Shown here: one piece after another, positions 1 through 64,000 of the stretch
Numbering within the stretch: the first letter of the stretch is position 1
Layout: the number at the start of each line of letters is the position of its first letter
IMG/VR virus record: IMGVR_UViG_3300013947_000027
Coordinates: 38,033-102,032 of that record
Direction: 5' to 3' (one strand)
Length of the DNA stretch: 64,000 bases
Origin: a virus
Taxonomy: Duplodnaviria > Caudoviricetes
The notes under the pieces: model-generated
Seen by the model: only the letters and a program-made list of their open reading frames with translations
Databases searched by the model: none
Told to the model about the DNA's origin: nothing
Program-made: the position numbers and the translations under genes

Positions 1-465
1 AGTTCGCATAAAGAGAGCCCCCCTCAGGGCTACAATATTATTCTTATTACGAATATCCCTGAACGGATTATCAAAGCTTGCAGCAGTAAGACCATAGACG
101 CTGTTGATAGCTATTTTGAGGGCTTGAGCAAGATCCTTCGCAGTAGACTCATCTTCTAGATATGGAGCAAGTCTACCATTAAGCATCGTACGAGCAGTAT
201 CGTAATCACCATGTTTGATTGCTACACGAGCGTCCAGAATATCAGTGAAATTTTTCGTATAGTCGCCAAAGCAATTCATAGCTCTAATAGAGTTTGGATG
301 AAGTGAGTTTACATCCAACATGGCAACCTTCGTGTAAATACCAGGGAAGGATATAATATAGCCTCCGAATCCCATATCTGTTCCGCGATACATATTATGT
401 GACTTTCCATCTTCACCGAATTGCACAAATTCATATCCTGGGAATGCATTAATTACGTCAGCCAT
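1..465 (-). CDS. Family B DNA polymerase catalytic part (runs off the left end; not in the ORF track)
   Basis: Hand translation from ATG at 465: MADVINAFPGYEF...LDVNSLHP (PolB motif A, DxxSLxP)...KIAINSVYG (motif B, KxxxNSxYG). Frame is open to position 1. Confidence 0.9.
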   Translation of the reverse strand, partial: MADVINAFPGYEFVQFGEDGKSHNMYRGTDMGFGGYIISFPGIYTKVAMLDVNSLHPNSIRAMNCFGDYTKNFTDILDARVAIKHGDYDTARTMLNGRLAPYLEDESTAKDLAQALKIAINSVYGLTAASFDNPFRDIRNKNNIVALRGALFMRT

Positions 466-976
466 TAGCATCACCGCTTTCTACGTATTTGAAATGATAG
501 CCATGATGAGTATGTCTTCTACCGTGCAAGCACTCATGTATATGACCAGGATTTCCATGTATCTTCCTAGCACAGTCACCGATGCCATCAAATACTTCAC
601 CAGTTTCTACTATCATAATCGGCCGCATAGTTTTTTGAATATAATTTGGTGATCTTAGACCCATTTTATAGGCGTGCTCCTGATTTTCACTAGAAGTAAC
701 CCATTCCAAGTTATCAGCTCGATTGTTCAACTTATTACCATCAATATGATTTACGTATCGTTTATTAAATGGATCGGGATTTTCTACAAAAGTTTCTGCG
801 ACTAAGCTATGAACACACTGCGAGACATCTTTTTCGGTGCAACCGATCCGCATATATCCTCTCGCATTCATATATTGATTTAATTCATGCCATTTTCCTC
901 TTTTGCGTCTAAGAATATTTCCTTCATCTGAAATCAAAAAATTATCATGATTTGGATGCTGTTTCCATCTACTCAT
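458..976 (-). CDS. HNH homing endonuclease (NUMOD4-HNH type)
   Basis: VHSLVAETF...VNHIDGNKLNNRADNLEWVT HNH signature. Likely start MSRWK at 976 after an AAGGAGG RBS. Confidence 0.9.
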   Translation of the reverse strand: MSRWKQHPNHDNFLISDEGNILRRKRGKWHELNQYMNARGYMRIGCTEKDVSQCVHSLVAETFVENPDPFNKRYVNHIDGNKLNNRADNLEWVTSSENQEHAYKMGLRSPNYIQKTMRPIMIVETGEVFDGIGDCARKIHGNPGHIHECLHGRRHTHHGYHFKYVESGDANG

Positions 977-995
977 TTTTAGTCCTCCTTTCTTA

Positions 996-3764
996 TTAGT
1001 ATTGTTCACCTGTAGCAAGATCAGTGTAAACAAGCTTTGGTTTGCGTTCTTTACCAAACACAATTTTAGTAGTGAGGTTATTTGTAGTATCGTTGACTGT
1101 GCCTCCAGCTAAATCTGCAAGAATCTGACGAGCAGTAAAGTCGCCCTTGAGATGATTAAAGACTTTTTCCGTGGAAATTACATCCCAGTCACAATAAGCA
1201 GCTACTTCTTCCCATTTTTCTTCAGGAACGGGTTTGTCCCATGGGAGCCCGAGTTCCTTATGTCCAATGTTGAGTTCGATTTCCCATTTTTTAAGAGACA
1301 TTTTCTTAGCAGCGAAATCGTAAATATCAGTGTAAGAAAGATTATATGCTTCACTGAAGAATGCTTTGTTGCGATCGCCTTTCTCCGCATTGATGATACT
1401 TTGAGACAAATTATATAGCTGTCCGTTGTCATAACCAAGTAGACACGCATACAACATATGATTGTCGTATCTTCTGCAATTGTATCCGACTAGCTTAAAC
1501 TTAAGAAGCTCTTCAATATCCTTAGGTTTCGGATTGATCATTCGAACAACAGGCTTCCCTTCGCCAGCGACTTTCCAGTTAACCAAGAATAGATTAGAAA
1601 ATACTTCGCAGTCGAAGAAGACCAACTCATCCTTCTCAGCATCAACTGCCGCCGAAGGTTCTTCTGACTTGAACTTCATCTTATTAGCAAGCTTAATGCA
1701 GTAATCCGCCTGATTTGTGCTTCCAGCAGCAAAGGCAAAGATCTCATTCTTAAGATCGCTGACATCATAGCCAATACCGCTGCTATACGCATCATCAAGT
1801 AGTTTCGCAATATAATCTACACTGGGCTTTGTTGCAGCATGATACTCTTTGTTAAGATTTCTCTTAATCATTGTGCGCAACATTTTTTCATTTTTAATAC
1901 CATCCCAATTAATCAAACTCTTATCATCTCCTTTCAACGGCAATCCAGAGCTGATCGTCGCAATAGGAAGATTGTTACACTTGGTCAACATTCTTCTAAG
2001 CGAGCTCTTGCCGGTGAATACTTTGATCTCAATGTCATCATCATAAATGCGACTTAACTTAGTAGGATCTCCACTATAAATATAATGGAGATGAATGCCT
2101 GCTCCACTCTTGCTCAATTCCGCATATGTAGGAGGCCACTTCTCAGCCGCTTCGAGATTCTTCTGAAAAGATTTATTGCCAGTTTCATCCCGAATATCAA
2201 AGTCAATGACAATATGATTCTCAGGGACCTTAACATAATGCAGTTTCGAAGTGTCCAGTTTAGCAAGAGTAGACTTTACGTCATCCCATTTCCGAGATGG
2301 AGTTTCCTTGGAAGAAGCTTTCTGAGCAAGACAATCAGCGCATTCCTTGTCAAATACGGAAGGCTGAACTTCCATTTTGAGCCACTCAGGAATAGGCTTC
2401 TCGTCCGTAGCCTCTTTAGTCTCTCCTTCGGATTCCGCAAATTCTTCCGATTTACTCTCACCAGTCTCAAACTTCTCAGTTCTGAAACCACTGTAATAGC
2501 TACGAGCACGCTCACCACTATCGCTAGTAAACCGTTCGTTGAACTCTCGGAAATAGTTCATCAACTCAGATCTGAAGTGCATCTTCGAGAGCGAATAAGG
2601 AACCTTCGCCTCGTCAACGTAGGTCTTATACATCTCCCAAGCAGCCTTCAGTGTCGTTCCGTCATCTCTCTTGAAAATATGATACGAATCTATCATGAAG
2701 TTATAGAAATCGTTGGATGCGCTCATCATCGATGTAGGAATATATTCATCGTACCGGCCGGGATCAGACAAATATACTTCCTTACAATGCCAAGCAATCG
2801 GACCCAACTCAAACTGAACATGCTTCATGAGCTTGTTATACTCTCGAATAGGAATCTTATTACCAGACGGAGTAACATCAATCAGTCGTCTCAAAATACC
2901 AGACTTACCATCTGTAATCTTGACAGGCTTATTCGTACCCATAAACAAGAAACAAACGAAACGATTCTCATACTGAGATTTATGCTTTTCGTTCACGCTC
3001 ATCCATTCGTGAGAAACCACACTGTTAAGACGAGTATTATCCTCAATCTTAGACAGATCGCCATCATGCTGAATAGCAACCAGTGGGTTCTTTTTAAATG
3101 GTTCAAGCGCAAATTGAGCACTGGCGGAACCAAGAGCCTTAGCATCGAATACTGCATGGTAACCGTCAAACAGATCCTGAATAATATTCAGAATTGTCGA
3201 CTTACCTGTACCAGGGCCACCATAGAGAACCAAGAACTTCTGCAGAGTCTTGGAATCTCCAGTAACAATGGCGCCGATAGCCCATTCGATCTTATGCCGC
3301 TCTTCTTCGGTGTAAAGTGTAGAGATAATTTTCTCATAAGCAGGACAATCGCCAGGCTCAAGAGGGTAGCTAAGCCTCTTGCTGGAATAATCCTTCTTAT
3401 TCGTGCCGTCATTAGCAAACAGGAGCTTCTCGTCCAACATATGATAAGAATCTCGAAGCTGCTTCTGACAATACTTATGCCAGCCATCAATCACTCCGGT
3501 TTCGGCATCTCGCATATAGCAAATCCGTACACTTCCGTCGATTTCGCCCTTATGCTCATCGGCGTACTTAGTAAGCTCACGGTCTACCAGCTGCACAACG
3601 TCCTGCTCGTCCGTAGACCACAAGCCTCGATCTTCGACCCACACAGCATAGAAGTCTCCGCCTCTGATCATGAGATCATCCACATGCTTAATTAAGAATT
3701 TGGGATAAATTTCTGTATACCCAGGCTTTTTAATGCGAGTCGATACTGTGAAAAAATCGAGCAT
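996..3764 (-). CDS. SF3 helicase / PrimPol primase / 3'-5' exonuclease fusion
   Basis: Walker A GGPGTGKST; PrimPol motifs VIDFD and SKSGAGIHLHY; exonuclease motifs FDCE, GYNCRRYD, YCDWD. Confidence 0.85.
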   Translation of the reverse strand: MLDFFTVSTRIKKPGYTEIYPKFLIKHVDDLMIRGGDFYAVWVEDRGLWSTDEQDVVQLVDRELTKYADEHKGEIDGSVRICYMRDAETGVIDGWHKYCQKQLRDSYHMLDEKLLFANDGTNKKDYSSKRLSYPLEPGDCPAYEKIISTLYTEEERHKIEWAIGAIVTGDSKTLQKFLVLYGGPGTGKSTILNIIQDLFDGYHAVFDAKALGSASAQFALEPFKKNPLVAIQHDGDLSKIEDNTRLNSVVSHEWMSVNEKHKSQYENRFVCFLFMGTNKPVKITDGKSGILRRLIDVTPSGNKIPIREYNKLMKHVQFELGPIAWHCKEVYLSDPGRYDEYIPTSMMSASNDFYNFMIDSYHIFKRDDGTTLKAAWEMYKTYVDEAKVPYSLSKMHFRSELMNYFREFNERFTSDSGERARSYYSGFRTEKFETGESKSEEFAESEGETKEATDEKPIPEWLKMEVQPSVFDKECADCLAQKASSKETPSRKWDDVKSTLAKLDTSKLHYVKVPENHIVIDFDIRDETGNKSFQKNLEAAEKWPPTYAELSKSGAGIHLHYIYSGDPTKLSRIYDDDIEIKVFTGKSSLRRMLTKCNNLPIATISSGLPLKGDDKSLINWDGIKNEKMLRTMIKRNLNKEYHAATKPSVDYIAKLLDDAYSSGIGYDVSDLKNEIFAFAAGSTNQADYCIKLANKMKFKSEEPSAAVDAEKDELVFFDCEVFSNLFLVNWKVAGEGKPVVRMINPKPKDIEELLKFKLVGYNCRRYDNHMLYACLLGYDNGQLYNLSQSIINAEKGDRNKAFFSEAYNLSYTDIYDFAAKKMSLKKWEIELNIGHKELGLPWDKPVPEEKWEEVAAYCDWDVISTEKVFNHLKGDFTARQILADLAGGTVNDTTNNLTTKIVFGKERKPKLVYTDLATGEQY

Positions 3765-3793
3765 TACATTCTGTAGCCTCCTTTCTTATTAGT

Positions 3794-4336
3794 TCACTCT
3801 AGACTATTCAAGTACGCCATGAGCTGGTGCCAAATTTCAGCTTCTCTTGCATTGCGTCTCCAACCTCGAATCGTAAATAACCCGCCTTTACCGTTTCGAT
3901 CGTACGTACGATTCAACAACCTCCAGATCGCTTCATCGACAGTTCTCTTATTGAAATTGTAATCACTCATGGAACTCAGACCTAAACTGCTCACCATATC
4001 CCAAAACCATTGAGCAGTTCGATCTCCTTTCTCAGGATTGCACATGATGCGTTCCTCGCATTTAATCGCTAATGCGACCATCATCTCAAGAACACTGCAG
4101 GGCCCATCTAGACAGTATTCCATGCTTTCACAATTATGATAGACGCAATAGCGATATCTGAGTGCAATACCATCTCCTGCTCTGTTCTCATCATATGGAA
4201 CAAAATAGGTGAACTCAGCATCATGGAGGGATGCAAACAGCTTTCTATACGTGATAGATGGCGCAAAGCGTCCTCTGCACATAAGCTGATACATCCACTC
4301 AAAATAATCAGACTTTATCTGATCTTCAATTCTCAT
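3794..4336 (-). CDS. Hypothetical phage protein
   Basis: 180-aa ORF coupled to the upstream gene in the replication operon. Confidence 0.75.
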   Translation of the reverse strand: MRIEDQIKSDYFEWMYQLMCRGRFAPSITYRKLFASLHDAEFTYFVPYDENRAGDGIALRYRYCVYHNCESMEYCLDGPCSVLEMMVALAIKCEERIMCNPEKGDRTAQWFWDMVSSLGLSSMSDYNFNKRTVDEAIWRLLNRTYDRNGKGGLFTIRGWRRNAREAEIWHQLMAYLNSLE

Positions 4337-5033
4337 AACGTCCGTAATACGGGTTAGGATTCATCCGACGGACTTCCTCATATGTTCGAGGATCTCTTGT
4401 GACTTCGTAGTCGATCTCGTTACGCTCGTTTCGAACATAGATGATATCGTCCTGCTCTTCTCCGAAATGATCCAGAGCTTCTTCACCGATAGTCTCTTCA
4501 ATGTCAAGCTGGACGCCCCAACCATCTGCCAACACACCATCGGCGAAATAGTCAAGAGGCTGAGCATTATAACCAGGAGGGCTACTGTTGAAATCTTCAG
4601 CGGAAATCACATAAGGTCCATCAATGTATGGGAAACCAAGATCGTCCTCATCCCCGTTACCTCCTTCTTCAGTATTTTCCTCCTTATCATCTGCTTCGTC
4701 CTTAGACTCTTCATCTTCAGACTTGCAATACTTGCTCGTAATCTTGTAATACTCAATCATTTCCTTCTCATGATCGGTAAAGTCACGTTCATCATCGTCA
4801 GGATATTCGTCATCTTCCTGTTCAACCTCAGGCTCGTCTTCCTCATCAGCAACGCTGGCCTTGAGCATATCTCTCGTCTTCCTCATCAGGTTCGCATACT
4901 CATCCTTAACAGAATCGATCTCTTCCTGAGCAATCTGTTCGTACTTAGTCTTCACGAACTTCCAAGTAACTGCGGAGCCAACAGCGGCTCCAACAGCAAA
5001 CATGAGAATCTTGCATAATGCACTACGATTCAT
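4326..5033 (-). CDS. Acidic protein with N-terminal membrane anchor
   Basis: GGAGG RBS before MNRSAL; hydrophobic ILMFAVGAAVGSAVTW followed by a D/E-rich region. Confidence 0.75.
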   Translation of the reverse strand: MNRSALCKILMFAVGAAVGSAVTWKFVKTKYEQIAQEEIDSVKDEYANLMRKTRDMLKASVADEEDEPEVEQEDDEYPDDDERDFTDHEKEMIEYYKITSKYCKSEDEESKDEADDKEENTEEGGNGDEDDLGFPYIDGPYVISAEDFNSSPPGYNAQPLDYFADGVLADGWGVQLDIEETIGEEALDHFGEEQDDIIYVRNERNEIDYEVTRDPRTYEEVRRMNPNPYYGRYEN

Positions 5034-5046
5034 GTTTTCCTCCATT

Positions 5047-5226
5047 TCATTCAAGATAGATTTGGTCATATTCGTCTTTCTCTTCGACTCTAGTTGACAG
5101 AACTGTCACCGCTAAGCCTCCTAAAAATATAGAAGTACTTAGCAATATTCCGCCAACTATATGCCTTTTACTTCTGGTAGCAACTAAATGCTCAATTGTC
5201 TGTAACAATCTCTTTGTACGTTCCAT
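5047..5226 (-). CDS. Small membrane protein, 59 aa (MERTKRLL...GGILLSTSIFLGGLAVTVL...)
   Basis: Hand-translated; fills the operon gap; one transmembrane segment. Confidence 0.65.
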   Translation of the reverse strand: MERTKRLLQTIEHLVATRSKRHIVGGILLSTSIFLGGLAVTVLSTRVEEKDEYDQIYLE

Positions 5227-5332
5227 TATTAGCTGAGCTCCCTTCGCTTGTTAGAAGGGCCATGCCTGTAACGAAGCACACGCCCGCTAAAGATGCTAAT
5301 ACACAAGAAACTACAGTTGACTTATTAGTCAT
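5192..5332 (-). CDS. Small membrane protein, 46 aa (MTNKSTVVSCVLASLAGVCFVTGMALL...)
   Basis: Hand-translated; overlaps the upstream stop; AAGGA RBS. Confidence 0.55.
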   Translation of the reverse strand: MTNKSTVVSCVLASLAGVCFVTGMALLTSEGSSANNGTYKEIVTDN

Positions 5333-5570
5333 ATTTATCATCCTTTTTTCGTGGATCACTCGTATTTCTCAAAAAATATAAGTGATCGCCGATTTTTGTA
5401 CCACTGAGCATTCCGCACATATACCATGCTCTAATTGTTGCTAAACCAACACCAAACTTAACCGCAGCCTCTTCTTCATTCATGAGCCAAACAAAAATGC
5501 CATCTTTGACGACAATTTCGTTCTCAAGATCATTTTGAAGAATATAGAGTATCAGTTCCTTGCCAGTCAT
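5325..5570 (-). CDS. Small HTH DNA-binding protein (excisionase/MerR-like)
   Basis: EEEAAVKFGVGLATIRAW HTH pattern; AGGAGG RBS. Confidence 0.65.
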   Translation of the reverse strand: MTGKELILYILQNDLENEIVVKDGIFVWLMNEEEAAVKFGVGLATIRAWYMCGMLSGTKIGDHLYFLRNTSDPRKKDDKYD

Positions 5571-5685
5571 CAGATCTCCTCCTTATTTTGACTATCCCGA
5601 GGTTTTAAATTGGGAATAACCACGGGAAGTCATACACATCTTGCATCGTGCCTGTTAGACCGAGATTCGACAGGCGCGGTGAACT

Positions 5686-6624
5686 TCAAATGTAATCGAG
5701 GATATTGCCGATGCAGTTGAAGTCAAGAATGATACTCTTCTCACGACCATTGACAAAGTCACATGCCTTTTCGTTATTCACGTCGAAGATACCGAAGTCG
5801 ACAAAGTTATCACCGATGGAGTTATCATCAGTGTAAACCCAGCCTGCGATCTGACCATATGCGGTTCTAGGTGCACCAACCATGTCATAGACTTCATTCA
5901 GAGTAAGGATACCGTTCATTTTGAGCTTGTCATTAGCCCAGTTCTGCTGCTGAATCAGGAAGACCTTGTTCAGTTCAGCGTTTCTAGTCCAACCAGTGTT
6001 GCCTTCACAGAACACAATAGAATACATGCTATGTGCTGTATTAGGATCGACTACCTCGACAGTCTTCTTAACAGTGGTTTCCTTGCCATCTTCGTCAACA
6101 ACAGTTTCTTCGACTTCCTTAGCCTTAATGCCGAAACGAAGCTCGCGATCAAGATCTTTACCGAATCTATCAACTAGGCGACCGCGGTACTCCTTGAAGC
6201 TAGTAGCTACATTCGTGAGTGCAGCAGCCAGTGCAATGTTACGCTTACGTAGGATATGGTTGGAGCCAAGCATACAGCCAATAGAAGCAACACCAAGAGC
6301 AACAGACGGACCATAAAGCTTAACGAACTTCAGACCAGTCTGCACATAGGTAATCGTCAGATCCTTCTTAGCAATTTCCTCAGTATATTCTTCTCCGTCA
6401 GAAGTATGGAGACCCTTGCCAACGCTCTCATGGATCTTGTCGATAGTATCCTTGGCTTCATCAACAATATCGTTTACCTTAGTAGTAGCCTTACATGCCA
6501 TAACTGCACTCGTCACAATACCGACGACGCCAGTAACAGCCAGAATTTCAGGGCTATGCTTCTTGAACTTGAAGCCAGCCTTATGGAAAGATCTACTTAC
6601 CTTGCTAATAAGTTCAGTTTTCAT
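5686..6624 (-). CDS. DUF6353-like membrane-anchored phage protein, paralogue 1
   Basis: KKHSPEIL..G..G..A..AT N-terminus and LNEVYD..G...GW...LDF C-terminus, shared with the 7949 and 8984 ORFs. Confidence 0.75.
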   Translation of the reverse strand: MKTELISKVSRSFHKAGFKFKKHSPEILAVTGVVGIVTSAVMACKATTKVNDIVDEAKDTIDKIHESVGKGLHTSDGEEYTEEIAKKDLTITYVQTGLKFVKLYGPSVALGVASIGCMLGSNHILRKRNIALAAALTNVATSFKEYRGRLVDRFGKDLDRELRFGIKAKEVEETVVDEDGKETTVKKTVEVVDPNTAHSMYSIVFCEGNTGWTRNAELNKVFLIQQQNWANDKLKMNGILTLNEVYDMVGAPRTAYGQIAGWVYTDDNSIGDNFVDFGIFDVNNEKACDFVNGREKSIILDFNCIGNILDYI

Positions 6625-6659
6625 ATATTTTAATTCTCCTTCTTAATAGATTTAGTTAA

Positions 6660-7304
6660 TCAAAGCGGCAATGCTCTAGGCATTTCAATCTTGTAGCCAT
6701 CTCGAGTTCTAACAACTCTTGCATTGCGAATGTTCGTCCAACCATACTTGTTATCTGTGTAGTCACCGGTGATGCCTACCAGATCGTACAGGTCAGCAAC
6801 TCGAACTGCGTCATACTGCTCAATCATTTCGTCCATACGAGATAGGACAGACTCTGCTTCTCCACGAGATTCAAGAACAATATCATCATAGCTGTAACCA
6901 GTTGTAGTTCTGGTATTGCCATAGGACCGTTCGTCTCGTCTACTGATGCTGTTGTAGTCTCTGTAAGAGACCTTATCAGAAGTGGGGCGCTTACTGCCAG
7001 AACCGCCACGACCTCCAAACAGAGTCATATCGAGAGCGCCCACAACAAGGTCGTACAGAGCCTTCTTGATGGATGGGACGATCACATCAAATACTACATA
7101 ATTCTTGACATTAGCTGCGTCTTCCGTGATGAAAACGTCTGTCAGCTTACGTGTATTATTTTTCTTAGTCTTTACTTTTCCGTGAATGATCTTCTCCGCT
7201 CGCTTTCCCTCAGCCAGAGACTGCTTATCGTCACGCTTATTTCGGCTTCCATGGGAGTTGTCAGGCAAGTTATCATACAGCTTGGTAACATCGGGTTCAC
7301 CCAT
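6660..7304 (-). CDS. Hypothetical phage protein
   Basis: 214-aa ORF with AGGAGG RBS. C-terminal VADLYDLVG...YGW resembles the DUF6353-like C-terminus. Confidence 0.75.
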   Translation of the reverse strand: MGEPDVTKLYDNLPDNSHGSRNKRDDKQSLAEGKRAEKIIHGKVKTKKNNTRKLTDVFITEDAANVKNYVVFDVIVPSIKKALYDLVVGALDMTLFGGRGGSGSKRPTSDKVSYRDYNSISRRDERSYGNTRTTTGYSYDDIVLESRGEAESVLSRMDEMIEQYDAVRVADLYDLVGITGDYTDNKYGWTNIRNARVVRTRDGYKIEMPRALPL

Positions 7305-7309
7305 TAAAT

Positions 7310-7507
7310 TTATCCTCCTTCAACAATTTTCAACTTTCCAGGAATAGTAATCTTTGATCTAGGCATTCTTCCAGTTTCCATTTTGAATTGATATGCCAGA
7401 TTAGAGCGAGCTTTCTTTTCGGTCGGTGCACGAGTAGAAGCCGACCAACGATCTGCAATGATCCTTTCAAACTCTAAAACAGGACCATTGTAGTAATATA
7501 GGTTCAT
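7310..7507 (-). CDS. Hypothetical protein
   Basis: 65-aa ORF with AGGAG RBS. Confidence 0.7.
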   Translation of the reverse strand: MNLYYYNGPVLEFERIIADRWSASTRAPTEKKARSNLAYQFKMETGRMPRSKITIPGKLKIVEGG

Positions 7508-7527
7508 ATGTCGCTTTCTCCTACAAC

Positions 7528-7570
7528 AAAAAAAGAAAAAGAGGAGAACACCCTGTTACGGATGCTCTCC
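7528..7570 (-). terminator. Intrinsic terminator of cassette 1
   Basis: GGAGAGCATCC-GTAACA-GGGTGTTCTCC followed by a U-tract. Confidence 0.85.
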
Positions 7571-7634
7571 ACTTGCCGAATTCCAAATAACTTACTGCTC
7601 AAAGTAGGTTATCCTTGGAACGCTCTCACGGCTA

Positions 7635-7877
7635 TTACTCGTCAACTACCACGTAGTCTTCTTCCGCCTCGGCCTTCTGTGCTTCCTTCTTGGCCTTGTA
7701 CTTGCTGACAAGCTTCTTGCCCAGCTTGATCAGACCGCCAGTAGCGATCGTCAGGCCGGCACCAATCAGCATTGCCACGCCAGTACTCATGCCAGAGTTC
7801 TGCACCTCTTCGACCTCGTCGTTGTTCTCGACTTCCTCGATAGCAGTCTCGTCATAGTTCATGATCTCGTTTTCCAT
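7635..7877 (-). CDS. Small acidic single-TM protein (cassette 1)
   Basis: AAGGAG RBS; GVAMLIGAGLTIATGGLI segment. Confidence 0.8.
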   Translation of the reverse strand: MENEIMNYDETAIEEVENNDEVEEVQNSGMSTGVAMLIGAGLTIATGGLIKLGKKLVSKYKAKKEAQKAEAEEDYVVVDE

Positions 7878-7920
7878 AGTTTTTAACTCCTTTTAGAAAT
7901 AATAATTATTGGTATTTCTG

Positions 7921-7948
7921 CCATAATAGGGCCTGTAAATTTCGCGAA
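7921..7948 (-). promoter_or_regulatory. 28-bp conserved promoter-like motif, copy 1
   Basis: TTCGCGAAATTTACAGGCCCTATTATGG. Confidence 0.8.
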
Positions 7949-8737
7949 TTATCTACAGCTATTAAATCCGCGTTTCGGAGCAACCGCATAGTCAATGACA
8001 ATACAAGGCACACCGTCCGTATCAAGTTGCGCACTAAAATCAAGCTCGATCAATCCACGAGCAACATTCCAACCAAGATCATCACCAATGCTCACACCAT
8101 CTAGATCAAGAGCATAGTAGAATTCGTTAAGAGAAATATAATCCTCACCGTTGACCATTTGTCGATTAAGCTCATTAACATTTCTCTTAATTGTCTCGAT
8201 GTCAGATACGAATCTTCGCTTAGTGATAGTGTCAAAGCATCGAGTCTTACCGTTCCCACTCACAATAATTGTGGAAGGATTTGCAGGTTCTTTCTCGATA
8301 CGATCCTTAGCAAGCTTCTCACGGATTGTCTGCTCTTTCTTCTCGCCAACAGTCTCAATAACCTTCTGCTTATACTCTGCAAGCGCAGTTGTGGACAGGT
8401 TGTATGCTGTAGCAAGAGCAGCATTGCGCTTAGAATGCACCGAGCTCGCACCAATCAGGCATGCAACAGAGGTGACACCCGTAATTGCTGCAGGAATGTA
8501 GGGTTTCCATGCTGCCTTAACCGTTTCAAGCTTAGTGAGATGATCGTTATGTTCGTTTTCAGCTTTCTTATCTTCAGCCTCAGCAATAAGATCCAAAGCC
8601 TTCGGTGTAGCAGAAACTGCCAGGATTGTTGTGGTGATCATGCCAGCGATACCGAGTCCAGTTAAAATCTCTGGACTATGGTTAGATAAAACTGTTTTAA
8701 CGCTTTTAAACAGTGCTGCCATGTTGGGTTTATTCAT
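7949..8737 (-). CDS. DUF6353-like protein, paralogue 2
   Basis: NHSPEILTGLGIAG...ISLNEFY...LGW. Confidence 0.75.
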   Translation of the reverse strand: MNKPNMAALFKSVKTVLSNHSPEILTGLGIAGMITTTILAVSATPKALDLIAEAEDKKAENEHNDHLTKLETVKAAWKPYIPAAITGVTSVACLIGASSVHSKRNAALATAYNLSTTALAEYKQKVIETVGEKKEQTIREKLAKDRIEKEPANPSTIIVSGNGKTRCFDTITKRRFVSDIETIKRNVNELNRQMVNGEDYISLNEFYYALDLDGVSIGDDLGWNVARGLIELDFSAQLDTDGVPCIVIDYAVAPKRGFNSCR

Positions 8738-8775
8738 ATACTTTCCTCCTTAAAATTAAAAGTAAAAGAGCCCGA

Positions 8776-8937
8776 TTAGGACCCTTTTACCTGTTTAGTA
8801 GTGACTTCCTTCACTTCTTTAGCGACAGCTTCTTTCATCTCATCGCTAGATATCTTGCTATTGATGAGGGTAGCAACCCCCGCCAACACAAGTGCTCCAA
8901 GCTTAAGACCTGTCTTGATAGCCTTCGTTTTATCCAT
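8776..8937 (-). CDS. Small single-TM protein, 53 aa (cassette 2; MDKTKAIKTGLKLGALVLAGVATLI...)
   Basis: Hand-translated; AAAGGAG RBS directly after motif copy 2; stop lies in the terminator hairpin at 8764-8788. Confidence 0.8.
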   Translation of the reverse strand: MDKTKAIKTGLKLGALVLAGVATLINSKISSDEMKEAVAKEVKEVTTKQVKGS

Positions 8938-8955
8938 GATAGAACACACTCCTTT

Positions 8956-8983
8956 CCATAATAGTGGCTGTGAATCTCGCGAA
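8956..8983 (-). promoter_or_regulatory. 28-bp motif, copy 2
   Basis: TTCGCGAGATTCACAGCCACTATTATGG. Confidence 0.8.
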
Positions 8984-9796
8984 CTAGTATTCGAGGTAGC
9001 CTATGACTGGTTCCATTGGAAAATGAATAATCGTGCATTCTAATCCTTGACTTTCTTCAGATTCCTCGTCAATGACTATCTCCTCGTAGTCAAATTCGAT
9101 CCATGGATGCCAGTACATTTCCTCGATCTGACCGCAAGCCCATCCTACATTTTCATACTCTGGCTTCTGCTCCAAACCAAGAAGTTCGTAATATTCGTTG
9201 AGACAAACAGCGCCATTAACGTACATAGCTCTATTAGCCTCATACTGAGCCCACATGACAGTCTCTTTGGTTGATTCGAAGTATCTTCCTGAATAGAAAT
9301 CGTAGAATAGTTCTTTGTTATTGTCAGATAAATCTACGTCACCCGCATACTTGTCTTTAGCGATCTCGCCACGAATGTTCTTGCCAGCTTCTTCTCCATA
9401 CAATTCGTCCGTTTTCTTCTTATACTCCTTATAAGAATTGTCAAGTAACGCATACGCACTCATAAGAGACGCCTGCTGACGTTTACTAATAACGTTAGAT
9501 CCGAATATGCACACAATTGTAGCAGCTCCAGTAATTATAGATGGGATGTAAACTGGGCCGGCTATTTTGATTTTTTCCCATTTGGTTAATTCTTCTCCTT
9601 TCTTCTCTTTTGCATCTTCAAGTAACGATAATGCTTTCGGTGTTTCTTTGGCTACCATAACTGCTGTAGTTACTACTCCAGTTGCACCTATACAAGTTAA
9701 TATTGTAGATGCGTTACGTTTAATGAATTGTTGTAAATCCATTTCTTTCCACTCCTCGGGTTTAGGGTATGTGTCAAAAATAAAAGAGAGAATCAA
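8984..9796 (-). CDS. DUF6353-like protein, paralogue 3 (true start probably MDLQQF, a little downstream)
   Basis: RNASTILTCIGATG...VCLNEYY...VGW. Confidence 0.75.
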   Translation of the reverse strand: MILSFIFDTYPKPEEWKEMDLQQFIKRNASTILTCIGATGVVTTAVMVAKETPKALSLLEDAKEKKGEELTKWEKIKIAGPVYIPSIITGAATIVCIFGSNVISKRQQASLMSAYALLDNSYKEYKKKTDELYGEEAGKNIRGEIAKDKYAGDVDLSDNNKELFYDFYSGRYFESTKETVMWAQYEANRAMYVNGAVCLNEYYELLGLEQKPEYENVGWACGQIEEMYWHPWIEFDYEEIVIDEESEESQGLECTIIHFPMEPVIGYLEY

Positions 9797-9974
9797 TCAT
9801 TCCACTCGAAGGACGCCGATATTTCCCTCAGGCTCATGGTCAATCTTTCGATTGAGCTCATCTTTTCAGATCTAGCCTCGTTCATAATCTTTCGATTATT
9901 ATCTCCTTCCCGATGCGGTACCAATGATTGTTGGCCCTCCAACTTCACTGCCCTTTCGAGTGTTATATTCTCTC
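9782..9974 (-). ncRNA. Putative structured ncRNA A (cassette 3)
   Basis: 5'/3' closing helices GAGAGAAT/ATTCTCTC and CACTCGAA/TTCGAGTG, three GAAA-tetraloop hairpins and a 3' U-tract. Confidence 0.7.
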
Positions 9975-10000
9975 ATATTAGGGCCTGTAAATTTCGCGAA
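9973..10000 (-). promoter_or_regulatory. 28-bp motif, copy 3
   Basis: TTCGCGAAATTTACAGGCCCTAATATGA. Confidence 0.8.
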
Positions 10001-10036
10001 CCGTTGATTAGGCGAAAATAAAAAAGAAGGAGCTCA

Positions 10037-10225
10037 TTACTGAGCTTCCTCCTTCTCGTCAGAACTTGCAATGAGGTTCTCCATCTTCTTACTGTTGTAC
10101 TTGAACCATGCAACTTCTGCGCCGACGATGGCCGCATTCAACAGGATCGCACCTTTCCAATGCTTCTTGTAGAATCGGCCAGTCTCCTTACAGAGTTCAC
10201 CATAGTCCTTCCAAAACTGTTTCAT
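10037..10225 (-). CDS. Small protein (cassette 4; MKQFWKDY...)
   Basis: AAGGAGG RBS before the ATG at 10225; terminator hairpin overlaps the stop. Confidence 0.8.
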   Translation of the reverse strand: MKQFWKDYGELCKETGRFYKKHWKGAILLNAAIVGAEVAWFKYNSKKMENLIASSDEKEEAQ

Positions 10226-10250
10226 TTTGAATTCCTCCTTTAATATTCTT

Positions 10251-10278
10251 CCATAATAGGAGCTGTAAATCTCGCGAA
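10251..10278 (-). promoter_or_regulatory. 28-bp motif, copy 4
   Basis: TTCGCGAGATTTACAGCTCCTATTATGG. Confidence 0.8.
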
Positions 10279-10311
10279 AAAAATAAAGAGAAGGAGTCCC
10301 TGTTATAGGAC

Positions 10312-10485
10312 TCACTTCTTCTTTCTAAGTCGCTTGACAATCGTAATGATCAGCCACACGATTAAGCCGAATACGATAAAGTCGCCAAACACGATGATAA
10401 ACCAGTTTCCTGCTGCAATAGAAGCAAACAAGCCAACCACCGCAACGGCGATTAACGCAACGAGCAAAATAATAAATGTGATCAT
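10312..10485 (-). CDS. Two-TM small protein, 57 aa (cassette 5; MITFIILLVALIAVAVVGLF...KRLRKKK)
   Basis: Hand-translated; AAGGAG RBS; terminator at 10291-10317. Confidence 0.8.
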   Translation of the reverse strand: MITFIILLVALIAVAVVGLFASIAAGNWFIIVFGDFIVFGLIVWLIITIVKRLRKKK

Positions 10486-10501
10486 TATTAATCAACTCCT
10501 T

Positions 10502-10529
10502 CCATAATAGGAGCTGTTAATGTCGCGAA
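10502..10529 (-). promoter_or_regulatory. 28-bp motif, copy 5
   Basis: TTCGCGACATTAACAGCTCCTATTATGG. Confidence 0.8.
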
Positions 10530-10531
10530 TT

Positions 10532-10891
10532 TTATATAAGCCGTCTATCAAAAGATGTTTCCCAGCGTTCTTTTGGCAATGGTTTCATCTTAAGACCCCA
10601 CATAATTTGCCTAATAGAGACCGTAGGATATAAGTTGTCAATACATTCTCCAGCACGTTCGTTAAAAAACTCCTCAAACCTGTTATGTAAATACAAGTCG
10701 TCAACTAACCACGGATCTATGTCCGTCCAATACGTCGATTTAGTCTCTTCGTCATATCTTTGCTGGATTACTGCAAGACCTTTCTCGTTTATTTTGAATA
10801 ACGTGCATGTATTATACACAGAATGATCACAAATATATGTGTCGCCATATATAGTTGAATAGATTTCAGGTTTCTTGTAGTGGTATCTCAC
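10532..10891 (-). CDS. Hypothetical phage protein
   Basis: 119-aa ORF, GTG start, AAAGGAG RBS. Confidence 0.7.
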   Translation of the reverse strand: MRYHYKKPEIYSTIYGDTYICDHSVYNTCTLFKINEKGLAVIQQRYDEETKSTYWTDIDPWLVDDLYLHNRFEEFFNERAGECIDNLYPTVSIRQIMWGLKMKPLPKERWETSFDRRLI

Positions 10892-10940
10892 ACTAGAGGG
10901 CTCCTTTCTGGAAAAATAGAAGGGGCCGAAGCCCCCGCTA

Positions 10941-11006
10941 TTACTTAGAACTCTTGCCGATCAAAAATACTCCGACCAACACTAATGTGATTCCAATCCA
11001 CAGCAT
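10941..11006 (-). CDS. 21-aa single-TM micropeptide MLWIGITLVLVGVFLIGKSSK (cassette 6)
   Basis: AAGGAGG RBS; followed by the GGGGC-TTCG-GCCCC terminator at 10912-10936. Confidence 0.75.
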   Translation of the reverse strand: MLWIGITLVLVGVFLIGKSSK

Positions 11007-11037
11007 TATATCATCCTCCTTGATTCTACATTCCGTT

Positions 11038-11065
11038 CCATAATAGGGCCTGTGAATCTCGCGAA
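11038..11065 (-). promoter_or_regulatory. 28-bp motif, copy 6
   Basis: TTCGCGAGATTCACAGGCCCTATTATGG. Confidence 0.8.
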
Positions 11066-11075
11066 ATGCAAAATT

Positions 11076-11218
11076 AAAAGAAAGAGAGGCGGCTCACCTG
11101 TTAACCATTAAGTCACTCCGTACCTCGATAGCCGTCAGCTAAACCTTCAAGGGTGACACCTTATTTCAACGTCGCCGTTTGCACATTTATAACGGTTGTT
11201 TCCGTAACGTCTCTTTCT
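11076..11218 (-). ncRNA. Putative structured ncRNA B (cassette 7)
   Basis: Closing helix AGAAAGAGA/TCTCTTTCT plus U-tract; inner stems CCGTT/AACGG, GTCAC/GTGAC and TAGC/GCTA; no RBS-led ORF. Confidence 0.6.
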
Positions 11219-11244
11219 ATAATAGGGGCTGCTAATATCGTGAA
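11217..11244 (-). promoter_or_regulatory. 28-bp motif, copy 7 (degenerate)
   Basis: TTCACGATATTAGCAGCCCCTATTATAG. Confidence 0.7.
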
Positions 11245-11303
11245 TTGAATGCTCGGAGCAAAAAAGAAGAGGCCATGTTTCCACAGCCTCTGTCTTTCGT
11301 ACG

Positions 11304-11663
11304 TCAGTTCCTACTTCTAAAGTTGAATAACTTATCCATGAACTTCCGTCCCACAGTCGTGGTAACCGTGTTCTCATCCTCGAAGTACAAACTTGCCTTC
11401 ACGCCCCACAAGGTTACGCCGAGCGGCAGAACAATCGCACCAACGTCGATAAGATTCCTAATCAACCGAGCCTTGCGTTCCTCTTTCATCTGTTTCTCGT
11501 TCTGAGATTCAGACGATTCGAGTTTCTCAATCTCGATTGCTCGATCCATCAACTTAGTGACACTGTTCACCACAGCTTCGTATTCCTTACTGGTAGGATC
11601 CAGCTCGTTTGCAGCATCAAGTCTTTCCTCGATTTCCATCTGCAGCTTCGTAGTCATACTCAT
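11304..11663 (-). CDS. Coiled-coil protein with C-terminal hydrophobic segment (cassette 8)
   Basis: AAGGAG RBS; terminator at 11260-11292. Confidence 0.8.
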   Translation of the reverse strand: MSMTTKLQMEIEERLDAANELDPTSKEYEAVVNSVTKLMDRAIEIEKLESSESQNEKQMKEERKARLIRNLIDVGAIVLPLGVTLWGVKASLYFEDENTVTTTVGRKFMDKLFNFRSRN

Positions 11664-11701
11664 ATCGATTCACTCCTTTAATTTCGTCGAACTTATACGT
11701 C

Positions 11702-11729
11702 CCATAATAGAGCCTGTTAATCGCGCGAA
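11702..11729 (-). promoter_or_regulatory. 28-bp motif, copy 8 (overlaps the 3' end of the upstream gene)
   Basis: TTCGCGCGATTAACAGGCTCTATTATGG. Confidence 0.8.
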
Positions 11730-11974
11730 AGATAGTTCTTATCCACAACTTTGAGCATAACAACATTCTTCTTAGAAATAGAATCAATTGTAGCTCCTTG
11801 AAGTTCCAAGAACGGTCTCGGCGGCTCGTCGGGTTCTGAGCGATCAATTCTGAGATAGCCAACTGATTGTTCCTCGACTGTTTTCCTCATTCGTCCCATG
11901 CTAATAAAGATACCGACGAATACTCCGATGATTGCTCCGACCAGCAGAGCGATTCCAATTGCCAAATACTCCAT
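11717..11974 (-). CDS. Small protein with N-terminal TM helix
   Basis: MEYLAIGIALLVGAIIGVFVGIFI; AAAGGAG RBS. Confidence 0.8.
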   Translation of the reverse strand: MEYLAIGIALLVGAIIGVFVGIFISMGRMRKTVEEQSVGYLRIDRSEPDEPPRPFLELQGATIDSISKKNVVMLKVVDKNYLSRD

Positions 11975-12192
11975 ACTTTCTCCTTTCGAAAATTGAAATG
12001 TTTTTCAAAAATTCCTTGGCGGGAAATTTTCGCCTTATAAAAGTAGCATTGTTTTCCGTAACCTACATTCGGATTTTCTAAGCTAGAATAAAAGCGTCTA
12101 ATCTAGGTTAGACGAGCAAAGAGAAGAAAAAACTAAAAGACCTTGATGTAATCTCAATCTTTTAGTCTATTTTGTGTTTGCGTGCATTTGCA

Positions 12193-12312
12193 TTAGCCGA
12201 TATGTACGTCATTAGTTTCATCCTCCATTTTCTTCAGCTCTTCCTTTTTGGTGAGCTTTTCAACGAAAGATAAACCAACATATATCGTAGCTAAAAAAGC
12301 AATATACATCAT
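12193..12312 (-). CDS. 39-aa single-TM peptide (cassette 9; MMYIAFLATIYVGLSFVEKL...)
   Basis: AAAGGAG RBS. An overlapping 16-aa ORF (12162-12212, GGAGG RBS) follows, then a terminator at about 12125-12166. Confidence 0.7.
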   Translation of the reverse strand: MMYIAFLATIYVGLSFVEKLTKKEELKKMEDETNDVHIG

Positions 12313-12333
12313 AGTAAACACACTCCTTTCTTC

Positions 12334-12361
12334 TCATAATATGGAGTGTTAATTTCGCGAA
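12334..12361 (-). promoter_or_regulatory. 28-bp motif, copy 9
   Basis: TTCGCGAAATTAACACTCCATATTATGA. Confidence 0.8.
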
Positions 12362-12434
12362 TTGTAACTAAAAAAGAAAAGGGAATCTGTTAAGACTCCC
12401 TAATCTTTGGTTAGTGGTTGAATTTATGCTAATT

Positions 12435-12515
12435 TTAGAAAATGAATTCGATCGACTGGACACAGCCGTATTCGTCAACAGTGGTAATCTGTTCCGGATA
12501 GCTAATGCTAGTCAT
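12435..12515 (-). CDS. 26-aa peptide MTSISYPEQITTVDEYGCVQSIEFIF (cassette 10)
   Basis: GGAGGAG RBS; terminator GGGAGTC-TTAACA-GATTCCC at 12370-12400. Confidence 0.65.
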   Translation of the reverse strand: MTSISYPEQITTVDEYGCVQSIEFIF

Positions 12516-12567
12516 AGTTAACTCCTCCATATGTAAAATTTAGTTTTTAAATTCCAACCATTTCTTC

Positions 12568-12595
12568 CCATAATATGGAGTGTTAATTTCGCGAA
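12568..12595 (-). promoter_or_regulatory. 28-bp motif, copy 10
   Basis: TTCGCGAAATTAACACTCCATATTATGG; nearly identical to copy 9. Confidence 0.8.
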
Positions 12596-12601
12596 TTCAG
12601 C

Positions 12602-12820
12602 TTAATTAATTCTAGGTTTCTTTCTGTCGCAATAGAATACAGATTCTATTTTAGTCTTTCCTACAAAATATCTATAATCGAAATCGTACTTAGCAGGATT
12701 GAAAGTCCATATTCTTTCACGGCTACCGTCCTCATATATTACGACAATCTCTGCTGTGTCGAATCGTTTATTATTTATAAAACATTTTGAAACAATGTCA
12801 TATAATTTAGGATCCATCAA
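12602..12820 (-). CDS. Hypothetical protein
   Basis: 72-aa ORF coupled to the upstream gene. Confidence 0.7.
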   Translation of the reverse strand: MMDPKLYDIVSKCFINNKRFDTAEIVVIYEDGSRERIWTFNPAKYDFDYRYFVGKTKIESVFYCDRKKPRIN

Positions 12821-13251
12821 ATATTCCGCTCCCTTGTTTCATTTAGCAGCCAAAAGAACCTTCTGTATCTGTCATAGTACATGTCTTTTCCGCAAGGTAT
12901 TCCCATTGCAGTTCTTAAATAAATGTAAGACCGTTCCTCTGTCACTCCTTTTACAATATAGTCGTGCAAGTATGGGTCTGCCTCAAGCGCAGTCTTTTCA
13001 ATTAACTTAATGCGATCTGAATAAAATACTTTCATCATAGCTCTTTGAGCGATTGGATCACTATCGTTAGGGAAATTATTTGTAGGCGTTGCGTCAACCA
13101 TTGACAGTGGTGGATTCTCATTGGAAAGATCCGAGTAAATCTTTTTCCATTCGGGGTATTGTAAGCAGAAGTGCTTTAATTCGTAATATCGGTGCTTGCT
13201 GATCCAGTATTTGTTCTTTGGCGAAATTTCAGCTCTTATCACAGTTGCCAT
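12817..13251 (-). CDS. Putative transcriptional activator (RinA/ArpU-like)
   Basis: ELKHFCLQYPEWKK start and C-terminal HTH-like YYDRYRRFFWLL; lies in the cro operon. Confidence 0.55.
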   Translation of the reverse strand: MATVIRAEISPKNKYWISKHRYYELKHFCLQYPEWKKIYSDLSNENPPLSMVDATPTNNFPNDSDPIAQRAMMKVFYSDRIKLIEKTALEADPYLHDYIVKGVTEERSYIYLRTAMGIPCGKDMYYDRYRRFFWLLNETRERNI

Positions 13252-13390
13252 TTTGACTTTTCTCCTTCGTTTTATTCTTTCTACATTTCTCTGCTTTCTT
13301 TAAGAAAATAATAGTGGCTTCTTCAATCTTTGTTCGATCAACTTCGCCACGTATTCGAACAATCGCATTCTCATATCTGTATTCTTCTAT
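13229..13390 (-). CDS. 53-aa basic protein with non-canonical ATA start (or GTG 9 nt upstream)
   Basis: Hand-translated (I)EEYRYENAIVRIRGEVDR...; GAGGGTG RBS 6 nt before ATA. Confidence 0.5.
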   Translation of the reverse strand: MEEYRYENAIVRIRGEVDRTKIEEATIIFLKKAEKCRKNKTKEKSQNGNCDKS

Positions 13391-13408
13391 AAATGTCACC
13401 CTCTAAAG

Positions 13409-13776
13409 TTGCATTCAACGCAATGGCTAAAATAAGAAAATCTCAAGTGCTTCTTCATCTGTAAGTTCAAGTACGTCTTTCATCTGAATCGCTTCTCCGA
13501 TTGTTATCTTTAGTGGAGCTCGGAGCTTACGATATAACGTTGGACCAGTCATCCCAATAATTTCAGCTAACTGCTCCACATTCATTTCTCGTTCAACGAT
13601 TTTTGCTTTAAGTTTGTTCATGTTCATTTATGTCACCTCTTTCCGTTGCGTTCCGTGCAACACATACAAGATAGCATCGTTTTACTTTTTATGTCAATAT
13701 TTTTTTGCGTAAAATGCAACGTGTTTTATTCTCAGTTTTAAATAATTTGCATACTTGCAATTCTTAGTGTTATACT
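13409..13776. promoter_or_regulatory. Genetic switch: TTGC-N7-GCAA operators and divergent sigma-A promoters
   Basis: Operators at 13409-13423, 13646-13660, 13705-13719 and an N6 variant at 13747-13760. Leftward TTGACA (13697-13692) and TGnTATCTT; rightward TGnTATACT (13768-13776). Confidence 0.7.
13427..13627 (-). CDS. Cro-like XRE HTH regulator
   Basis: MNVEQLAEIIGMTGPTLYRKL; divergent from the repressor. Confidence 0.85.
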   Translation of the reverse strand: MNMNKLKAKIVEREMNVEQLAEIIGMTGPTLYRKLRAPLKITIGEAIQMKDVLELTDEEALEIFLF

Positions 13777-13795
13777 ATCAACTGAAAGAAAGGAA

Positions 13796-14362
13796 GTGCA
13801 TGATATGAACATAGGAAATCGAATAAAAGAAAGAAGAAAAGAACTAAATATGTCAGTTGAGGAATTAGCTAAAAGACTGAATAAAAATCGAACAACCGTT
13901 TATCGCTATGAGAAAGGAGATATAGAAAACCTTCCAATCGACATTCTTGATCCACTAGCAAAAGCATTAGAGACAACTCCGGCGTACTTAATGGGTTGGG
14001 ATAATAAGCCAAATAAAGACACTGCTACAATTGGCGAGTTGCTTAAGATGATGAGAACTAATCGAAACATGACTATCGAGGAATATTCACGAGAGATAGG
14101 TATATCTGCTGAGGATTTACGTATGTATGAATCCGGAGAAAAATACATACCTCTTTCTGTAATCCACACAATTGCGGAATACTATCGTCTTTCACTGGAG
14201 AGTGTCAGAGTAGGTAACCCTGAGGTTAATAAAGAAGGAAATATTCGCCTCGAACGCTTTAAGACTTGGGCTGAAAATTTTGGTGACCTGGAACTTACTG
14301 ATGAGGAGCATGACAAGATTGTTGAGTACACGAAATTCCTAATCTACATAAGAGAAAAATAA
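13796..14362 (+). CDS. CI-like repressor with two tandem XRE HTH domains
   Basis: IKERRKELNMSVEELAKRL...YRYEKG and LKMMRTNRNMTIEEYSREIG...MYESG. Confidence 0.85.
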   Translation: MHDMNIGNRIKERRKELNMSVEELAKRLNKNRTTVYRYEKGDIENLPIDILDPLAKALETTPAYLMGWDNKPNKDTATIGELLKMMRTNRNMTIEEYSREIGISAEDLRMYESGEKYIPLSVIHTIAEYYRLSLESVRVGNPEVNKEGNIRLERFKTWAENFGDLELTDEEHDKIVEYTKFLIYIREK

Positions 14363-14489
14363 AAGAGAATGTGTAGTCTTGTACAGTTCATTTCCTGTCC
14401 GAGAGTCGCTCGGTCTTATTTCTTATATGACGGCATCTCAGCCGACGGGACTTTCACCCGTAACTCATTACTGCTACTTCATTTTCTCC
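14361..14489 (-). ncRNA. Putative structured ncRNA C (cassette 11)
   Basis: Closing GAGAA..ATG/CATTCTC and GTAG/CTAC; hairpins ACGGG-TGAAAGT-CCCGT, CGGC-TGAGAT-GCCG, CCGAG/CTCGG and ACAG/CTGT; U-tract. Confidence 0.7.
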
Positions 14490-14515
14490 ATAATAGAAGC
14501 TGTTATTTACGCGAA
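14488..14515 (-). promoter_or_regulatory. 28-bp motif, copy 11
   Basis: TTCGCGTAAATAACAGCTTCTATTATGG. Confidence 0.8.
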
Positions 14516-14578
14516 GGGAGGTGATGCCTATGTAATCACAGCGCCGCAACGAGAGTAAACTAACAGGAGGAATAGAAA

Positions 14579-16159
14579 GTGACAATATTCGAAAAGAACG
14601 GGATAATCGATAACTCTATGCCTACCCGCATGGATAAATATGTGATTTATTTGCGCAAATCTCGTGCAGATGTAGAAGCCGAGAAACTAGGCGAAGGAGA
14701 AACCTTAGCTCGGCATAAAAAGATACTTACAGAGCTTGCTGCAAGAAAAGGCTTGTATATCGAGAAAATATACGAAGAAATTGTCTCTGGGGAAACCATC
14801 GAGGCTAGACCTGAGATCCAGAAGATGATCAAAGAATGCTATGAGGGCAAATATAAAGGAATAATTATTGTCGAGGTAACTCGTCTGTCTCGTGGTAACC
14901 AGGGTGATGCTCAGACTATTCTAGATTGCTTGAAATATTCGAATCGTAATAATGGGGTGTTAGTAATCACACCGACTAAAACATACGACGTTGCTCACTC
15001 TCAAGAAGATGAAGAATACATGGAGTTTGAATTGTTTATGTCTCGTAGAGAATATAAGATGATTCAGAAGCGTATGGATCGTGGTCGTAAGCAAGCAGTT
15101 GTAGAAGGAAATTTTATGGGAAGCTACAGACCATATGGATATGATATTGTCAAAACTAAAACAAGCAGAACACTTATACCCAATGAAAATGAAGCACCGA
15201 TTGTTAAACAAATGTTTGACTGGTCTGCTAATGAAAATTTGACACCATATAAGATTGCTCAGCGATTAGAGAATATGGGTATTCCTACTTATTATGGAGA
15301 TGGCGAATGGTCGAAAGATACTGTTAAAACTATTTTGACGAATCCTACGTATATGGGGAAAGTTAAGTGGAACGATCGTATGCAAATCAAAACTATGGTT
15401 GACGGAGAGCTTGTAACATCAAGACCTCGATCGAATCATACTGATCACTACATGGAATATGATGGTAAACATAAGAAGTATGCACTAATAGACGAAGAGA
15501 CTTTTAATAAAGTAAGATCTCGATTCGGAGTTGATAGAACAAAGTCAGGGCTTAAGTTAACAAATATATTGGCTGGAATATTCAGGTGCAAAAACTGTGG
15601 ACGTGCAATGGGCTATCAATCATATAAACAACGTAAAACGCCAACTGCTCCAAGATACTTACATGCCGAGTCTCAAAAATGTAAAGTGAAATCAGTTGTA
15701 GCCGATGATGTTTATAAAGCTCTGATTCATGCTCTTAAAATGTATATAGAAGACTTCGAGGTTAAACTTGACAATCTTCCAGAGACAAATGAAAATGAAA
15801 TAGATAAGCAGATAGAGATATTGAATCGAGAGACAGCTAAAATAAAAAGGAAGCTATCTAAACTCTTTGATTCCTGGGAGGATGAGGCTATTACAGACAA
15901 CGAATTTGTCGAACGTAAAGCAGTGCATAATAATCGTATTGAGAAAATTAAGCAACAGATTGAAGATTTGGAATACTCAATTCCAGAAAAAGAAGAATAT
16001 CAAGAAAAGATCATTCTTCTATCTGAAGCTCTTAAAGCTATCAGAGACGACTCATTGGATGCTGATATCAAGAACGAGTATCTTAAGAGAATCATTGATA
16101 CAATAGAGTTTAGTAGAGAAAATAACTCGGAATTTATACTTGATATAACCCTACACTAA
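14579..16159 (+). CDS. int: Large serine integrase
   Basis: YLRKS catalytic Ser motif, VSG, RLSR, PYGY, recombinase domain, CKNCG zinc ribbon and coiled coil. Confidence 0.95.
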   Translation: MTIFEKNGIIDNSMPTRMDKYVIYLRKSRADVEAEKLGEGETLARHKKILTELAARKGLYIEKIYEEIVSGETIEARPEIQKMIKECYEGKYKGIIIVEVTRLSRGNQGDAQTILDCLKYSNRNNGVLVITPTKTYDVAHSQEDEEYMEFELFMSRREYKMIQKRMDRGRKQAVVEGNFMGSYRPYGYDIVKTKTSRTLIPNENEAPIVKQMFDWSANENLTPYKIAQRLENMGIPTYYGDGEWSKDTVKTILTNPTYMGKVKWNDRMQIKTMVDGELVTSRPRSNHTDHYMEYDGKHKKYALIDEETFNKVRSRFGVDRTKSGLKLTNILAGIFRCKNCGRAMGYQSYKQRKTPTAPRYLHAESQKCKVKSVVADDVYKALIHALKMYIEDFEVKLDNLPETNENEIDKQIEILNRETAKIKRKLSKLFDSWEDEAITDNEFVERKAVHNNRIEKIKQQIEDLEYSIPEKEEYQEKIILLSEALKAIRDDSLDADIKNEYLKRIIDTIEFSRENNSEFILDITLH

Positions 16160-16184
16160 AATTGTGTGGGATAATTTTTGCCTG

Positions 16185-16236
16185 TGATGTTCATCATGAG
16201 TGTGTTACTTTTATAGCGCACCCTTGATGCACATCA
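16185..16236. other. Putative attP site
   Basis: 52-bp imperfect inverted repeat (18/23 arm match) centred on TT at 16210-16211, 25 bp after the integrase stop. Confidence 0.7.
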
Positions 16237-16260
16237 TGGGGTTAATAGGAGGAAATATAA

Positions 16261-16512
16261 ATGAGAATTGTATGGAAAGATAGTTCGCCTCACACTAAAC
16301 CTTGGATAACCCTACAGTACAGAGACCATGTTGTGAGCCAATACGGAAAAGGATGGATAACGAATGTACCAGGAGATGACAACATTTACTTTCCTAGAGA
16401 ATGCGCTCTAAACGCAATCGACGAAATGCTAGGCGGCAAGACTCGTAAAGCTAATTCAAAGAGACATGAGCTTGGAATAAAAATAATTGGGAGAAAGGAC
16501 GATGCGTCATGA
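16261..16512 (+). CDS. Hypothetical protein, paralogue of the next gene
   Basis: MRIVWKDS...DDNIY..CALNAIDE. Confidence 0.8.
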   Translation: MRIVWKDSSPHTKPWITLQYRDHVVSQYGKGWITNVPGDDNIYFPRECALNAIDEMLGGKTRKANSKRHELGIKIIGRKDDAS

Positions 16513-16766
16513 GAATAATTTGGAGAGATAGTTGCACACCTAGAGAATATGAACCAATCAAATACAGAAATATTTACATTTTTGGATCTCCTGACGGTTG
16601 GGAAGTAAATATAAAAGAAGATGATAATCTATATAAAAATCATTATTGCGCTAAAAATGCTATAGATGAATATTATGGAGATTTCGGTGAGCATGGTGAT
16701 AAAAAGCGTAAGTCATATGGAATCCAAATCATAGGAGCAAAAGATAGCACGAGGATGAGTTTATGA
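16509..16766 (+). CDS. Hypothetical protein, paralogue of the previous gene
   Basis: MRIIWRDS...DDNLY..CAKNAIDE. Confidence 0.8.
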   Translation: MRIIWRDSCTPREYEPIKYRNIYIFGSPDGWEVNIKEDDNLYKNHYCAKNAIDEYYGDFGEHGDKKRKSYGIQIIGAKDSTRMSL

Positions 16767-16867
16767 ATAAGAAACTAGAAAAGCAAATACAAGAATATTT
16801 GAAGCAAACGCAGTACTGCAAAACAAAGGAACGAATACTGAGACAAAAAGAAGAGGCCCTGTCGTAA
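16763..16867 (+). CDS. 34-aa basic peptide (MNKKLEKQIQEYLKQ...)
   Basis: ATGA overlap with the upstream stop; ends in the terminator. Confidence 0.45.
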   Translation: MNKKLEKQIQEYLKQTQYCKTKERILRQKEEALS

Positions 16868-16886
16868 TTGACAGAGCCTTTTCCTT
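16845..16886. terminator. Bidirectional terminator
   Basis: AAGAGGCCCTGTC...GACAGAGCCTTTT between convergent genes. Confidence 0.75.
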
Positions 16887-17053
16887 TACTTCTTCGAAAA
16901 CTTGGCCTCGATATTCTTCTTAGCTTTCTTTGCTGTCGTTACAACCGCATTGCGAGCTTCAGGCACGAGTGCGACTACCGTAACAATCGGCAGTACAATC
17001 TGCGTAAGCCATAAGCGAGCTTCCCGACTAGCTTCAATATGCTTATATATCAT
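16886..17053 (-). CDS. Small single-TM protein (cassette 12; MIYKHIEASREARLW...)
   Basis: AAGGAGG RBS directly after motif copy 12. Confidence 0.8.
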   Translation of the reverse strand: MIYKHIEASREARLWLTQIVLPIVTVVALVPEARNAVVTTAKKAKKNIEAKFSKK

Positions 17054-17067
17054 AACAATTCCTCCTT

Positions 17068-17095
17068 CCATTAAAGGAGGTGTTAAATTCGCGAA
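17068..17095 (-). promoter_or_regulatory. 28-bp motif, copy 12
   Basis: TTCGCGAATTTAACACCTCCTTTAATGG. Confidence 0.75.
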
Positions 17096-17530
17096 TTAGA
17101 GGAATGAGTTTTCATTCAAGCATTTGGTATATGTAGTTTCAACATTCTTGATCGCAAGTTTTGCAATATTGTTCTTGAAGTCCGGGTGCTTTGCACAATA
17201 CAGCTCGTAATCAGAAATATCAGTTATGATCTGATCGAAGTGCTCTTTGCTATGCCGTTGTTTATGAAGAATCTCATCGCTGAAACGCAAAATTCTGGTT
17301 CTGCAATCATTCATTGCTTTCTCGTCACAAGACTTCTGCAATGTTGTAAGACCTTCCTCGAGTTTTGTAACTTTTGTAGACAAATCTTCATTCATCATTT
17401 TCCCGATTTTCTTAAGAATAGATGACCAAGGATTCCATTTGATCGGGGAAATCTGGATAAGTGACAGCAGTACAATAAGGATACCACATCCTCCGCCTGC
17501 AATAGTGGTTACCATTTCGGACGCACTCAT
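17096..17530 (-). CDS. Holin-associated membrane protein
   Basis: N-terminal TM, IQISPIKWNPWS, coiled coil; next to the holin. Confidence 0.65.
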   Translation of the reverse strand: MSASEMVTTIAGGGCGILIVLLSLIQISPIKWNPWSSILKKIGKMMNEDLSTKVTKLEEGLTTLQKSCDEKAMNDCRTRILRFSDEILHKQRHSKEHFDQIITDISDYELYCAKHPDFKNNIAKLAIKNVETTYTKCLNENSFL

Positions 17531-17552
17531 TCAAGTCACCTCCGAAATATGA

Positions 17553-17825
17553 TTACTCTTCTGTATTGCTGCCCTCTACGAATCTCTTAAAGCCCTGGTG
17601 CAGACCTGTGGAAGCCAGACCCATAACGGCCCCGTAGACAAAAGATTCAATAGAGAGACCGCTAACAGCAAGATTCAGACCTGCGCCAACAACTGCCAGA
17701 ATGACAGGAATATCATTGTTAGGCAGCCACTTCATAAAACTCGCATGCTTGATAATGTAGCCCAAAATCAGGCATGCCACGATTACCACGAGAACAAAAT
17801 GTTCACTCAATACCGTAAAATCCAT
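17553..17825 (-). CDS. Holin
   Basis: 90 aa, three TM segments, GLASTGLHQ motif. Confidence 0.85.
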   Translation of the reverse strand: MDFTVLSEHFVLVVIVACLILGYIIKHASFMKWLPNNDIPVILAVVGAGLNLAVSGLSIESFVYGAVMGLASTGLHQGFKRFVEGSNTEE

Positions 17826-17859
17826 AATAAAATCCTCCTTCGATTAAATAAAATATATT

Positions 17860-18387
17860 TTAGTCATTGACTACTTCCACATAGATGCCGACAAGCTCAC
17901 TCAGTGCATTATAAACCGGATTAATGGTGTCACGGGTACACTTATAGAGAATCTCGGTTTCGCTATAGTACTTCCCGTTCTCCAACGCCATGTTGCCGTT
18001 GTATGGAATCGGGTCATACTTCGTACCTTCATGCTCTTCGTCAATGCGGGTGTAGAGGCTTTCCGTGCCGGTAGCACCAGGGACCCGTGTAGACTGAGAG
18101 GTATGGTTTTGCAGGACTTTGTAGAGACTACCAGCAGAGACAAACTTCTCACCAGCTTTATATTCGTGGTCGACTTCATACTCCGGATAAAATGCAATCA
18201 TCCGCAGCGCTGTCTGATCATCCACCGTCAGTGCATTGATCTGCTGTTTAATAAGCATTGCGCTCACTTCTCCAACTGTCAGTGGTCGACGCTTCTCTGC
18301 TGCCTCAATACGAAGCTTTGCTTCTTCCAGTTCCGCGATTTCTGATTCAGTCATGTCAACGTATTCGCCATTCATGTATTTTTTCAT
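17860..18387 (-). CDS. Tail-associated protein with a ChtBD/CBM5-12-like module
   Basis: YKAGEKF...LYKVLQNHTSQ; AAGGAG RBS before MKKYMNG. Confidence 0.6.
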   Translation of the reverse strand: MKKYMNGEYVDMTESEIAELEEAKLRIEAAEKRRPLTVGEVSAMLIKQQINALTVDDQTALRMIAFYPEYEVDHEYKAGEKFVSAGSLYKVLQNHTSQSTRVPGATGTESLYTRIDEEHEGTKYDPIPYNGNMALENGKYYSETEILYKCTRDTINPVYNALSELVGIYVEVVND

Positions 18388-18400
18388 ATTAATCTCCTTA

Positions 18401-19315
18401 TCATGTACGTACTCCATAAACAACAATCCTAATTCCTTCGACACTTGCAGACAGAGTTAGTTCGAATGTGTTGGACATAGCGCCTGCTTTGAGAGTGTTG
18501 TAGTTCACAAACATATTTGTGCTCGTAAATCCAAATATATTCGTATTATTGTAAGCATATGAGATGTCATAGAATTTTCCGTCGTGTAAACAGTACGTAT
18601 TTCTTACGAACGATTCTGCTAATTTCTCGCATATAAATGTGATACTACCAGTAGGATACGCACTACTTGTTTTGTTTAAAAAAGTTTGGTAGTAACATAA
18701 GTCTGCCATATTGTTACCTAAATTAAGATAGGCTTTCTGTACTATAACTTTTGATTCTATTTTAGTGCCACCTATAGTTATAAAAAACATATTATTGTCG
18801 CCTAAATCAAAGTCTACTGCGACATTACTGACCGCTTCCGTCAATTGGACCTCGTACAGTTTTGTTAAAGCAGAAGACCCTCCCCCTCCACTCGGAATGT
18901 TCACAGTAACATTTTCTGTGCCATCATAATATGCGTCGACAGCACCAGTAAAAGTAAGAGGCGCATTGTTAGGAGTCGCATAAAGCGAATCCACGTACTT
19001 CTTATTAGTTGCTTCATAGGGTCGGGTTGGTGTCTCGACATTGAAAATAGTGACTGGTTGATCTGCATTAGATCCATAGAGTGAAAGAACAGGTTTGTTA
19101 ATGCCGTCAGTCTCGGTAGACTCAGAATACATCAAAACGCCATCAATATTCCCAGTCTTGAGTTCTATTTGTTCTGTCAAAAGCGTTTTGCCAGGCATAT
19201 TAATATTACCAGTAACCGTGCCGCCAGTTTTGTCAAGTTTTTTGTTCATCTCAGCTGCCGCTGGGTTAAATTCGTCATAAGTTTTTCCACCTATAGTTAG
19301 ACTTTTCATTTCCAT
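18401..19315 (-). CDS. Tail fibre / receptor-binding protein
   Basis: Fibre motifs KLDKTGGTVTG, ATNKKYVD and LTFTGAVDAYYDG. Confidence 0.65.
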   Translation of the reverse strand: MEMKSLTIGGKTYDEFNPAAAEMNKKLDKTGGTVTGNINMPGKTLLTEQIELKTGNIDGVLMYSESTETDGINKPVLSLYGSNADQPVTIFNVETPTRPYEATNKKYVDSLYATPNNAPLTFTGAVDAYYDGTENVTVNIPSGGGGSSALTKLYEVQLTEAVSNVAVDFDLGDNNMFFITIGGTKIESKVIVQKAYLNLGNNMADLCYYQTFLNKTSSAYPTGSITFICEKLAESFVRNTYCLHDGKFYDISYAYNNTNIFGFTSTNMFVNYNTLKAGAMSNTFELTLSASVEGIRIVVYGVRT

Positions 19316-19441
19316 TTTGAACTATCACCTCTTAATCTTTAACTATAGTTGCCGGGAGAACAGCCGTACCTAGACTAGATATATAATTAGCATCGTTCCC
19401 TAACTCAGAAGTCTTAGTAGGAATGATGAAATTTTCAAAAA

Positions 19442-21547
19442 TTAATATGCAGTGTCGGTTCCGTCTGGAATATTTCGAATCTGGCTCCATTGGATAGTGA
19501 AACCTGCAGGTAAAGGACCAGATCCTTTTCCAGAGAGGTATAGAGCATCGTTTTGCAGTTCAGAAACTTTGGTAGGAACATCTGCGCTTGTAATATATCC
19601 AGAATCATTTGTTAATTGCGAGGTTTTAGTCGGGAGTTCTGTTTTCTTAGCATAGTTGCTAAGAACATCGGCAGTAAGTACTTCATTTGCTTTTACATAC
19701 CCAGCATCATTCTCAAGCTGGGAAACTTTAGTAGGAAGATCTGACTTCTTAGCGTAATCAGTCAAGGAAGGATCGGTAGAGGCACCAGAGCTGTCGGTTT
19801 CAAATGTGCAAACCCAGGCGCTCCATTCGTAAAGGCCAGATGTATCTAATCCTCGGATTCGCTCAAATACTTGAGTTCGAGCTGGAATAAATGTGTTAGT
19901 TATTGTCAGCCTCTGTTTTACTTCGTGAGAGCCACTTTTGAATACCTCAATGCAGAAGCCATTGCTAGCACTTGAACTAATTGGAAAGTTTGAGAAATTA
20001 GCTGGCACACCATTTCCATAATAGAAATTCGGAAGCACTACATCGTTAAGATCCGTACCACTCTCAATAAGAATAGGAGTAATACCACCGGTGAACTTGG
20101 TGCTCATACCAATGTCAAGCGTATCATCAAGCTCAGCAGCTTTGCCAATGCCAAGACCCTTTCCGTTTGCCTTCCAATGCATAATTGAATAGGCAGTCGC
20201 AACTTGGGCTATAGCAGTGGCCGTATTAAATCCATCATAGACAGTCAGTTTGATCTCATAAGAGGTTTCTGTGTCTGCCTGGAATGTCGCCTCGGCCTTA
20301 ATACTATCATCTGTAACAAGCGAGTTAGGGAAATACTTTTGGGCTTCGATTGAAAACAGCTCTGTCCATGCAGAGTTACCATGCTTTCTGTAATAGGCTT
20401 TGGTCATCGCAGGCTTACCATCGTCGTAACCATAATCAGTATTCCAGAAGCCGGACTCATACGCAGGATGCACTCGAATATAAGATCCGCGATCATTTGC
20501 CGTACCATCACTATCGCATCTCTCGCCGACAAGTTTAGTAATCTTGCACAACGGACATTTAAGAACACTAATAGTCTGAGTCACAGTTCCAGTTCGGCCA
20601 CGCTTGTCAACTACAGTAGCAGTAACTGTGACGTTGCCGTATGAAGTAGGAGCGCTCATAGTTACACTCTGACCACTATAGCTGGCATTACCCATTTTGA
20701 CTGTAGACGTTGCAATTGTAGAACCATATGCTCCAGTAAAGGCAACGTTCGCTTTTACCTTTGTAACATTCTGGATGTACACGGGATGCTGATTCCACCA
20801 CGTAGAATCGTAGTAGTTGGTAATCATAGGAACACTTTCAAGGATGATTCTGCAGCTAGGGGCAACAGTATCAGGAATAGAGTAAAATACTGTCTTAGTC
20901 GAGTTTCCAATATTCGTGTCACCAGAATATGTAGTGATAGCGAAAGTCAGAGAAACTACTGTACCTGTAGTATTCTCACTAGCCAATGTCAGTGGAGGAG
21001 TCCAACTAATACTTGTTGAAGAAGACTTCGTAACCACGGTTCCGGTCGTTAATCCGCAAGTATACGTGATTGTATGCGTAAAGCTACTGCTCTGTCTTGT
21101 AACGGTCAATGTCTGTGCTTTTCCAAGTATGCCATCGCTTGCACTAAGAGTAGAGATACGAGGAATTCTATCAAGCTGGAATGTACCAGACCCAGTCTTA
21201 TTAGGTGTCCAGTCATAAATTCCCGCGGTCACAGATACAGAAAACGACTTGTTGCCATCCGAATTATGCGCAATAGTCAAACTACCGCTGCCGACAACAG
21301 TTCCGTTATAAAGCTTAACTTCAGAACTATCTCCTTGCGAGTTAAGCACAGTAACACCATTGATAACTACTGTGAAGTTTCTAGCATAACAATATGAGAA
21401 AGAAGCCGAACCAGCACCTTTCAGTGTCCAAGAAATTGTCGTAGTGTTATTAGCAATACTCTGAGAAACCTGTGACCAGGAGAGGACTAAATGGCGTCCA
21501 CTATAACCGGTCGTACTTACACTTCCACTAGAAGCCATATTAGCCAC
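19442..21547 (-). CDS. DUF859-like minor tail / host-specificity protein B
   Basis: SQSIANNTT, RCDSDGT, GKGLGIGKAAE; C-terminal PTKxSxLxND repeats. Confidence 0.7.
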   Translation of the reverse strand: MANMASSGSVSTTGYSGRHLVLSWSQVSQSIANNTTTISWTLKGAGSASFSYCYARNFTVVINGVTVLNSQGDSSEVKLYNGTVVGSGSLTIAHNSDGNKSFSVSVTAGIYDWTPNKTGSGTFQLDRIPRISTLSASDGILGKAQTLTVTRQSSSFTHTITYTCGLTTGTVVTKSSSTSISWTPPLTLASENTTGTVVSLTFAITTYSGDTNIGNSTKTVFYSIPDTVAPSCRIILESVPMITNYYDSTWWNQHPVYIQNVTKVKANVAFTGAYGSTIATSTVKMGNASYSGQSVTMSAPTSYGNVTVTATVVDKRGRTGTVTQTISVLKCPLCKITKLVGERCDSDGTANDRGSYIRVHPAYESGFWNTDYGYDDGKPAMTKAYYRKHGNSAWTELFSIEAQKYFPNSLVTDDSIKAEATFQADTETSYEIKLTVYDGFNTATAIAQVATAYSIMHWKANGKGLGIGKAAELDDTLDIGMSTKFTGGITPILIESGTDLNDVVLPNFYYGNGVPANFSNFPISSSASNGFCIEVFKSGSHEVKQRLTITNTFIPARTQVFERIRGLDTSGLYEWSAWVCTFETDSSGASTDPSLTDYAKKSDLPTKVSQLENDAGYVKANEVLTADVLSNYAKKTELPTKTSQLTNDSGYITSADVPTKVSELQNDALYLSGKGSGPLPAGFTIQWSQIRNIPDGTDTAY

Positions 21548-23216
21548 CCACCTTTACAAATGATAGCGATCCATCCGAGTTCGGAAGGAAAGCAAAATTA
21601 CCAAACTGAGCTCTCTCGTTCACGTCGACAACGATATTGCCAGTATGGAAATTGTTGCCATCCCAAGATCCAAATGTGACATCATCTTTAGTGAAGAGAA
21701 TCTGGTCATTGTCAAGAATAAGCTTAATTGAGCTATCAGAAGAGCCAATTGTAATCGCATTTTCACCAGAAAACGTGATGTACTTATAAAGTTCATTAAA
21801 CTTCGTCTGCATATCACCATCAACATCAGTTACTTGCTGACTAACGGTGCTGAACGTCATCGTGATACGGTCTGCAAGAAGCTCCAACTGAGAACTAACA
21901 GTCTGCTTAAACTCGTCATACTCTCCAGATTCAACATAAGTCTTAAGAGCGCTAAGAATAATAGACTTGCAATCCGAGATGATCTCAGTTTTCTGAGTTG
22001 TCATCGATTCACGGATATCAGAAATAGCATTCTCAGTATCTTCAGGAGAAGGAGTAAAGTCCGTTTCCTGATTTCCTTTTTCTATTTTGAGGTACGAGAA
22101 GTTAATTGTAATTCCCTTCTCATTTGCATCCATGCTGCTCATGGCAATCTTAACTGCTACAAGATTGTTAGTCTTTTCGCTAATGTTCATCGTGCAACTA
22201 TGACGTTTGCCGTCGATACTACGCTCGTTTTCAGTTGTGAGAATCGTTCCAACCGCATTGTCAGCACCAACATTATAAGCGCTCACAACGTACGCACCAG
22301 TACGAGAAGACAACGACGCGTCATAAGCTGAACTGACAGATACAGTCAAGTCATTAGCATCACCGGAATCGACAATAAAATATTTGTAAGTGACGTCGCC
22401 AGTAGTTTCGGTCTCGCCGCTCGAACTAGCAATAGCAACTGTGACGTTTCCGTTACCATCATCAGTGATCCCCATGCCAGTAGAATCTACAACTGTAACA
22501 TTGCCACTACCGTCATCAGTAATAGCGCCTTCATTTCGGTTAATAATCGCAATATTACCCTTACCGTCATCTGTGTAACTAACTTCATTGCCAGATGTGG
22601 AAAGAGTAAAGTCATATTCGCTCACAAGGTTACGTCCACCAATGTCCACGCTGTCAAGAGTACTACTGACAGAATAAGACGTGGATGTAGTATCATCGGT
22701 GTAAGTAATAACAGTGCGAGTCCAGAGATACGGTTTCTCGGAGGTTGTTTCGGGGATAGATTTCGTCCACGTTCCTTCGGGAGGCGTAGTTCCAGACTCG
22801 CCAATCTGATAAGTAATTTCTGCAGTTTTTATACCTTTGCCATCCGCTCCATCACTACCTTGGATCGCCACAGAGAATGTGAACTTTTTAGTGATTGTTA
22901 TCTCGTCAACCACAATGTGAATAGTCGCTTGAGTCGTCTCTGTGATTGTGTCATTAGTTGTAAAAGTGATAACAGGAGAAGATGTGCCATTATTATTTAT
23001 GATTGCAGAAATGCCGCTCGGGCATTGAACAGCTACAACTCTGACTTCTTCACACTGCTGAGAGCCACAGTAAGCTGTTACTTGAGTCGTACAAGTTAGG
23101 CCAGAGGGTGCACCCGTCGAATCGCCAACAAAGGTGTACCCTTCACTGGACAAAAGTGCAGAATAGGCATCGGTAACATCTACAATCGTAATCTGACCAG
23201 ATGCTTTAATGCCCAT
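21540..23216 (-). CDS. Minor tail / fibre protein B
   Basis: YLWTRT repeat, IGGRNL, ITDDGxGNV repeats, C-terminal FGNFAFLPNSDGSLSF. Confidence 0.7.
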   Translation of the reverse strand: MGIKASGQITIVDVTDAYSALLSSEGYTFVGDSTGAPSGLTCTTQVTAYCGSQQCEEVRVVAVQCPSGISAIINNNGTSSPVITFTTNDTITETTQATIHIVVDEITITKKFTFSVAIQGSDGADGKGIKTAEITYQIGESGTTPPEGTWTKSIPETTSEKPYLWTRTVITYTDDTTSTSYSVSSTLDSVDIGGRNLVSEYDFTLSTSGNEVSYTDDGKGNIAIINRNEGAITDDGSGNVTVVDSTGMGITDDGNGNVTVAIASSSGETETTGDVTYKYFIVDSGDANDLTVSVSSAYDASLSSRTGAYVVSAYNVGADNAVGTILTTENERSIDGKRHSCTMNISEKTNNLVAVKIAMSSMDANEKGITINFSYLKIEKGNQETDFTPSPEDTENAISDIRESMTTQKTEIISDCKSIILSALKTYVESGEYDEFKQTVSSQLELLADRITMTFSTVSQQVTDVDGDMQTKFNELYKYITFSGENAITIGSSDSSIKLILDNDQILFTKDDVTFGSWDGNNFHTGNIVVDVNERAQFGNFAFLPNSDGSLSFVKVGG

Positions 23217-23290
23217 TAATGTTGTAAACCTCTCTTGCCTTCAAAATTGTGTTATGCCACATATATTAAATCACTCTCCTTTTATCATTT

Positions 23291-25159
23291 TTAAACTCCT
23301 ATGACATATCTGAGAACAAAGCGATTATTGGTGTATTTGATACCAGTAGTACCAGTTCCGGTAAGAGCATTATTCGCATGGCCAGTAAGTTTATCATCAC
23401 TGATATACAAGTATTTAGTACCTGCGTAGCCAAAATTGCTAGTGAACAAAACAAATGAATGCCCTTTTCCGGGGTGAGTAGTTACTAGTTTCTTAGAGAT
23501 GAAAAACGAAATAAATGACTGGTTCTTGGCCTCACTGTCGTAATACTCTGAAAATACTAAGCATATTCCACTCGGTTGTATACTTACTTTTTCAGAAAAC
23601 GTTGCAGTTTGGTTAGCATTCATATACCAAGCCCCAGACCAAAGAATGGTACCTGGCATATCGTATACGCATTTCCAATCGCCCCATGCCGACGTGTAAT
23701 AGAACCTTTCCCAAACTCTAGCTTTATTTTTGTCGCAAACTGTTGCGGTTTGTTTTGTCTGTCCGTTAGGTCCTGCTCCTTCAACTCTAAGAGTAAATGA
23801 CCCACTAGTGAAAGGAGCATTAGTATACGCGTTATCTGTTATATTTCTTCCACTGTAGACGTTTGGGGTTAGGATTGTATTCAGGTCCGTGCCTGCTGCT
23901 AATATAAGCTGAAGTATTCCACCAGTGAACTTAGCTTGGTAACCAAACTCTGCAAGGTTAGCCGTTTCAGCCGTCTTGCCGAATGCAACACCAGTACCAC
24001 CAGATTTAAAATCAATAGGAAATTTAGTGGTGCCAAGAGTTTTTGTTACTGTTGTAGTGCCATTTTTGGTATCAGTCACTTTAATCGTGTACGCATAAGA
24101 CTTATCTTGACTGATCGATCCACCAACGATTTTGGATGCCGAACCACTATTTCCAGATGCAGTGACAGTAACTGTTGAAGATCCTTGGGTTATTGTAATA
24201 GTCTTTACAGGATTGGTCCCTGTTATCTGACAACAAGACCAATCAAAAGTGATTTTACAATAAGATCCGGTCTCTAAAGCAGTTCCATTTTGATCGCAAC
24301 GAGCTAATTTTATGTTAGTGATTGTCGGCTTAGTGTACGCCAACTCCCAAACAGCATACAAAGCAATAGCCGCATTGGCTGTATAGTTTGCGCCGGCTAC
24401 ATAAGCAACAGTTCCAGTAGCAGTCTTGGACCAACCTTTAAAATTGTAATTTGTTCTGGTTGGTTTAGTTGTAGATAGTTTCAGGGTAACTCCGTATTTC
24501 TTTGTCTGCTGACCAGGAGCTCCAGAGCCTCCATTTGCATTGTAGGTAACCTTATAAGTCACTGCTGCCCACACAGCATATAGAGTAACTGCTGCATTTG
24601 CTGTATAGCTCGCTCCTGAACCATATGTAACAGAGCCACTTGCGGATGTTGCCCAACCTTTGAAGGTATAGCCAGTTCTAGTCGGCTTAGTACTAGACAA
24701 AGTTATGTTCGTGCCATGCCACTTTGTCTGTTGAGATGGTGCGCCAGAACCTCCATTTGCGTTGTACGTGATCTTGTATGACGTCTTTGCCGCAACGGAT
24801 ATAGACCCACTAGCGCTTTTAGTTCCGCCATAAACATTCTTCCAAGTGAAGTTCATGACAAAAGTCAAAGCTAGCGCAATACTTTTTGTTGAGGTTCCTT
24901 TGTTTATTGTAACAGTGCCAGTTGCAATGTTTTGAGTGGTCTTCCCACCTATTGCGAAAGTGCCTGTCTTTACGGTGTTACCATCTATTTTGACCGTATA
25001 ATCCTTATTTAAGCTTGAGTTAACGGTGTAGCCATGAGTGACCCATTTCAAGGTCCAAGAAAGAGTTGAGGTGGTCGCTGTACTGCTACTCTCTGTCACG
25101 ATTAGTTGTGCTTGTGGACAAGTTGAACTACCAAACTGAGGAGTGCTAATTGTAGCCAC
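23291..25159 (-). CDS. DUF859-like minor tail protein A with two InlB B-repeats
   Basis: Two YNANGGSGAP...PTRTxYxFKGW repeats; RCDQNGT; GTGVAFGKTAE; GTG start after AAGGAG. Confidence 0.7.
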   Translation of the reverse strand: MATISTPQFGSSTCPQAQLIVTESSSTATTSTLSWTLKWVTHGYTVNSSLNKDYTVKIDGNTVKTGTFAIGGKTTQNIATGTVTINKGTSTKSIALALTFVMNFTWKNVYGGTKSASGSISVAAKTSYKITYNANGGSGAPSQQTKWHGTNITLSSTKPTRTGYTFKGWATSASGSVTYGSGASYTANAAVTLYAVWAAVTYKVTYNANGGSGAPGQQTKKYGVTLKLSTTKPTRTNYNFKGWSKTATGTVAYVAGANYTANAAIALYAVWELAYTKPTITNIKLARCDQNGTALETGSYCKITFDWSCCQITGTNPVKTITITQGSSTVTVTASGNSGSASKIVGGSISQDKSYAYTIKVTDTKNGTTTVTKTLGTTKFPIDFKSGGTGVAFGKTAETANLAEFGYQAKFTGGILQLILAAGTDLNTILTPNVYSGRNITDNAYTNAPFTSGSFTLRVEGAGPNGQTKQTATVCDKNKARVWERFYYTSAWGDWKCVYDMPGTILWSGAWYMNANQTATFSEKVSIQPSGICLVFSEYYDSEAKNQSFISFFISKKLVTTHPGKGHSFVLFTSNFGYAGTKYLYISDDKLTGHANNALTGTGTTGIKYTNNRFVLRYVIGV

Positions 25160-25164
25160 CGACC

Positions 25165-27681
25165 TCACTCTCCTTTCCAAATGAGACCCATGTTGCCATT
25201 GGCGCGTTCGGCGAAAGCAAATCCGCCAAACACCAATTCATCTTCAACTTCTGCTCTGCCAATTTTTAACGATTGATTAGTTACATATGCCGGGATGCTA
25301 GTGCCATCCATAAACTTAATTGCAGTATTCGTGATGATGACTTTGAACGACCCCTCATTGCCAAGTTCGATCTGAGGTTCTTCTCCGTCAGTGCTAATAC
25401 GTATATAGCTCGTCAGAGTCTCAAGACTCTTTACGACATTCTGCAAGGCTTCAATATTACCACCAGTTTCAGCGAGATCACTTTCTAAAGTTTTAAGATC
25501 ATCTGTGGCTGTCTGTAACTGAGCAAGAGTTTCACCCATTGAAAAGACCCAACCATCGGAGGTCTGTTTCATCAACGAGCCACCGTTCTCGTCGACTACT
25601 AGAGTGGATATGAGTCCTTCTATCGCGCTGATATTCATTTCAGCAGTTTCTAGGCGTGCGCTCATTGCATCAGATAATTCATCCATAGCATCGTTTGCTG
25701 CATCGAGACCATCTGCTGTATTAGCAGCGACGTCAATGTATTTCTTGGCGGCGATCTCATTAATAACATCTTCAGTCATCGTTCTAGGCGTTGGAGCATT
25801 CCAGTAATATGTTGGATCATCTGCCGTTCCTCCAGACCACCCAATACGATCACTGTTATAACAGACCATCGGAGATGTCCCATTAACTTGAGTCGCCACA
25901 AGAGGCTGATCGCTGTAAATATGATACAGTGCTCCCGTATCGCCGCCACCTCGGAGGAAAATATAGAAACCCATCCAATCCATGCATTGTCCAGCACCTG
26001 CAAATAGAGTACCATAGCATTCTTCGAGATCATGAATCCACCACGAATAATTAGCACCGCCCCATCCTCCATAGTTGCACTTAATCTTCAACAGAAGACT
26101 TATGCCTTTCGAAGTAGGATGACCATTCCAATCAGTCGGAGCTTTCTCGCTATAGCCACGCTTAACCATAATCTCGCGCATTACATTCTGGTCTCCGCCT
26201 CGTAAGACTACAGGATAATAAGTGTTGGCATCACCATTAAATGTGATATCGTACTTATACTGATACCCGTAATTACTTTTAGCTTTGTCAGTGTAATCCT
26301 TGGCGCTAGTTGCTTTGCTGTCGGCAGCCGTAATCGCCGATTCAACTTCTTCGATAGAAGGAGTCCAATCAGTAGCTTTATTACCTATCTCGAATTTAAG
26401 TTTACTCAATGTCACAACTGCAGTATCGCCAGTGAAGGTTGCAGTTCTGCAATGAAATATCCAATTCTGATCACCACTGTATTTCTGAGTTATTGAGAAA
26501 TAACCAGTTGTCGAATCGTACTTATTCTCGACAAGCGTATTGCCATATGTCGATGCCAATCCTAAGAAAAATTGCGATGTTGGAATGGCGTTATTAAGCT
26601 TCAAGTATCCACTAACTGTGCAGGTAGTAGCAGGAGGCTTATAGCCGGTGACATATAAGGTGAAATACTTTCCAGCAGTTAGCGTCGAGCTGATAGCACC
26701 ATTCGTCACTGTTGGAATTGTGTTATATGGAGTATGTGAACTTAGCTTTGTCAACTGGATGTAGTTTCGTCCGCCAACAATTATCCCCTCTGGAGTACTA
26801 CCAATGCAATATGACGTTGATGTTGTATTATCCGTATAGGTAATAATTATACGAGTCCATAAATATGGAGCCGCAGCGTTTGTAGATGGAGGCGACGAAG
26901 CCCAAGTTCCTGTTGGAGTAGTAGTTCCAGAAGAAGCTGCTTGATACGTCACTACCGTCGACTTAACACCTCTGCCAGCAGGACCTATTGCACCAGTAGC
27001 CCCTTTCGAGCCTGTGACGCAAATAGCTGCGGTAGTTATGATCGTATTGTCGGTGTAAGTAATGACTGATCTTGTCCAAATATACTTACCGTTCTCCCAA
27101 CCAGGATATGTGCCAACCCATGTTCCGCCTGTCTGGGTAGTTGTGGAAGTAGATTTGTAATACTGCTCAACAATGGACTTAACACCTTTACCAGTGTCGC
27201 CTGTATCACCCTTAGCTCCGGCAATACAAACTCCATTTTGACTTGGGGAGTATGCTTTAGTGCCAGCACCATTTGTCTTAACTGTACGGCTCCACATATA
27301 CTTGCCATTCACCCATGTTGGAGCAGTTGTTGACCAAGAACCATCAGATAGAGACGTAGCAGATGTTGAAAGATAGTATTCGACATCTACAGAGACGATA
27401 GCATTGTTGGCTTTTGTCCATGCTTCTTGTGCAGCCTGATATCCACTTGATTTGTTGACGGCTGAATACGTATAAGTTCCATCGGAGAACTCAATCATCT
27501 CACAATAATAGAGCGATGATGCACTTCCGCTAGTATATTCAGGTTCAGTTGTACTCCATCCACTAGGAGGTTTCGCAGTTGGTTTATTAGGTGTAGACGA
27601 ACTAAGTTTATAGTAGCGAGTAATACTCTTCGTGTCGCGGTAACTCGAGAGTGTAACTGTCGCAGTCGCTTTACGAGACAT
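25165..27681 (-). CDS. Minor tail / fibre protein A
   Basis: Repeated GxWxxxxP...YxWxR modules, short Gly-X-Y stretches, VGGRNY, C-terminal FGGFAFAERANGNMGL. Confidence 0.7.
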   Translation of the reverse strand: MSRKATATVTLSSYRDTKSITRYYKLSSSTPNKPTAKPPSGWSTTEPEYTSGSASSLYYCEMIEFSDGTYTYSAVNKSSGYQAAQEAWTKANNAIVSVDVEYYLSTSATSLSDGSWSTTAPTWVNGKYMWSRTVKTNGAGTKAYSPSQNGVCIAGAKGDTGDTGKGVKSIVEQYYKSTSTTTQTGGTWVGTYPGWENGKYIWTRSVITYTDNTIITTAAICVTGSKGATGAIGPAGRGVKSTVVTYQAASSGTTTPTGTWASSPPSTNAAAPYLWTRIIITYTDNTTSTSYCIGSTPEGIIVGGRNYIQLTKLSSHTPYNTIPTVTNGAISSTLTAGKYFTLYVTGYKPPATTCTVSGYLKLNNAIPTSQFFLGLASTYGNTLVENKYDSTTGYFSITQKYSGDQNWIFHCRTATFTGDTAVVTLSKLKFEIGNKATDWTPSIEEVESAITAADSKATSAKDYTDKAKSNYGYQYKYDITFNGDANTYYPVVLRGGDQNVMREIMVKRGYSEKAPTDWNGHPTSKGISLLLKIKCNYGGWGGANYSWWIHDLEECYGTLFAGAGQCMDWMGFYIFLRGGGDTGALYHIYSDQPLVATQVNGTSPMVCYNSDRIGWSGGTADDPTYYWNAPTPRTMTEDVINEIAAKKYIDVAANTADGLDAANDAMDELSDAMSARLETAEMNISAIEGLISTLVVDENGGSLMKQTSDGWVFSMGETLAQLQTATDDLKTLESDLAETGGNIEALQNVVKSLETLTSYIRISTDGEEPQIELGNEGSFKVIITNTAIKFMDGTSIPAYVTNQSLKIGRAEVEDELVFGGFAFAERANGNMGLIWKGE

Positions 27682-27682
27682 A

Positions 27683-29425
27683 TCAGTCTTCTAACTGACA
27701 GGTGTAAACAACTGCACTAGTCACATCAGTAGCTGATACTGTGATCGACTTAGCAGTAGCCACAACTGCAGTAGATCCACTCTTATACCATTTTATCGAC
27801 CCAAGAGTCCCGCACACTCCAGCAGCCGTAATGGTCTGTTCGACGCCGCCTACATATACATGAGCTGTAAGTTCTGTCGAGCCAGTATTATTCTTGAATA
27901 CGGTTCCATTGCTTGAGGTAATGCTGAGGGTTATAGCGGCTGCACCGTCATCGCCTTTAGCGCCAGTGTTACCAGTGATGCATACGCCAGTCGAGGAAGG
28001 AGAGTATTCAGAGCTTCCATCGCCATAAGTAATAGCGGTTCTTCTCCAAATATAAGTCCCTTCAGTCCACGTGGGTTGTTCAGTAGACCATTTACCACCT
28101 GCCAATGTAACAGGGGAAGATGATTGATAAAACTCTTCAACACTCTTAGTAATAGTCTCGCCAAGAGTAGTTTCAAGCGTCTTATTACTTGTACTAAATT
28201 TAATGCTTTGAGCAGAGACTTCGAGCTTATAATTTCCGTCAGCATCTTTGTAATACTTCAGATAATTATTAGCGTCGCCAACAGCTAGCTGTCCATCTCT
28301 ATCCAGATAGATGCCTCGTGTGGTGTTATCAGCAGAGGCTTTTACCCCGGAATAGATAGAAGTTTCTGTAATGTTAAATCCGCCAATAGTAGCGTCGAAT
28401 GCTACTAGGTCGTCTACTGCTATTTTTTCAGCAACGATAGATTTAGCTATGATTACAGAGCCGTCTAATCCATTTTGATATTTCACGTCAGAAGAAGCTG
28501 TAGTTTCGCCCAACGAGTCAACATTGAGCTTATAATATAGACCATCAGACCCCTTGATAACCAACTTATCAGCTTTCAAAGTGTTGGCTTCGATCAGATC
28601 GCCTTTAATAGTTACACCAACTAATTCGCCAGTAATCTTACCGTCACTGACAACAAGATCCTTAATAATGCCAGAATCAGTAAAGAGCTTCTTGACAGCA
28701 GCCATGTTAATATTGGCGAAGTCGATATTTGCATACTTAAGGTCAGCATCTGTGGCGCTTAACTTAGTAGCTTCAAGATTAGCAATTGACGCATCAACAG
28801 CAGTTAACTTGTCAGTCGTCAAGTCACGGAAGCTACCATAAGCAGCTTCAAGATTATTAATCTTTGCATCAGTAGCTTCAAGACTCTTAATTGTTGCATA
28901 GGTGATCTCAGCCACTGTAGCATCGAGTTTAGTAGTCTTAAGAGTCTCAATCTCAGCCTCAGCTGCGGTGAGCTTTCCGGTAATAGTTGCGTTATTGGCG
29001 GTTAATGTATTGATGTTAGCTTCGTTAGCATCCAAACGTTCCTTAATAGTGACGTTTTCTGCTACGAGAGTATCAATTCTGGCAATCTCAGCTTCAAGTC
29101 GTTCAGTGCTAACCTTATCAGCAATGACAATCTCGAACTCTGAGATTTTAGTTCCCATCTCTTTTACTGTATCTGTACGAGCTGAGGGAGATGAAATATT
29201 ACCTGTCACGAGAGCTGTATGATCTTTGATCATAACAGTAACTCGTTCGCCATTAAGGGCGTCAGCGGTAGTGGAGATCGGAGTAAGTAAATCTGATCCG
29301 TCGAGTCTTACATATTTACCACCATCGTACTCGACTATAGTTCCGTATACTGTAGTTTCTTTGCTCTCTTTCTTTTCTTGGGTTATTTGAACAAATTGTG
29401 ATATCAAATCGCTGGATAAAGCCAT
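27683..29425 (-). CDS. Tail spike / central fibre protein
   Basis: Coiled-coil and beta-repeat region, YIWRRT module, SSNGTVFKN C-terminal domain. Confidence 0.65.
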   Translation of the reverse strand: MALSSDLISQFVQITQEKKESKETTVYGTIVEYDGGKYVRLDGSDLLTPISTTADALNGERVTVMIKDHTALVTGNISSPSARTDTVKEMGTKISEFEIVIADKVSTERLEAEIARIDTLVAENVTIKERLDANEANINTLTANNATITGKLTAAEAEIETLKTTKLDATVAEITYATIKSLEATDAKINNLEAAYGSFRDLTTDKLTAVDASIANLEATKLSATDADLKYANIDFANINMAAVKKLFTDSGIIKDLVVSDGKITGELVGVTIKGDLIEANTLKADKLVIKGSDGLYYKLNVDSLGETTASSDVKYQNGLDGSVIIAKSIVAEKIAVDDLVAFDATIGGFNITETSIYSGVKASADNTTRGIYLDRDGQLAVGDANNYLKYYKDADGNYKLEVSAQSIKFSTSNKTLETTLGETITKSVEEFYQSSSPVTLAGGKWSTEQPTWTEGTYIWRRTAITYGDGSSEYSPSSTGVCITGNTGAKGDDGAAAITLSITSSNGTVFKNNTGSTELTAHVYVGGVEQTITAAGVCGTLGSIKWYKSGSTAVVATAKSITVSATDVTSAVVYTCQLED

Positions 29426-29431
29426 GTAATA

Positions 29432-30490
29432 TCACCCCCATAGTCTAGTAGTAAATACTGCTTTCTCCTTAACCGAGCAACCCGGTTCGCATTTGATAGA
29501 TTGGCTTATGATCTTTGCTTTAACGTTATTGATGCCCGCTCTGGTGTAATTCAGACGAATACAATCTCCTAAACGAACACCACAATAGCCATGCGTGAAT
29601 GTGATCGTATATTCAATAGAAGACATTGCCTTAAGAAGTCTTTTGGCATATGCATCTATCTGCTCTTTAGTCGGCTGACCGGAAATACTGGGATTGGTGT
29701 CCCTATAGATAATCTCCCTGCCTCGATTGACTGTCGAGATTGGACTATTCTCATCGTTATTAACAACTCTCGACTGATAGTACTCTGTGCCGTTCGAGTA
29801 GATAACCTCTACTACATTCGGAAGGCCATAAAGGTCGTGATCCATAGAAATATCAGGATACAAGATCGAACTATTTGAGTCATCAAACGTCATCAACGGC
29901 TGCAAAGCTGCAGTATCCTGTCTAGGAGTAAACAACACCCTACCAAGCTCATCCAGACCGAACGAATATTTAGCGTTTGCCAGCAGGTCTTTGAGAAATG
30001 TTATCCATGTGTCATCTGGCTCGGAAACAAAGTCGGTATATAAGGTATCGGTAGCGATAGTCTTAACTACTGGAGCACGAAGATTCTCAGCTGTAAGCCG
30101 ATACGCCATATCCATGATGTTTGCATTCTTGAGAATGGAGTAGCCATAAGGGGGGCATTTCTCTTTAAGTTCAATTAAAGGAGTATAAGCATCCATTGTA
30201 ACTGATCGCACCTTCCCATCAAAAGATGTAGACGGTGTCTGGACCATAAATGTACCTAAAGGGTGTCTCTCTCTTACTCCATTTTGAATTGTTACGAGGT
30301 AAACTCTTAAATAGCATTCTTCCAACGAGCCATCTATATCGATGGTAGCGGACCCTAGTGTGTCAGAGTCCGCATCCCAACTAATCGTGCATGATTTAAC
30401 ATCATTGATTTTACTAACATCTTTCCAAGTTTCAGGATCAACAACATAGTACTCAAAAGTCTGTTGCATTGACTTAGACCAATCAGCCAT
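29432..30490 (-). CDS. Baseplate hub (Tal-like) protein
   Basis: Position after the distal tail gene; FGLDELGRV and VRLGDCIRL motifs. Confidence 0.6.
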   Translation of the reverse strand: MADWSKSMQQTFEYYVVDPETWKDVSKINDVKSCTISWDADSDTLGSATIDIDGSLEECYLRVYLVTIQNGVRERHPLGTFMVQTPSTSFDGKVRSVTMDAYTPLIELKEKCPPYGYSILKNANIMDMAYRLTAENLRAPVVKTIATDTLYTDFVSEPDDTWITFLKDLLANAKYSFGLDELGRVLFTPRQDTAALQPLMTFDDSNSSILYPDISMDHDLYGLPNVVEVIYSNGTEYYQSRVVNNDENSPISTVNRGREIIYRDTNPSISGQPTKEQIDAYAKRLLKAMSSIEYTITFTHGYCGVRLGDCIRLNYTRAGINNVKAKIISQSIKCEPGCSVKEKAVFTTRLWG

Positions 30491-30491
30491 G

Positions 30492-33188
30492 TTACGTACC
30501 TCCTTCAACCTGAGAAATAGTTAATGTAACCGGAACAGTTACTTCGGTATGCTTTTGACTAAAGGAAACAGAAATGTTAGCCCAATAGCCACTGCCAGAC
30601 GGTTCACGGACATAGACATCGCCCATCCATCTTGCAAGACGACGAAGAGCATAGATAGTCTCTTTATCACTCTTAGGAATGTCCATATTCCAAGTCGCAG
30701 CAACACCCAGCTGAGTGCCATAATAAGCAACTGGATGCGAACGTCCAATATACTCGACAAGAGATTTATCAGAACTGTTGGATTCAGACACATCGATGTT
30801 ATACGGAAGCTTGAGCATGGATCCTGTCCAAGCCGGTTGCTCCATAATCTCATCTTCCGATGTTTCAAAGCTGCTCCATTCTTCATTCCACTGGATAATA
30901 ACTGCTTTGCCACCGACCGGATAACCAGGAGTGTCATAGTAGCTCACAGCACCAGTTGCTTCAGTGGTCGCAACGATTCTGTACCGAGCATAATCCAATG
31001 CCGGATGAGGATCTGTGACTGTGGTAGCTTTAGTACTGTCAATGCCCGTAGCAAGTTCGGTAAAGCTGCCATCAAATTCTCGCCTATAGACAGACAAGAG
31101 TACTCCCTCGACGACCGAAGATTCCTCAACTATGCAGTAGTACACATTATTACCATTACCATCCACACCAGAGTAAACCTTCTCGCCAGTAGTGGTTGTA
31201 GCATTAGCCACAGGCTCACCCCAAACAGAAGTTAACTTTGTGACGGTCTTCGTGTATGTTCCAGACGAAGAAGTAACCTGATAGTAGACCATGTTTGTAT
31301 CATAACAATACGGCCTGACATTCGCAGTCATGGTCTCTTCGTCAACACCAATCGACGCATTAGGAACCCAATGTTCATCAGTCCATCTAACTGTGAATGT
31401 TAAAGATGCTTCCGAAGTTAACCCAGAATTCATCGAAACAGCGCAAGTGACTGTGTACTCGATATTATTCTCAAGATCGATATTCCAAGCAGAAAACTCC
31501 ACCAACATAGGTTCGGAGATATCGAAATGCTTAGAATACACTTCCTCACCGCTGTTAATAATCACAGGATTACCAATACTATCAACTGTCTCATACATAG
31601 AATTAGACTTAATCGACAGATGGTAACTAACAGGAGCCTGAGTCTTAGGACCTGCAAGAGCTTTGATATAGAAAGGAAATGCTGTCAACGTGTCAAGCTC
31701 ATTTCCATCCACGTCGGTCATGTTCAACTGAAGCGTTGCCGGAGCATAGACGTCGATAGTTCTCTGAACAGACCAGTCACCGTACTCTTTGGTGATGCCT
31801 GCAGTTCGGACTCGCCATTTGATTGACGTACCTTCAGTATACGAGGTAGTCTGGAGAACCCACTGACTATTCGTAGCTTCGTCATCTTCAGACTTATTAT
31901 TTTTGATTGTATGCTCCTCAAGCTGGTCACCGATGTAGAGTTCCAGCTCAGCGTATGTCTCCTTAGAGCCATCTTCTGCATTGTGGACCCAATATAATGT
32001 GACTGGATCACCAGTAATAGCAGTAGTTGTGGAAGACCAAGTTGTAGGAGCAGACGGAGGTTCACCGATGGTAATAGATCGGATATCTGTCCAGCCAGAG
32101 TCGCCAACTTTATTGGTGGCTTTGACTCTGAAGAAATACGTGTCGCCACTAGCCATACCAGTGATAATAGCATAGTTAACAGCATCAGTTACAGTCTGGC
32201 TCTTTACTTCAGATGAACTGTCGAAATAGTATTTCTTAGTAGTGTACTCGACTGTGTAGCCAGTAGCATTATCGACAGGTGCCCATGTAACCTGGACAGA
32301 AGTTGTGGACAATGCTGCAAGCTCAGTGATACCACTAGGAACACTAGGCACAGTTCCCTGATTCGAAGAGTAAGCAGACCATTCGCTGGATGTATTATCT
32401 TTAAGGTTATGCGCACGAGCACGAACCTTGTACTGACTGCCTCCTACGATTGGGAAGACATATGCAGCATGACCAGAAACAATCTCAGCTTTCTTAGCGC
32501 TGTAAGTAGATGCGGAGTCATCTCTGATAACCTGGAATTGAATATGTGTAGCTCCGGGAATGTCGATGTTGTCGAGACTCGCAGTTAATTTAAACCACTC
32601 GATCGACACATCAGGAGTTCCCGGAGTTGCCAAAGGAGTGCTATCTCGCCATTCTTTAACACTAGACCAAGATGCGTCCCAGTATTTAGTCTCAACATCG
32701 TTCGAATTTTTGTAAGTCTTGGAGATGGGTTTAACCTTAAACTGCACTTTCTTAGCGTTACTAGGAATGCTATAAGTGCTTTGTTTAGACAGTGAAGGAT
32801 TGTCTTCGTCAACAGAAATCGAAGAAGAGTTACCGTCAAACCATACACCATTGCCAGTATCATATGTCCAAGCAACTTTATAGCTGTCGGTATTCTTTCC
32901 ATCCCAAGACCAAGTAGCAAATAGTGTATTATCGCTATTGCTCATCAAGCCGAACTGATTAATGGTTGCTTTATTTTTGTTGGTTGAGGCCGAACCTGAA
33001 CCAGACGCGGCCTCTTGAGTTAAATAAATAATCTGACCAACATAAATGAGATCGGGGTTCGGTATGTTATTAATCGCTGCCAGCTTCTTATAGTTATTAT
33101 AACCACCAGCATAGTCAACCGCGATCTGCGATAAGGTATCGCCCCGTTCAACAGTTACGTACTTTTTATCAGCAGATAATTTTGCCAT
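30492..33188 (-). CDS. Distal-tail-position protein with LysM and FN3 domains
   Basis: YVTVERGDTLSQIA...INNIPNPDLIYVGQ (LysM); VTW...YTVEY...YFFRVKA (FN3). Confidence 0.8.
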   Translation of the reverse strand: MAKLSADKKYVTVERGDTLSQIAVDYAGGYNNYKKLAAINNIPNPDLIYVGQIIYLTQEAASGSGSASTNKNKATINQFGLMSNSDNTLFATWSWDGKNTDSYKVAWTYDTGNGVWFDGNSSSISVDEDNPSLSKQSTYSIPSNAKKVQFKVKPISKTYKNSNDVETKYWDASWSSVKEWRDSTPLATPGTPDVSIEWFKLTASLDNIDIPGATHIQFQVIRDDSASTYSAKKAEIVSGHAAYVFPIVGGSQYKVRARAHNLKDNTSSEWSAYSSNQGTVPSVPSGITELAALSTTSVQVTWAPVDNATGYTVEYTTKKYYFDSSSEVKSQTVTDAVNYAIITGMASGDTYFFRVKATNKVGDSGWTDIRSITIGEPPSAPTTWSSTTTAITGDPVTLYWVHNAEDGSKETYAELELYIGDQLEEHTIKNNKSEDDEATNSQWVLQTTSYTEGTSIKWRVRTAGITKEYGDWSVQRTIDVYAPATLQLNMTDVDGNELDTLTAFPFYIKALAGPKTQAPVSYHLSIKSNSMYETVDSIGNPVIINSGEEVYSKHFDISEPMLVEFSAWNIDLENNIEYTVTCAVSMNSGLTSEASLTFTVRWTDEHWVPNASIGVDEETMTANVRPYCYDTNMVYYQVTSSSGTYTKTVTKLTSVWGEPVANATTTTGEKVYSGVDGNGNNVYYCIVEESSVVEGVLLSVYRREFDGSFTELATGIDSTKATTVTDPHPALDYARYRIVATTEATGAVSYYDTPGYPVGGKAVIIQWNEEWSSFETSEDEIMEQPAWTGSMLKLPYNIDVSESNSSDKSLVEYIGRSHPVAYYGTQLGVAATWNMDIPKSDKETIYALRRLARWMGDVYVREPSGSGYWANISVSFSQKHTEVTVPVTLTISQVEGGT

Positions 33189-33191
33189 ACT

Positions 33192-36100
33192 TTACACCCT
33201 CCTTCCCATTTTAGCAGCACGGACAAGAGTCTGGACTGCATTAGAAATTTCATCACCATTATCATAAGTAATGCCTTCAAAGTTGTACGTGTCACCACGA
33301 TTAGCAGCAAGACCATCATTGAGCTTATTGATTGCCGTAATGACATCATCATTACTACCATTTTGAAGTTTACGGTTCATAGCAATATTGATTGCGCTAA
33401 GATTGCCCTGAACACCAATTCCACGAGTTCCAGAGAACATGTTATTGATAGCACTAGCCCCAGAACGAACATCTGACAAGTCAACAACCGGACGGATTGT
33501 AGGCTGGGCATCCATATTGGAATTCAGCGTATCAAGCATCGTAGTCATGGCACTTCTTGTGGCATTGATAGCAGTGGTGCCCATGTTTTCGCCTGCGTTA
33601 TAGACAGACTTACCCATGTTCTTAATACCAATAATAAGCCCTTCACCAAGCCACTTACCTGCTTTAATAGTAGCCTTCGAAGGAGAATTGGACTGTTGTC
33701 CATCTTTTTCGCCTTCAACTGCCTTCTTGCCAAGTGCGTAACCAGCATTATATGCCGCAGTCTGCTTAGCATTAATACCTTCGACAAGCCCGTCGCCAAG
33801 GTATTTACCAGCATTCTTGAAACTGTCATACTTAGTCTTTATACCAGAGGATGCCTTCGAGGCAAGATCTTCGCCGGCAGTTTTGGCTGCACTATTCTTC
33901 TTACCAATACCATCAATAAGCTTACCTGCAAGTTTCTGGCCGACATCAAAGAATGTTGTGAACTTCGAACTAATGGCCTGACCAATCGACTTAGTCAAGG
34001 AGTTCACAGTAGACATAACCTGAGGGATCTTCAGTTGCATACCTCCGATCAAACCAGTCATCATATTAGAGCCAGATTTAATCATTTTGACTGAAGCGAG
34101 GTTAAACGCTTTAACAATTCCGGTAGTATTGACTGTCGCGAGCTTTTCGACAGAGGATTTGAAAGAATCTACTCCATCAGAATTGAATGTCGCTAAACCA
34201 GAAATGAATTTCTTCAAGCTATCAGCGGCAGTAATACTAGCAATTACTTGTGCAAGATTGACTTTAGATACATTTGCGGAATAGTTCTTAATAGACGTTC
34301 CAATCGAGCCAATCTTAAAGTTTGCAATACCACTAGAATCAAGTTCTGTAAGTGTCGCAATGAAATTCTTAAGTTTAATTGCAGAATTGATAGACGAAGC
34401 CACAAGAACAGAATTAATGTCCTTGATAGTATCCGAATAATTCTTGATTTCAGTCGCAATCTGCTTGGGTTTAAAGTTATCAACTCCAGACCCATCAAAG
34501 CCGTTGAGACCTTCAATCATAGTTCTAAGCTGACGCGCACAAGCAATTGTGGAAGCAACCTTCTGCATATCTGTGTCATCAACAGCGTCTCCAAAAGCCG
34601 CGATTGCTTTGGCGATTTTGTATGCAGGGCCATCTGCACCTACACCGCCACTACCAATACCAGTGAACTTTTCGATTCCATCGGTGTTAAAATCAGCAAG
34701 AGAATCGACAAAGTTCTTAATACGATACGCAGTGGAGATAACTGTAGAAACCGCAGCAGTATCTATTTCGGTAGCCGACTTGGAAAACTCGGACATTGCG
34801 GTAGAGAAATCAGTCACATAGTCTGCAAACTCCGAAAGGTCCATCTTACCGTCAAACCAGTTTTCTGTCGGAAGAATCTTCTGGAATTCTGTTATGGCCG
34901 TACCAGCGCTAACAATAGATGTGATGTCCTCTTCGCTGATACCTCCGCAATCTTTAAGTTTTGTCATAGCTGTGGCGAATACGTCGATATCCGCACCAAA
35001 CTCGCCAAGACTCTCCCTCTTTCCGGCAAAGAAAGCAATAATAGGATTGACTTGCATTTCAAGGGTACTCTGAAATTCTCCAAGTTTCGTAGCAGCAGTC
35101 GTAATCGATTCAATGACTTCCGGGTCCAACGCCTCGCAGTCCTTAAGCTTAATAAAACCATTGGCGAACGACTCGATACTTGCACCGAATGAACCAAGGT
35201 CAGCCTGTTTTCCCTTAAACCAGTTAACAACGCCACCAACGGAGCCTTCGAGTTTGCCTTGGAATTCATTAAGTCGATTAGCAGTCTCTATAAGGGACGT
35301 CATAGTACTAAGCTTTAAACCTTCACACTGTTCAAGTTTTAGCATACCATCAGCGAACAAACTAATATTTGTACCGAATGTACCAAGGTCAGCTTCTTTA
35401 CCCTTGAACCAACTGATAACGCCGCCAACAGAACCCTCAAGTTTACCTTGGAATTCGTTAAGACGCTTAGCAGTTTCAGTGAGGGATGTCATGACACTAA
35501 CCTTAAAACCTTCACACTGTTCAAGTTTAAGCATACCGTCAGCGAACAGAGAAACATTTTGTCCGAATGTGGCAAGATCAGTTCTTCCTGTAAAGAACTT
35601 AATAATGCTGTTAGGAGATTCGAGTTCCTTCTGAAGATCAGACAGATCCTTTACAGCCTGAGTAACAGACTTGAAGGCATTATCATCGACTGTGACACCG
35701 TCAAGAGCACTAAGCGCCGACTTCATATTGGTCATGAAGGTTTTGACGTTTTCGCCGAATGTGCCAAGATCGTTATCCCCAGCAAAGAATGCTACGACAC
35801 CGCCGACACGGTCTAGTTCTCCTTGCAGTTTAGACAGCTCAGTTGCTGCCGTATTTATTGCCTCGAACGCAGTCGTGTCGACAGTAATTCCACTGATCGA
35901 ATTGAAAGCGCTCTTCATGTTAGTCATGAAAGTTCTAACATTCTCACCAAATGTGCCAAGATCATTGTCTCCGGCAAAGAATGCCGCAACGCCTCCAACA
36001 CGATCAAGATTACTCTGCAATTCAGACAGGCTTGTCGCAGCGGCATTGATACTTTCAAACACAACCTGATTAATTGGTCCAACCTCAGACACTTTCTTCA

Positions 36101-39100
36101 TGCCATCTGCAAACGCACTAATTCCGGTACCGAACTGCAGGAGACTCTGATTGCCAGCAAAGAAATCTATAACCCCTCCAACACGGTTAAGGTTACTCTG
36201 AAGTTCAGATAGAACACCAGAAGCCTTAACTAGATTCGCGAGGGTATCCGGATTTATAGTTCCACAGCTAGACAGAGTTACCATACCAGTGGCAAACGCT
36301 TCAACACCGTTGCCGAATGTTTCGAGGCTGTTCGAGCCTGCGAAGAAATCAACAACGCCACCGATACGCTCCAAAGAACCCTGCAACTCCGAAAGTTTAT
36401 TCGAAGCTACCACAAGAGTGTCTATAGTGATGGGGTCTACCGAGCTACATTCGCCAAGTGCCTTCATGCCATCAGCAAACGGCACAACACTTGCACCAAA
36501 TGCGCCAAGGTCGTCTCTACCAGTGAACCACTTGATAACGCCGCCAATAGGCTCAATCACACCCTGCAATTCTGCTAACTTTTCAGTAGCAAGAATAACA
36601 GTGCCGAGTGCTGCGGAATCCAAAGTGATACCATCGAGAGTAGTGAGCGCAGTCTTCATAGACTCGATAAATTCGGCTACGTTTTCGCCAAATGTGCCAA
36701 GATCATCTCTACCCTTGAACCAAGAGATAACGCCTCCGATAGGCTCGAGAGAGCTCTGAAGTTCAGCAAGCGCAGTTGCGGCTGTGATAATACATTCAAA
36801 CGCGCCTAGGTCAAGAGTGACATCCTTGAGCGTAGAGAAAGCCATCTTCATAGACTCAATAAACTGAGCTACATTTTCACCAAATGTTGCGAGATCATCT
36901 CTACCCTTGAACCAAGAGATAACGCCTCCAATAGGCTCCAGAGAGCTCTGAAGTTCAGCAAGTGCTTTCGCGGCAATAATAACCGAGTCAAAAGCTTCCT
37001 TGTCAATAGTAACTCCATCAAGAACCTTGAATGCCATCTTCATGGATCTGATGAACGGAACGATACTGTTGCCGAACGACTCAAGGTCTGTTCTACCAGC
37101 AAACCACGAAATAACACCGCCAATAGGTTGCAGAGACTCCTGGAGATCAGCCAGACTCTTAGCCGCTTTTATGATGACTTTAAACGACTTTTCGTCAATG
37201 CTGACATCGGAAGAAACCTTACCGATTTGTTTCATGGCTCTAAAGAATGCCACAGCATCAGTTTCAAACTTCTCCATAGATGTCTGCCCAGAGAACAGAG
37301 AAGTAAAGAGATCTGCAATGGACGTGCCGATAGCAGAACCAGCTAACTGTAGAAGAACACTAATCAGATCTTCAACTCCATCAAAGGATCCGCGCTTAAT
37401 ACCAGATGCGTTTGAGCTAGCAACGGAGAGAGCCGCCATAAATACAGCGATGTCCTCTCCCATTTTGACCAAACCATTGCCAATTCCAGTTGAAATACCA
37501 TTGACAAAGTTTCCGATCATCTTTCCGATACTGCTGCCGATCTTTTCAAGAACTGGCAAGCCTTTATCAAGGAATTTCTCAAGACTCGGGAACTTAGTCA
37601 TCAGAGCACCAACTGCAGTTGCAAAGCCACCCATTATACCCATAAGAGCAGCAAGCCCAGTCATAGCTGTGACACCAATTAGAGCCATCGGACCAACCAG
37701 AGCAATCTTGGTCAGAAGCTCAGTCATTGTGGTCATAAGACCAAGCAGCAGATTAATATTGGTTTCAGCATTCTCGATACCATTCATACGCTTAATAATT
37801 GCAATGAATGTGAGCATCGGAATAGCCATCGCAGTTAGAGCGGCAACACCTAAAATGGCAGGCAAAATTAGCGCGCCGACTAATGTAAGCGGTAACAACA
37901 GAAGTGTAAGTACACTCATGAGAACGACCAGAGCTTTAACATTACCCATGGCATTCTCTACGCCATTCATGGTCTTCAGAACTTTGATGAACACCCACAT
38001 CGGAGCAGCCATAGCAGTAAGCGCAACAACGCCCTTTACTGCGTCCCACACATCAACCTTCATGAGGTCAAGTAGCTTAACAAGTCCTGCCATCGCCGTC
38101 ATTAAGATAATAAGTGCGGCGACATTCTTAATCGAAACCTTAAGGTTTTTCATCGAATACAGAACACCAACAAAAGCAAGCAGAGGAATCACCATCGTAG
38201 CAAGCGAAACGGCTCCCTTAAAAGCTTTCTTAACATCAGCATTCATAGAGCTGAGAACTTTAAGCACGCCAGCCATCGCCAACATGAGAGTCGCCAGAGA
38301 AGCCACAGTCGCAATTGTTGTCTTAGGATTCAGCAAGCCGAGCAAATACATAACGCCAGTAAGAGCAACAATAACTCCAATCATCATGATGATAGGGCCA
38401 ACAGGAACCTTGGTCAGGCCCTTTAGGCTACGCATCATAATTGCAAACATGCCCATCAATACAGCCATTGCACCAACAGCTTTGGCGAGATCCTTATCAT
38501 CAATAAAAGAGAGTGCTGCAACAGAAGCAGCCATAGCAACAATGGAAAAGGTCATCCATTTCATTGCATCTTTAGCATTCTTTGCACCCTTCAGGGAATG
38601 AGCCATGAGCGCCATCATAGCGCTAAGCATACCAACTGCGGTAATTCCCTTTGCCAAACTCCTTATATCAACGAAACTCAGCAAGACACAAACACCGGCC
38701 AAGACTGCAATACCCATAGACATAGCAGTGATTGTCTTAGATACTTCAGCCATTTTCTGCTTATTACTAATCTTAAGAATCTGGACAAGAGATGCAACAA
38801 ATATTAAGAAACCCGCCATAAATGTGCCGCCCTTAATCATGTCGCTGACAGAAAGCAAACCACAGAGTTTACATACTCCAACAAGCATAAGCATTGCGAA
38901 CGAAATACTCGTGATCATCAAACTGATCTTGGCCATTTTCTGTTCACTACTTATCTTTGTGACTTTGACTAATGCAGCTACGAAGATAACAAAGCCGGCA
39001 GCAAAGTTTGCGCCTTTGAACATATCTTCCGCGGTGAGCAAACCAGCAAGTTTGCAAACACCAACCATGAGTGTCATTGCAAATGCCAGTTTAATCATCA

Positions 39101-42100
39101 TGCTGCCAACTTTTTTGATGTCGGGACCAGCACTCTGAGTTGCTTTAACAATATATTTGACAAAGATGGTGAAACCAGCTGCAAAAGCAGCGCCTTTAAG
39201 CATCTGCTCACCAGACAGACTTCCTGCAAGTTTACAGACAATAACCATCAGAAGCATAGCAATAGCTAATTGCTTCATCATCTTGCCAACATCTGCAACA
39301 TCACCAGAGTATCTAGTTATTCTGCCAATCGCTACCACAAATACAAGCATGCCTGCGGCAATCTCAGCAAGAGCTACCATACCTTGCTTGGCTTCTTCTG
39401 GTTTCATGCTGCCGATTAATTTAACAGCTGCAGCAAGCATGAGAATAACTATACCAATCTGCAACAGACCCTGTTTGATTCCGTCAATTTGAGGACCCTT
39501 ACTCCATTTGAGAGACACGGCAGACATTTTGTTCATTACTGCGCCTAAAATAATTAAGACTGCGGCAAGTGCACCGATAACGCCAACTGCATTCCACAAC
39601 TTTTTAGGGTCGTCAATTGTCGCGAGAAGCCAGACGGACGCGGCAAGAATGCCGATAGAAATCGCCATCTTCTTAAGAGCCTCTGCCTTGATATCCCATG
39701 CAGTAGCAGAAAGAACTTTACCGAATTCCTGCATAGTGACACTAGTTTGGTTAATCAGACCAGTTACACTACCGATCAATTCTGCGAACTTTCCAAACGT
39801 GTCAACAAATTTCTTTAAGACAAGAATCATAGAAACAATCGAACCGGCAGCAAAGATCTTGCCCCATTCGATATCTCCATTTTCGTCAGTGATGAAGTCC
39901 CAAAGACTCTTAAACACCTTTACGATTTGTTCGCCAATGGTCTTTAAAACTTTGACAACCCCACTAAAAGCAGTCTTAGCACCATTAATGAAGCCCTGGA
40001 AGAAGTCTTGAGCAATCTCATAAGCCTTCCAAGAAGGCGAATGGACACCTAGCGCAGATGCAAAGTTGGATACGAAGTTGATGCAAAAGTCAACAACTTT
40101 CTTAATGACTCCATGAATACCATCGCCAATTCCATTTTGAAATCCTGCGATAAAATCTTTGCCAATCTGAAGAGCAAGACCGGGAAGAGACTTTATAGCA
40201 TTTGCCAGTCCCTTACCTAGAGATGCGGCAAACTCTCCAATATTAATCTCTCCGCTAGTTAACTTACTAAACTCGGATCGAATAGTTTCAATTGCCGTTA
40301 AGAGTTTCTGAACAGCTGGGGTTTCTTTAAATGCGTCGTACCATTCCCTTATTGCGTTTGCAGCTTTTTGTATAAGCGGAACAATCGCGTCAAGTATACC
40401 TGAAATGTCAAATATAGAATCAAACCAATCGTGAAATGCAACGAGAGCGTCACCGATAGCGGCGGTTACATCGAAGATATTTAAATGGAAGTAGCTTAAG
40501 ATCGAAGACAATATTTTAAAGGCGACTCTAATTCCGCCGCCAAGAATAGTCTTAATAATATCAAGTGCTGCAAATAAACCTTTGAAAGTTCTTGTCAGTT
40601 TCTTAGCTGTTTCTTCACTAGGAATCAACGAAGCAGTAAACTTATGCACTGCCGCTATTGCATTAAAAATTTGTTCGCCTTGTATTGGACTAAATACTTC
40701 TCGCCAAGCCTTACCGATTGAGGTAAATACTTGCATTAAAGCTTTACCGACATTCTTGAAGGAATTCCATAAAAGCCAGCGACCATTAATCTCATCAATA
40801 TTATCTATAAACTCGCCGAGGGGAATACCAAGTTTGTCAGCTTGTGCCCCGAGTTCTTTTAGCGCTTCTATTTGTTCATCAGTATACCCTTTAGATCTAA
40901 GTTGAGCTTCATCCATCTGAGCTAGAAGCTTTAGTTCATTTTTCTGAGCATCGGTAAGTTCGACAGACGCTTTTTCAGACTCTTCTATTGTTTCGGTTGT
41001 CTCTTTTTGCTTCCCTACTAGCTTATCTTGAGCATCTATTTGCTCGTCTGTATATCGAAAACTATTTCCTAATGTCTCATTGACTTTATTTTGAATCTTA
41101 TAGTAGTTTTCGCCAGCTTCAGTCAGTGCGACAAAACGATCGTGTCCATTACCAAAATCGCCACGAATAACTCGGCCGACTATATCGCTAAGATCTGTCA
41201 CGGCACTGGTAACTTTGGTTACCGTTTCTACAGCTTTAGTTGCCGGCTTTAGTATGCCATTAACTTTCTCTCCTAGACTTATAAAGCCTTTACCGAGAGC
41301 ACTCTCTAACAAATTATTTCGTGCATCGGACATCTTGTTAATGATGCTAGTAAAGAAATCAGCTAGCGGAGTTAAAAGCGCTTTAGCCTCTTCAAAGTCG
41401 CCGATAATAATCTGCCAAGTTTTTGCCCAGCCGGACTGAGCAGCTTCCTTCATGACATCCCACAGCTGACTAAAGGTCTTAACCTTAGTAGCTGCATCTG
41501 TGGCAGTTTGGGCCATTTGAAGAACGGACTTAATCTCATCTTTATTTTTGCCAGATTTCTCAGCTAAAGCTTCTGAAGCTTTCTCAATTGCGTCTGCTTC
41601 TCCATACTGAGCTTTTGCGTTATCAAGGGCCGCTTGTACCGCATCTACTGACAGACCCGTATACTCTGCGATATACTCGTTAGCACCAGATTCAGTAAAC
41701 TTCTTAAGGGTTTCGGTAAGAACTTCTGTAGTAAGCCAGCCCTCACTCAATGACTCTCTAAACGAACCACTTGCTTTGATGGCCTCATCTGCACCAGTCC
41801 CTAATAATCTAGAAGTCTCTTTAAGTGCATTTTGAAATACTTCGCCGCCCATACCAGCATTAACAACCGAGTTCCAGTCCATAAGTTTAACCGTACCAGA
41901 CGCTAAAGCCTGGGAAAGCTGATACATTGCCACACTCGCTTGCTGAGATGTCGAACCAGACACGGCTGCCAAGTTTGCGATACCCTGAATCGCGCTTACT
42001 GAAGTATCCAGATCAATGCCAGCCGCAGTAAATGTACCAATATTACGAGTCATTTCGGTGAAGTTGTAAATAGTAAGGTCTGCATATTTATTCAGTTCGT

Positions 42101-42524
42101 CCAATGCGGCAGTTACGTCGTCGATAGTTGTCCCCTTAGATGACGTATTGGCCAAAATAGTTTGAACAGCATTGATCTGAGTTTCGTATTCCTTAAAACC
42201 AGTCTTCACGGGGTCAATGGTTAATGCCGAAATCATACGCTTACCCGCATTGACCGCGGAGTTTGTAATATTAGCAAGTGCAGTTATTCCAATCACTTGA
42301 AGTGCAGAGAACTTAGCGCTTACTGCGTCAACGGCGCCTCCAAGGCTAGACATATTAACTTTCTTAGAAGCCTTGTCAATGTCCTCCAGTCCTTTGGAAG
42401 CGCCAGATAAATTCAATTTTTGTTTAAGTTTATCCAGCGTAGACATGGAAGTTGCGACATTAGATTCGAAATGCTTATTGTCGAATCGCATCTCTACAAC
42501 TCTTTCGTCAACAGTTGTACTCAT
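33192..42524 (-). CDS. Tape measure protein
   Basis: 3110 aa, Ala/Gly-rich and helical, TMP N-terminal domain, hydrophobic middle region and internal repeats. Confidence 0.95.
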   Translation of the reverse strand: MSTTVDERVVEMRFDNKHFESNVATSMSTLDKLKQKLNLSGASKGLEDIDKASKKVNMSSLGGAVDAVSAKFSALQVIGITALANITNSAVNAGKRMISALTIDPVKTGFKEYETQINAVQTILANTSSKGTTIDDVTAALDELNKYADLTIYNFTEMTRNIGTFTAAGIDLDTSVSAIQGIANLAAVSGSTSQQASVAMYQLSQALASGTVKLMDWNSVVNAGMGGEVFQNALKETSRLLGTGADEAIKASGSFRESLSEGWLTTEVLTETLKKFTESGANEYIAEYTGLSVDAVQAALDNAKAQYGEADAIEKASEALAEKSGKNKDEIKSVLQMAQTATDAATKVKTFSQLWDVMKEAAQSGWAKTWQIIIGDFEEAKALLTPLADFFTSIINKMSDARNNLLESALGKGFISLGEKVNGILKPATKAVETVTKVTSAVTDLSDIVGRVIRGDFGNGHDRFVALTEAGENYYKIQNKVNETLGNSFRYTDEQIDAQDKLVGKQKETTETIEESEKASVELTDAQKNELKLLAQMDEAQLRSKGYTDEQIEALKELGAQADKLGIPLGEFIDNIDEINGRWLLWNSFKNVGKALMQVFTSIGKAWREVFSPIQGEQIFNAIAAVHKFTASLIPSEETAKKLTRTFKGLFAALDIIKTILGGGIRVAFKILSSILSYFHLNIFDVTAAIGDALVAFHDWFDSIFDISGILDAIVPLIQKAANAIREWYDAFKETPAVQKLLTAIETIRSEFSKLTSGEINIGEFAASLGKGLANAIKSLPGLALQIGKDFIAGFQNGIGDGIHGVIKKVVDFCINFVSNFASALGVHSPSWKAYEIAQDFFQGFINGAKTAFSGVVKVLKTIGEQIVKVFKSLWDFITDENGDIEWGKIFAAGSIVSMILVLKKFVDTFGKFAELIGSVTGLINQTSVTMQEFGKVLSATAWDIKAEALKKMAISIGILAASVWLLATIDDPKKLWNAVGVIGALAAVLIILGAVMNKMSAVSLKWSKGPQIDGIKQGLLQIGIVILMLAAAVKLIGSMKPEEAKQGMVALAEIAAGMLVFVVAIGRITRYSGDVADVGKMMKQLAIAMLLMVIVCKLAGSLSGEQMLKGAAFAAGFTIFVKYIVKATQSAGPDIKKVGSMMIKLAFAMTLMVGVCKLAGLLTAEDMFKGANFAAGFVIFVAALVKVTKISSEQKMAKISLMITSISFAMLMLVGVCKLCGLLSVSDMIKGGTFMAGFLIFVASLVQILKISNKQKMAEVSKTITAMSMGIAVLAGVCVLLSFVDIRSLAKGITAVGMLSAMMALMAHSLKGAKNAKDAMKWMTFSIVAMAASVAALSFIDDKDLAKAVGAMAVLMGMFAIMMRSLKGLTKVPVGPIIMMIGVIVALTGVMYLLGLLNPKTTIATVASLATLMLAMAGVLKVLSSMNADVKKAFKGAVSLATMVIPLLAFVGVLYSMKNLKVSIKNVAALIILMTAMAGLVKLLDLMKVDVWDAVKGVVALTAMAAPMWVFIKVLKTMNGVENAMGNVKALVVLMSVLTLLLLPLTLVGALILPAILGVAALTAMAIPMLTFIAIIKRMNGIENAETNINLLLGLMTTMTELLTKIALVGPMALIGVTAMTGLAALMGIMGGFATAVGALMTKFPSLEKFLDKGLPVLEKIGSSIGKMIGNFVNGISTGIGNGLVKMGEDIAVFMAALSVASSNASGIKRGSFDGVEDLISVLLQLAGSAIGTSIADLFTSLFSGQTSMEKFETDAVAFFRAMKQIGKVSSDVSIDEKSFKVIIKAAKSLADLQESLQPIGGVISWFAGRTDLESFGNSIVPFIRSMKMAFKVLDGVTIDKEAFDSVIIAAKALAELQSSLEPIGGVISWFKGRDDLATFGENVAQFIESMKMAFSTLKDVTLDLGAFECIITAATALAELQSSLEPIGGVISWFKGRDDLGTFGENVAEFIESMKTALTTLDGITLDSAALGTVILATEKLAELQGVIEPIGGVIKWFTGRDDLGAFGASVVPFADGMKALGECSSVDPITIDTLVVASNKLSELQGSLERIGGVVDFFAGSNSLETFGNGVEAFATGMVTLSSCGTINPDTLANLVKASGVLSELQSNLNRVGGVIDFFAGNQSLLQFGTGISAFADGMKKVSEVGPINQVVFESINAAATSLSELQSNLDRVGGVAAFFAGDNDLGTFGENVRTFMTNMKSAFNSISGITVDTTAFEAINTAATELSKLQGELDRVGGVVAFFAGDNDLGTFGENVKTFMTNMKSALSALDGVTVDDNAFKSVTQAVKDLSDLQKELESPNSIIKFFTGRTDLATFGQNVSLFADGMLKLEQCEGFKVSVMTSLTETAKRLNEFQGKLEGSVGGVISWFKGKEADLGTFGTNISLFADGMLKLEQCEGLKLSTMTSLIETANRLNEFQGKLEGSVGGVVNWFKGKQADLGSFGASIESFANGFIKLKDCEALDPEVIESITTAATKLGEFQSTLEMQVNPIIAFFAGKRESLGEFGADIDVFATAMTKLKDCGGISEEDITSIVSAGTAITEFQKILPTENWFDGKMDLSEFADYVTDFSTAMSEFSKSATEIDTAAVSTVISTAYRIKNFVDSLADFNTDGIEKFTGIGSGGVGADGPAYKIAKAIAAFGDAVDDTDMQKVASTIACARQLRTMIEGLNGFDGSGVDNFKPKQIATEIKNYSDTIKDINSVLVASSINSAIKLKNFIATLTELDSSGIANFKIGSIGTSIKNYSANVSKVNLAQVIASITAADSLKKFISGLATFNSDGVDSFKSSVEKLATVNTTGIVKAFNLASVKMIKSGSNMMTGLIGGMQLKIPQVMSTVNSLTKSIGQAISSKFTTFFDVGQKLAGKLIDGIGKKNSAAKTAGEDLASKASSGIKTKYDSFKNAGKYLGDGLVEGINAKQTAAYNAGYALGKKAVEGEKDGQQSNSPSKATIKAGKWLGEGLIIGIKNMGKSVYNAGENMGTTAINATRSAMTTMLDTLNSNMDAQPTIRPVVDLSDVRSGASAINNMFSGTRGIGVQGNLSAINIAMNRKLQNGSNDDVITAINKLNDGLAANRGDTYNFEGITYDNGDEISNAVQTLVRAAKMGRRV
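34850..37200 (-). repeat. Tandem ~59-64-aa repeats inside the tape measure
   Basis: About a dozen GGVxxW/FFxG..DL.xFG units; near-identical DNA at periods of 180 and 192 nt. Confidence 0.85.
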
Positions 42525-42898
42525 ATCTTAGTGACCTCCTTCCACGCAGCGTCTACGATTTTATTAAAAATAGGCTGGATCGCGGGATTAATATAATCTA
42601 TCCCTTCAACCCAACCTCCGGTTCCAGTTCCGTGCCCATACTGCAGTATGATGGCAATAGGAACTCCTTCATTTATGTGCGAGTTACAAAATACGATACG
42701 AGCCGATCCATTGTTATGTTCAATCTTGTAAAACCATGAGCTAGCTGTTTCGCCCGTATCAACAGGTGTTGCAGACGAAAGGGCGGCTACTCCTTCTCGA
42801 CCGTATTTGTCGAGGATACTTAAACGGGCAGCCTCTTTTACTCTTTCTAAGTAGCGGTTGAGTTTCGAGAAGTCACCCTTTTGTCTGAAACTAATCAT
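42521..42898 (-). CDS. HK97 gp10-like neck/tail protein
   Basis: TPVDTG, LQYGHGT motifs. Confidence 0.7.
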   Translation of the reverse strand: MISFRQKGDFSKLNRYLERVKEAARLSILDKYGREGVAALSSATPVDTGETASSWFYKIEHNNGSARIVFCNSHINEGVPIAIILQYGHGTGTGGWVEGIDYINPAIQPIFNKIVDAAWKEVTKI

Positions 42899-42915
42899 AT
42901 GTTATGTCCCCTTGT

Positions 42916-43464
42916 TTAACCCTTAGTGTTAAGCTGCTTTCTACGAGCAGCATTGAGAGCCGCATTCTGGCTCATGATGTCTCGTTTGCTTCGTTTCTTA
43001 GGAGGAGTGTTCTTAATTCCACACACTCTAATCAAGGTTAATAAACGATTGATATGCCATTTTTCACATACTTCCAGCGGAATATTGGAACTAATCATCC
43101 AGAAATATATAAGTTCTGAGGTAATTACTTCACGATTGTTTCCGCCTTTTTCATCTTTGCTAAATGTAGTGGCCGTCATTGGATCGTTAATATAGTCCAT
43201 GATAGCTTTAACGTTTTCGGAACTTAGATGATTGTATATATCCGAGTCGATATTTCTTGTAAGTGTCATGCACTTTATATAGTCGAGAGTCTCTTCGTCA
43301 GTCATTGGTTTCTTGGAGAAAAAAGGTTTCTTCCATTTTGACTCCCACTTGGAAAGAGAGATGAGAGAATGCTCCAACTGCAACGTCTGAGTTTTAGGCT
43401 CGACAAATTCCTGTTTAACTTCATCCCATCCCTCTGGGCTAATAGGCACAGTGATTGTAAGCAC
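42916..43464 (-). CDS. Tail assembly chaperone-like protein 2
   Basis: Lies between the major tail and tape measure genes; GTG start. Confidence 0.6.
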   Translation of the reverse strand: MLTITVPISPEGWDEVKQEFVEPKTQTLQLEHSLISLSKWESKWKKPFFSKKPMTDEETLDYIKCMTLTRNIDSDIYNHLSSENVKAIMDYINDPMTATTFSKDEKGGNNREVITSELIYFWMISSNIPLEVCEKWHINRLLTLIRVCGIKNTPPKKRSKRDIMSQNAALNAARRKQLNTKG

Positions 43465-43490
43465 TTCTCATCTCTCCATTGTTTTCAAAT

Positions 43491-43892
43491 TTATGCGCCG
43501 GGAAGAGCAGCCTTCTGAGCAAGGTCAGTCGGAACAATACCGTTGACAAACTTAGCAGCTGCATCGGCATCGGTAGCGAGCTCCATGAAGATCTGGGAAT
43601 AAGCCTCAGTCTCCTTGAAGTCATCAGCATAACGAGAGCCATCCGGCTTCACCTTCATGAAACGGCGCCCATCGTCGCTCTTGACACCATAAGCTTTAAG
43701 AACAAGATCCTTGAAAACACGAATGATAGCCGGAGCATCCTTTGCGTCAACGATCTTCTGGATAGAATCGGCCATGCCACCTTCAGTACTCATCTCCATT
43801 TCCATAACCTCAGCCTTGGACAGGTTGAAGTAGAAATTCTCAGTGCGCTCAACGCCGTTATAATCAGTGTAGGTAACAGTCTTCTTAATCAT
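43491..43892 (-). CDS. Tail assembly chaperone
   Basis: Immediately downstream of the major tail gene. Confidence 0.7.
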   Translation of the reverse strand: MIKKTVTYTDYNGVERTENFYFNLSKAEVMEMEMSTEGGMADSIQKIVDAKDAPAIIRVFKDLVLKAYGVKSDDGRRFMKVKPDGSRYADDFKETEAYSQIFMELATDADAAAKFVNGIVPTDLAQKAALPGA

Positions 43893-43997
43893 AGTAATTT
43901 TCTCCTTTTCAAATGATAAAAATAATATAGGTTGTTAATTTAGTGGTAAGAGCCGCCAGCTTACCTGAATACGGCTCTTTGGTTTACTTAGTCAAAA

Positions 43998-44687
43998 TCA
44001 CGCGCTCTCGAACAGAGTCTTGATCTCGTCAGGCAGCGGCAGACGAGCCGCAACAGCGCCAGTCTGGCCATCGCCAGTGCCATCCTTGCCATAGAGAATG
44101 TCTTCCAGTTCAGTCAGCTTCGCCTTCTTGCCTTCCGCAATCTTAGTCGAGTCGATCGTGATCTGAGAAGTCGGCTTAAAACCTGCAACATTCACCGGAG
44201 TGGTGCTGACTTCCCAAGAGAAGGTAATAGCTTCCGGGCTATCGTTGATGGTAGCATAGGCCTTCTCAGAAGGAGCAGCCAGGCAGCCATAGATCAGATG
44301 GAGCTTGTAACCATAGTCATTACCATCCACGTCGTTACCAACAGTAGTCTTATAGCAGAGACCGAAGGTCTTACGCTTCTGCTGACCAAGCATGATGCCA
44401 TCAGCCAGAGCCGCGGAACCATCACATTCTGCGAATTCATCGGGGTAAGTATAAGCCTCGATAGTCGCACCGAACTCCTCAGTGGAGATCAGGTTCAGGT
44501 ACTTAATGTCGTCAGCATAAAGAGCAGTCGCTTCTGCACCAGACGGGCTCTCAGTAACAGCAGTCAGACCGTTCCAAGCAACACCAAGGCTATACTTGCC
44601 ATCGCTCTGAATAGGATAAAGAACGCCCTGCTTTACACCAGTTTCATAATAACGTTCGCCAGTATTGTCCCAAGTAAGTCTAGACAT
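43998..44687 (-). CDS. Major tail protein
   Basis: GVAWNGLTAV, YADDIKY, PLPDE; strongly biased codon use. Confidence 0.9.
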   Translation of the reverse strand: MSRLTWDNTGERYYETGVKQGVLYPIQSDGKYSLGVAWNGLTAVTESPSGAEATALYADDIKYLNLISTEEFGATIEAYTYPDEFAECDGSAALADGIMLGQQKRKTFGLCYKTTVGNDVDGNDYGYKLHLIYGCLAAPSEKAYATINDSPEAITFSWEVSTTPVNVAGFKPTSQITIDSTKIAEGKKAKLTELEDILYGKDGTGDGQTGAVAARLPLPDEIKTLFESA

Positions 44688-44701
44688 AATATTGTCCTCC
44701 C

Positions 44702-45007
44702 TTAATAGTAGATTGTAAGTACATCGTGGTTTAAATTGTCAGCAACATAGTGTCGATCATAACTGCAATACGGCAAAGCGAGCAGCTTCTTAATGACCGG
44801 ATGGTCAGGTCTCTTAGCGATAACTGTTAAATCATAGCAGTCTCGCATTGAGTACTTGCCATCATTTGCACTAGTAGTTGTAATTCGCTTCTTAGAGTAT
44901 CTAATCGCATCATATTGCATTTTTACGGATTCCGGAGGTTGATAGTAAACATTCTTGCTGCCTAGAAGTTCTTCTAGCAAACTATTAAGTTCTACACGAT
45001 CAGCCAT
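44702..45007 (-). CDS. Tail terminator / completion protein
   Basis: NVYYQPP...IRY; GGAGG RBS before MADRV. Confidence 0.7.
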   Translation of the reverse strand: MADRVELNSLLEELLGSKNVYYQPPESVKMQYDAIRYSKKRITTTSANDGKYSMRDCYDLTVIAKRPDHPVIKKLLALPYCSYDRHYVADNLNHDVLTIYY

Positions 45008-45314
45008 TGTATACACCTCCGAGTGAGAGAATGAGTCGAGGACGCCTCGGTTCAACAGTGTTAACTTTCCATTTGACGCCACCAAACTCAACATACCGGA
45101 TGGAGTGAAAATGAAGTTCAGCATACGGATCCGCGACTACACTGAGCTCTACAGATACGTCCCGATCATCATTCACATTACCGGAAACCCGGAATTTGCT
45201 AGAGTTCTTGACTAATTCACCGTAATAAGAGCGGACAGTCTCTTGCTCTTCCCAGATGCCGGGCTCTACTTCGACAGTCTCAACATAGCCAACTTTTCCA
45301 TACCATTTGTTCAT
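45000..45314 (-). CDS. Head-tail joining (stopper) protein
   Basis: Follows the capsid gene; PGIW, ADPYA, PRLIL. Confidence 0.7.
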   Translation of the reverse strand: MNKWYGKVGYVETVEVEPGIWEEQETVRSYYGELVKNSSKFRVSGNVNDDRDVSVELSVVADPYAELHFHSIRYVEFGGVKWKVNTVEPRRPRLILSLGGVYNG

Positions 45315-45348
45315 TCATTTTCACTCCCATTTTGAATTTTATAGAAGA

Positions 45349-47316
45349 TTAGCCGCCAATTTCACTAGCGGCGACCGGCTGCTCCAGAGCAATAGCAGCA
45401 TAGACATCAGTCAGAGCACCAGACAGACGGGTCTCCATCAGGTACTTGTACTGGTTGAAGTCAATGTCGAAGTCTTCGAAGCTAGTGATCTCGCCACCCT
45501 TGGTGGAACCGAACTGATAGTTTGCCATGTTAACAAAGATGCCGAGCAGGTTGAACTTCTTGCCAGTCTCGTCGGTCTTAGCAGGGTCAGCCTCACGGCT
45601 CAGACCTTCCATCTGTTCAACAGTGTAGATGTTGTTGACACGGAGAACCTTCGCAAGATCAGCAGCGGAGTCATAGATACGACGGCCATTCAGGTCACGA
45701 GCAAGCAGCATGGTGTTCAGGAGATGCGGCGTGCAGTAGAAGTCGGGAGTGCCCTTAGCCTTGTACTTCTCACGAGCATGCAGAGAAGCAGCGATAATAG
45801 CCTCGGTCTGGATATACTCATCGCCAAAGTTAGCGCTGGTGTTAGTACCCTGCAGCTTCGTCTTCATACCCTCGATATCAACAGAAGCCTTGATGGTGTA
45901 CAGATCAACATCCTTCCACACCGGACGGATATGATCCTCAGAGATCTTGTCCTGATCGGTATCCTGACGGCCATCGCCAATCAGAGCAGCCAGCGCGACT
46001 TCCTCTTCGAGGTTGCGCTTCATGACATTACGCTGATAAGCGACAACGTCGAAATCGGTGATGTCGACAACATCGTCACGATGAAGAGCATCACGGAAAT
46101 AAATGGTCTGCGGGTCAGTGGTACGCATGAGAACCTTCAGGTTAGCAGAGATAGTCTTCTCCTTGTCGCGCTTGGAGTAACCCTTAGCACGGATCTCAGC
46201 GGCACGAGCGTCAATCTGCTTCGTACGGACACGGGAAACCGGGCTCTTGCGGGCCTTGGACAGGACCTGGTCAACCCAGTCATGATCACGCTCGAGCAGT
46301 TCCGGAGCGCCAGGATAAACATCCTTGTAATCCGGGAACAGCTTGCCAACCTCAGAAGTCTCAAAGCCATGAGCCAGAGTATCCTTGTGATCATCAGCGA
46401 AAGCTTCGATGGCGCTCTTCAGGGTCATACCAGGAGCCTTAGCCATCTTCAGAATTTCCTCCTGGTCTGCATGAGTCAGAACATTTGCCTGCTCCTCGGC
46501 CTCGCGATTGAAAACGTTAGTATACATAGTGTCATTTCCTCCTTCAGAATGTTTAATATTTTCGGACTTATTGTCTTCCTCGGCGTTACCTTCATCATCG
46601 GACGCGCCGGCGTCTTCGGCGACCTGAGAGAGTAAGAAGTAAAGGACTTTCTTCTGCTCTTCATTAAAGGTGTCGAGCACGTCCTTAACAGTCTTCTCGT
46701 TTTCAGGCTCCTTCTTCGGCTCTTCAGCCTTGACCTCTTCCTTCTTTTCTTCCTTAGGATCTGCCATCTTAGATTCCTCCTTGCCGGCACCTTCGCCGTC
46801 TTTGTCATTGCTAGCATGAGCGAGTGTTTCCTCTTCCTCGACAGTCTCTTCTTCAGCATGAGCGAGTACTATATCTTCGCCTGTGAAAATAATACCTGCC
46901 TCGTCAGAGTCATCACTGTGACACATGATAGTATCGATGTATGCGCCGGGATTGGCACCAGCCAGAACCAGGCTAACTTCACGGATCACACCGTGAACAA
47001 CATTACCACCCTGCTGTTTGAGCTGGTTGGCATAAATAGAGAGCTGGTTCACATCACCATGCTTAACCAGTTCTCGTCCCATCTTGCCAGACTCGCTGTC
47101 ATTGAATGTACAATAGGCGTAAACGCCTTCAGGTCTATTCTCGAGCAGAGCATGGCCCAGGACATTATCGACTTCGGTATGCTGATGATTCCAAACAAGC
47201 GGAACCTGAGCACCATCATTGTCGATAAAAGCGTCCTTCATGATCGTTCGACCATCGGAGCATCTCTTATTGACAACTGTGGCCCAACCACCAAAGTCAT
47301 AGTTATTAACTACCAT
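45349..47316 (-). CDS. Prohead protease-scaffold-major capsid fusion
   Basis: HK97-type protease motifs PLVWNH, LSI and REVSLV..ANP; acidic linker; capsid C-terminal domain. Confidence 0.9.
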   Translation of the reverse strand: MVVNNYDFGGWATVVNKRCSDGRTIMKDAFIDNDGAQVPLVWNHQHTEVDNVLGHALLENRPEGVYAYCTFNDSESGKMGRELVKHGDVNQLSIYANQLKQQGGNVVHGVIREVSLVLAGANPGAYIDTIMCHSDDSDEAGIIFTGEDIVLAHAEEETVEEEETLAHASNDKDGEGAGKEESKMADPKEEKKEEVKAEEPKKEPENEKTVKDVLDTFNEEQKKVLYFLLSQVAEDAGASDDEGNAEEDNKSENIKHSEGGNDTMYTNVFNREAEEQANVLTHADQEEILKMAKAPGMTLKSAIEAFADDHKDTLAHGFETSEVGKLFPDYKDVYPGAPELLERDHDWVDQVLSKARKSPVSRVRTKQIDARAAEIRAKGYSKRDKEKTISANLKVLMRTTDPQTIYFRDALHRDDVVDITDFDVVAYQRNVMKRNLEEEVALAALIGDGRQDTDQDKISEDHIRPVWKDVDLYTIKASVDIEGMKTKLQGTNTSANFGDEYIQTEAIIAASLHAREKYKAKGTPDFYCTPHLLNTMLLARDLNGRRIYDSAADLAKVLRVNNIYTVEQMEGLSREADPAKTDETGKKFNLLGIFVNMANYQFGSTKGGEITSFEDFDIDFNQYKYLMETRLSGALTDVYAAIALEQPVAASEIGG

Positions 47317-47351
47317 TTTGACTTTTCCTCCTTACTTCTAGATTTGTATTA

Positions 47352-48611
47352 CTAAAGTTTACTTATCGGAATGTCTAACAAAGACTCAAACTGATTTGTA
47401 GCACCGCCAGAATTAGCCAACTCCTCAGGAGAATGCGAAATATTACTATTGAGAAGCTGGTCAGCCTTAGGATCATCAGAAGGCTTGAAACCAATAATCT
47501 GGCGAATTTCGTTAGAAGTAAGAATCTCATTTCGAGTAAACTTATCTGCGATTTCAGCAATGTTGTTAATCGGCACAAGCTTAAACGGATCTCTGAACGC
47601 CATGATAGTCTGCCCTTGACTTCGAGCCGTTTTGCTCAAGAAGCTGCGTTTCATGGCATCAGCAATAGCCGAAACAATCGGCTCGATAGTTCGGTTATTA
47701 TAGTTCAGCATCGTTTTCTCATCGGCAGTGCCATCCATAATAGCCGGAGTAATACCAATCTGGCTGTAAAGCATGTTGGTAAGATACTCGATCTGGCTCA
47801 TGAGATTATTTTCAACAGGACGGTTAAGCTGCGTAATCTTTTCAGTACCATCTATGTATGCAATGCCATACGGACCTTTCAGCTGCTTGATAATGCTTTC
47901 CTTGCGATCCTCAGCCTGCTGCTTTTTAAGATCGCCCTTGACAACGTAAGGAAGCTGAATAATAAGATCCAGTTTGCCAGAACCGCTCTGCTCGTCGATC
48001 GCATCAAGAAGATTCAATTTTCTGACAAGTCTCTTCATGGTGGAGTTCGGTTCATTGATAACCGAATAGAGTGGATTCTCGATAATCGCTACCGACTTTT
48101 TTGGAAAGATAAGCTGTTCTTTTCGGCCAGTATAGTCATTGTAAGCTTCCACTTTCACACTACGAGGAAACCACTCGATAATCTTAGCAACTCGCATAGA
48201 CCTAATATCAAACGAAGTGCCAATTGTAGGATCACCCTTAGCTTCGATCGGAACAATAGCTACCGCACCTTCATCAAACATGGACATGACTACATCTTGC
48301 CTGAATGCTCGATGGGACTGATCGATGTTAGCTTCCAATGTCAAACAAGTATTGAGATCTGAGTCGACATCTTCCTTATAGCGGCCGTTTTCGTCAATCC
48401 GACAATGTCTAATATCCACTGCAGCTACGTCCATTGCAATTTTGTTATACACGGAGGTAACAATGGATCTCTCATTGCCTCTGGAGAATCTCACTCTATC
48501 AGGTCGATAAGTATAACTCATACCAGGCTCACTATAGAACATCGTGGGATCACGGTTACGAAAAGCGTTCCAGCTGTTCTTCAGCCGGGTCATTAATGTA
48601 GGTTTTTCCAT
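47352..48611 (-). CDS. Portal protein
   Basis: 419 aa, between terminase and protease; ILTSNEIRQIIG motif. Confidence 0.9.
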   Translation of the reverse strand: MEKPTLMTRLKNSWNAFRNRDPTMFYSEPGMSYTYRPDRVRFSRGNERSIVTSVYNKIAMDVAAVDIRHCRIDENGRYKEDVDSDLNTCLTLEANIDQSHRAFRQDVVMSMFDEGAVAIVPIEAKGDPTIGTSFDIRSMRVAKIIEWFPRSVKVEAYNDYTGRKEQLIFPKKSVAIIENPLYSVINEPNSTMKRLVRKLNLLDAIDEQSGSGKLDLIIQLPYVVKGDLKKQQAEDRKESIIKQLKGPYGIAYIDGTEKITQLNRPVENNLMSQIEYLTNMLYSQIGITPAIMDGTADEKTMLNYNNRTIEPIVSAIADAMKRSFLSKTARSQGQTIMAFRDPFKLVPINNIAEIADKFTRNEILTSNEIRQIIGFKPSDDPKADQLLNSNISHSPEELANSGGATNQFESLLDIPISKL

Positions 48612-48626
48612 TTAGTATTCCTCCAT

Positions 48627-49133
48627 CTAAATATTGATCTTGTTGGCATGAGTCTTTCTATAAGCGATTCGACCATCACCATAGACACCCTGTCGATACT
48701 GACTGGGATCATAGCCATAGTTTGAGAGTGCCATAAAGACACCGATTTCTCCTCGCTTAGCAACGAAAGACACCATTCTCCCGGATGGAGCTCTAATTTC
48801 TGAAGTTTTCTGACTCATGAGCTCAGCCATCTTTTTATTGTAGGCGTTCACTACCTGAGCACTGAGTTTACCATTTGTTCGGAAAGCATTCGAAAGTTGA
48901 AGGAGTTCATTGCCGTATTCATCGAGCTCCTTCTGCGAAGCTTTTTTGGCCTGTGCCGTGATTTTATCGGTCTTCTTTTTAGCCCACTTGTAGTCAGCTT
49001 TTTCAAGCCGTTTTCTACCAGCGGTGGTGAGAGATCCATCGGGGTTCTGGTATCTTCGGACTCCCCACTTCATACCTTTGATACCCCAATGATAAAGTTC
49101 ACCATCATAAGTTAAGACATATTCATTCTGCAC
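48627..49133 (-). CDS. 'ELYHWGIKGMKWGVRR' family protein (putative internal virion protein)
   Basis: N-terminal motif identical to the 51061 ORF; GTG start after AGAGGTG. Confidence 0.75.
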   Translation of the reverse strand: MQNEYVLTYDGELYHWGIKGMKWGVRRYQNPDGSLTTAGRKRLEKADYKWAKKKTDKITAQAKKASQKELDEYGNELLQLSNAFRTNGKLSAQVVNAYNKKMAELMSQKTSEIRAPSGRMVSFVAKRGEIGVFMALSNYGYDPSQYRQGVYGDGRIAYRKTHANKINI

Positions 49134-49153
49134 TTCGGCACCTCTTTTTGCGA

Positions 49154-49276
49154 TTACCAATCGTGTTTACGGTAGCTATTAGAGCCAGCCCATTTCATGC
49201 CAAGAACACCGTAATGATAGAGCTCGTCTTCGCTAATGAAAATTCCGTCAGAGGTTAGGATGTAATTGTTGGGCAT
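49154..49276 (-). pseudogene. Truncated 40-aa third 'ELYHYGVLGMKW' gene
   Basis: MPNNYILTSDGIFISEDELYHYGVLGMKW, then loses similarity and stops. Confidence 0.6.
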
Positions 49277-49297
49277 TAGTTACCCCCCCCATTCTTG

Positions 49298-51061
49298 TTA
49301 CTCAAATAAATCTTTATTAAGCTTCCATGCCACAAAGGCATCAAGCATAGACGCCACAGGGTCAATTTTGGCCTCATGACGTTTCTTTAAAAGTTTTCGG
49401 TTACCGTTTGTGTCTTCCATGGTAATTGCATTGCCCATGGCAAAAGACATAAGTTGCTCGTCGAACAACAAAGCTCTTTGCTCAGCAAGTTTCTTAAGCT
49501 CACCAAGAGGCACAGACTCTGTCTTAGAGCCCTGAATAACTTTCTCGACACCAAACGGACCATTTTCCTGTTCCCATCGCTGAACAAATTCTCTAGCGTT
49601 ATACGGGTCATATCCAAATGATCTGACGTCATACTGGTTCTCATTTATGTGATGGTCAAGATCCTCATAAACTTCCATCATATCCAGAACAGTGCCAGGC
49701 ATGACAATCAGACTACCTTCTGCAATGAATTCTTCATACTTCTGTCGCATAGCACTCGGGAGTCTTGATAATGTGTATTCGGTTATATAGTTGCGAGTCT
49801 TAATGCCGAATTCTCCTCGAGACAGTGGAAATAGAAATACGAAGGAACAGAAGTCATCACCCTGCGACAAGTCGGCTCCCATAGAACAAGCCATTTGCCA
49901 ATAACTTCGTCTTCGCTCATGTGGAAGGGTTTCGTCATAAGTGAAGAAATAGGTATAGCCTTCCATAGGGATGCCGAAACGTTTTGCCAGAATATCGTTA
50001 CGTTCAGAAGGAACTTTCTCAGCTTTCTCAACAGCTAGCTGATAAGTTTCATAAGTAACCGTATGATTAATGTTCGGCTGGGCCTTGATCCACATTGCAG
50101 GGTCATTTACTTCATCGATGGAATCAAGTTTATACCACCAAATGGATGTATGAGGATTCGGATACTCTCCCTTAAGGATCTTCATCAATTCCATTTTGAT
50201 TGTATCGCCACTGCCATTACGGACAGTACCTTCTGAGCTGATTGCAATAATCAGCCAGTCGTTATCTTCACCGGAACCCTGCTCCTTAGTTGCACCCTGT
50301 TCGAGACACTCGATAGGATTTTCTCGGACATCGCCAGAAAGCCATTCGTCGACTGTAGCAATCTTTACTCGAAGGCCTTGTAACGCGTCAATTCGCATAG
50401 GACGAACTTCGACCATAGAGTTGGTAAGGAAGTTTTGAATGCCTTTCTTTGTAGAGGCCAGCTTGACTCGGTTTTCTTTCGAGCCAGTAGTGTTTTGGAG
50501 GGAACCTTCAGTGAGGAAACGGAATAGAGGCCCTCTTGCTCGCGCAATAGAGGTTCTGATTGGGCTCATGACTTCGTCTGCCTGTTTCATCGTAGGAGCA
50601 GTACAGACTTGGTATGTGGTGCTCGTGTCGACATTTAAGAAGTAGCTCTGAATAAGAGAAGCATACATCGACTTAGCTCCACCACGAGCAACGATCAAAT
50701 ATTGTTTGTTGATAAGACGCTTCTTAATTTGTTTTGTGATCCAACGGCCACCGTGATTACCCTTGGATGGTACATAAACACTTCTTTCGACGAAGTAATA
50801 CCAGCCAAAGACCTGCTCTGCCCAGAGTTTAAACGAATCAAGAAGCTTCAAATCCTCGCCATTTGTTAGTGTAAGCTCATTCTCGCAATAAGCTATAAAC
50901 CCATCGATAGCTTTATCGTCATAGTAAATGCCTGGATTGGCGATGAGCTGATCGATACGGTTCATCTCCATCGAGATCTCTTTGCAAACTGGAATCTCTC
51001 CTCGAAGAACTTTATCGCGGAATTCTCCATAGTATTTTGGTGTAGCAGTGTTAGAGAGCAT
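49298..51061 (-). CDS. terL: Terminase large subunit
   Basis: Walker A ARGGAKS, Walker B ATVDE; nuclease motifs GADLS, GYDPYN and KIDPV. Confidence 0.95.
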   Translation of the reverse strand: MLSNTATPKYYGEFRDKVLRGEIPVCKEISMEMNRIDQLIANPGIYYDDKAIDGFIAYCENELTLTNGEDLKLLDSFKLWAEQVFGWYYFVERSVYVPSKGNHGGRWITKQIKKRLINKQYLIVARGGAKSMYASLIQSYFLNVDTSTTYQVCTAPTMKQADEVMSPIRTSIARARGPLFRFLTEGSLQNTTGSKENRVKLASTKKGIQNFLTNSMVEVRPMRIDALQGLRVKIATVDEWLSGDVRENPIECLEQGATKEQGSGEDNDWLIIAISSEGTVRNGSGDTIKMELMKILKGEYPNPHTSIWWYKLDSIDEVNDPAMWIKAQPNINHTVTYETYQLAVEKAEKVPSERNDILAKRFGIPMEGYTYFFTYDETLPHERRRSYWQMACSMGADLSQGDDFCSFVFLFPLSRGEFGIKTRNYITEYTLSRLPSAMRQKYEEFIAEGSLIVMPGTVLDMMEVYEDLDHHINENQYDVRSFGYDPYNAREFVQRWEQENGPFGVEKVIQGSKTESVPLGELKKLAEQRALLFDEQLMSFAMGNAITMEDTNGNRKLLKKRHEAKIDPVASMLDAFVAWKLNKDLFE

Positions 51062-52035
51062 CAGTCATCATCCTTTGGTGCTGGCAGATAGCCATAAATA
51101 TTAGGAGATGGCAGGCTGTACACCGGAGTATCGTTGTATCTAGAAGTCCAGGAACTTCCGTAAGAAGAATTATTGCTACTCGAAGACGCAGATCTATTAG
51201 AGTAATTGTCAACAACTTCCGCTACAACTCGCTCAGCACGTGTATTGCTAGAGCTATTTGACGAACCGCCTCCGCCACTCTTGGACTTCTTAGATTTCTT
51301 TCTCTCGCCACTCACACTGTCATCATAAACACTGGCTTTGGTTGTAGTCTCAGCGCTCTGTTTCTCCTTCTGTGCTTCCTGTTTTGCCTTTTCTTTCTTA
51401 ACATTTTTATCAATGGTGTCTTTAGACTTTTTTGCTTCATTACCAAGGATCTTCGAACCCGCTTCTCCGAGATACTGCTTGAGAAGGTTCTTACCAACCT
51501 CAGTAGCTGCAGGAGCAACAACTTTACCCATCACAGATTTCATAAGTTTCTTAGCGGCATTTTCCTTCTTAGGATGAAGCTGATTATTAAGATCTTTAAC
51601 GTCTTTCTGTAGAGCAAGATATGTCTTCTGCTTAGTCAGTTCAGCAATCTGATAGTCAATGTCGCTCTTCGGGCCATCATAGCCTAATTTCTTAGAAAGC
51701 TCCCTAAAAGAATCTTCCTGACGAAGCCTGATAACTTTCTGCATCAATTCTTGGTCTGTCATCTTAGACAGCTGATCATTGAGATAATCGTCAGAAGTTT
51801 TAGCTTTGGGAGTTTCTTTTTCGGCAAGTTTAATAGAGTCGCCGAATTTCTTCTTACCCTTTTTATTAAGAGTTCCGTCTGGGTTGAGATAGCGCTTCTT
51901 GCCAGCATCAGTCAGCGTTCCATCTGCATTTTGGTATCTACGAACGCCCCACTTCATGCCTTTAATGCCCCAATGGTAGAGTTCATCGGTGCTGACAAAG
52001 TTGCCAGATGGAGTAAGAATGTATTTAGTATCCAT
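51061..52035 (-). CDS. 'ELYHWGIKGMKWGVRR' family protein with basic, Ser-rich tail
   Basis: N-terminal motif plus RYQNADGTLTDAGKKRY. Confidence 0.8.
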   Translation of the reverse strand: MDTKYILTPSGNFVSTDELYHWGIKGMKWGVRRYQNADGTLTDAGKKRYLNPDGTLNKKGKKKFGDSIKLAEKETPKAKTSDDYLNDQLSKMTDQELMQKVIRLRQEDSFRELSKKLGYDGPKSDIDYQIAELTKQKTYLALQKDVKDLNNQLHPKKENAAKKLMKSVMGKVVAPAATEVGKNLLKQYLGEAGSKILGNEAKKSKDTIDKNVKKEKAKQEAQKEKQSAETTTKASVYDDSVSGERKKSKKSKSGGGGSSNSSSNTRAERVVAEVVDNYSNRSASSSSNNSSYGSSWTSRYNDTPVYSLPSPNIYGYLPAPKDDD

Positions 52036-52057
52036 TTTGAATTTTCGCCTCCTCTAC

Positions 52058-53137
52058 TTAAACATAGTGAATTGATCGCAGGCTATCACGGTCCCATTCA
52101 AAGACCATAAATCTGCGATGCGTGCCAATATAGTCTTCGCGATTAGACCAATCATCCACAGCAGCCCTGGAGGACAGCCTTCGGATCATCACGCCAAAGA
52201 CATCGCCCTCTTCCTCGTGATGAAGATGACCGGCATGGACTTCTCTAGTTATAGCCTGAGCGAATTCTTCCGGGTATGTAACTGCAAAGATGTGCGATAA
52301 GTTATTAGCGGTCGCGCGCTTAGAATCACCATGAGTCACCATGATAGAATTCTTGCCATAAGTGAAGACTTTTCGATATTCCATAGCATCATCGACCACG
52401 TCAGGGCCATATCTCTCGAGGAGGACTTGCATGAACATCCAGGTCACGCTACGATCATGGTTGCCGGGGGAATAAAGCACTTTAACTTCGTTCGCATTGG
52501 CGAGTGCTGTGTCAATGATAGCTGTAATAAACTTTCGTCCTTCTTTGACAGCTCTAATCATGTTGACCTTATCGATCGAAGTTCCCTTGGTTGTAGTTGC
52601 ATTGACAATGCTGTCATTGTGGAGGAAGTCTTGACCGAACGGGATCACAATTCGATCCCAATGCTGACTAGTAATGATACGCAGAACTTCATTCAGCACA
52701 GGTTCATAGTCTTCAAAGAACGAAATGCCCCAATGCATGTCAAACAGAGGAATCTCCAACATGCGGTCAGCCGAAGAATCATTTTGAGGTATGTAGTCGT
52801 AGTGTTCTGTAGCTTCCTTGAGTGTTTTCACAAGGTCGTCCAGATCGAAGTCGTTTACGCTCTGCTTGATCCATGCCTGAACAATCTCACCAGTCTTGGA
52901 GACCTGCACAGTTGCATTGTGAGCTGTAAAGCCTTCATAAGTACCGCATTCAAGTGTAGTCTCATCCGGAAAAGTGATCTTTGACCAATCGAATAATCGC
53001 CTTCTGAAGGAATTGTAAGAACAAGGAGACTCGACCTGTTTGACATAATACTCATCGTAGATCTGCTTAGAGTTGCGGCCTTCTTCTCTCAGCCGACAGC
53101 ATTCTTTCTTAACTTTAAGGGGAATGCCATTAATCAT
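52058..53137 (-). CDS. Calcineurin-like metallophosphoesterase
   Basis: DMH, GQDFLH, GNHD, HGD and GHLH motifs. Confidence 0.85.
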   Translation of the reverse strand: MINGIPLKVKKECCRLREEGRNSKQIYDEYYVKQVESPCSYNSFRRRLFDWSKITFPDETTLECGTYEGFTAHNATVQVSKTGEIVQAWIKQSVNDFDLDDLVKTLKEATEHYDYIPQNDSSADRMLEIPLFDMHWGISFFEDYEPVLNEVLRIITSQHWDRIVIPFGQDFLHNDSIVNATTTKGTSIDKVNMIRAVKEGRKFITAIIDTALANANEVKVLYSPGNHDRSVTWMFMQVLLERYGPDVVDDAMEYRKVFTYGKNSIMVTHGDSKRATANNLSHIFAVTYPEEFAQAITREVHAGHLHHEEEGDVFGVMIRRLSSRAAVDDWSNREDYIGTHRRFMVFEWDRDSLRSIHYV

Positions 53138-53152
53138 GTACTCCTCGCCTCC

Positions 53153-53491
53153 TTACTCATCAGACTCTGCTGCAACATTGAGGCGCCATTCCAGTTCAGC
53201 AATCATCCGGTTTGTAGACTCAATTACAGCGCTACTAAGAGGCGGATCAAACAGAAGCTTAACTTTAAGATACATGTAAGATTTGACTGCCTGAAGCTGA
53301 GCACTATTGCTGATGAAGTCTGTCCATTCGGTGTATTCATCCTCAATAGTAAATCCGCTTGCAGGCCCCACTCCGAGCTGAGTCAGATTAAGAAACACGC
53401 TGTTAATATGCATAATTAGGTCAGCATCGAACTGTGTATAGTCTTCGGCAATACCCAGCATCTTCTTGATTGACGTAAGTATACTGTCCAT
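53153..53491 (-). CDS. Head-tail adaptor-like protein
   Basis: MDSILTSIKKMLG...LLFDPP; small helical protein in the packaging module. Confidence 0.6.
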   Translation of the reverse strand: MDSILTSIKKMLGIAEDYTQFDADLIMHINSVFLNLTQLGVGPASGFTIEDEYTEWTDFISNSAQLQAVKSYMYLKVKLLFDPPLSSAVIESTNRMIAELEWRLNVAAESDE

Positions 53492-53515
53492 ATGGAGCCT
53501 CCTTTTCTTTTAGTT

Positions 53516-53932
53516 TTATCGTTTCCAAGGACAGGTGTCATTTTTTGTCCTTGTAATAGGTGCTCTAATAAGCAAGTTTTCATCGCCATAGTGAATGGCA
53601 TTGTGAGTGTTATGAGAGACACAGATGAGATACTCAGGATTCAGGAGAATACTAGTAAGATTGATGATGTCTTTGTCGCTTATAGGATTCATATGATGAA
53701 TAAGGATCTTTCCGCCGATCAGTCTATCTTCAATTCCTAAGTCGCATCCATTATCTCGGATAATTACTTGATCTCTGACTCGTTTCCAAGCTGCAGATCT
53801 ATAGAAATTTTGATTCAAGTATCGGTCAAAGCCGAACGTTTCCTTTCCGACTGCGCCGTTTAACTGCAGATACTTAAACCTTTCTTCAAATGTAGGAAGA
53901 GCAATTAATTCAGAGTAAGTTCTAGTAATCAA
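53516..53932 (-). CDS. Terminase-associated HNH endonuclease
   Basis: WKRVRDQVIIRDNGCD...IHHMNP...HNTHNAIH; likely TTG start after GAGGAG. Confidence 0.8.
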   Translation of the reverse strand: MITRTYSELIALPTFEERFKYLQLNGAVGKETFGFDRYLNQNFYRSAAWKRVRDQVIIRDNGCDLGIEDRLIGGKILIHHMNPISDKDIINLTSILLNPEYLICVSHNTHNAIHYGDENLLIRAPITRTKNDTCPWKR

Positions 53933-54299
53933 TGTAATCCTGCTCCTCTTCCTCACCGCTATCTCCACCATGACCGCTGTATTTCCGCATAGCTGCGATT
54001 GCTTCATTGTAGAGTTTCTTGATGTCAGCCTGATCACGAAGGGCCTGAGTTTTAGCTCGAATCAGCTCATTCTCAAGCTGGGCTCTCTCGGAGTCTAGTT
54101 TTGCTTTGGTGGATGCCAGTTTAAGATAATGGACTGTCTCCTGTGCGGAGGCTGTGCCGTCTCTTAAACGCTGCTCAACCAGATCAACTGCAAGAGATAT
54201 CATCTGGTTTTCTCGAGACTGAGGATTTAGTGCCGGTCGAATTGGTTTGAGGTCGCTAGCACTAGGCGGGGTCGGATTCTTAACTTTTGCCACGGTCAT
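53922..54299 (-). CDS. Putative terminase small subunit
   Basis: First gene of the packaging operon; 125 aa, helical/coiled-coil. Confidence 0.5.
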   Translation of the reverse strand: MTVAKVKNPTPPSASDLKPIRPALNPQSRENQMISLAVDLVEQRLRDGTASAQETVHYLKLASTKAKLDSERAQLENELIRAKTQALRDQADIKKLYNEAIAAMRKYSGHGGDSGEEEEQDYIDY

Positions 54300-54324
54300 G
54301 CCTCCTTTCTGTTTTGTTTCAGTA

Positions 54325-54471
54325 AATAGATAGTACTTACAAGAACCTGCAAGGACCGGGCCGGAAATTCATTTTGAAAGGAGTGGAAAGAAATGAACAT
54401 GAGGAGGTTTGGAGGAGAAGAAATGGCAACCTATACCCAATCCTTGCAAGCTCTTGTAAGTATTATCTATT
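54325..54471. repeat. 31-bp inverted repeat enclosing a purine-rich (plus strand) loop
   Basis: aatagatagtacttacaagaacctgcaagga ... tccttgcaagctcttgtaagtattatctatt (28/31 match). Confidence 0.85.
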
Positions 54472-54485
54472 CATCTAGTGTATTA

Positions 54486-54561
54486 TGGAGCCGTTGACAG
54501 GAATCGAACCTGCAACCTGCTGATTACAAATCAGCTGCTCTGCCTATTGAGCTACAACGGC
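54486..54561 (-). tRNA. tRNA-Thr(TGT)
   Basis: GCCGTTG/CAACGGC acceptor stem, GCTGA-TTTGTAA-TCAGC anticodon arm, GGTTCGATTCC T-arm, encoded CCA; 76 nt. Confidence 0.97.
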
Positions 54562-54563
54562 AT

Positions 54564-54601
54564 GAAAAAGACCCCTTGATCCGGGTAAGATCTTGGGGTC
54601 T
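54564..54601 (-). terminator. Terminator after the endolysin
   Basis: AGACCCC...GGGGTCT followed by TTTT. Confidence 0.7.
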
Positions 54602-54613
54602 ATGAGATTTAAA

Positions 54614-55363
54614 TTACTTGAGCAGGAAAGTCCAACTCGCCTTGCCGATGATACCATCGACGCCAAGGTTGTGCTCCTTCTGCATCTTGCGGACACCAGC
54701 ATCCATCTTGGCACCGAAGATCTTGTCGGTTGCCGGGATGTCATAAGGATAGTAGCCCTTGTCCTTCAGAAGCAGCATTGCTGCATGGACATCATTGCCA
54801 CTCATACCCTTAGAAAGCATTCTCAGTTCCACATTTACCACTCCTTTGCTAGTTGTAGGTGTCGGTGAAGTTTTCACCTCTTCAGGCTCATACTTCGGTC
54901 TGATGACCATCATGATGGTAGGCAGAGTTCTTGTCCGAATCTGAACTTCACCACCATTAGAGTTGTTAGTGTAGGAGGTGTTGCCCTCGACAGTCTGATA
55001 TGTGCCATCAGCATTCTTCGAAACAATGAACCCAACATGATCAGCACTACCATTGAGGTTCCAGTCGAACAGGACAATGTCGCCCTCTTTGCCACTGTTT
55101 TTATTCATTACCAGGCCGCGATTCTTTGCCCAGTCGCGGATAGCATCGCACCATGCGGTCTTCTTACCATCGTAAAACAGATTAGAAGCGCCTGCCATGC
55201 GGAAAATATCCCACACGAATGTAGCGCACCATGCGTACGCGCCACCGCTAACCGGGTGACCATAGTAGTGAGTGTTAAAGATTACATTATTGCTATATGC
55301 CGGAGACTCTTTTGTTCCGACATAAGACTTTGCGAGTTTAATAATTTCACTAGCTTTTGCCAT
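54614..55363 (-). CDS. Endolysin (CHAP amidase plus peptidoglycan-binding domain)
   Basis: AWCATFV, DHVG, VEGN; C-terminal LGVDGIIG. Confidence 0.9.
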   Translation of the reverse strand: MAKASEIIKLAKSYVGTKESPAYSNNVIFNTHYYGHPVSGGAYAWCATFVWDIFRMAGASNLFYDGKKTAWCDAIRDWAKNRGLVMNKNSGKEGDIVLFDWNLNGSADHVGFIVSKNADGTYQTVEGNTSYTNNSNGGEVQIRTRTLPTIMMVIRPKYEPEEVKTSPTPTTSKGVVNVELRMLSKGMSGNDVHAAMLLLKDKGYYPYDIPATDKIFGAKMDAGVRKMQKEHNLGVDGIIGKASWTFLLK

Positions 55364-55460
55364 TGAGAGTCACTCCTTTTTCATATTTTGTAATTTTGCT
55401 AATACCTATTAGCTATCTGATGAGATAGACTCCATTTTAGGTCTCGTTTCTTTTTACTAG

Positions 55461-57767
55461 TTATTCCAATTTAGCTGAAGCTACAATATGGAGCGCACTC
55501 GTAGGAACAACGTTAGACTCTGATATTTCTACAGCACCAGCTGGCATTATCATAAATCGGACAGCATCAGCATCGGAATAGCCCGTCTGTTTGCTTATAT
55601 CAATTACCCACTCTTTAGAAGTGTTATCTGTTGATAGCGCAAGATTATTCGTATAGTTAACGCTTGTTATTGTATTGTTTTTAAGGAATGCGATCTTATG
55701 GAATACTGGTTCGCTTATGGTATACGCACCACCATAGCCTGACATATGCGCACCATTTACCTTGAGGTAACGGTACTTGGACATATCAATAGAAACCGGC
55801 GCACAGATGTATGACCCAAGTCCATCTATAATACTGGTTCCGCTGTATTTCTTATTGAGAGATACATTTTGATTACTATACAGCTCGACATCAGGTACTT
55901 CTAACGTTCCTGTCTGCGGCATTTCCGCATCATAAGTCACATATGCATTAGCGCCCTCCGCCACGGGGATTGTAAACCTGATGTATTTATATGTTGCGGG
56001 GAAATCGCTGTTGAAGGTAACTTTGTACACGTTGCTCGACTCCTGCTCCCATGTGCATTGCGCAAAATGCGAAGACGCTGAAGTAGTGAGAATATAGCTG
56101 GCCGTAGACATCACCTTTTCGGAGTTATAAAACACAACTGCTGTACCGCCAACTCCAGCATCGGCTGGTGCAGTGAGTGGCCTAATTCTAACAACAGACC
56201 CCGCCTTGCAAGGAATGAACCCAGTGACACACGAGCTGGTATTATCTTTCTCTACGCCAGTCGACGTGGGCAATCTCTTACCATTCGTATACCCGACTGC
56301 TGCCTGCGAAGCACCTCCAACCTTGAAACTATCAGTCAGAATATTCGGCGCAACACCACCGCTTTCGACGGTGCTAATCGTAATAACAAGATCACCAGTG
56401 ACTCGCGGAATAGCGATTTTACCTCCAGAATAATAATTTGACACGTCTATTCCTCCCATTGTGATTGATACGGTTGTCCCGTCGAGTTCGTACCCAGCAT
56501 CAGCGGTAATATTTGCACCATAGGACTGACCGTCAATCACTCGGAGCAGTGTGTTGTCGGTAAAACAGTTGCTCAAATTGAGGGTTACCTTTCGGTACAA
56601 TTCAGTCTCATCGCCTTGCCACACCTCGGCAGTGATGTCAACCCCGTTCATCTTTACGCTCACGGAACTGATTGTCTTTCCATTTTCGGCAGAAATCACA
56701 GCCTCATATGGCTGGTACTGTGTCACTTCAGTCGCAGCGTTGTCGGTAGTTACCCCTGCGAGCGTGTTAGTCACGGCAAAGGTCGATATGCTCGGCGTCA
56801 CCGTCTCCGGTGTTCCATCGATCATCGCCTTGCGGTACGCATTGATCTCCGCAGCCGTAAACCCGAGTTCAGCAACAAATGTAACGCACTTATCACGGAA
56901 AGTGCTGCCAGACTTAGTGTTGATCGCTGAGATTAAACCTTTCCATTCGCTTTCATTTCGCCTACGGGCATTCGCATCGGTATCCGAGCCGCTGTAAAAA
57001 GTCGTCAACTCATAATCTTTGTCAATGTCGGACTGACTCATACCAAGTAATCCCTCAAGTACACAAGCCAACGTACCAGTCCGATCTGCACCAGCAGCGC
57101 AGTGGAAATACACCGGTTCGCCATGTGTAACTGCATCGAACACACACTGTAAATTGATACGCCATGCCTCTGTATTTGTCAGAGAATACCAATTGTATGC
57201 ATCAGCCTTGACAAAGTAAACGTCATCTCCAAGCGGAGATTTTGTCCATGTTGCCTCTGCAGAACCGCGTAGATTAAGGTCATATTTAATGCCGAGTTCC
57301 TTCACGAGCACGTTATAATCTGCGCTAGACGGTTCACCGCCTCTAAAAAGCAACCCGTATTTTACAGTACCGCCATCACAAGCCCAGCCGCCAAGGTCTC
57401 GCACATTCCAGGTGTTCGTCTGAATATAGCGCAAGAAATCCAATGGTTTTAATGTGCCGGCAATCCCGGTTTCTGCAAAGGGTGTCGCTACCCCAGGAAC
57501 CTGATTGTAGTAAGTCTTCCCGCCTAAGGTTTTTCCGATAGGTCGGTAGTTACTAACTACTGCCGTAGCAGGGGCATAATTGGCGATCTGCGACGTACTA
57601 TAATCACTCGGATCATAGGTTACAGCAGCAAGATAATTTCTAACCGCTTCAGGGCATTGATGCCACTCTACATTTTCAACGCCACTCCCAGAATCTACAT
57701 CCACCTGCACAACTTTGCCGTTAGCTACCAGCGGTTTATCGCCAATGTATACTGTTTTTGTTGCCAT
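55461..57767 (-). CDS. Protein-tyrosine-phosphatase-fold protein with Ig-like/beta-rich C-terminal domains
   Basis: NVRDLGG, LNLR, HCAAGADRTG (CX5R loop), DYELT. Confidence 0.85.
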   Translation of the reverse strand: MATKTVYIGDKPLVANGKVVQVDVDSGSGVENVEWHQCPEAVRNYLAAVTYDPSDYSTSQIANYAPATAVVSNYRPIGKTLGGKTYYNQVPGVATPFAETGIAGTLKPLDFLRYIQTNTWNVRDLGGWACDGGTVKYGLLFRGGEPSSADYNVLVKELGIKYDLNLRGSAEATWTKSPLGDDVYFVKADAYNWYSLTNTEAWRINLQCVFDAVTHGEPVYFHCAAGADRTGTLACVLEGLLGMSQSDIDKDYELTTFYSGSDTDANARRRNESEWKGLISAINTKSGSTFRDKCVTFVAELGFTAAEINAYRKAMIDGTPETVTPSISTFAVTNTLAGVTTDNAATEVTQYQPYEAVISAENGKTISSVSVKMNGVDITAEVWQGDETELYRKVTLNLSNCFTDNTLLRVIDGQSYGANITADAGYELDGTTVSITMGGIDVSNYYSGGKIAIPRVTGDLVITISTVESGGVAPNILTDSFKVGGASQAAVGYTNGKRLPTSTGVEKDNTSSCVTGFIPCKAGSVVRIRPLTAPADAGVGGTAVVFYNSEKVMSTASYILTTSASSHFAQCTWEQESSNVYKVTFNSDFPATYKYIRFTIPVAEGANAYVTYDAEMPQTGTLEVPDVELYSNQNVSLNKKYSGTSIIDGLGSYICAPVSIDMSKYRYLKVNGAHMSGYGGAYTISEPVFHKIAFLKNNTITSVNYTNNLALSTDNTSKEWVIDISKQTGYSDADAVRFMIMPAGAVEISESNVVPTSALHIVASAKLE

Positions 57768-57781
57768 TTTGAATTTCTCCT

Positions 57782-58834
57782 TTAACTGCTGATAACTTGG
57801 TAGACTCCGGTATAGCTATTGGCTGAAAGACTATAAAACGCAATGCCACTATCAATCTGTGCAATAATATTAGCCTTAGTAACACCAGTTGAAGTAATAT
57901 TCAAGACATTCTCTCCACCACCAGCAATATTCCCATTTTCAATAGTGATTGTTCCGGCCCATGTCTGTGGATCACCGCCTGTATTATCGCCACCATCGGT
58001 AATGCTTACATAAATTAGCCCATTTGTCGGAATATCGGCTGACGGTACCCCAACATATCCTCCGATAGACTCCATCGCTTTCATACCACTAGCGGTCGTC
58101 GTGGAGCCCGACCCAGAGCTGGTAACGCCTAAGTCAGTCTTAAGTTCATCGAGCGTCCGATAATAGACCCAACCAGATGCATCTAAGACTGCAACCTTTG
58201 GCGGGGTCTTATTCAGATCAGTAGCAGCTGTGGTCTGAAGCCAGGTGCCTGTGATATATTTACCTGTCAAATTACCTGTCAAAGTACCACCAGTCTTGTC
58301 GAGCTTCTTAGCTAAGGCTGCTGTAAGGAATCCATTGATCCAGTCAGTGGTAGGAATGTAACCTGTCAACTCTGAGGTATCACCAGTATAAGCACTGATT
58401 AGTTTCTTCGGATCCCAATTGTTGTTATCAGTCGATATTGGAATATAGTTTCCAGCGCCATCCTCGAAGGCAGCAATGAAAGTTTCAAGAATAGTTGGAA
58501 GAGTTGTAGAAGGAAGAGTGCCGAGTGTTGCCTGGATACCATCAGCAATCACAGCGTCAGCAACATCTTGGGTGCTCGGGATTGTAGGCTGATCCGTTAA
58601 ATCGCCATAGCTCCCGGAGAAGTCAGAAGCCCCAATGTTTGTTCGGGCTTGGAGCTTCTGAGCATCTGTCAGGGTTTGAGGAGTGTAGAGGACTGCATCA
58701 GGGGAACCGACACTAATGTCATTGATAGCAGCAGCCATTTCGGAGACTTTGTAAGTGTTGGTGGTGCCATTCTTGCTTCGAATAGCGTTTGCGATGTCTT
58801 GAATGGAGGATTCTTCATAGAGTTTCTTAGACAA
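57782..58834 (-). CDS. Fibre-like protein
   Basis: IANAIRSKNG, QTLTDAQKLQARTNIGA, FSGSYGDL, KLDKTGGTLTG. Confidence 0.65.
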   Translation of the reverse strand: MSKKLYEESSIQDIANAIRSKNGTTNTYKVSEMAAAINDISVGSPDAVLYTPQTLTDAQKLQARTNIGASDFSGSYGDLTDQPTIPSTQDVADAVIADGIQATLGTLPSTTLPTILETFIAAFEDGAGNYIPISTDNNNWDPKKLISAYTGDTSELTGYIPTTDWINGFLTAALAKKLDKTGGTLTGNLTGKYITGTWLQTTAATDLNKTPPKVAVLDASGWVYYRTLDELKTDLGVTSSGSGSTTTASGMKAMESIGGYVGVPSADIPTNGLIYVSITDGGDNTGGDPQTWAGTITIENGNIAGGGENVLNITSTGVTKANIIAQIDSGIAFYSLSANSYTGVYQVISS

Positions 58835-58854
58835 GTTGAGCCACCTCCATTTAG

Positions 58855-59610
58855 TTACGTAGCTGTATAGTTATAGCTGACAGCAGCATTAGTTGCGCCC
58901 CAAGGAGCATTTGCTACTGCACCTTCCGCCCATGGGACGTTGATTGTGGTAAGATTGGTACAGCCTTCGAAAGCGTCGGCTGCAATAGTAGCTGTTGTGT
59001 CTTGGAATGTTAGAGTTGTTAAGCCAGTGCAGTTGCAAAATGCTTTACTGTCTATCGTGTCAACAGATTCGGGAATAATAGTTATTGCAAGTTTTGTGCA
59101 ACCAGAAAAGGCTTCAGTCGCAATACGTCTCAAATTCGGAGGCAAGGAAGTCAAAGTCAAGGACTCACATTGAGAAAATGCATTGTTACCGATTAGCATA
59201 AGACTATTTGGAAGCTTTGGCGTATTAAAGCTAGCGGCCTGTTGGAAAGCTCCTGATGCTATTGTTTCGATAGTATCCGGCAAATTTACCGTGGTAAGCT
59301 CAATACAGAAATAGAAAGCAGATTCATGAATTGATGTTGTGTTGTCTGGGATTGTAACTGTCACAAGATTAGTGCATCCATTAAACAGATTTCCACGAAT
59401 AACAGTTCGTCCATGCACAACTGCCGAGATAAATTTTCCATCTTCATTCAGATTTTCTTCGACATATATCGCAGGAGCTTTTTGAATTCCATTGATAGCA
59501 GTTGTGAAGCCTACCGGAAAGGTTAGCTGGGCAGAATCACCGGTTTTTGTGCGGATTGCATTGGCGACAGATGTGAGATCCGAGCTAGTTACAATATATG
59601 TATCTGCCAT
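58855..59610 (-). CDS. BspA-type leucine-rich-repeat protein
   Basis: About six 23-aa xIxxxAFxxCxxLxxxxxP repeats. Confidence 0.9.
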   Translation of the reverse strand: MADTYIVTSSDLTSVANAIRTKTGDSAQLTFPVGFTTAINGIQKAPAIYVEENLNEDGKFISAVVHGRTVIRGNLFNGCTNLVTVTIPDNTTSIHESAFYFCIELTTVNLPDTIETIASGAFQQAASFNTPKLPNSLMLIGNNAFSQCESLTLTSLPPNLRRIATEAFSGCTKLAITIIPESVDTIDSKAFCNCTGLTTLTFQDTTATIAADAFEGCTNLTTINVPWAEGAVANAPWGATNAAVSYNYTAT

Positions 59611-62600
59611 TAGAAGCTCACCCCATTCGCATTACTAAGTGCCAGTGTAAGCTGGCCTTGATCATTGAATTTGATTGTGGTGCCGTCTACGGGGATAGCT
59701 TTGATTGAGTCATCGACGTATTTCTTAGTAGTAGGGTGATAATCTAATGTTGGGGTGAATGCTGTAGTGTTTGTCGTTGTAAGAACATCGACCGCTTTCC
59801 AAGAAATCGGTTTGTGATCATTCCATGCTTGGACTGATAAAATAGAACCAGTTTTTATGTCACTGTCATTGAGTACATTAAAAATACCATCGCAGTCAAA
59901 GGACTGGAACTCCCAGACTCCTTTAAAGGAGCTATCAACGGATGTAGCGCTTAGTTTGGCTACGATAAGATTATCAGCAGTATACCCAGAAGTTGAGAAT
60001 ACTAAATTATATTTGTCTTTAACCTCATTATAATGCCAGTTAATAAGGATTAGTCCGTATACATTATTTACCACCCTCAGACCTTGATTAGCCGCATCAT
60101 ATATTTCTTTTGCTGTTTTATTGGACGTCCAGTGACTTGGTCCGCTAACAAAATCAACAAGGAACGATTTAGTATTCAATTCAATTTCCTTATCCATCAC
60201 GACAGTATCTGTTGCGCCATTTTGACCTTGAGTGATTTTAAGGCGTTTATAGACACCGTTAGTGGTGGTGGAGAAATAGAGTGAGGGAATATTAGACGAA
60301 TCTTCCTCAGCAAATTCATAGTGGTATGTTTCGCCATCATAAAATAGAGGACAGATGACTTGCGGGTTGTTGTTCGGCATCTTTAGGAATCCAGCACAGA
60401 ATGCAACAGTATTTGTCGGGTCACATGTGAGTGTTCCGTCGTCAGATTTGCTGACTGTTACGGCTTTAATGTTTGGAAGTAGGGTGTTTGTACTGATTGC
60501 GCAAGTAAACTCGATACTAGACGAGCCAGCGCTATATTGCATATTCATATAGTCAGCACTTAGTACAATACCACCGAATCCCTCAGGCGCCGCACTTTCG
60601 TCAATGACCATAGGATATATGGTAGTCCAACGCATATTAATACCTGTGATTTCGCCGCTACTATTTTTCGTTACATTCAAAGCATTCGGAGATAGTAGCG
60701 AGTTGTCCCAGGCTATAGCATAGTCGTTCGGATTCTCGGTCTTCGCAGCAGCTGCTTTGACTTCGTCCCAAGTTCGATCTGTAGACCAGGTTTTGGTATC
60801 TTGGTTGTAAGTTGGGGTGATGATAAATGGTTCTGATGCAGAGATGTATTTTGAAGGAATTTTATGAACAGTAGGATTTCCGACAAGAAAACTGCATTCC
60901 TTTTCTGGATATACAGTAACCACGCTTCCTACAATAACTTGTGCGCTATCGGTTAACTTGTAAAACCATACGCCATCGCTAAATGTTGGGGTAATATCCG
61001 GATATATAACACCATCATATTTAATGGTAAGAGTTTTGCCATATCTGCTAGAATTAGCTCCTCCAACAATATTACACCACATCTCATAATTAGCCGGGTA
61101 TTCTTGAACCTTATCCTCGTAATACATATCAGGAATATATCTAGGATCTATACTATTTGGATTCGGCTCAAACAAGCGTAATTTTACTGCGCTTTCGTTT
61201 ACAAACTGGCAATCGTTTTTATATAAAGAGTGAGTCGAATATATGCAGAAAGGGGGATCATTGGCAAGCGACCCAACATATAGATTACCTTGCGGATCTC
61301 GTTTGACAACTTGATCAAAGTTTAGAAAACTATATGTCTTTCCACTAGTACTGGTATAATATACATAGGCCTTTTGACCAAGAATCATTGGAATCTCATC
61401 ATGCTCTACGTTGTATTTATAATCTGACGTATGCGTCATGTTCGACGTTGGAACTCCAGCATCGTAATCTGTATATTTTGTTCCATTTACATATTCGCTG
61501 TAGTCCTGTCCACCACCTTCAAAAGTCCAGGTGATGGGGGAAAGGACTCCACTATGTTTATATGTAAAATGACCCTTTTTACCGTCAGCTGTTGAAATCA
61601 TATAGGTCCAGGTTGGCATGCTATCATAGATAATATTAATTCTAGTTACGACAACAGGAAAATTGCTTTCGGTTAAACCAAGTATTTCAACAGTATCATC
61701 TGCCGACCCAAATATCATTGTTTGGCCATCATTGCTAACAAGCGATCCGCTTAGTGCGTCCTCATTAAGTACATCTTTATTACCGCCGGCAATATTACGT
61801 CGAATACATAGCAACCCATCCGTGTCGATTGCTGTGTCGTAACTGGAATACCACTTTTTATCATCATCTGACATACTGGACTGATCGTTTAAGTTAAAAT
61901 AACGGCTTACACTCACTGTGCCTCTACCAGAAGATTTTATCTTAGTGGGGTCTGCTAAAGGTAACAAATCTGACGGAATTTCGACCGGATAAGTAATTGT
62001 TAAATATACTTCATCAGGGAGAATAACGCAATCTATGCTGCTTGTGTTTAGAAAATATACTTTAACTCCTTTTGAATAACTTGAATCATTCAATTCGACA
62101 TTGATAGCCAGTTTGTCTTTAACTTGAATCCAGCCAGTAGTATAAGCGCCTCCAGTTGAAATACTCCAGGATGGAGCGTATCGTTTTTCCTTATAATACA
62201 AATACGCACTACATGTTTCATTCGCAATGCCGTTCATCATATCCGCAAATATGGTATCATCGTCTGAAAGTGTCATGTAGTGCATTTCGGCTGGGAGAAC
62301 ATTAGGTGCTATAGTGATAGTAGTGTTATTCTTTGCAGCTTCTTTTTCTGCGTAATGCCCAATCCTATTCTTCACATAACTAGGATCAGTTTCATCGTTT
62401 ACGCTCCAGTCAGCATGTGGAGCATCTACCCACTGATACTCGTAGCGACGGCTCTGCCATTTGTTATCAATAACACCTTCGCCAAGATCAACTGTTGTAA
62501 GCATCTTACCGACTTTATCAGCAGACGGTTTGCCGAGAGAAGTGGCGTTATCTGGAACAGTCGAAATAACCTGGTCAAGATGAACAGAGATAATTACATC

Positions 62601-63809
62601 AGTTTCGGGATTTATTGTAGCATCACTGCAGGTGACTGTCTCGGTTGCCGTGTCGTAAGTAAGAGTGTAGTCAGTAGTAGTGAAGATACCACTCTCAGGA
62701 TCCTTCTTCTGTTCGCTGCGGTACACGTAGATATACTTTGTGCCGTTGACTTCCTTAAGATAGACACCATTATAGTAATTAGTCTTCTTGATGCTGACTT
62801 CCCAGAGATCATACTTGCCAGACTTGGTAAGATCCTTCCAATTAGTATAAGTACCATATTCGGCGAAAGTAGAAGGTCTCACATCATACATTTTCACGAC
62901 TGACTCAGGTCCAATCGAATGTTTTAATGTAGTGACTGTAACTTTATATGTTCCGGGAGTCTTCGTGTAAAGAATACATATAGGAAGACTGGGAGTAAGA
63001 TGCTCACTATCATAATATTGATCTTCAAAGACAAGACACGAGTTTGCTTGTGCATCGTTCGGAGTAGGTGGGACGCTATCAGCATCATTGTACCAGCTCT
63101 TAAGCCTGCTGTTGACTACCGAATAATTGCCAATAATAGTTTGGCCAAGAGGATATCCTGTCGGAGGGATCTTCGCTATTGTTATAGTATCCACATCAAG
63201 ATCTTTAACCTTTACAACGACCATCTGCCCAGGAGAAGGTCTGAAGGTGCATTTGAAAGGTTGAGAGGAAGCGCTAGTCCACTCTGAAGCATCTTCTGCA
63301 AGAGTGGTAGTTACTTCGAGATCTTCGAAGAGCGTACCGACTTGAGCGCCACCAGTAATTGCGCTGGAATTCGGACTACGCCAAGTTTCGAGATCTTCTT
63401 TTGTGATTGTATCGAGTTCAGTTTTGTTGATATGAGTGTGACTTGACTCTTCAAGCTTATCTACACGATTAGAGAGGGCCTGAATTGTGAAATGATCCTG
63501 CTCAGTATAGACATAGTCTTCCGGTCTGTTTCGCTTGATGATGTCGAAATATGTATTTGCAATAGTTTCCTCGCCATCACTGTTTTCGCAAACTTCGTAG
63601 CATAAGAGACGGTTAGACTGCTGAAGAATAATGTTAGGAATTGCGCAATATGTTACACCATCGACAGTGTATGTCTTCAACACGTAGGCGTAATCCATGC
63701 GCTTAGTAGAAAAATGGACTTCATGAACTTTGACGTTCTCATCAGGAACAACTCTGACAATTCGTCCAGTATCCCATTGATACAGTTCACCGCCAACTAA
63801 GCTTATCAT
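59610..63809 (-). CDS. Large mosaic fibre/adhesin with BppU-like N-terminus
   Basis: LYQWDTGR...IPNIILQ...RNRPEDYVY N-terminus; DWSVND...YVKNR and PTTKKYVD fibre motifs. Confidence 0.6.
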   Translation of the reverse strand: MISLVGGELYQWDTGRIVRVVPDENVKVHEVHFSTKRMDYAYVLKTYTVDGVTYCAIPNIILQQSNRLLCYEVCENSDGEETIANTYFDIIKRNRPEDYVYTEQDHFTIQALSNRVDKLEESSHTHINKTELDTITKEDLETWRSPNSSAITGGAQVGTLFEDLEVTTTLAEDASEWTSASSQPFKCTFRPSPGQMVVVKVKDLDVDTITIAKIPPTGYPLGQTIIGNYSVVNSRLKSWYNDADSVPPTPNDAQANSCLVFEDQYYDSEHLTPSLPICILYTKTPGTYKVTVTTLKHSIGPESVVKMYDVRPSTFAEYGTYTNWKDLTKSGKYDLWEVSIKKTNYYNGVYLKEVNGTKYIYVYRSEQKKDPESGIFTTTDYTLTYDTATETVTCSDATINPETDVIISVHLDQVISTVPDNATSLGKPSADKVGKMLTTVDLGEGVIDNKWQSRRYEYQWVDAPHADWSVNDETDPSYVKNRIGHYAEKEAAKNNTTITIAPNVLPAEMHYMTLSDDDTIFADMMNGIANETCSAYLYYKEKRYAPSWSISTGGAYTTGWIQVKDKLAINVELNDSSYSKGVKVYFLNTSSIDCVILPDEVYLTITYPVEIPSDLLPLADPTKIKSSGRGTVSVSRYFNLNDQSSMSDDDKKWYSSYDTAIDTDGLLCIRRNIAGGNKDVLNEDALSGSLVSNDGQTMIFGSADDTVEILGLTESNFPVVVTRINIIYDSMPTWTYMISTADGKKGHFTYKHSGVLSPITWTFEGGGQDYSEYVNGTKYTDYDAGVPTSNMTHTSDYKYNVEHDEIPMILGQKAYVYYTSTSGKTYSFLNFDQVVKRDPQGNLYVGSLANDPPFCIYSTHSLYKNDCQFVNESAVKLRLFEPNPNSIDPRYIPDMYYEDKVQEYPANYEMWCNIVGGANSSRYGKTLTIKYDGVIYPDITPTFSDGVWFYKLTDSAQVIVGSVVTVYPEKECSFLVGNPTVHKIPSKYISASEPFIITPTYNQDTKTWSTDRTWDEVKAAAAKTENPNDYAIAWDNSLLSPNALNVTKNSSGEITGINMRWTTIYPMVIDESAAPEGFGGIVLSADYMNMQYSAGSSSIEFTCAISTNTLLPNIKAVTVSKSDDGTLTCDPTNTVAFCAGFLKMPNNNPQVICPLFYDGETYHYEFAEEDSSNIPSLYFSTTTNGVYKRLKITQGQNGATDTVVMDKEIELNTKSFLVDFVSGPSHWTSNKTAKEIYDAANQGLRVVNNVYGLILINWHYNEVKDKYNLVFSTSGYTADNLIVAKLSATSVDSSFKGVWEFQSFDCDGIFNVLNDSDIKTGSILSVQAWNDHKPISWKAVDVLTTTNTTAFTPTLDYHPTTKKYVDDSIKAIPVDGTTIKFNDQGQLTLALSNANGVSF

Positions 63810-64000
63810 ATAGCTTGCTCCTCCTTTTTATAGGGTTTACAGGTGTTTGGCGTTATTTTCAAAGTTAATAGTAGGTGTTTCATAGTAGATTCACCTTGAT
63901 TAGAGTGGGTTTTAGCATAGTTTTTAGGGTCTATTTCGGACCATCCAGAAACCAAAAGTGAAAATGTTTTTGGAAAATGTCCCCCGGAGAAATATCAAAG

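Follow-up and report, generated by a model that had tools for sequence, protein, structure and literature searches.

A repeated 28-bp motif in a temperate gut siphophage as a candidate early promoter for the phage's own single-chain RNA polymerase

A 28-bp motif that recurs about 30 times in the genome of a temperate gut siphophage is probably read by the phage's own single-chain two-barrel RNA polymerase, a reading that we hold, from sequence comparison, at somewhat better than even. The motif would be the early/middle promoter of this phage. Its copies would switch on small early genes and RNAs, each promoter driving a short unit (a micropeptide, a small protein, a structured RNA or a tRNA set) that ends at an intrinsic terminator, and the reader would be the 1011-aa phage polymerase and not the host sigma-A holoenzyme.

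The phage genome is 102,032 bp in length, and the 64-kb window, i.e. the whole stretch of DNA that was analysed, is part of it. The motif is present 11 times in the window with three or fewer mismatches, where 0.00 copies are expected (100 shuffles), and a 12th copy at 17068-17095 has four mismatches; the 12 positions given in the initial annotation are thus borne out. Every copy in the window is on the minus strand. A scan of the whole genome upholds the array, although the 12 copies of the window are only a part of it: the genome has 29-31 copies, all co-oriented on the transcribed strand, and these span genome positions 4294 to 55127, which is the early/middle region only. In the same scan the structural operon and the late genes show no copy. 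The 14 nt between the TTCGCG box and the AT-rich hexamer, and the motifs adjoining stop codons at 7949, 8984, 10532 and 17096, are also as first described. The features are as follows (window coordinates).

17068-17095, minus strand: motif copy 12, adjoining the stop codon of a 144-aa gene (17096-17530)
16886-17053, minus strand: copy 12 cargo, 55-aa ORF with one hydrophobic segment; SD from motif position 27-29
16854-16879, minus strand: cassette 12 terminator, hairpin and T-run
14488-14515, minus strand: motif copy 11, antisense to cI and to the integrase gene, in the gap that separates the two
14350-14489, minus strand: RNA C (copy 11), ORF-less, closing helix from motif position 27, folding z -2.2
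13668-13697, minus strand: cro operon promoter, canonical sigma-A type (TTGACA, 18-nt spacer, TG, TATCTT)
12817-13251, minus strand: 144-aa protein phrog_11237 of the cro operon, in the lysogeny module; candidate activator of the initial annotation
12568-12595, minus strand: motif copy 10, directly after a 72-aa gene of the cro operon
12435-12515, minus strand: copy 10 cargo, 26-aa ORF; terminator 12380-12401
12334-12361, minus strand: motif copy 9
12193-12321, minus strand: copy 9 cargo, 42-aa membrane peptide; terminator 12095-12114
11702-11729, minus strand: motif copy 8, overlapping the stop codon of an 85-aa ORF (11717-11974)
11304-11663, minus strand: copy 8 cargo, 119 aa, one TM segment, phrog_15866; terminator 11268-11291
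11217-11244, minus strand: motif copy 7, three mismatches
11066-11218, minus strand: RNA B (copy 7), ORF-less, folding z -1.4
11038-11065, minus strand: motif copy 6
10941-11006, minus strand: copy 6 cargo, 21-aa membrane peptide; terminator 10921-10936
10532-10891, minus strand: 119-aa gene, phrog_17256, lacking its own motif; missing in relative L014
10502-10529, minus strand: motif copy 5, SD from motif position 27-29
10312-10485, minus strand: copy 5 cargo, 57-aa peptide with two TM segments; terminator 10294-10313
10251-10278, minus strand: motif copy 4
10037-10225, minus strand: copy 4 cargo, 62-aa ORF; terminator 10031-10046
9973-10000, minus strand: motif copy 3
9776-9974, minus strand: RNA A (copy 3), about 190 nt, ORF-less, several GAAA-loop hairpins, folding z -3.8
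8956-8983, minus strand: motif copy 2, adjoining the stop codon of a 270-aa gene
8776-8937, minus strand: copy 2 cargo, 53-aa membrane peptide; terminator 8760-8792
7921-7948, minus strand: motif copy 1, adjoining the stop codon of a 262-aa gene
7635-7877, minus strand: copy 1 cargo, 80 aa, one TM segment, phrog_18141; terminator 7543-7570

Nine of the motif-led units in the window carry an ORF. All nine ORFs are SD-led, with lengths of 21-119 aa, and six have a hydrophobic segment, which agrees with the small and mostly membrane ORFs of the initial annotation. The initial annotation had seen the cargos as possible effectors of host takeover or anti-defence; family searches gave no match of the cargos to any family of known function. 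Terminator-like hairpins are enriched in the window (18 versus 6.6 ± 3.1 expected); of the 14 that fall on the minus strand, most are at cassette ends, as the proposal that each cassette has its own terminator would have it. The remaining three units have no SD-led ORF, and in each the closing helix starts at exactly motif position 27 and the unit ends at a U-tract. They had been taken as three structured RNAs. All three do fold from position 27, but RNA A may be the leader of a 270-aa DUF6353-type gene and not a free RNA. RNA C belongs to the cassette that is antisense within the repressor-integrase operon, and this placement is correct; its U-tract overlaps the cI stop codon, and an Rfam search of RNA C gave no match.

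It is very improbable that the motif is not a promoter at all, i.e. that it is an RNA processing or binding site on read-through transcripts, or that it serves purely as a DNA site for recombination or regulation (a stoperator, for example). Such a site could account for copies that are all co-oriented with transcription, for TTCGCGAA, which is palindromic as protein-binding sites often are, and for the cassette indel junctions found in the motif. However, many copies directly follow intrinsic terminators, and the downstream units therefore need a promoter of their own. In addition, the motif is kept in lytic relatives that lack a repressor, and its AT-rich hexamer with a conserved purine run behind it at +1 to +4 is typical initiation-site anatomy.

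The initial annotation had pointed to the rest of the genome as the place for a DxDGD RNA polymerase, and the gene is found there, at genome positions 303-3338 and 35 kb beyond the window. It encodes a single chain of 1011 aa that matches PHROG 4291 with E = 0. The GADFDGD loop is at residues 545-551 and is invariant in 10 relatives. HTH domains are present at both ends of the chain, and the C-terminus matches Sigma70_r4_2; these domains, the C-terminal one resembling sigma region 4, could supply promoter recognition. On the double-psi beta-barrel fold of such enzymes, the top Foldseek hits are mostly two-barrel polymerases, including the ten best, with E-values of only 2e-3 to 1e-2 for a model that has a mean pLDDT of 64 and in which residues 223-411 are unresolved. 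Hits by name are P74 gp62, P32 gp64, QDE-1, RDR2, Pol IV and beta-prime. An HHpred match of the polymerase family to PF05183 has been reported (10.1101/842583). The family is present in 250 records of a collection of 50,697 phage records, and relatives recur in gut-derived metagenomic records. A motif copy with a hairpin behind it is located about 1 kb upstream of the polymerase operon, both here and in seven relatives.

Five other lineages that carry the polymerase show the same motif geometry, namely FP_oengus, Lactococcus phage 1706, Gordonia phage Gravy, Rhodococcus phage ReqiPepy6 and Arthrobacter phage Gordon, so that motif and polymerase are found together in six of six lineages, as expected of a cognate promoter. 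The shared layout is TCGC, N8, (T/A)ACA, N4, C/T, a TATAAT-like hexamer and a purine. The phage polymerase is favored as the reader because phages of widely different bacteria share this enzyme and, together with it, the motif at an unchanged spacing. A 55-nt actinophage motif, used as query against the 50,697 phage records, matches 123 of them (Gordonia 55, Streptomyces 42, Arthrobacter 21, Rhodococcus 4 and Caudovirus 1). The corresponding polymerase set is Gordonia 55, Streptomyces 54, Arthrobacter 95 and Rhodococcus 4. The motif matches fall within the polymerase set, and three host-strain counts (36, 15 and 18) are identical in both. Three of five motif-bearing IMG/VR records are without the polymerase gene; this is not decisive, because all three end exactly at the place where the gene is expected.

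The Gordonia cluster DJ phage Vardy has a 50-bp intergenic repeat in five copies, which has been read as a promoter with a sigma-70 −10 element (PMC9671010). This repeat is probably the same element as the Gravy motif, since the Gravy motif with its leader matches all 55 polymerase-carrying Gordonia records. As is the case here, it is found among small membrane-protein genes and terminators; unlike here, it was published without a link to the polymerase or to Firmicutes phages (PMC9671010). In print, the polymerase family was noted in 2010 and 2021 and the repeat, as sigma-70, in 2022, each by itself and never with a link between the two.

Transcription most likely starts right after the AT-rich hexamer, at motif position 27, which is a purine (G in 27 of 29 copies). 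This is suggested because SD sites, the closing helices of the RNAs and a tRNA-like gene begin at position 27-28. In 7 of 23 cassettes of this phage, and in 16 of 51 cassettes of its IMG/VR relatives, 0-4 nt separate the hexamer from the SD core. The SD core is at 0-1 nt in three of six cassettes of FP_oengus and within 5 nt in seven of nine of phage 1706. Two of the motif copies with a close SD are located directly behind terminators, in two further units motif position 27 is the first base of a terminator-like hairpin, and the tRNA-like gene, in FP_oengus, begins at position 28. These positions support the original proposal of a non-sigma-A promoter that would start right behind its hexamer. 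With the start at position 27, the recognition sequence would span about −26 to −1, with TTCGCG at −26 to −21, ACA at −14 to −12 and C-TATTAT at −7 to −1.

Promoters of the sigma-70/sigma-A type have a −35 hexamer 17 ± 1 bp upstream of the −10 element and a start 6-8 nt downstream of the latter; within the −10 element, conservation is strongest at A(−11) and T(−7). The motif differs from this pattern in that TTCGCG is 14 bp from the hexamer, and position 2 of the hexamer, the would-be −11 A, is the most variable (19 A, 9 T and 1 C in 29 copies); in FP_oengus this position is T in nearly all copies. The middle Ts at positions 3-4 are nearly invariant (28 of 29). A sigma-70 scan detects the cro promoter and just one motif copy, the latter as a weak 9/12 match in another register. 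That ordinary promoters are in use in the host can be seen from the cro operon, whose promoter is of the sigma-A type. A domain search to which control genomes responded found no Sigma70_r2 domain encoded in the phage genome.

A start by the holoenzyme 6-8 nt downstream is doubtful, because the SD sites, the helices and the tRNA-like gene follow the hexamer by only 0-2 nt, which is too close. We consider it unlikely, though well short of negligible, that the host RNA polymerase uses the motif by way of a phage factor that replaces −35 recognition or by an unusual geometry, and that the phage polymerase serves late genes only. At the middle promoters of T4, MotA and AsiA replace −35 recognition, and the conserved box 14 nt upstream of the hexamer is roughly in the geometry of a MotA box. 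The hexamer itself resembles a −10 element; it is TATTAT here and a perfect TATAAT in actinophages, e.g. Gravy and ReqiPepy6, and the actinophage repeat was read as a sigma-70 promoter with this −10 (PMC9671010). The phage polymerase gene is at the early/late boundary, at the far end of the early-to-late gene order, and YonO, the only studied relative in bacterial phages, transcribes late genes (PMC5467207), whereas the late genes here are without the motif. The −10-like hexamer, the place of the gene and the YonO precedent also weigh against the phage polymerase as the reader. In its favor over the host enzyme, the motif is kept in phages of Actinobacteria and of Firmicutes alike, and the polymerase is the only conserved DNA-binding protein reported for the group (10.1101/842583).

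The initial annotation had proposed the 144-aa protein at 12817-13251 as a required activator, and a dedicated activator or sigma-like factor would suit its location, a little upstream of the first cassette and within the first operon driven by sigma-A, a position that it also has in FP_oengus. Its structural matches, i.e. the Q21 antiterminator (Z 5.6) and sigma region 4 domains (Z 4.2-5.0), are weak and below the level that is meaningful for helical proteins, and Foldseek gave nothing. With tblastn, matches are confined to four gut-phage records; the actinophage and Lactococcus genomes in which the motif is retained gave none. Furthermore, record G002 has lost the gene together with int, cI and cro, and G005 retains only the last 51 residues, but both still have 9-17 motif copies. 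Judged from these two natural variants, the protein is dispensable for the motif system, and a role as its activator is highly improbable.

Cassettes are exchanged among relatives as had been anticipated, with whole cassettes gained, lost or swapped at the fixed motifs, and at least one indel junction is inside the motif. L014 is without exactly one unit (motif, RNA B and terminator) that is present in L008, with the junction inside the motif. At the position of the copy 4 cargo, L008 has one more cassette, a paralogous one, and the RNA A body is replaced by unrelated elements in relatives. Since the genome has about 30 co-oriented copies of this 28-bp element, whole units could be added, deleted and swapped when copies recombine with each other.

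The polymerase may also travel in the virion and fire the motif promoters on entry; this is suggested by the deposited annotation of the phage 1706 orthologue, orf75, as a 'structural protein', and by that annotation only. Against this, a prophage under induction would start without a virion enzyme. We propose, tentatively and as a possibility that falls short of even, a host-independent early system in which the polymerase is injected from the virion, the HTH domains substitute for sigma, the promoter of about 26 bp is kept across Actinobacteria and Firmicutes, and this promoter is also the recombination site of micropeptide, ncRNA and tRNA cassettes. The 250-record polymerase family now has a concrete candidate promoter with a predicted start site. 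If this promoter assignment is confirmed, the two would form a compact orthogonal polymerase-promoter pair, the functioning of related phages in hosts of different phyla would be explained, and the motif would mark out a large set of micropeptides and structured RNAs, each tagged by the promoter, that are made as infection begins.

The T4-type PeSL cassettes are promoter-early stem-loop units in hyperplastic regions. There, as here, small variable ORFs lie between repeated units of promoter and stem-loop, by way of which cassettes are shuffled; exchange at the repeats that bound variable ORFs is seen here in the unit loss of L014 and in other indels. The PeSL promoters are host sigma-70 early promoters, whereas the promoter here is not of the sigma-A type, and the cargos here also include structured RNAs and tRNAs. 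Promoters of the T7 type are similar in having a contiguous recognition sequence of about 26 bp that ends at +1, with an AT-rich segment before a purine-rich start, here GGAAG or GAGAA. However, the candidate enzyme is predicted to be of an unrelated fold, and a PF00940 search, for which the control was uninformative, detected no T7-like polymerase.

Two-barrel RNA polymerases of other phages include the enzymes of the jumbo phages AR9 and phiKZ and the gp66 enzyme of crAss-like phages. YonO, from the temperate Firmicutes phage SPbeta, is likewise a single-chain two-barrel DNA-dependent RNA polymerase, its promoter is still undefined, and PMC5467207 gives promoter finding by YonO-like single-chain polymerases as an open question. 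According to the same paper, YonO transcribes the late genes together, in a single operon that starts at one site upstream of yonK, as against about 30 early units here, and the passages on YonO there report no HTH modules for it. The two enzymes belong to different YonO-like families, the one here to the '1706 family' of PMC2919709. Thermus phage P23-45 has a virion enzyme (gp96) and a non-virion enzyme (gp64), so that one two-barrel enzyme is delivered with the virion (10.1101/2022.12.01.518664). Systems of this type resemble the present one in that early genes are preceded by copies of a conserved phage-specific motif, which lies directly before the start (a predicted one here) and is tied, here probably, to a phage two-barrel enzyme; P74 gp62 and P32 gp64 are among the Foldseek hits of the enzyme here. 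They differ in that the present enzyme has HTH modules at either end of its single chain and would read a longer, bipartite motif, in that the polymerase family crosses host phyla, and in that the link between enzyme and motif is here a probable one, drawn from sequence comparison.

The TTCGCGANATTNACAGNNNCTATTATGG pattern has 11 matches with three or fewer mismatches in the window, all on the minus strand, and none in shuffled sequences. A twelfth copy of the 28-bp motif, at window positions 17068–17095, has four mismatches, and the twelve co-oriented copies listed in the initial annotation are all recovered. Four copies adjoin the stop codons of upstream genes, as had been stated for core genes. 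Nine are followed by open reading frames of 21–119 aa led by a Shine-Dalgarno (SD) sequence, six of which display a hydrophobic segment. The other three lead into stretches that have no SD-led open reading frame and fold into closed structures. The cargo is thus as first described, i.e. nine small open reading frames and three ORF-less structured RNAs. Each cassette had also been assigned its own terminator. Terminator-like hairpins are indeed enriched at window positions 7300–17300 (18 versus 6.6 ± 3.1 expected); 14 of the 18 are on the minus strand, mostly located at cassette ends. The first observation is confirmed and extended: the whole genome has 29 motif copies with six or fewer mismatches (31 by a looser pattern), all on the transcribed strand between genome positions 4294 and 55127. 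The whole-genome motif search finds no copies in the structural operon.

Rfam searches at gathering and E-value thresholds assign no family to the three ORF-less RNAs, and a single tRNA is the only match. RNA A, which follows motif copy 3 (window 9776–9974, minus strand), is about 190 nt long, displays several GAAA-loop hairpins (z = -3.8), has no Rfam match, and its closing helix also serves as its terminator. Outside the window, motif copies at genome positions 4294–4321, 20964–20991 and 31271–31298 are directly followed by a terminator-like hairpin and not by a gene. A role as attenuators or 5′ stabilisers is possible for these hairpins; one of the three copies lies ahead of the polymerase operon, at a position kept in seven relatives.

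The array was proposed to be a swappable library of cargos. The related genome L014 is without RNA B (the unit after motif copy 7), where exactly one motif, cargo and terminator unit is missing and the junction is inside the motif; L014 is also without the 119-aa gene at window positions 10532–10891. L008 has one extra cassette. In the place of the RNA A body, unrelated elements are found in relatives (L008, L011 and L014; L010 and L013). This loss, gain and replacement of cassettes bears out the proposal. PHROG searches of the small cargos assign no function.

Per-position counts were taken over the 29 genome copies, with positions numbered along the motif and the AT-rich final hexamer ending just before position 27. 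Positions T2, C3, C5, C14, A15, T21, A25 and T26 are invariant, and G4, G6, T23 and T24 nearly so. Position 27 is G in 27 of 29 copies, and positions 28–30 are almost always purines. The closing helices of all three ORF-less RNAs start exactly at position 27 and end at a U-tract, and two more units (genome 31298 and 20991) have a terminator-like hairpin starting at position 27. The SD core is 0–4 nt past the hexamer in 7 of 23 cassettes here and in 16 of 51 in IMG/VR relatives, 0–1 nt past it in three of six cassettes of the relative FP_oengus, and within 5 nt in seven of nine of Lactococcus 1706. Two motif copies with the SD core close to the hexamer sit directly behind terminators. The FP_oengus genome also has a tRNA-like gene (L003:2910–3006) that starts at motif position 28. 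A holoenzyme start 6–8 nt past the hexamer would cut into these SD sites, helices and the tRNA-like gene. Thus, judging from sequence, the motif is very probably a promoter with its start at position 27, in agreement with the initial placement of the start right after the hexamer and not 6–7 nt downstream. The FP_oengus tRNA-like gene displays an odd anticodon loop, and ARAGORN reports it as "tRNA-???".

Within the hexamer, conservation is lowest at position 2 (19 A, 9 T, 1 C), which a sigma factor would read as -11 A. The distance from TTCGCG to the hexamer is 14 nt, as first reported, versus 17 nt for sigma-A, and a domain search shows no Sigma70_r2 domain encoded in the phage. From these features and the crowding past the hexamer we conclude that the promoter would not be of the sigma-A type. 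The host uses canonical sigma-A promoters, as shown by the cro operon, whose promoter is an ordinary TTGACA-18-TATCTT with a TG upstream of the TATCTT.

Two other assignments of the motif were rejected. For sigma-54 geometry the motif lacks the GG/GC dinucleotides at -24/-12, and L5-type stoperators are at odds with persistence of the motif in lytic relatives without a repressor.

A DxDGD RNA polymerase, sought elsewhere in the genome, is found outside the window:

Genome 303–3338, minus strand: predicted polymerase, 1011 aa

The protein hits PHROG 4291, a family carrying the label "RNA-dependent RNA polymerase", with E = 0, and its GADFDGD sequence is invariant across ten relatives. The C-terminus is a Sigma70_r4_2-type HTH and the N-terminus an HTH-like segment. 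PDB sequence searches with the protein and with its profile matched the HTH ends only. An AlphaFold model from 10 sequences is of moderate quality (pLDDT 64); Foldseek with this moderate model gives two-barrel polymerases as the ten best and most of the top matches (E 2e-3 to 1e-2), including Thermus phage P74 gp62, P32 gp64, QDE-1, RDR2, Pol IV and bacterial beta-prime. The family has been described in print, as the "1706 family" among the YonO-like proteins (PMC2919709) and as the HTH-flanked putative polymerase marking a supercluster that unites actinophages with Lactococcus 1706 and FP_oengus (10.1101/842583). Promoters go unmentioned in the latter paper, and PMC5467207 gives the promoter of YonO, the SPbeta polymerase, as still undefined.

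A small open reading frame directly after the polymerase gene (L001:3–299, minus strand) continues across the record ends into window positions 63934–64000. A small open reading frame is also found after the polymerase in 1706, Gravy, ReqiPepy6, FP_oengus and Gordon, and could encode an accessory factor. In 1706, where the polymerase gene is orf75, the 448-bp gap upstream of it (L006:3640–4040) has several CTATCACGAAAAAACTTCGGGAAAACTTCGGGATT repeats which resemble iterons, perhaps of an origin or packaging site.

A search for over-represented words in five published relatives gave, in every one, a repeat with the geometry of the motif.

Repeats in the published relatives
FP_oengus: about 15 copies of CGCGAAAAAtNCAGnnnnCTTTATGG
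Lactococcus 1706: 11 copies of TTTTACAtAnnCTATAGTAG, with TCGCA or TCCACA before
Gordonia Gravy: 10 copies of TCGCAGAAATTACACGTCCTATAATGAG
Rhodococcus ReqiPepy6: 11 repeat copies
Arthrobacter Gordon: 6 repeat copies

The common frame is TCGC, N8, (T/A)ACA, N4, C/T, a TATAAT-like hexamer and a purine, with identical spacing throughout, and in each genome the repeats occupy the region of small genes that lies behind the tail genes. A 55-nt query of the Gravy motif and leader against 50,697 phage records gives 123 records (Gordonia 55, Streptomyces 42, Arthrobacter 21, Rhodococcus 4, Caudovirus 1). The polymerase set in the same collection has Gordonia 55, Streptomyces 54, Arthrobacter 95 and Rhodococcus 4; the motif counts per genus are equal or lower, and three host-strain counts match exactly between the sets. 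The polymerase is absent from three of five motif-bearing IMG/VR records, all truncated exactly where its gene belongs: G002 starts just inside the gene after the polymerase operon, G005 starts at the terminase gene, and G004 breaks off in the middle region, 800 bp from a motif copy.

A dedicated transcription system, with a phage RNA polymerase or an activator, had been proposed. On this co-occurrence the predicted two-barrel polymerase is the probable reader of the motif, and the 144-aa protein at window positions 12817–13251, the candidate activator, is not retained. This all-helical protein belongs to a family of more than 7000 metagenomic members and shows a weak likeness to the Q21 antiterminator and sigma region 4; Pfam and Foldseek give nothing, and a PDB sequence search gives noise only. 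It is not found in the actinophage or Lactococcus relatives. Its gene is deleted in G002 along with int, cI and cro, and truncated in G005, and both keep the motif array. Thus the protein is part of the lysogeny module and is not required by the motif system. A role as an antiterminator helping the prophage to reach the polymerase gene is possible, and is only a lead. In G002 the deletion (about 43317–43326; L030–L032) is clean and removes 3.4 kb, the two sides overlapping by 10 nt at the junction, and G005 (L037–L039) has also lost int, cI and cro at about 35375–35527. Both may be virulent derivatives.

The phage is a temperate siphophage and its record (102,032 bp, of which the window is bases 38033–102032) probably represents a closed circle opened at an arbitrary point, since one open reading frame spans the two ends. 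It encodes cI, cro, a serine integrase, a holin, terminase, a DUF859 siphovirus protein, NrdD/NrdG, dUTPase, thymidylate synthase and a primase-polymerase. A 3110-aa open reading frame is presumably the tape-measure protein, by size and position. No phage record matches the region by megablast. The primase-polymerase (PHROG 4210; window 458–3764 and L002:18202–19497) is split into parts of 922 aa (profile 1–923) and 431 aa (920–1293) with an HNH endonuclease gene (window 458–1063) between them; insertion of a homing endonuclease or an intron may account for the split. A DUF6353/PHROG 2152 membrane protein has three paralogues (window 5686–6624, 7949–8737 and 8984–9796), and the phage records with this family almost coincide with those of the polymerase (243 versus 250). 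Strand-specific words are also present: genome-wide, the transcribed strand has 29 copies of TGATATTT and the other strand 2, and for TCAAAATGG the counts are 20 versus 0. FP_oengus has TGATATTT 31 versus 0, many inside genes, and CATATTT and ATATTTG are abundant in Gravy.

The operon of VRR-Nuc, Cas4 and the polymerase is preceded, at a distance of about 1 kb, by a motif copy with a hairpin after it, both here and in seven relatives; therefore the polymerase gene itself carries the signal. Our whole-genome sigma-A scan, which was uninformative, gave no clear host promoter before the polymerase or late genes. The 1706 orthologue, orf75, is labelled "structural protein" in the original GenBank record, a label repeated in Rhodococcus phage records and which may reflect virion proteomics. 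If so, the polymerase would be injected along with the DNA and act on the early promoters, which would also account for the location of its gene at the early/late boundary. Delivery with the virion, for which the deposited 1706 annotation is the one source, is a tentative and somewhat doubtful reading, and does not account for the start in an induced prophage, which would have no virion enzyme.

The virion-delivered enzyme of P23-45 enters with the DNA and fires early promoters (10.1101/2022.12.01.518664), and the role proposed for the present polymerase would be the same by analogy. In print, the repeat is reported once, for the cluster DJ phage Vardy, as a 50-bp motif with a sigma-70 -10 element (PMC9671010), and as far as our literature search shows the link between motif and polymerase is absent. 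A phage polymerase with cognate promoters, and cassette shuffling like that of the T4 promoter-early stem-loop (PeSL) cassettes, is an already known kind of system, of which the present phage would carry a variant.

Follow-up and report, generated by a model that had tools for sequence, protein, structure and literature searches.

The window, i.e. the whole stretch of 64,000 nucleotides (64 kb) that was analysed, belongs to a 102-kb IMG/VR record rated 100% complete by CheckV, and the phage is siphovirus-like with a tape measure protein of 3110 aa. On the minus strand, the gene of a non-coding RNA of about 190 nt, here called RNA A, occupies positions 9782-9974, with a U-tract running onward to 9776, and is followed by a gene for a DUF6353 protein, which has membrane-like segments. 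On the upstream side lies a cassette with a 62-aa ORF that ends in its own terminator (10046-10031, T-run to about 10020). RNA A is preceded by a copy of a 28-bp promoter motif (TTCGCGANATTNACAG…CTATTATG), which has 13 matches in the 64-kb window against 2.3 expected, all on the minus strand, and about 26 copies across the 102-kb genome. Neither a T7-like RNA polymerase nor a sigma-70 region 2 domain was found in the genome by Pfam. In the order of transcription, the locus consists of the following observed and predicted features:

9973-10000, minus strand: promoter motif copy TTCGCGAAATTTACAGGCCCTAATATGA, 28 bp, with the probable RNA start G9974 at the end of the copy
9782-9974, minus strand: RNA A transcript, multibranched, with the promoter at its start and P1 plus the U-tract at its end
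9967-9974, minus strand: 5′ strand of helix P1, GAGAGAAU, pairing with 9793-9786
9955-9962, minus strand: 5′ strand of helix P2, CACUCGAA, pairing with UUCGAGUG at 9810-9803
9811-9953, minus strand: conserved core, closed by helix P2b (GGGC 9953-9950 with GUCC 9814-9811)
9935-9949, minus strand: junction strand J1, AGUGAAGUUGGAGGG, of which AGUGAAGU..GA.G is invariant in the family
9921-9934, minus strand: hairpin P3, CCAA-CAAUCA-UUGG, whose loop (9930-9925) takes part in a predicted pseudoknot with 9799-9794
9900-9920, minus strand: junction strand J2, UACCGCAUCGGGAAGGAGAUA, with.AC...UCGGG invariant
9884-9899, minus strand: hairpin P5, AUAAUC-GAAA-GAUUAU, optional, as there are short forms without it
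9831-9877, minus strand: helix Px (GGCU 9877-9874 with AGCC 9834-9831), enclosing P6 and P7
9860-9871, minus strand: GAAA hairpin P6, three pairs changed on both sides in the family
9840-9855, minus strand: GAAA hairpin P7, likewise three pairs changed on both sides
9815-9830, minus strand: junction strand J4, UGAGGGAAAUAUCGGC, with.GAG..AA.UA.CG.C invariant
9794-9799, minus strand: UGAUUG, pseudoknot partner of the P3 loop, in the internal loop that separates P2 from P1
9786-9793, minus strand: 3′ strand of P1, AUUCUCUC, with the U-tract directly after it, a terminator-like end
9743-9775, minus strand: conserved leader containing GAGGAG (9757-9752) as ribosome-binding site; no promoter copy separates RNA A from the gene
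8984-9742, minus strand: DUF6353 gene, 252 aa (Pfam PF19880, E = 1.5e-62)

An earlier note on this DNA had described an RNA that begins at motif copy 3, has paired ends, closes with a U-tract and contains three GAAA hairpins; each of these elements was recovered at the same positions on the minus strand, the hairpins at 9899-9884, 9871-9860 and 9855-9840. Transcription probably starts at G9974, since in all members of the RNA family described below, P1 pairs and covaries right up to the G that immediately follows TATTAT/TAATAT. This G differs from the position expected from a sigma-70 −10 box. P1 is formed in 8/8 members with differing sequences (−15 to −27 kcal/mol), and its covariation extends into the first six transcribed bases (GAGAGA/UCUCUC, GAAGAG/CUCUUC, GAAAGA/UCUUU). 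In the window phage, the U-tract UUUUAUUUUU (9785-9776, minus strand) lies directly 3′ of P1. Four of the eight members have a spacer of 6-9 nt between P1 and the U-run, and therefore P1 is no textbook terminator family-wide. On these comparisons, we regard the gene boundaries of RNA A as established at the sequence level.

The minus strand of RNA A has a minimum free energy (MFE) of −59.9 kcal/mol (z = −4.0, 200 shuffles), and the plus strand of the same stretch reaches z = −3.2. Because RNA A ranks only within the top 2.6% of the phage's own minus-strand 193-nt windows (41/1596, GC-corrected), folding energy alone is weak evidence and not decisive. Perfect GNRA hairpins occur 28 times on both strands of the 64-kb window, three of them inside 45 nt of RNA A, and two of the six with 6-bp stems are RNA A hairpins. 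Inside the molecule, the single-sequence MFE structure is partly wrong: the conserved form of P3 is CCAA/UUGG and not GUUGG/CCAAC, and it contains neither the helix GGCU/AGCC (9877-9874 with 9834-9831) nor the pseudoknot. Two elements that it does contain, the GCC/GGC hairpin and the UCAUUGG/CCAUGA helix, are broken in homologues and were dropped. A K-turn at P2b was dropped as well, the non-bulged strand lacking the required GA.

The first homologues were obtained with nhmmer on 52 loci fetched with a DUF6353 alignment (L083/L084, E = 3e-13; L078, E = 2e-6). Patterns from shared segments added L111/L114, L112, L113, L115, L116, L117 and L118, which together with L083/L084 and L108 make up the homologue list, i.e. 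about seven distinct homologues of 157-232 nt in other uncultured phage contigs. By size, the window copy, L111, L112, L115 and L118 measure 170-195 nt, L108, whose P5 and P7 have large insertions, reaches 232 nt, and the short forms L083 and L117 (157-170 nt; shortest 157 nt, L083:970-1126) have neither P5 nor P7. A model combining the window core with a hand-derived structure (R1) gave 15 matches, 11 of them distinct, with E values from 1e-49 to 8e-9; for the window copy, R1 gives 191 bits and model R2 149 bits. Two weak R2 matches were left out, one in coding sequence (L037) and one that is possibly a distant paralogue (L106, E = 0.27).

Homologue collection and a covariation check, which the earlier note had named as ways to judge its multibranched non-coding RNA, were carried out and bear it out, the fold being kept by covariation. 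In the six core helices, 237/237 cells form standard pairs (100%) and 15/28 pairs are changed on both sides, counts which come from an alignment fitted to the model and thus favouring structure, with about seven distinct sequences behind the fold. The covariation score of 0.28 was reached by none of 500 shuffles, which score 0.07, and in slid controls with partners moved by 1-3 columns only 28-39% of cells pair. In full-length MAFFT alignments, hairpin gaps and the pseudoknot were misaligned; therefore the model-fitted alignment was used for pair counts and a script for the pseudoknot. Compensatory changes in P3, Px and P7 are also plain in the raw segments. There, the P3 stem appears as CCAA/UUGG, CCGA/UCGG, CCCU/AGGG or CCUUA/UGAGG; Px is CGCU/AGCG in L083 versus GGCU/AGCC in the window; and P7 occurs as UCAAUC/GAUUGA, UAUAUC/GAUAUA or UCGAUAG/CUAUCGA. 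In P5, four of the six pairs are changed on both sides. P2 is UAUUCGAA/UUCGAGUA in L083, with one pair changed on both sides, and is missing in L115, L118 and L108. The outer pair of P2b is G-C in five sequences and C-G in three, and the helix also holds an invariant G-U pair, which fits an RNA on the minus strand only.

A core of P2b, P3, Px and P6, the junction strands, the promoter and the end-pairing P1 define the family; the window copy has all of them, and they are present in 8/8 full-length members. We therefore count the predicted fold and the family membership of RNA A as established by comparison. RNA A is the first member to be recognised of a new family of structured RNAs, which is missing from the catalogues and well supported by the comparison of its members. 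In the predicted architecture, P1 and P2 form a stalk and P2b closes a multi-helix junction bearing P3, P5 and Px, the last of which in turn carries P6 and P7. The P3 loop folds back and pairs with the internal loop that separates P1 from P2. In 4/4 sequence types with P2, the whole P3 loop is complementary to this internal loop, with compensatory changes at the same place (CAAUCA/UGAUUG in the window, CAUCA/UGAUG in L111, GAUUG/CAAUC in L083 and CAACUA/UAGUUG in L117); in the script check, shuffled loops reached such a match in 1-6% of trials per type. In the three sequence types that lack P2, the loop is GAAG and the spacer for the pseudoknot is missing.

While the helices diverge, the purine-rich junction strands (11-16 nt) are nearly invariant, which points to the junction and not the hairpins as the conserved part of RNA A. 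This bears directly on the repeated AAUC-GAAA-GAUU core, in which the earlier note had seen a multivalent protein sponge or decoy, or else antitoxin or CRISPR mimicry. The 12-nt hairpin core does occur twice, identical, in the window copy, with a third GAAA hairpin alongside, and the layout of promoter, RNA, terminator and gene resembles type III toxin-antitoxin loci. However, the repeated core is confined to the window copy; in homologues, the hairpin stems vary with compensation (e.g. AUAGU/ACUAU, UAUAUC/GAUAUA), and two of the three GAAA hairpins, P5 and P7, are missing in the short members L083 and L117. A repeated-motif sponge is thus not supported, because the stems covary freely and because these two hairpins can be absent. 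Such free covariation also speaks against sequence mimicry of a CRISPR repeat. As to an antitoxin mimic, no tandem repeat was found in RNA A by Tandem Repeats Finder (minimum score 30), and the neighbouring protein is DUF6353 and not a ToxN-type nuclease, and in close relatives it accompanies unrelated RNAs. Taken together, a sponge or mimic acting through these hairpins is highly improbable.

The same variation decides on a short coding sequence as the conserved feature, which the earlier note had named as a possible refutation. A 51-codon GTG ORF (9948-9793) with an inner 30-codon ATG ORF (9885-9793) lies on the transcribed strand, and GGAAGGAG is found 17 nt upstream of the ATG. Neither ORF behaves like a conserved gene: L111 and L112 are frameshifted by a 2-nt indel in P6, the short forms L083 and L117 lack the start region, the start codon sits inside P5, and the substitutions are compensatory in helices and not synonymous. 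That the product of the locus is a small protein has a practically negligible probability.

Database searches agree with the earlier note in that no known family was recognised. At the gathering score, Rfam matched only a tRNA at 54489-54561 in the whole window; Rfam 15 on 9600-10150 at E values up to 10 gave only two chance matches (E 2.1 and 3.7), and no Rfam match overlapped the homologues in L109, L113 and L117. ARAGORN called only a tRNA-Thr at 54486-54561 in the window and no tRNA in RNA A; a tRNA or tRNA-like RNA, the usual occupant of this position in related phages, was ruled out by ARAGORN together with the Rfam tRNA model. A retron msr-msd RNA was ruled out as well, the 102-kb genome having no reverse transcriptase (PF00078), which was matched in control genomes. 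No RNA A homologue was found among INPHARED phages by megablast and blastn, and none in the human-gut phage MT835485.1. In viral contigs, a two-hairpin pattern matched only two giant-virus sequences by chance, and scans with the promoter pattern over viral, genome and metagenome contigs yielded relatives of the phage and no copy of RNA A. BLAST of 399 genomes of the class Clostridia returned only short chance matches, and R2 on 151 bacterial genomes one match inside an FtsK-like coding region and no RNA A. Antisense targets above chance were not found in the phage's own genome, where only 11-12-mers occurred. A literature search on DUF6353 and on related phage RNA cassettes found no relevant report.

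The complex pseudoknotted architecture, with its invariant core and dispensable peripheral hairpins, would also suit a catalytic RNA, self-cleaving or of another kind, with its active site in the junction. Against this, Rfam gave no ribozyme match at E values up to 10, no hammerhead-type core was recognised by eye, and no cleavage site or substrate can be named. We consider catalysis very unlikely.

The position of RNA A in front of the DUF6353 gene was compared with that in related phages, whose sequences come from metagenome contigs of IMG/VR and ENA. Six close relatives have a DUF6353 protein with 76-92% identity and a conserved promoter and leader, with an RNA unrelated to RNA A between these two: in four relatives it is about 85 nt long and has a T-arm like that of a tRNA, and in two it is about 100 nt long. 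Between the window and its nearest relatives, homology stops right after TAATATGAGA, the promoter end, and restarts at the U-tract. Of 44 distinct regions compared upstream of DUF6353 orthologues, at least 30 carry the promoter at a distance of 84-222 nt from the start codon, and at least 30 hold a structured RNA with a U-tract in this slot; about 18 contain a T-loop-like sequence, and ARAGORN calls nine a tRNA. Because relatives hold different RNAs there, the slot is an exchange site for structured RNAs. DUF6353 genes are also common in phages of Arthrobacter, Gordonia and Streptomyces. The Arthrobacter phage Nightmare has an ORF-free gap of 396 nt before its DUF6353 gene, with three promoter copies of the same type (CTCGCGAGAATTACAGGTGCTATAATGAGAAG), a structured RNA after each, and z = −3.4 for the whole gap. 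The Gordonia phage Gravy lacks such a gap, so the link between RNA and DUF6353 is frequent and not universal. The promoter motif was also seen on a Clostridia MAG contig from water-buffalo colon, which is the only clue to the host. In a related phage of the same clade, a drum RNA lies beside tRNAs (L018:12121-12243).

As no promoter lies between RNA A and the DUF6353 gene, this gene would be reached only by read-through of P1 and the U-tract. Here, P1 and UUUUAUUUUU are the only barrier from promoter to DUF6353, and RNA A is the leader of a promoter-less gene. This layout fits a cis-acting, riboswitch-like terminator that responds to a ligand or factor: binding at the junction would stabilise P2b, P2, the pseudoknot and P1 and thereby set the read-through to DUF6353. 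Because the fold looks like an aptamer, combining six covarying helices with a pseudoknot and invariant strands in the junction, this is the main rival explanation, and the slot also holds structured RNAs with U-tracts in the related regions counted above, the Arthrobacter phage included. Several observations argue against it. Seven of the eight members precede a fresh promoter and not a dependent gene, their downstream genes differ, and no conserved antiterminator pairing was seen among them. Half of the members also have the spacer between P1 and the U-run. Moreover, DUF6353 orthologues with 82-92% identity to that of the window phage sit behind unrelated RNAs, so that the gene needs no particular RNA. 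On balance, we hold a riboswitch-like control of DUF6353 to be unlikely.

Many cassettes of this phage clade share one plan of promoter, RNA with a 5′ GAGA(A/G) pairing with the 3′ end, and U-tract, and some of these are very short, simple hairpins. RNA A could accordingly be a passive element, an end-paired hairpin that terminates or insulates transcription or protects RNA ends and has no specific partner. This would leave the invariant junction strands, the covarying pseudoknot and the six helices unexplained that are kept across phages with flanking proteins only about 47-55% identical, and we think it quite unlikely.

The genomic distribution points to an element that travels by itself. 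In 7/8 members, all except that of the window phage, the U-rich 3′ end is followed by a fresh promoter after no more than a few bases. The neighbouring genes of RNA A are shuffled, with no constant protein neighbour. The five nearest relatives of the window phage (contigs 94-100% complete) gave no match to the RNA A family, and R2 does match the phage's own genome. On account of the abutting promoters, the shuffled neighbours and this absence, RNA A is best described as an autonomous cassette that arrived alone in the window phage, patchily distributed and moving among gut and rumen phages, and on these comparisons we count its mobility as established. Autonomy and patchiness in turn speak for an accessory RNA that acts in trans and has a partner encoded by none of the neighbouring genes.

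RNA A is therefore best read as a self-contained gene for a mobile, pseudoknotted accessory RNA that would act in trans through its junction, a reading to which we give equal weight for and against. According to this proposal, RNA A would be made early in infection, and its function would reside in the near-invariant, purine-rich junction strands, the GAAA hairpins serving as exchangeable peripheral struts. The folded junction would be presented to a partner encoded elsewhere, most likely a host protein or a small ligand, e.g. a target in host defence or host takeover; we infer both the action in trans and the kind of partner. In the window phage, the cassette would have landed between the promoter and the DUF6353 gene, where P1 and the U-tract would double as a barrier; the layout, with this as the only terminator before DUF6353, is directly visible, and the consequence for expression is probable. 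In a more specific and more tentative version, which we regard as unlikely, the junction would be an aptamer that binds and neutralises a host factor early in infection, e.g. a defence protein or a signalling small molecule. If true, RNA A would stand for a new class of RNA effectors encoded by phages, comparable to the protein sponges used against host defence and passed between gut phages as a ready-made unit of promoter, RNA and terminator.

As an accessory cassette that passes between uncultured phages of gut and rumen, RNA A behaves in genomic terms like genes for host takeover and counter-defence. The general layout of a conserved atypical promoter, a swappable structured RNA, often a tRNA look-alike without CCA end, and a DUF6353 gene is common to Clostridia-associated gut phages and Arthrobacter phages and suggests a recombination hot-spot for small-RNA cargo. 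With its shortest member at 157 nt, RNA A is short enough for direct biochemistry.

Among known systems, the element order at the RNA A locus is that of type III toxin-antitoxin loci such as ToxI/ToxN and CptIN, in which a promoter is followed by a non-coding RNA, a terminator and a protein gene expressed by read-through. Antitoxin RNAs of the ToxI type consist of tandem direct repeats of about 34-45 nt, whereas RNA A has no tandem repeats, DUF6353 takes the place of ToxN, AbiQ or CptN, and RNA and protein are not kept together. The 6S transcript from PR′ of phage lambda, about 190 nt long, runs from its promoter to the terminator tR′, and the downstream genes depend on read-through. RNA A resembles it in its length, in spanning the stretch between a phage promoter and a promoter-proximal terminator, and in the read-through downstream, but is a mobile cassette with a conserved junction; the lambda 6S RNA is not known to be a module with a conserved fold. 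CsrB/RsmZ sponges carry many repeated GGA motifs in hairpin loops. RNA A likewise combines several similar hairpins in one small RNA, yet its loops are GAAA, the hairpins go down to one in short members and the stems vary freely. Terminating riboswitches share with RNA A, in the window phage, a compact pseudoknotted junction and a closing helix abutting a U-tract in a 5′ leader. Unlike them, RNA A has no single downstream gene, occurs mostly as a stand-alone cassette and has no antiterminator alternative that could be seen.

Drum RNA (RF02958), ROOL and GOLLD differ from RNA A in sequence and covariance model, neither of which gives a match, and RNA A has its own stalk, junction and loop-to-internal-loop pseudoknot and is much smaller than ROOL or GOLLD. 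All of them have in common that they are phage-borne, ORF-free orphan RNAs supported by covariation. The pRNA of phage phi29 (RF00044) measures about 120-174 nt, has a helical junction at its centre and conserves its structure while its sequence drifts. RNA A gives no match to its model and belongs to a siphovirus-like phage of about 100 kb and not to a phi29-like podovirus, and its patchy distribution argues against an essential packaging part; like pRNA, it is phage-borne and built around a junction, and it too keeps its structure while its sequence drifts. Complex RNAs with invariant junctions and pseudoknots are rare, and those that have been solved are usually aptamers, ribozymes or RNAs with specific protein partners.

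The second DUF6353 paralogue of the window lies in the following region:

Window 8983-7949, minus strand: region of the second DUF6353 paralogue.

The paralogue (7949-8737) lacks a promoter of its own. Ahead of it lie a promoter, then a small ORF, then a strong terminator (8792-8760). Since it too lies promoterless behind a terminator, terminator read-through is needed for both paralogues. In other phages, nothing but a hairpin of about 30 nt with a U-tract stands between certain promoter copies and the protein gene that follows, a minimal form of this promoter-proximal terminator layout:

L018 near 7694, L012 near 9267, L037 near 2132, L040 near 4308: promoter, ~30-nt hairpin and U-tract.

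The slot 5′ of DUF6353 is usually occupied by a tRNA look-alike.

L048-L099 (e.g. L058, L068, L069, L085), about 100-220 nt upstream of position 1501: slot RNAs before DUF6353.
L018:12403-12468, minus strand, also in L032 and L037: promoter-driven tRNA-like RNA.

In the slot look-alikes, the acceptor stem is lengthened by the 5′ GAGA end of the transcript and leads directly into the U-tract, with no CCA end. Their anticodon loops are frequently irregular and were assigned by ARAGORN to Leu(taa), Leu(caa), Val(tac) or undetermined loops. The tRNA-like RNA of L018, L032 and L037 carries AUUUAAU in the anticodon loop, and its central triplet UUA would read the stop codon UAA. It immediately precedes a normal tRNA array. 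A drum RNA lies inside the tRNA array of L018, a related phage:

L018:12121-12243, minus strand: drum RNA (Rfam RF02958); score 49.7 bits, gathering score 43.

Further cassette and promoter-driven RNAs, including ncRNA C and the one named ncRNA B in the earlier note, were found at these positions:

Window 11217-11076, minus strand: ncRNA B, second ORF-free cassette.
Window 14488-14361, minus strand: ncRNA C, third ORF-free cassette.
Phage genome, G000:C1 near 26914 (outside the window), L018 near 12704, L032 and L037: ~170-nt cassette RNA.
L106:1420-1580: second promoter-driven RNA in a phage bearing the short form of RNA A.

ncRNA B is kept in L002 and L031, and its segment AGCUGACGG recurs in a cassette RNA of about 150 nt in L019 and L038. 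A cassette of L038 begins with a segment (GAAGUAGCAG…UGAGU) that resembles one of ncRNA C. The ~170-nt RNA contains a module of about 45 nt twice (…GUUGCGAAUAGACGCAAGUGAAAUAUGAGGUUGAUUCG…). The L106 RNA has AGUGAAG, GAGGCU, AAUCGAAAGAUUG and GAAUAUCGG in common with RNA A and reached E = 0.27 against the RNA A family model R2; it may be a distant paralogue.

One large ORF matched no Pfam family, and its sole PHROG match was weak, N-terminal and to a PHROG of unknown function:

Window 59610-63809, minus strand: 1399-aa ORF.

The 28-bp promoter type of this gut/rumen phage clade also occurs in Arthrobacter phage Nightmare and in a phage of the human gut (MT835485.1).

Window 7921-17095, minus strand; also whole phage genome, L121 and L122:472-867: promoter copies.

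Pfam searches of the phage genome detected neither a T7-like RNA polymerase nor sigma-70 region 2. From covariation in the end-pairing helices, the predicted transcription start is the G directly 3′ of TATTAT/TATAAT, a position that differs from the start at a sigma-70 promoter.

Follow-up and report, generated by a model that had tools for sequence, protein, structure and literature searches.

A predicted structured RNA in apparently movable promoter-RNA cassettes of human-gut phages

Introduction

What is encoded between the repressor and integrase genes of a Caudoviricetes phage, and does it act on the genes beside it? In the window, the 64,000-nt stretch of DNA analyzed here (IMGVR_UViG_3300013947_000027, record positions 38,033–102,032), a repressor-like gene (13796–14362, plus strand) is followed by a large serine recombinase gene, the integrase (14579–16159, plus strand). 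The repressor-like protein has two XRE-type HTH domains (two Pfam HTH_3 stretches, E=9e-23) and a PHROG match to a transcriptional regulator or repressor, and its gene resembles at the DNA level the CI-like repressor of Clostridium phage phi3626. The integrase matches Pfam Resolvase, Recombinase, and Zn_ribbon_recom and a PHROG integrase family (E=7e-92). An initial annotation, made from the letters of the window, placed a structured minus-strand RNA between the two genes and proposed that its promoter, firing against both, could bias lysis versus lysogeny. To our knowledge, few phage small RNAs have firm structural support, and hardly any come from uncultivated human-gut phages.

The upstream region of this putative RNA carries a repeated promoter motif, and the genome encodes a YonO-like polymerase. 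YonO was shown by experiment to be a phage RNA polymerase; it transcribes one late operon, its mapped start in SPbeta is located ahead of a non-coding RNA that had not been annotated, and the 2017 paper left the SPbeta YonO promoter sequence undetermined (PMC5467207).

Sequences and Searches

Coordinates are those of the window unless "genome" is stated. The first homology search returned 20 homologs at 77–87% identity, and the final family set holds 83 copies, 52 of them distinct, from phage contigs, human-gut metagenome contigs, and one MAG. Hairpin P3 was the search seed of the first homolog set, and its invariance in that set is due to the seed. The joiner J2/3 was part of a later search pattern, so its conservation is partly a product of how members were found. 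Fifty-five distinct genomic contexts were counted, 54 standard and one permuted (L068). The integrase comparison covered 22 phages with the same integrase type, the window included.

The window RNA was matched by the covariance model at 14361–14485 (146.3 bits, E=1.9e-33). No second copy was found in the 102-kb genome, and copy number is one per genome. The RNA was also absent from another 51 loci surrounding related repressors and integrases. Among bacterial genomes, an exact-pattern search of about 185,000 species representatives identified one MAG, and the covariance model detected no copy in another 150 genomes from the order to which this MAG belongs. Among cultured phages, blastn gave no match in 50,697 GenBank phage records. 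Rfam 15 (4,227 families) gave no match over the window RNA at E up to 10; the only overlapping hit, a group II fragment at 14 bits, is noise. Rfam was likewise silent for seven sources at the gathering score and, with E up to 5, for another seven members. Literature searches covering YonO promoters and phage RNA motifs turned up no account of this RNA.

No RNA run was listed as covering 13400–16200. A wastewater run labeled RNA-Seq cDNA, probably DNA, covers only 14249–14524, in two 151-nt contigs at depth 4. The contigs look like the two mates from a single amplified fragment, and the promoter itself lies within them; they are uninformative on transcript, strand, and ends.

Results

The cassette spans 14361–14515 on the minus strand, convergent with the repressor gene and with its promoter divergent from the integrase gene. 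It begins with promoter motif copy 11 (14485–14515), which consists of TTCGCG (14515–14510), 14 nt, TATTAT (14495–14490), and the purine-rich GGAGA (14489–14485). The structured RNA body that follows is about 125–130 nt long (14361–14489), with a predicted 5′ end at about 14489–14485 and a predicted 3′ end within the U-tract. The 5′ strand of helix P1 (14474–14489; a purine-rich leader, P1a, plus GUAG, P1b) pairs with 14364–14376. This 3′ strand and the U-tract after it, UUUUAUUUUUCUC, were read from the sequence and together occupy 14352–14376. Helix P2 (AUGA/UCAU, 14465–14468 with 14427–14430) closes a domain (14427–14468) that is capped by two abutting hairpins with T-loop-like loops, P2a (14445–14461, loop UGAAAGU) and P2b (14431–14444, loop UGAGAU). 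The purine-rich joiner J2/3, AUAAGAAAUAAGA (14414–14426), has only 7 sequence variants among the 52 distinct members. It leads to hairpin P3 (14399–14413, CCGAG-CGACU-CUCGG) and hairpin P4 (14383–14398) with the conserved loop GAAAUGAA. The overall fold is a four-way junction of seven helices. The U-tract (14364–14352) covers the repressor stop codon TAA (14360–14362, plus strand), the only part of the repressor ORF that is overlapped. The helices, the two T-loop-like hairpins, the two further hairpins, and the U-tract listed in the initial annotation were all recovered in place.

The proposed fold is borne out by covariation. Across the 52 distinct homologs, 98.4% of cells are paired, compensatory (both-side) changes occur in 20 of 32 pairs, and covariation is strong in all seven helices. 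None of 500 shuffles matched these values, and sliding the structure by 1–3 columns lowers pairing to 35–51%. Both-side changes affect 8 of the 10 pairs of P1, and 3 of the 4 pairs of P4 covary. In P2, P2a, and P2b pairing is complete (100%), and the covarying pairs number 2, 3, and 2, respectively. Compensatory changes in P3 appear among members found from a different seed, such as CCCGG/CCGGG in L125. Covariation support appears to be on par with that of curated riboswitch or ribozyme families, and 14361–14489 is predicted to be a folded RNA of about 125 nt whose family has no earlier description.

The RNA was assigned to the minus strand because G.U pairs number 50 in the minus reading versus 9 in the plus reading. 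The outer pair of P4 is G.U in 30 distinct members and would read A.C on the plus strand. The orientation of promoter and U-tract agrees with this assignment. The conserved structure is thus that of a minus-strand RNA, as the initial annotation had it, and not of a coding or plus-strand element. Single-sequence folding of the minus strand was not significant (MFE z-score −0.57). A natural circular permutation is seen in member L068, which keeps the helices and joiners of the family (MFE z-score −3.3) and retains the P4 loop nucleotides as an internal loop; its promoter motif is degenerate and it has no clear U-tract. An exact search for the L068 junction returned L068 only. The permutation suggests that selection keeps the three-dimensional fold.

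Several other identities were rejected. A small protein gene does not fit: the P2b loop has an indel of 1 nt and the P4 loop one of 3 nt, no frame is consistent, three-base periodicity and third-position enrichment are lacking, and the overlapping ORFs range from 40 to 170 aa. An attP or other DNA-level site was set aside on the strand-specific G.U pattern. A CRISPR-repeat mimic (RNA anti-CRISPR) was considered on the loose likeness of P3 plus GGAAAUGAAC to a repeat hairpin and handle. It was set aside on the covariation of P4 as a helix and on the size of the RNA, most of which would be superfluous.

The sequences agree with the T-loop reading of the initial annotation. All 52 distinct members have U-G-(A/C)-G-A (UGVGA) in the P2b loop, and in the P2a loop covariation links positions 1 and 5 (U/A in 33, A/U in 8, G/G in 8). 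The P2a loop of L096 is UUCGAGU, a canonical tRNA T-loop sequence. At the sequence level these loops would qualify as T-loop motifs, defined as a UGNRA pentanucleotide with a 1–5 pair. In known double T-loop modules, T-loops in bulges or loops of one helix bind head to tail (PMC3664808). Modules of this kind that dock the tRNA elbow (T-box Stem I apex, L1 stalk, and RNase P; PMC3664808) likewise have two UGNRA-type pentanucleotides close by, and the P2b loop fits their AGVGA-like pattern at positions 2–5, whereas each T-loop-like loop here closes a hairpin of its own, the two hairpins being joined at a three-way junction. Rfam gave no match between this RNA and T-box, RNase P, or rRNA. P2a resembles a tRNA T-arm in its 5-bp stem closed by G-C, its 7-nt loop, and its 1–5 pair, but the RNA lacks the cloverleaf order, an acceptor end with CCA, and an anticodon arm of a tRNA. 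A tRNA or tRNA-like RNA was rejected: ARAGORN finds only tRNA-Thr at 54486–54561, the Rfam tRNA model is silent, and the likeness is confined to P2a.

The promoter motif is 28–31 nt long (TTCGCG, 14 nt, TATTAT, and a purine-rich start). Twelve co-oriented copies lie in the window; the genome has 24 minus-strand copies and no plus-strand copy. Each is followed after 15–45 nt by an RBS and start codon, or lies ahead of an ORF-less insert, and the copies are confined to the replication and accessory region, with none in the tail operon. Copy 11 has 4 mismatches to the consensus and belongs to the promoter family. The motif precedes the RNA in the same orientation in 54 of 54 standard contexts. 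The gene of a 1,003-aa polymerase, at genome positions 306–3341, has a full-length match to PHROG 4291 (1,079 bits), a DFDGD motif, and a C-terminal Sigma70_r4 HTH. From this co-occurrence we infer that the YonO-like polymerase reads the motif, which would then be a candidate promoter for YonO-type single-chain RNA polymerases. The arrangement resembles the SPbeta YonO unit (PMC5467207) in its setting in Firmicutes phages, its single-chain two-barrel YonO-type RNA polymerase, and its downstream ORF-less RNAs. It differs from that unit in having 24 motif copies in the replication and accessory region versus one late operon.

At the other end, P1 (10 pairs, A/U-rich) is followed by UUUUAUUUUU. 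It was not called by the terminator scan, and it would not be a canonical intrinsic terminator because it encloses about 95 nt. Standard copies all end in the closing helix and U-tract, and the U-rich tract follows the RNA in every standard context although the DNA beyond differs. With no promoter between, an RBS and ORF lie within 20–35 nt past the U-tract in 16 of the 55 contexts, which suggests that termination is incomplete and that the RNA can also be a 5′ leader. A new promoter motif directly follows the RNA in about 24 contexts, and a convergent gene comes next in 5. Genes downstream of the RNA are unrelated among contexts and encode HTH proteins, small membrane proteins, and proteins without assigned function. 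One of them is presumably a candidate thymidylate-synthase-like protein, as read from its N-terminus.

The RNA is usually found far from lysogeny genes. About 5 of the 55 contexts adjoin a repressor, and about 50 lie elsewhere, in cassette arrays. Its flanks and neighboring genes vary between contexts, no gene cluster is common to all RNA loci as an obligate neighbor, and in most contexts every flanking gene is on the strand of the RNA. The closest relative (integrase 95% and repressor 90% identical) lacks exactly 14363–14516, a 154-nt block bounded by an imperfect AAGRGAR repeat. Its repressor-integrase spacing is only 63 nt, so the two genes are probably co-transcribed there. Among the 22 integrase relatives, the RNA occupies the repressor-integrase slot in two (the window and L011), and the slot holds small membrane ORFs or a different ORF-less insert in others. 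The antisense promoter motif is found in more of these phages than the RNA, in 7 of 22, at 86–95 nt ahead of the integrase start. Phages whose repressors beside the RNA share only 37% identity carry RNAs that are about 85% identical, and the RNA abuts the stop codon of both of these repressor families. Taken from these comparisons, the RNA appears to be carried by many human-gut phages as a movable promoter-RNA cassette. It would be an example of promoter-RNA-terminator cassettes that move between phage genomes, including into the repressor-integrase spacer.

Discussion

On balance we lean toward reading 14361–14515 (minus strand) as a self-contained gene cassette, with promoter, RNA, and closing helix plus U-tract, whose product is probably a trans-acting RNA. 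The first three steps of its proposed action are drawn from anatomy and comparison. The YonO-like polymerase, whose C-terminal HTH resembles sigma-70 region 4, would read the motif and start at GGAGA after TATTAT. The purine-rich 5′ end and pyrimidine-rich 3′ end would then form P1 directly ahead of the U-tract, which would sequester both ends and at least partly stop the transcript at the repressor stop codon. The four-way junction would form with one arm made of the two T-loop-like hairpins and with conserved, purine-rich joiners. The fourth step is a guess: the RNA may bind a host or phage macromolecule in trans as a decoy, sponge, or cofactor. In searches of the phage genome for pairing targets, J2/3 and the loops of P4 and P3 had no complement outside the RNA gene itself other than weak hits with 2 mismatches. 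The RNA would thus be an accessory function swapped among phages as a module, and the repressor-integrase spacer one of many cassette slots.

A role in the lysis-lysogeny decision, raised as a possibility in the initial annotation, is not upheld as the main function: the closest relative lacks the cassette, the cargo of the slot varies, and repressor-adjacent contexts are few. The cis-antisense version of this idea, in which the RNA or its read-through pairs with the repressor-integrase mRNA or collides with its transcription and tips the phage to lysis or uncouples the integrase, is rather unlikely. The promoter does face the repressor, with a motif copy at a similar distance from the integrase start in seven of the 22 phages, the window included, and the U-tract overlaps the stop codon in the window and abuts it in two repressor families. 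If the genes are co-transcribed here as they probably are in the closest relative, the RNA would be fully complementary to the mRNA spacer. Leaky termination is implied by the 16 contexts with a promoterless ORF next. Against this stand the contexts away from repressor or integrase, the unrelated cargo in the same slot, and a covarying four-way junction, kept through permutation, that far exceeds the needs of antisense pairing. Lambda OOP RNA overlaps the coding end of its target and acts by pairing. The present RNA would similarly be short, terminated, located beside a lysogeny regulator, and transcribed toward the 3′ end of that regulator; unlike OOP, it would end at the stop codon, and it combines an elaborate covarying fold with a usual position far from repressors. 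A conserved position opposite a target with overlap, the mark of an OOP-like RNA, was not seen (overlap of one stop codon, about 5 of 55 contexts, 2 of 22 relatives). Transcriptional interference or antisense pairing at the repressor and integrase is possible as a local side effect, because the antisense promoter is commoner in the slot than the RNA. Such effects could include pairing with repressor-integrase read-through mRNA and collision with repressor transcription, and leaky termination might yield antisense repressor RNA running into cro-side genes.

The remaining readings concern the fold itself. A cis-acting 5′ leader, a riboswitch-like attenuator or stabilizer in which the fold senses a ligand or factor and sets stop versus read-on, is improbable. 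P1 lies directly before the U-tract, and a stabilized fold would complete a terminator-like helix ahead of the promoterless ORFs of 16 contexts; aptamers also commonly have T-loop-like loops and purine-rich junctions. Yet the downstream genes are mutually unrelated and do not form the consistent regulated class of a riboswitch, many contexts continue with a new promoter or a convergent gene, and permuted L068 shifts the RNA ends off P1. Hammerhead and twister ribozymes are marked by natural circular permutation, settings like phage accessory arrays have yielded several ribozyme classes, and the compact junction with conserved unpaired nucleotides would suit a self-cleaving ribozyme or processing signal that cuts cassette transcripts into defined pieces. 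This reading is decidedly improbable, as no Rfam 15 ribozyme family (hammerhead, twister, twister-sister, pistol, hatchet, or hairpin) matched at E up to 5–10, the hammerhead core is missing (P2b loop CUGAGAU versus CUGANGA), and only one permuted example was found. It is barely credible that the block is a plus-strand terminator or attenuator of the repressor-integrase mRNA, or a functionless scar of cassette recombination. The plus strand alone folds somewhat better (MFE z-score −1.88), the P3 complement followed by UCUUAUUUCU was called as a weak terminator-like site (14399–14413), and the block is an indel between repeats. On the plus strand, however, the 50 G.U cells become A.C mismatches, including the one pair in 30 distinct members, and flanking genes mostly share the strand of the RNA; in a scar, 98% pairing through 20 covarying pairs would not persist.

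A more far-reaching reading is a long shot: the RNA may represent a new class, either a decoy or sponge that docks a host RNA or protein (such as the tRNA elbow, or a tRNA- or RNA-sensing defense factor) through its two T-loop hairpins and purine-rich junction, or a new self-cleaving ribozyme. Under both versions this RNA would be one of a library of RNA accessory cassettes, transcribed by the YonO-like polymerases of these gut phages and exchanged by recombination at shared promoter and terminator ends. The predicted structure offers a new RNA fold for Rfam. It shares a covarying conserved fold and phage association with the orphan structured RNA motifs known as Rfam candidates from phage and gut metagenomes, and it is unlike them in that a dedicated promoter has been identified for it and one member is naturally permuted.

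In the right 64 kb of this 102-kb IMG/VR virus record, the minus strand carries nearly all large ORFs; the exception is a small lysogeny island on the plus strand. The island encodes a repressor-like protein that has two HTH domains of the XRE type (window 13796–14362, +), a large serine recombinase (integrase; 14579–16159, +), and two small ORFs (+). A Cro-like HTH gene with a sigma-A-like promoter (13627–13427, −) is divergent from the repressor. The repressor–integrase spacer is 216 nt and is mostly taken up by a minus-strand RNA cassette (14361–14515), in which a phage promoter-motif copy (copy 11, 14515–14485) directly precedes a structured RNA (14361–14489). The structural elements described in the initial annotation are all present, namely nested closing helices (P1a, P1b), an AUGA/UCAU helix (P2), hairpin loops UGAAAGU and UGAGAU (P2a, P2b), two more hairpins (P3, P4), and a U-tract spanning the repressor stop codon. 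On the plus strand (14514–14535), a strong RBS, AAGGGAGGTGAT, lies 8 nt before an ATG-TAA start-stop pair (14530–14535), and the GTG start of the integrase follows about 45 nt downstream of the pair. L002, the closest relative, has this pair too, and L011 and L012 lack it. It may be a minimal upstream ORF controlling integrase translation.

Folded as a single sequence, the minus strand is no better than shuffles (z = −0.57; plus strand, z = −1.88), so the case for the RNA rests on comparison with relatives. Viral contigs were first scanned for the P3 hairpin; a blastn filter then gave 20 distinct homologues at 77–87% identity. A second scan, using the pattern of the purine-rich P2–P3 joiner, added members with a different P3, and a metagenome scan added 60 more loci, their contigs often named human gut metagenome and many 30–140 kb long. 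A covariance model from 22 sequences matched 83 places, 52 of them distinct. There is one copy of the RNA per genome. A search of bacterial genomes found none beyond one MAG. No Rfam 15 family matched the window copy or the other members tested, ARAGORN made no tRNA call at the RNA, and blastn against 50,697 GenBank phage records gave no match. None of the RNA runs searched covers this stretch, and the one run that includes part of it was uninformative.

Among the 52 distinct sequences, standard pairs fill 98.4% of 1628 cells (86.4% in shuffles), 20 of 32 pairs have changes on both sides, and 197 cells are double changes (53 in shuffles). No observed pairing or double-change value was reached in any of 500 shuffles. 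This alignment was model-fitted; an earlier MAFFT alignment agrees, both partners having changed in 13 of 31 pairs. When the 3′ partners are shifted by 1–3 columns, pairing falls to 35–51%. Compensatory changes occur in all seven helices (P1a, P1b, P2, P2a, P2b, P3, and P4), those in P3 appearing once differently seeded members are counted (CCCGG/CCGGG in L125). Conservation on the plus strand only, the alternative named in the initial annotation, was not what was found. The minus-strand reading holds 50 G·U cells, in nine pairs, versus nine A·C cells, and these figures swap on the plus strand; one P4 pair is G·U in 30 distinct members. The motif upstream and a U-rich tract downstream share the orientation of the RNA in 54 of 54 standard contexts. 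A coding reading was rejected on a 1-nt indel in the P2b loop, a 3-nt indel in the P4 loop, no third-position excess of substitutions, and overlapping ORFs ranging from 40 to 170 aa.

One related locus, L068, carries a natural circular permutation. Its RNA ends open within the P4 loop and form a new terminal helix of 10 bp there, and P1b is capped (CUACG-UUU-CGUAG). Helices P2, P2a, P2b, and P3 are kept, as are the joiners and the nucleotides of the P4 loop. The MFE fold gives the permuted arrangement (−48 kcal/mol, z = −3.3). In L068 the motif is degenerate and a clear U-tract is missing, and this copy was the sole example in a search for further permuted copies. The permutation argues that selection acts on the junction fold, not on the position of the RNA ends. 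The stretch L068:845–925 (+), which lies downstream of this permuted copy by about 40 nt, includes the T-arm-like GAGTTCGACTCCAC, with no ARAGORN tRNA call.

All members share a P2b loop of the form U-G-(A/C)-G-A-(U)-U. P2a is a 5-bp stem with a 7-nt loop in which positions 1 and 5 covary (U/A 33, A/U 8, G/G 8), the strongest covariation outside the helices. One member, L096, has UUCGAGU in this loop, which is the canonical T-loop sequence of tRNA. The earlier T-loop reading is thus compatible with both loops at the sequence level. The double T-loop modules known to dock the tRNA elbow have a different architecture (PMC3664808).

The 31-nt repeat has 12 copies in the window, in a single orientation. 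Across the whole genome, the promoter motif (≤8 mismatches) has 24 copies on the minus strand and none on the plus strand. It reads TTCGCG, 14 nt, TATTAT, and a purine-rich stretch on the minus strand, and its 14-nt spacing differs from that of sigma-A promoters. Copies lie 15–45 nt upstream of the RBS and start of small minus-strand genes, or ahead of an ORF-less stretch. Those at 10000 and 11244 precede 100–190 nt without an RBS-led ORF (window 9781–9974 and 11065–11214, −), which may be further RNA cassettes. The phage polymerase is a 1003-aa protein of the YonO-like two-barrel type (genome 306–3341, −; locus L123:309–3317). Its match to PHROG 4291 is full-length (1079 bits), and it contains DFDGD and has a fused C-terminal Sigma70_r4-type HTH. 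Many actinobacteriophage proteins are related to it, as is the putative RNA polymerase of Faecalibacterium phage FP_oengus; relatives occur in phages of Faecalibacterium, Gordonia, Arthrobacter, Streptomyces, and Lactococcus. SPbeta YonO, the founding member, was shown by experiment to be a phage RNA polymerase; its mapped start is upstream of an unannotated non-coding RNA, and that paper left the promoter undetermined (PMC5467207). From their co-occurrence, we infer that the 1003-aa polymerase reads the TTCGCG-TATTAT motif, and its HTH could read the TTCGCG part. The polymerase would transcribe the RNA, with a predicted 3′ end at P1 and the U-tract.

An influence on lysis versus lysogeny had been suggested, and the RNA is mostly not part of the lysogeny module. 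In L002, the closest relative (integrase 95%, repressor 90% identical), precisely 14363–14516 is missing, a block flanked by an imperfect AAGRGAR repeat, and the integrase leader directly follows the repressor stop. One of 21 other loci with this integrase type, L011, has the RNA. About 50 of 55 contexts place it within arrays of co-directional cassettes, followed at once by the next promoter motif (about 24), directly by an RBS and ORF (16), or by other sequence. Genes downstream are mutually unrelated between contexts, and a search across loci for a universal neighbor gene found none. In L011, L099, and L121 the RNA adjoins a repressor of a second family, which shares 37% identity with the first, and in L121 it also adjoins an integrase that is 32% identical; the RNA is still about 85% identical between these phages.

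In 7 of 22 relatives, window included, a motif copy precedes the integrase by 86–95 nt. Small membrane-like ORFs are the cargo between this motif and the repressor stop in L007 and L030. At L012:2830–2915 and in L021, L028, and L029, the repressor–integrase slot is filled by a different insert, about 95 nt long and ORF-less. It has the same promoter motif before it and the same 3′ end, ACACAUUCUCUUU, as the RNA, which suggests that cargo is exchanged between fixed promoter and terminator ends.

The RNA has a conserved minus-strand fold and behaves as a module. In the simplest reading, it is a self-contained gene moving between related gut phages as a promoter–RNA–terminator module, probably by recombination at the shared promoter and U-rich ends. 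Its context independence and conserved unpaired nucleotides lead to the guess that it may work in trans, on a partner from the host or the phage. Local antisense effects on repressor and integrase are plausible and cannot explain conservation of the fold. If a single mRNA covers both repressor and integrase, its spacer is complementary to the RNA. Termination after the RNA is probably incomplete, since some downstream ORFs depend on read-through, so transcription from copy 11 may continue antisense across the repressor to the cro side.

Several related phages have odd ARAGORN-predicted tRNA-like genes with 2-nt ('aa') or 4-nt ('gtgt', 'atac') anticodons, on the same strand and 30–450 nt from the RNA (L056:6732–6804, L073:7758–7831, L108:6152–6224, L061:721–794, L152:3731–3804, L167:518–611, and L177:1669–1743). 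The same arrays contain ordinary tRNA-Met, tRNA-Gln, and tRNA-Leu genes. Another recurrent stretch, GCGTGGCTAACGGGGAACCACCCATTGGAATCCCGTGGGAAACATTTC, about 50 nt long, adjoins the cassette in several contigs, just downstream of the RNA in L140 and L144 and just upstream of its promoter at L122:2560–2600, and may be another small RNA or terminator module. Upstream of the tail genes, a minus-strand gene (window 55461–57767) encodes a 768-aa protein with a tyrosine phosphatase domain (Pfam Y_phosphatase3, E = 8e-25).
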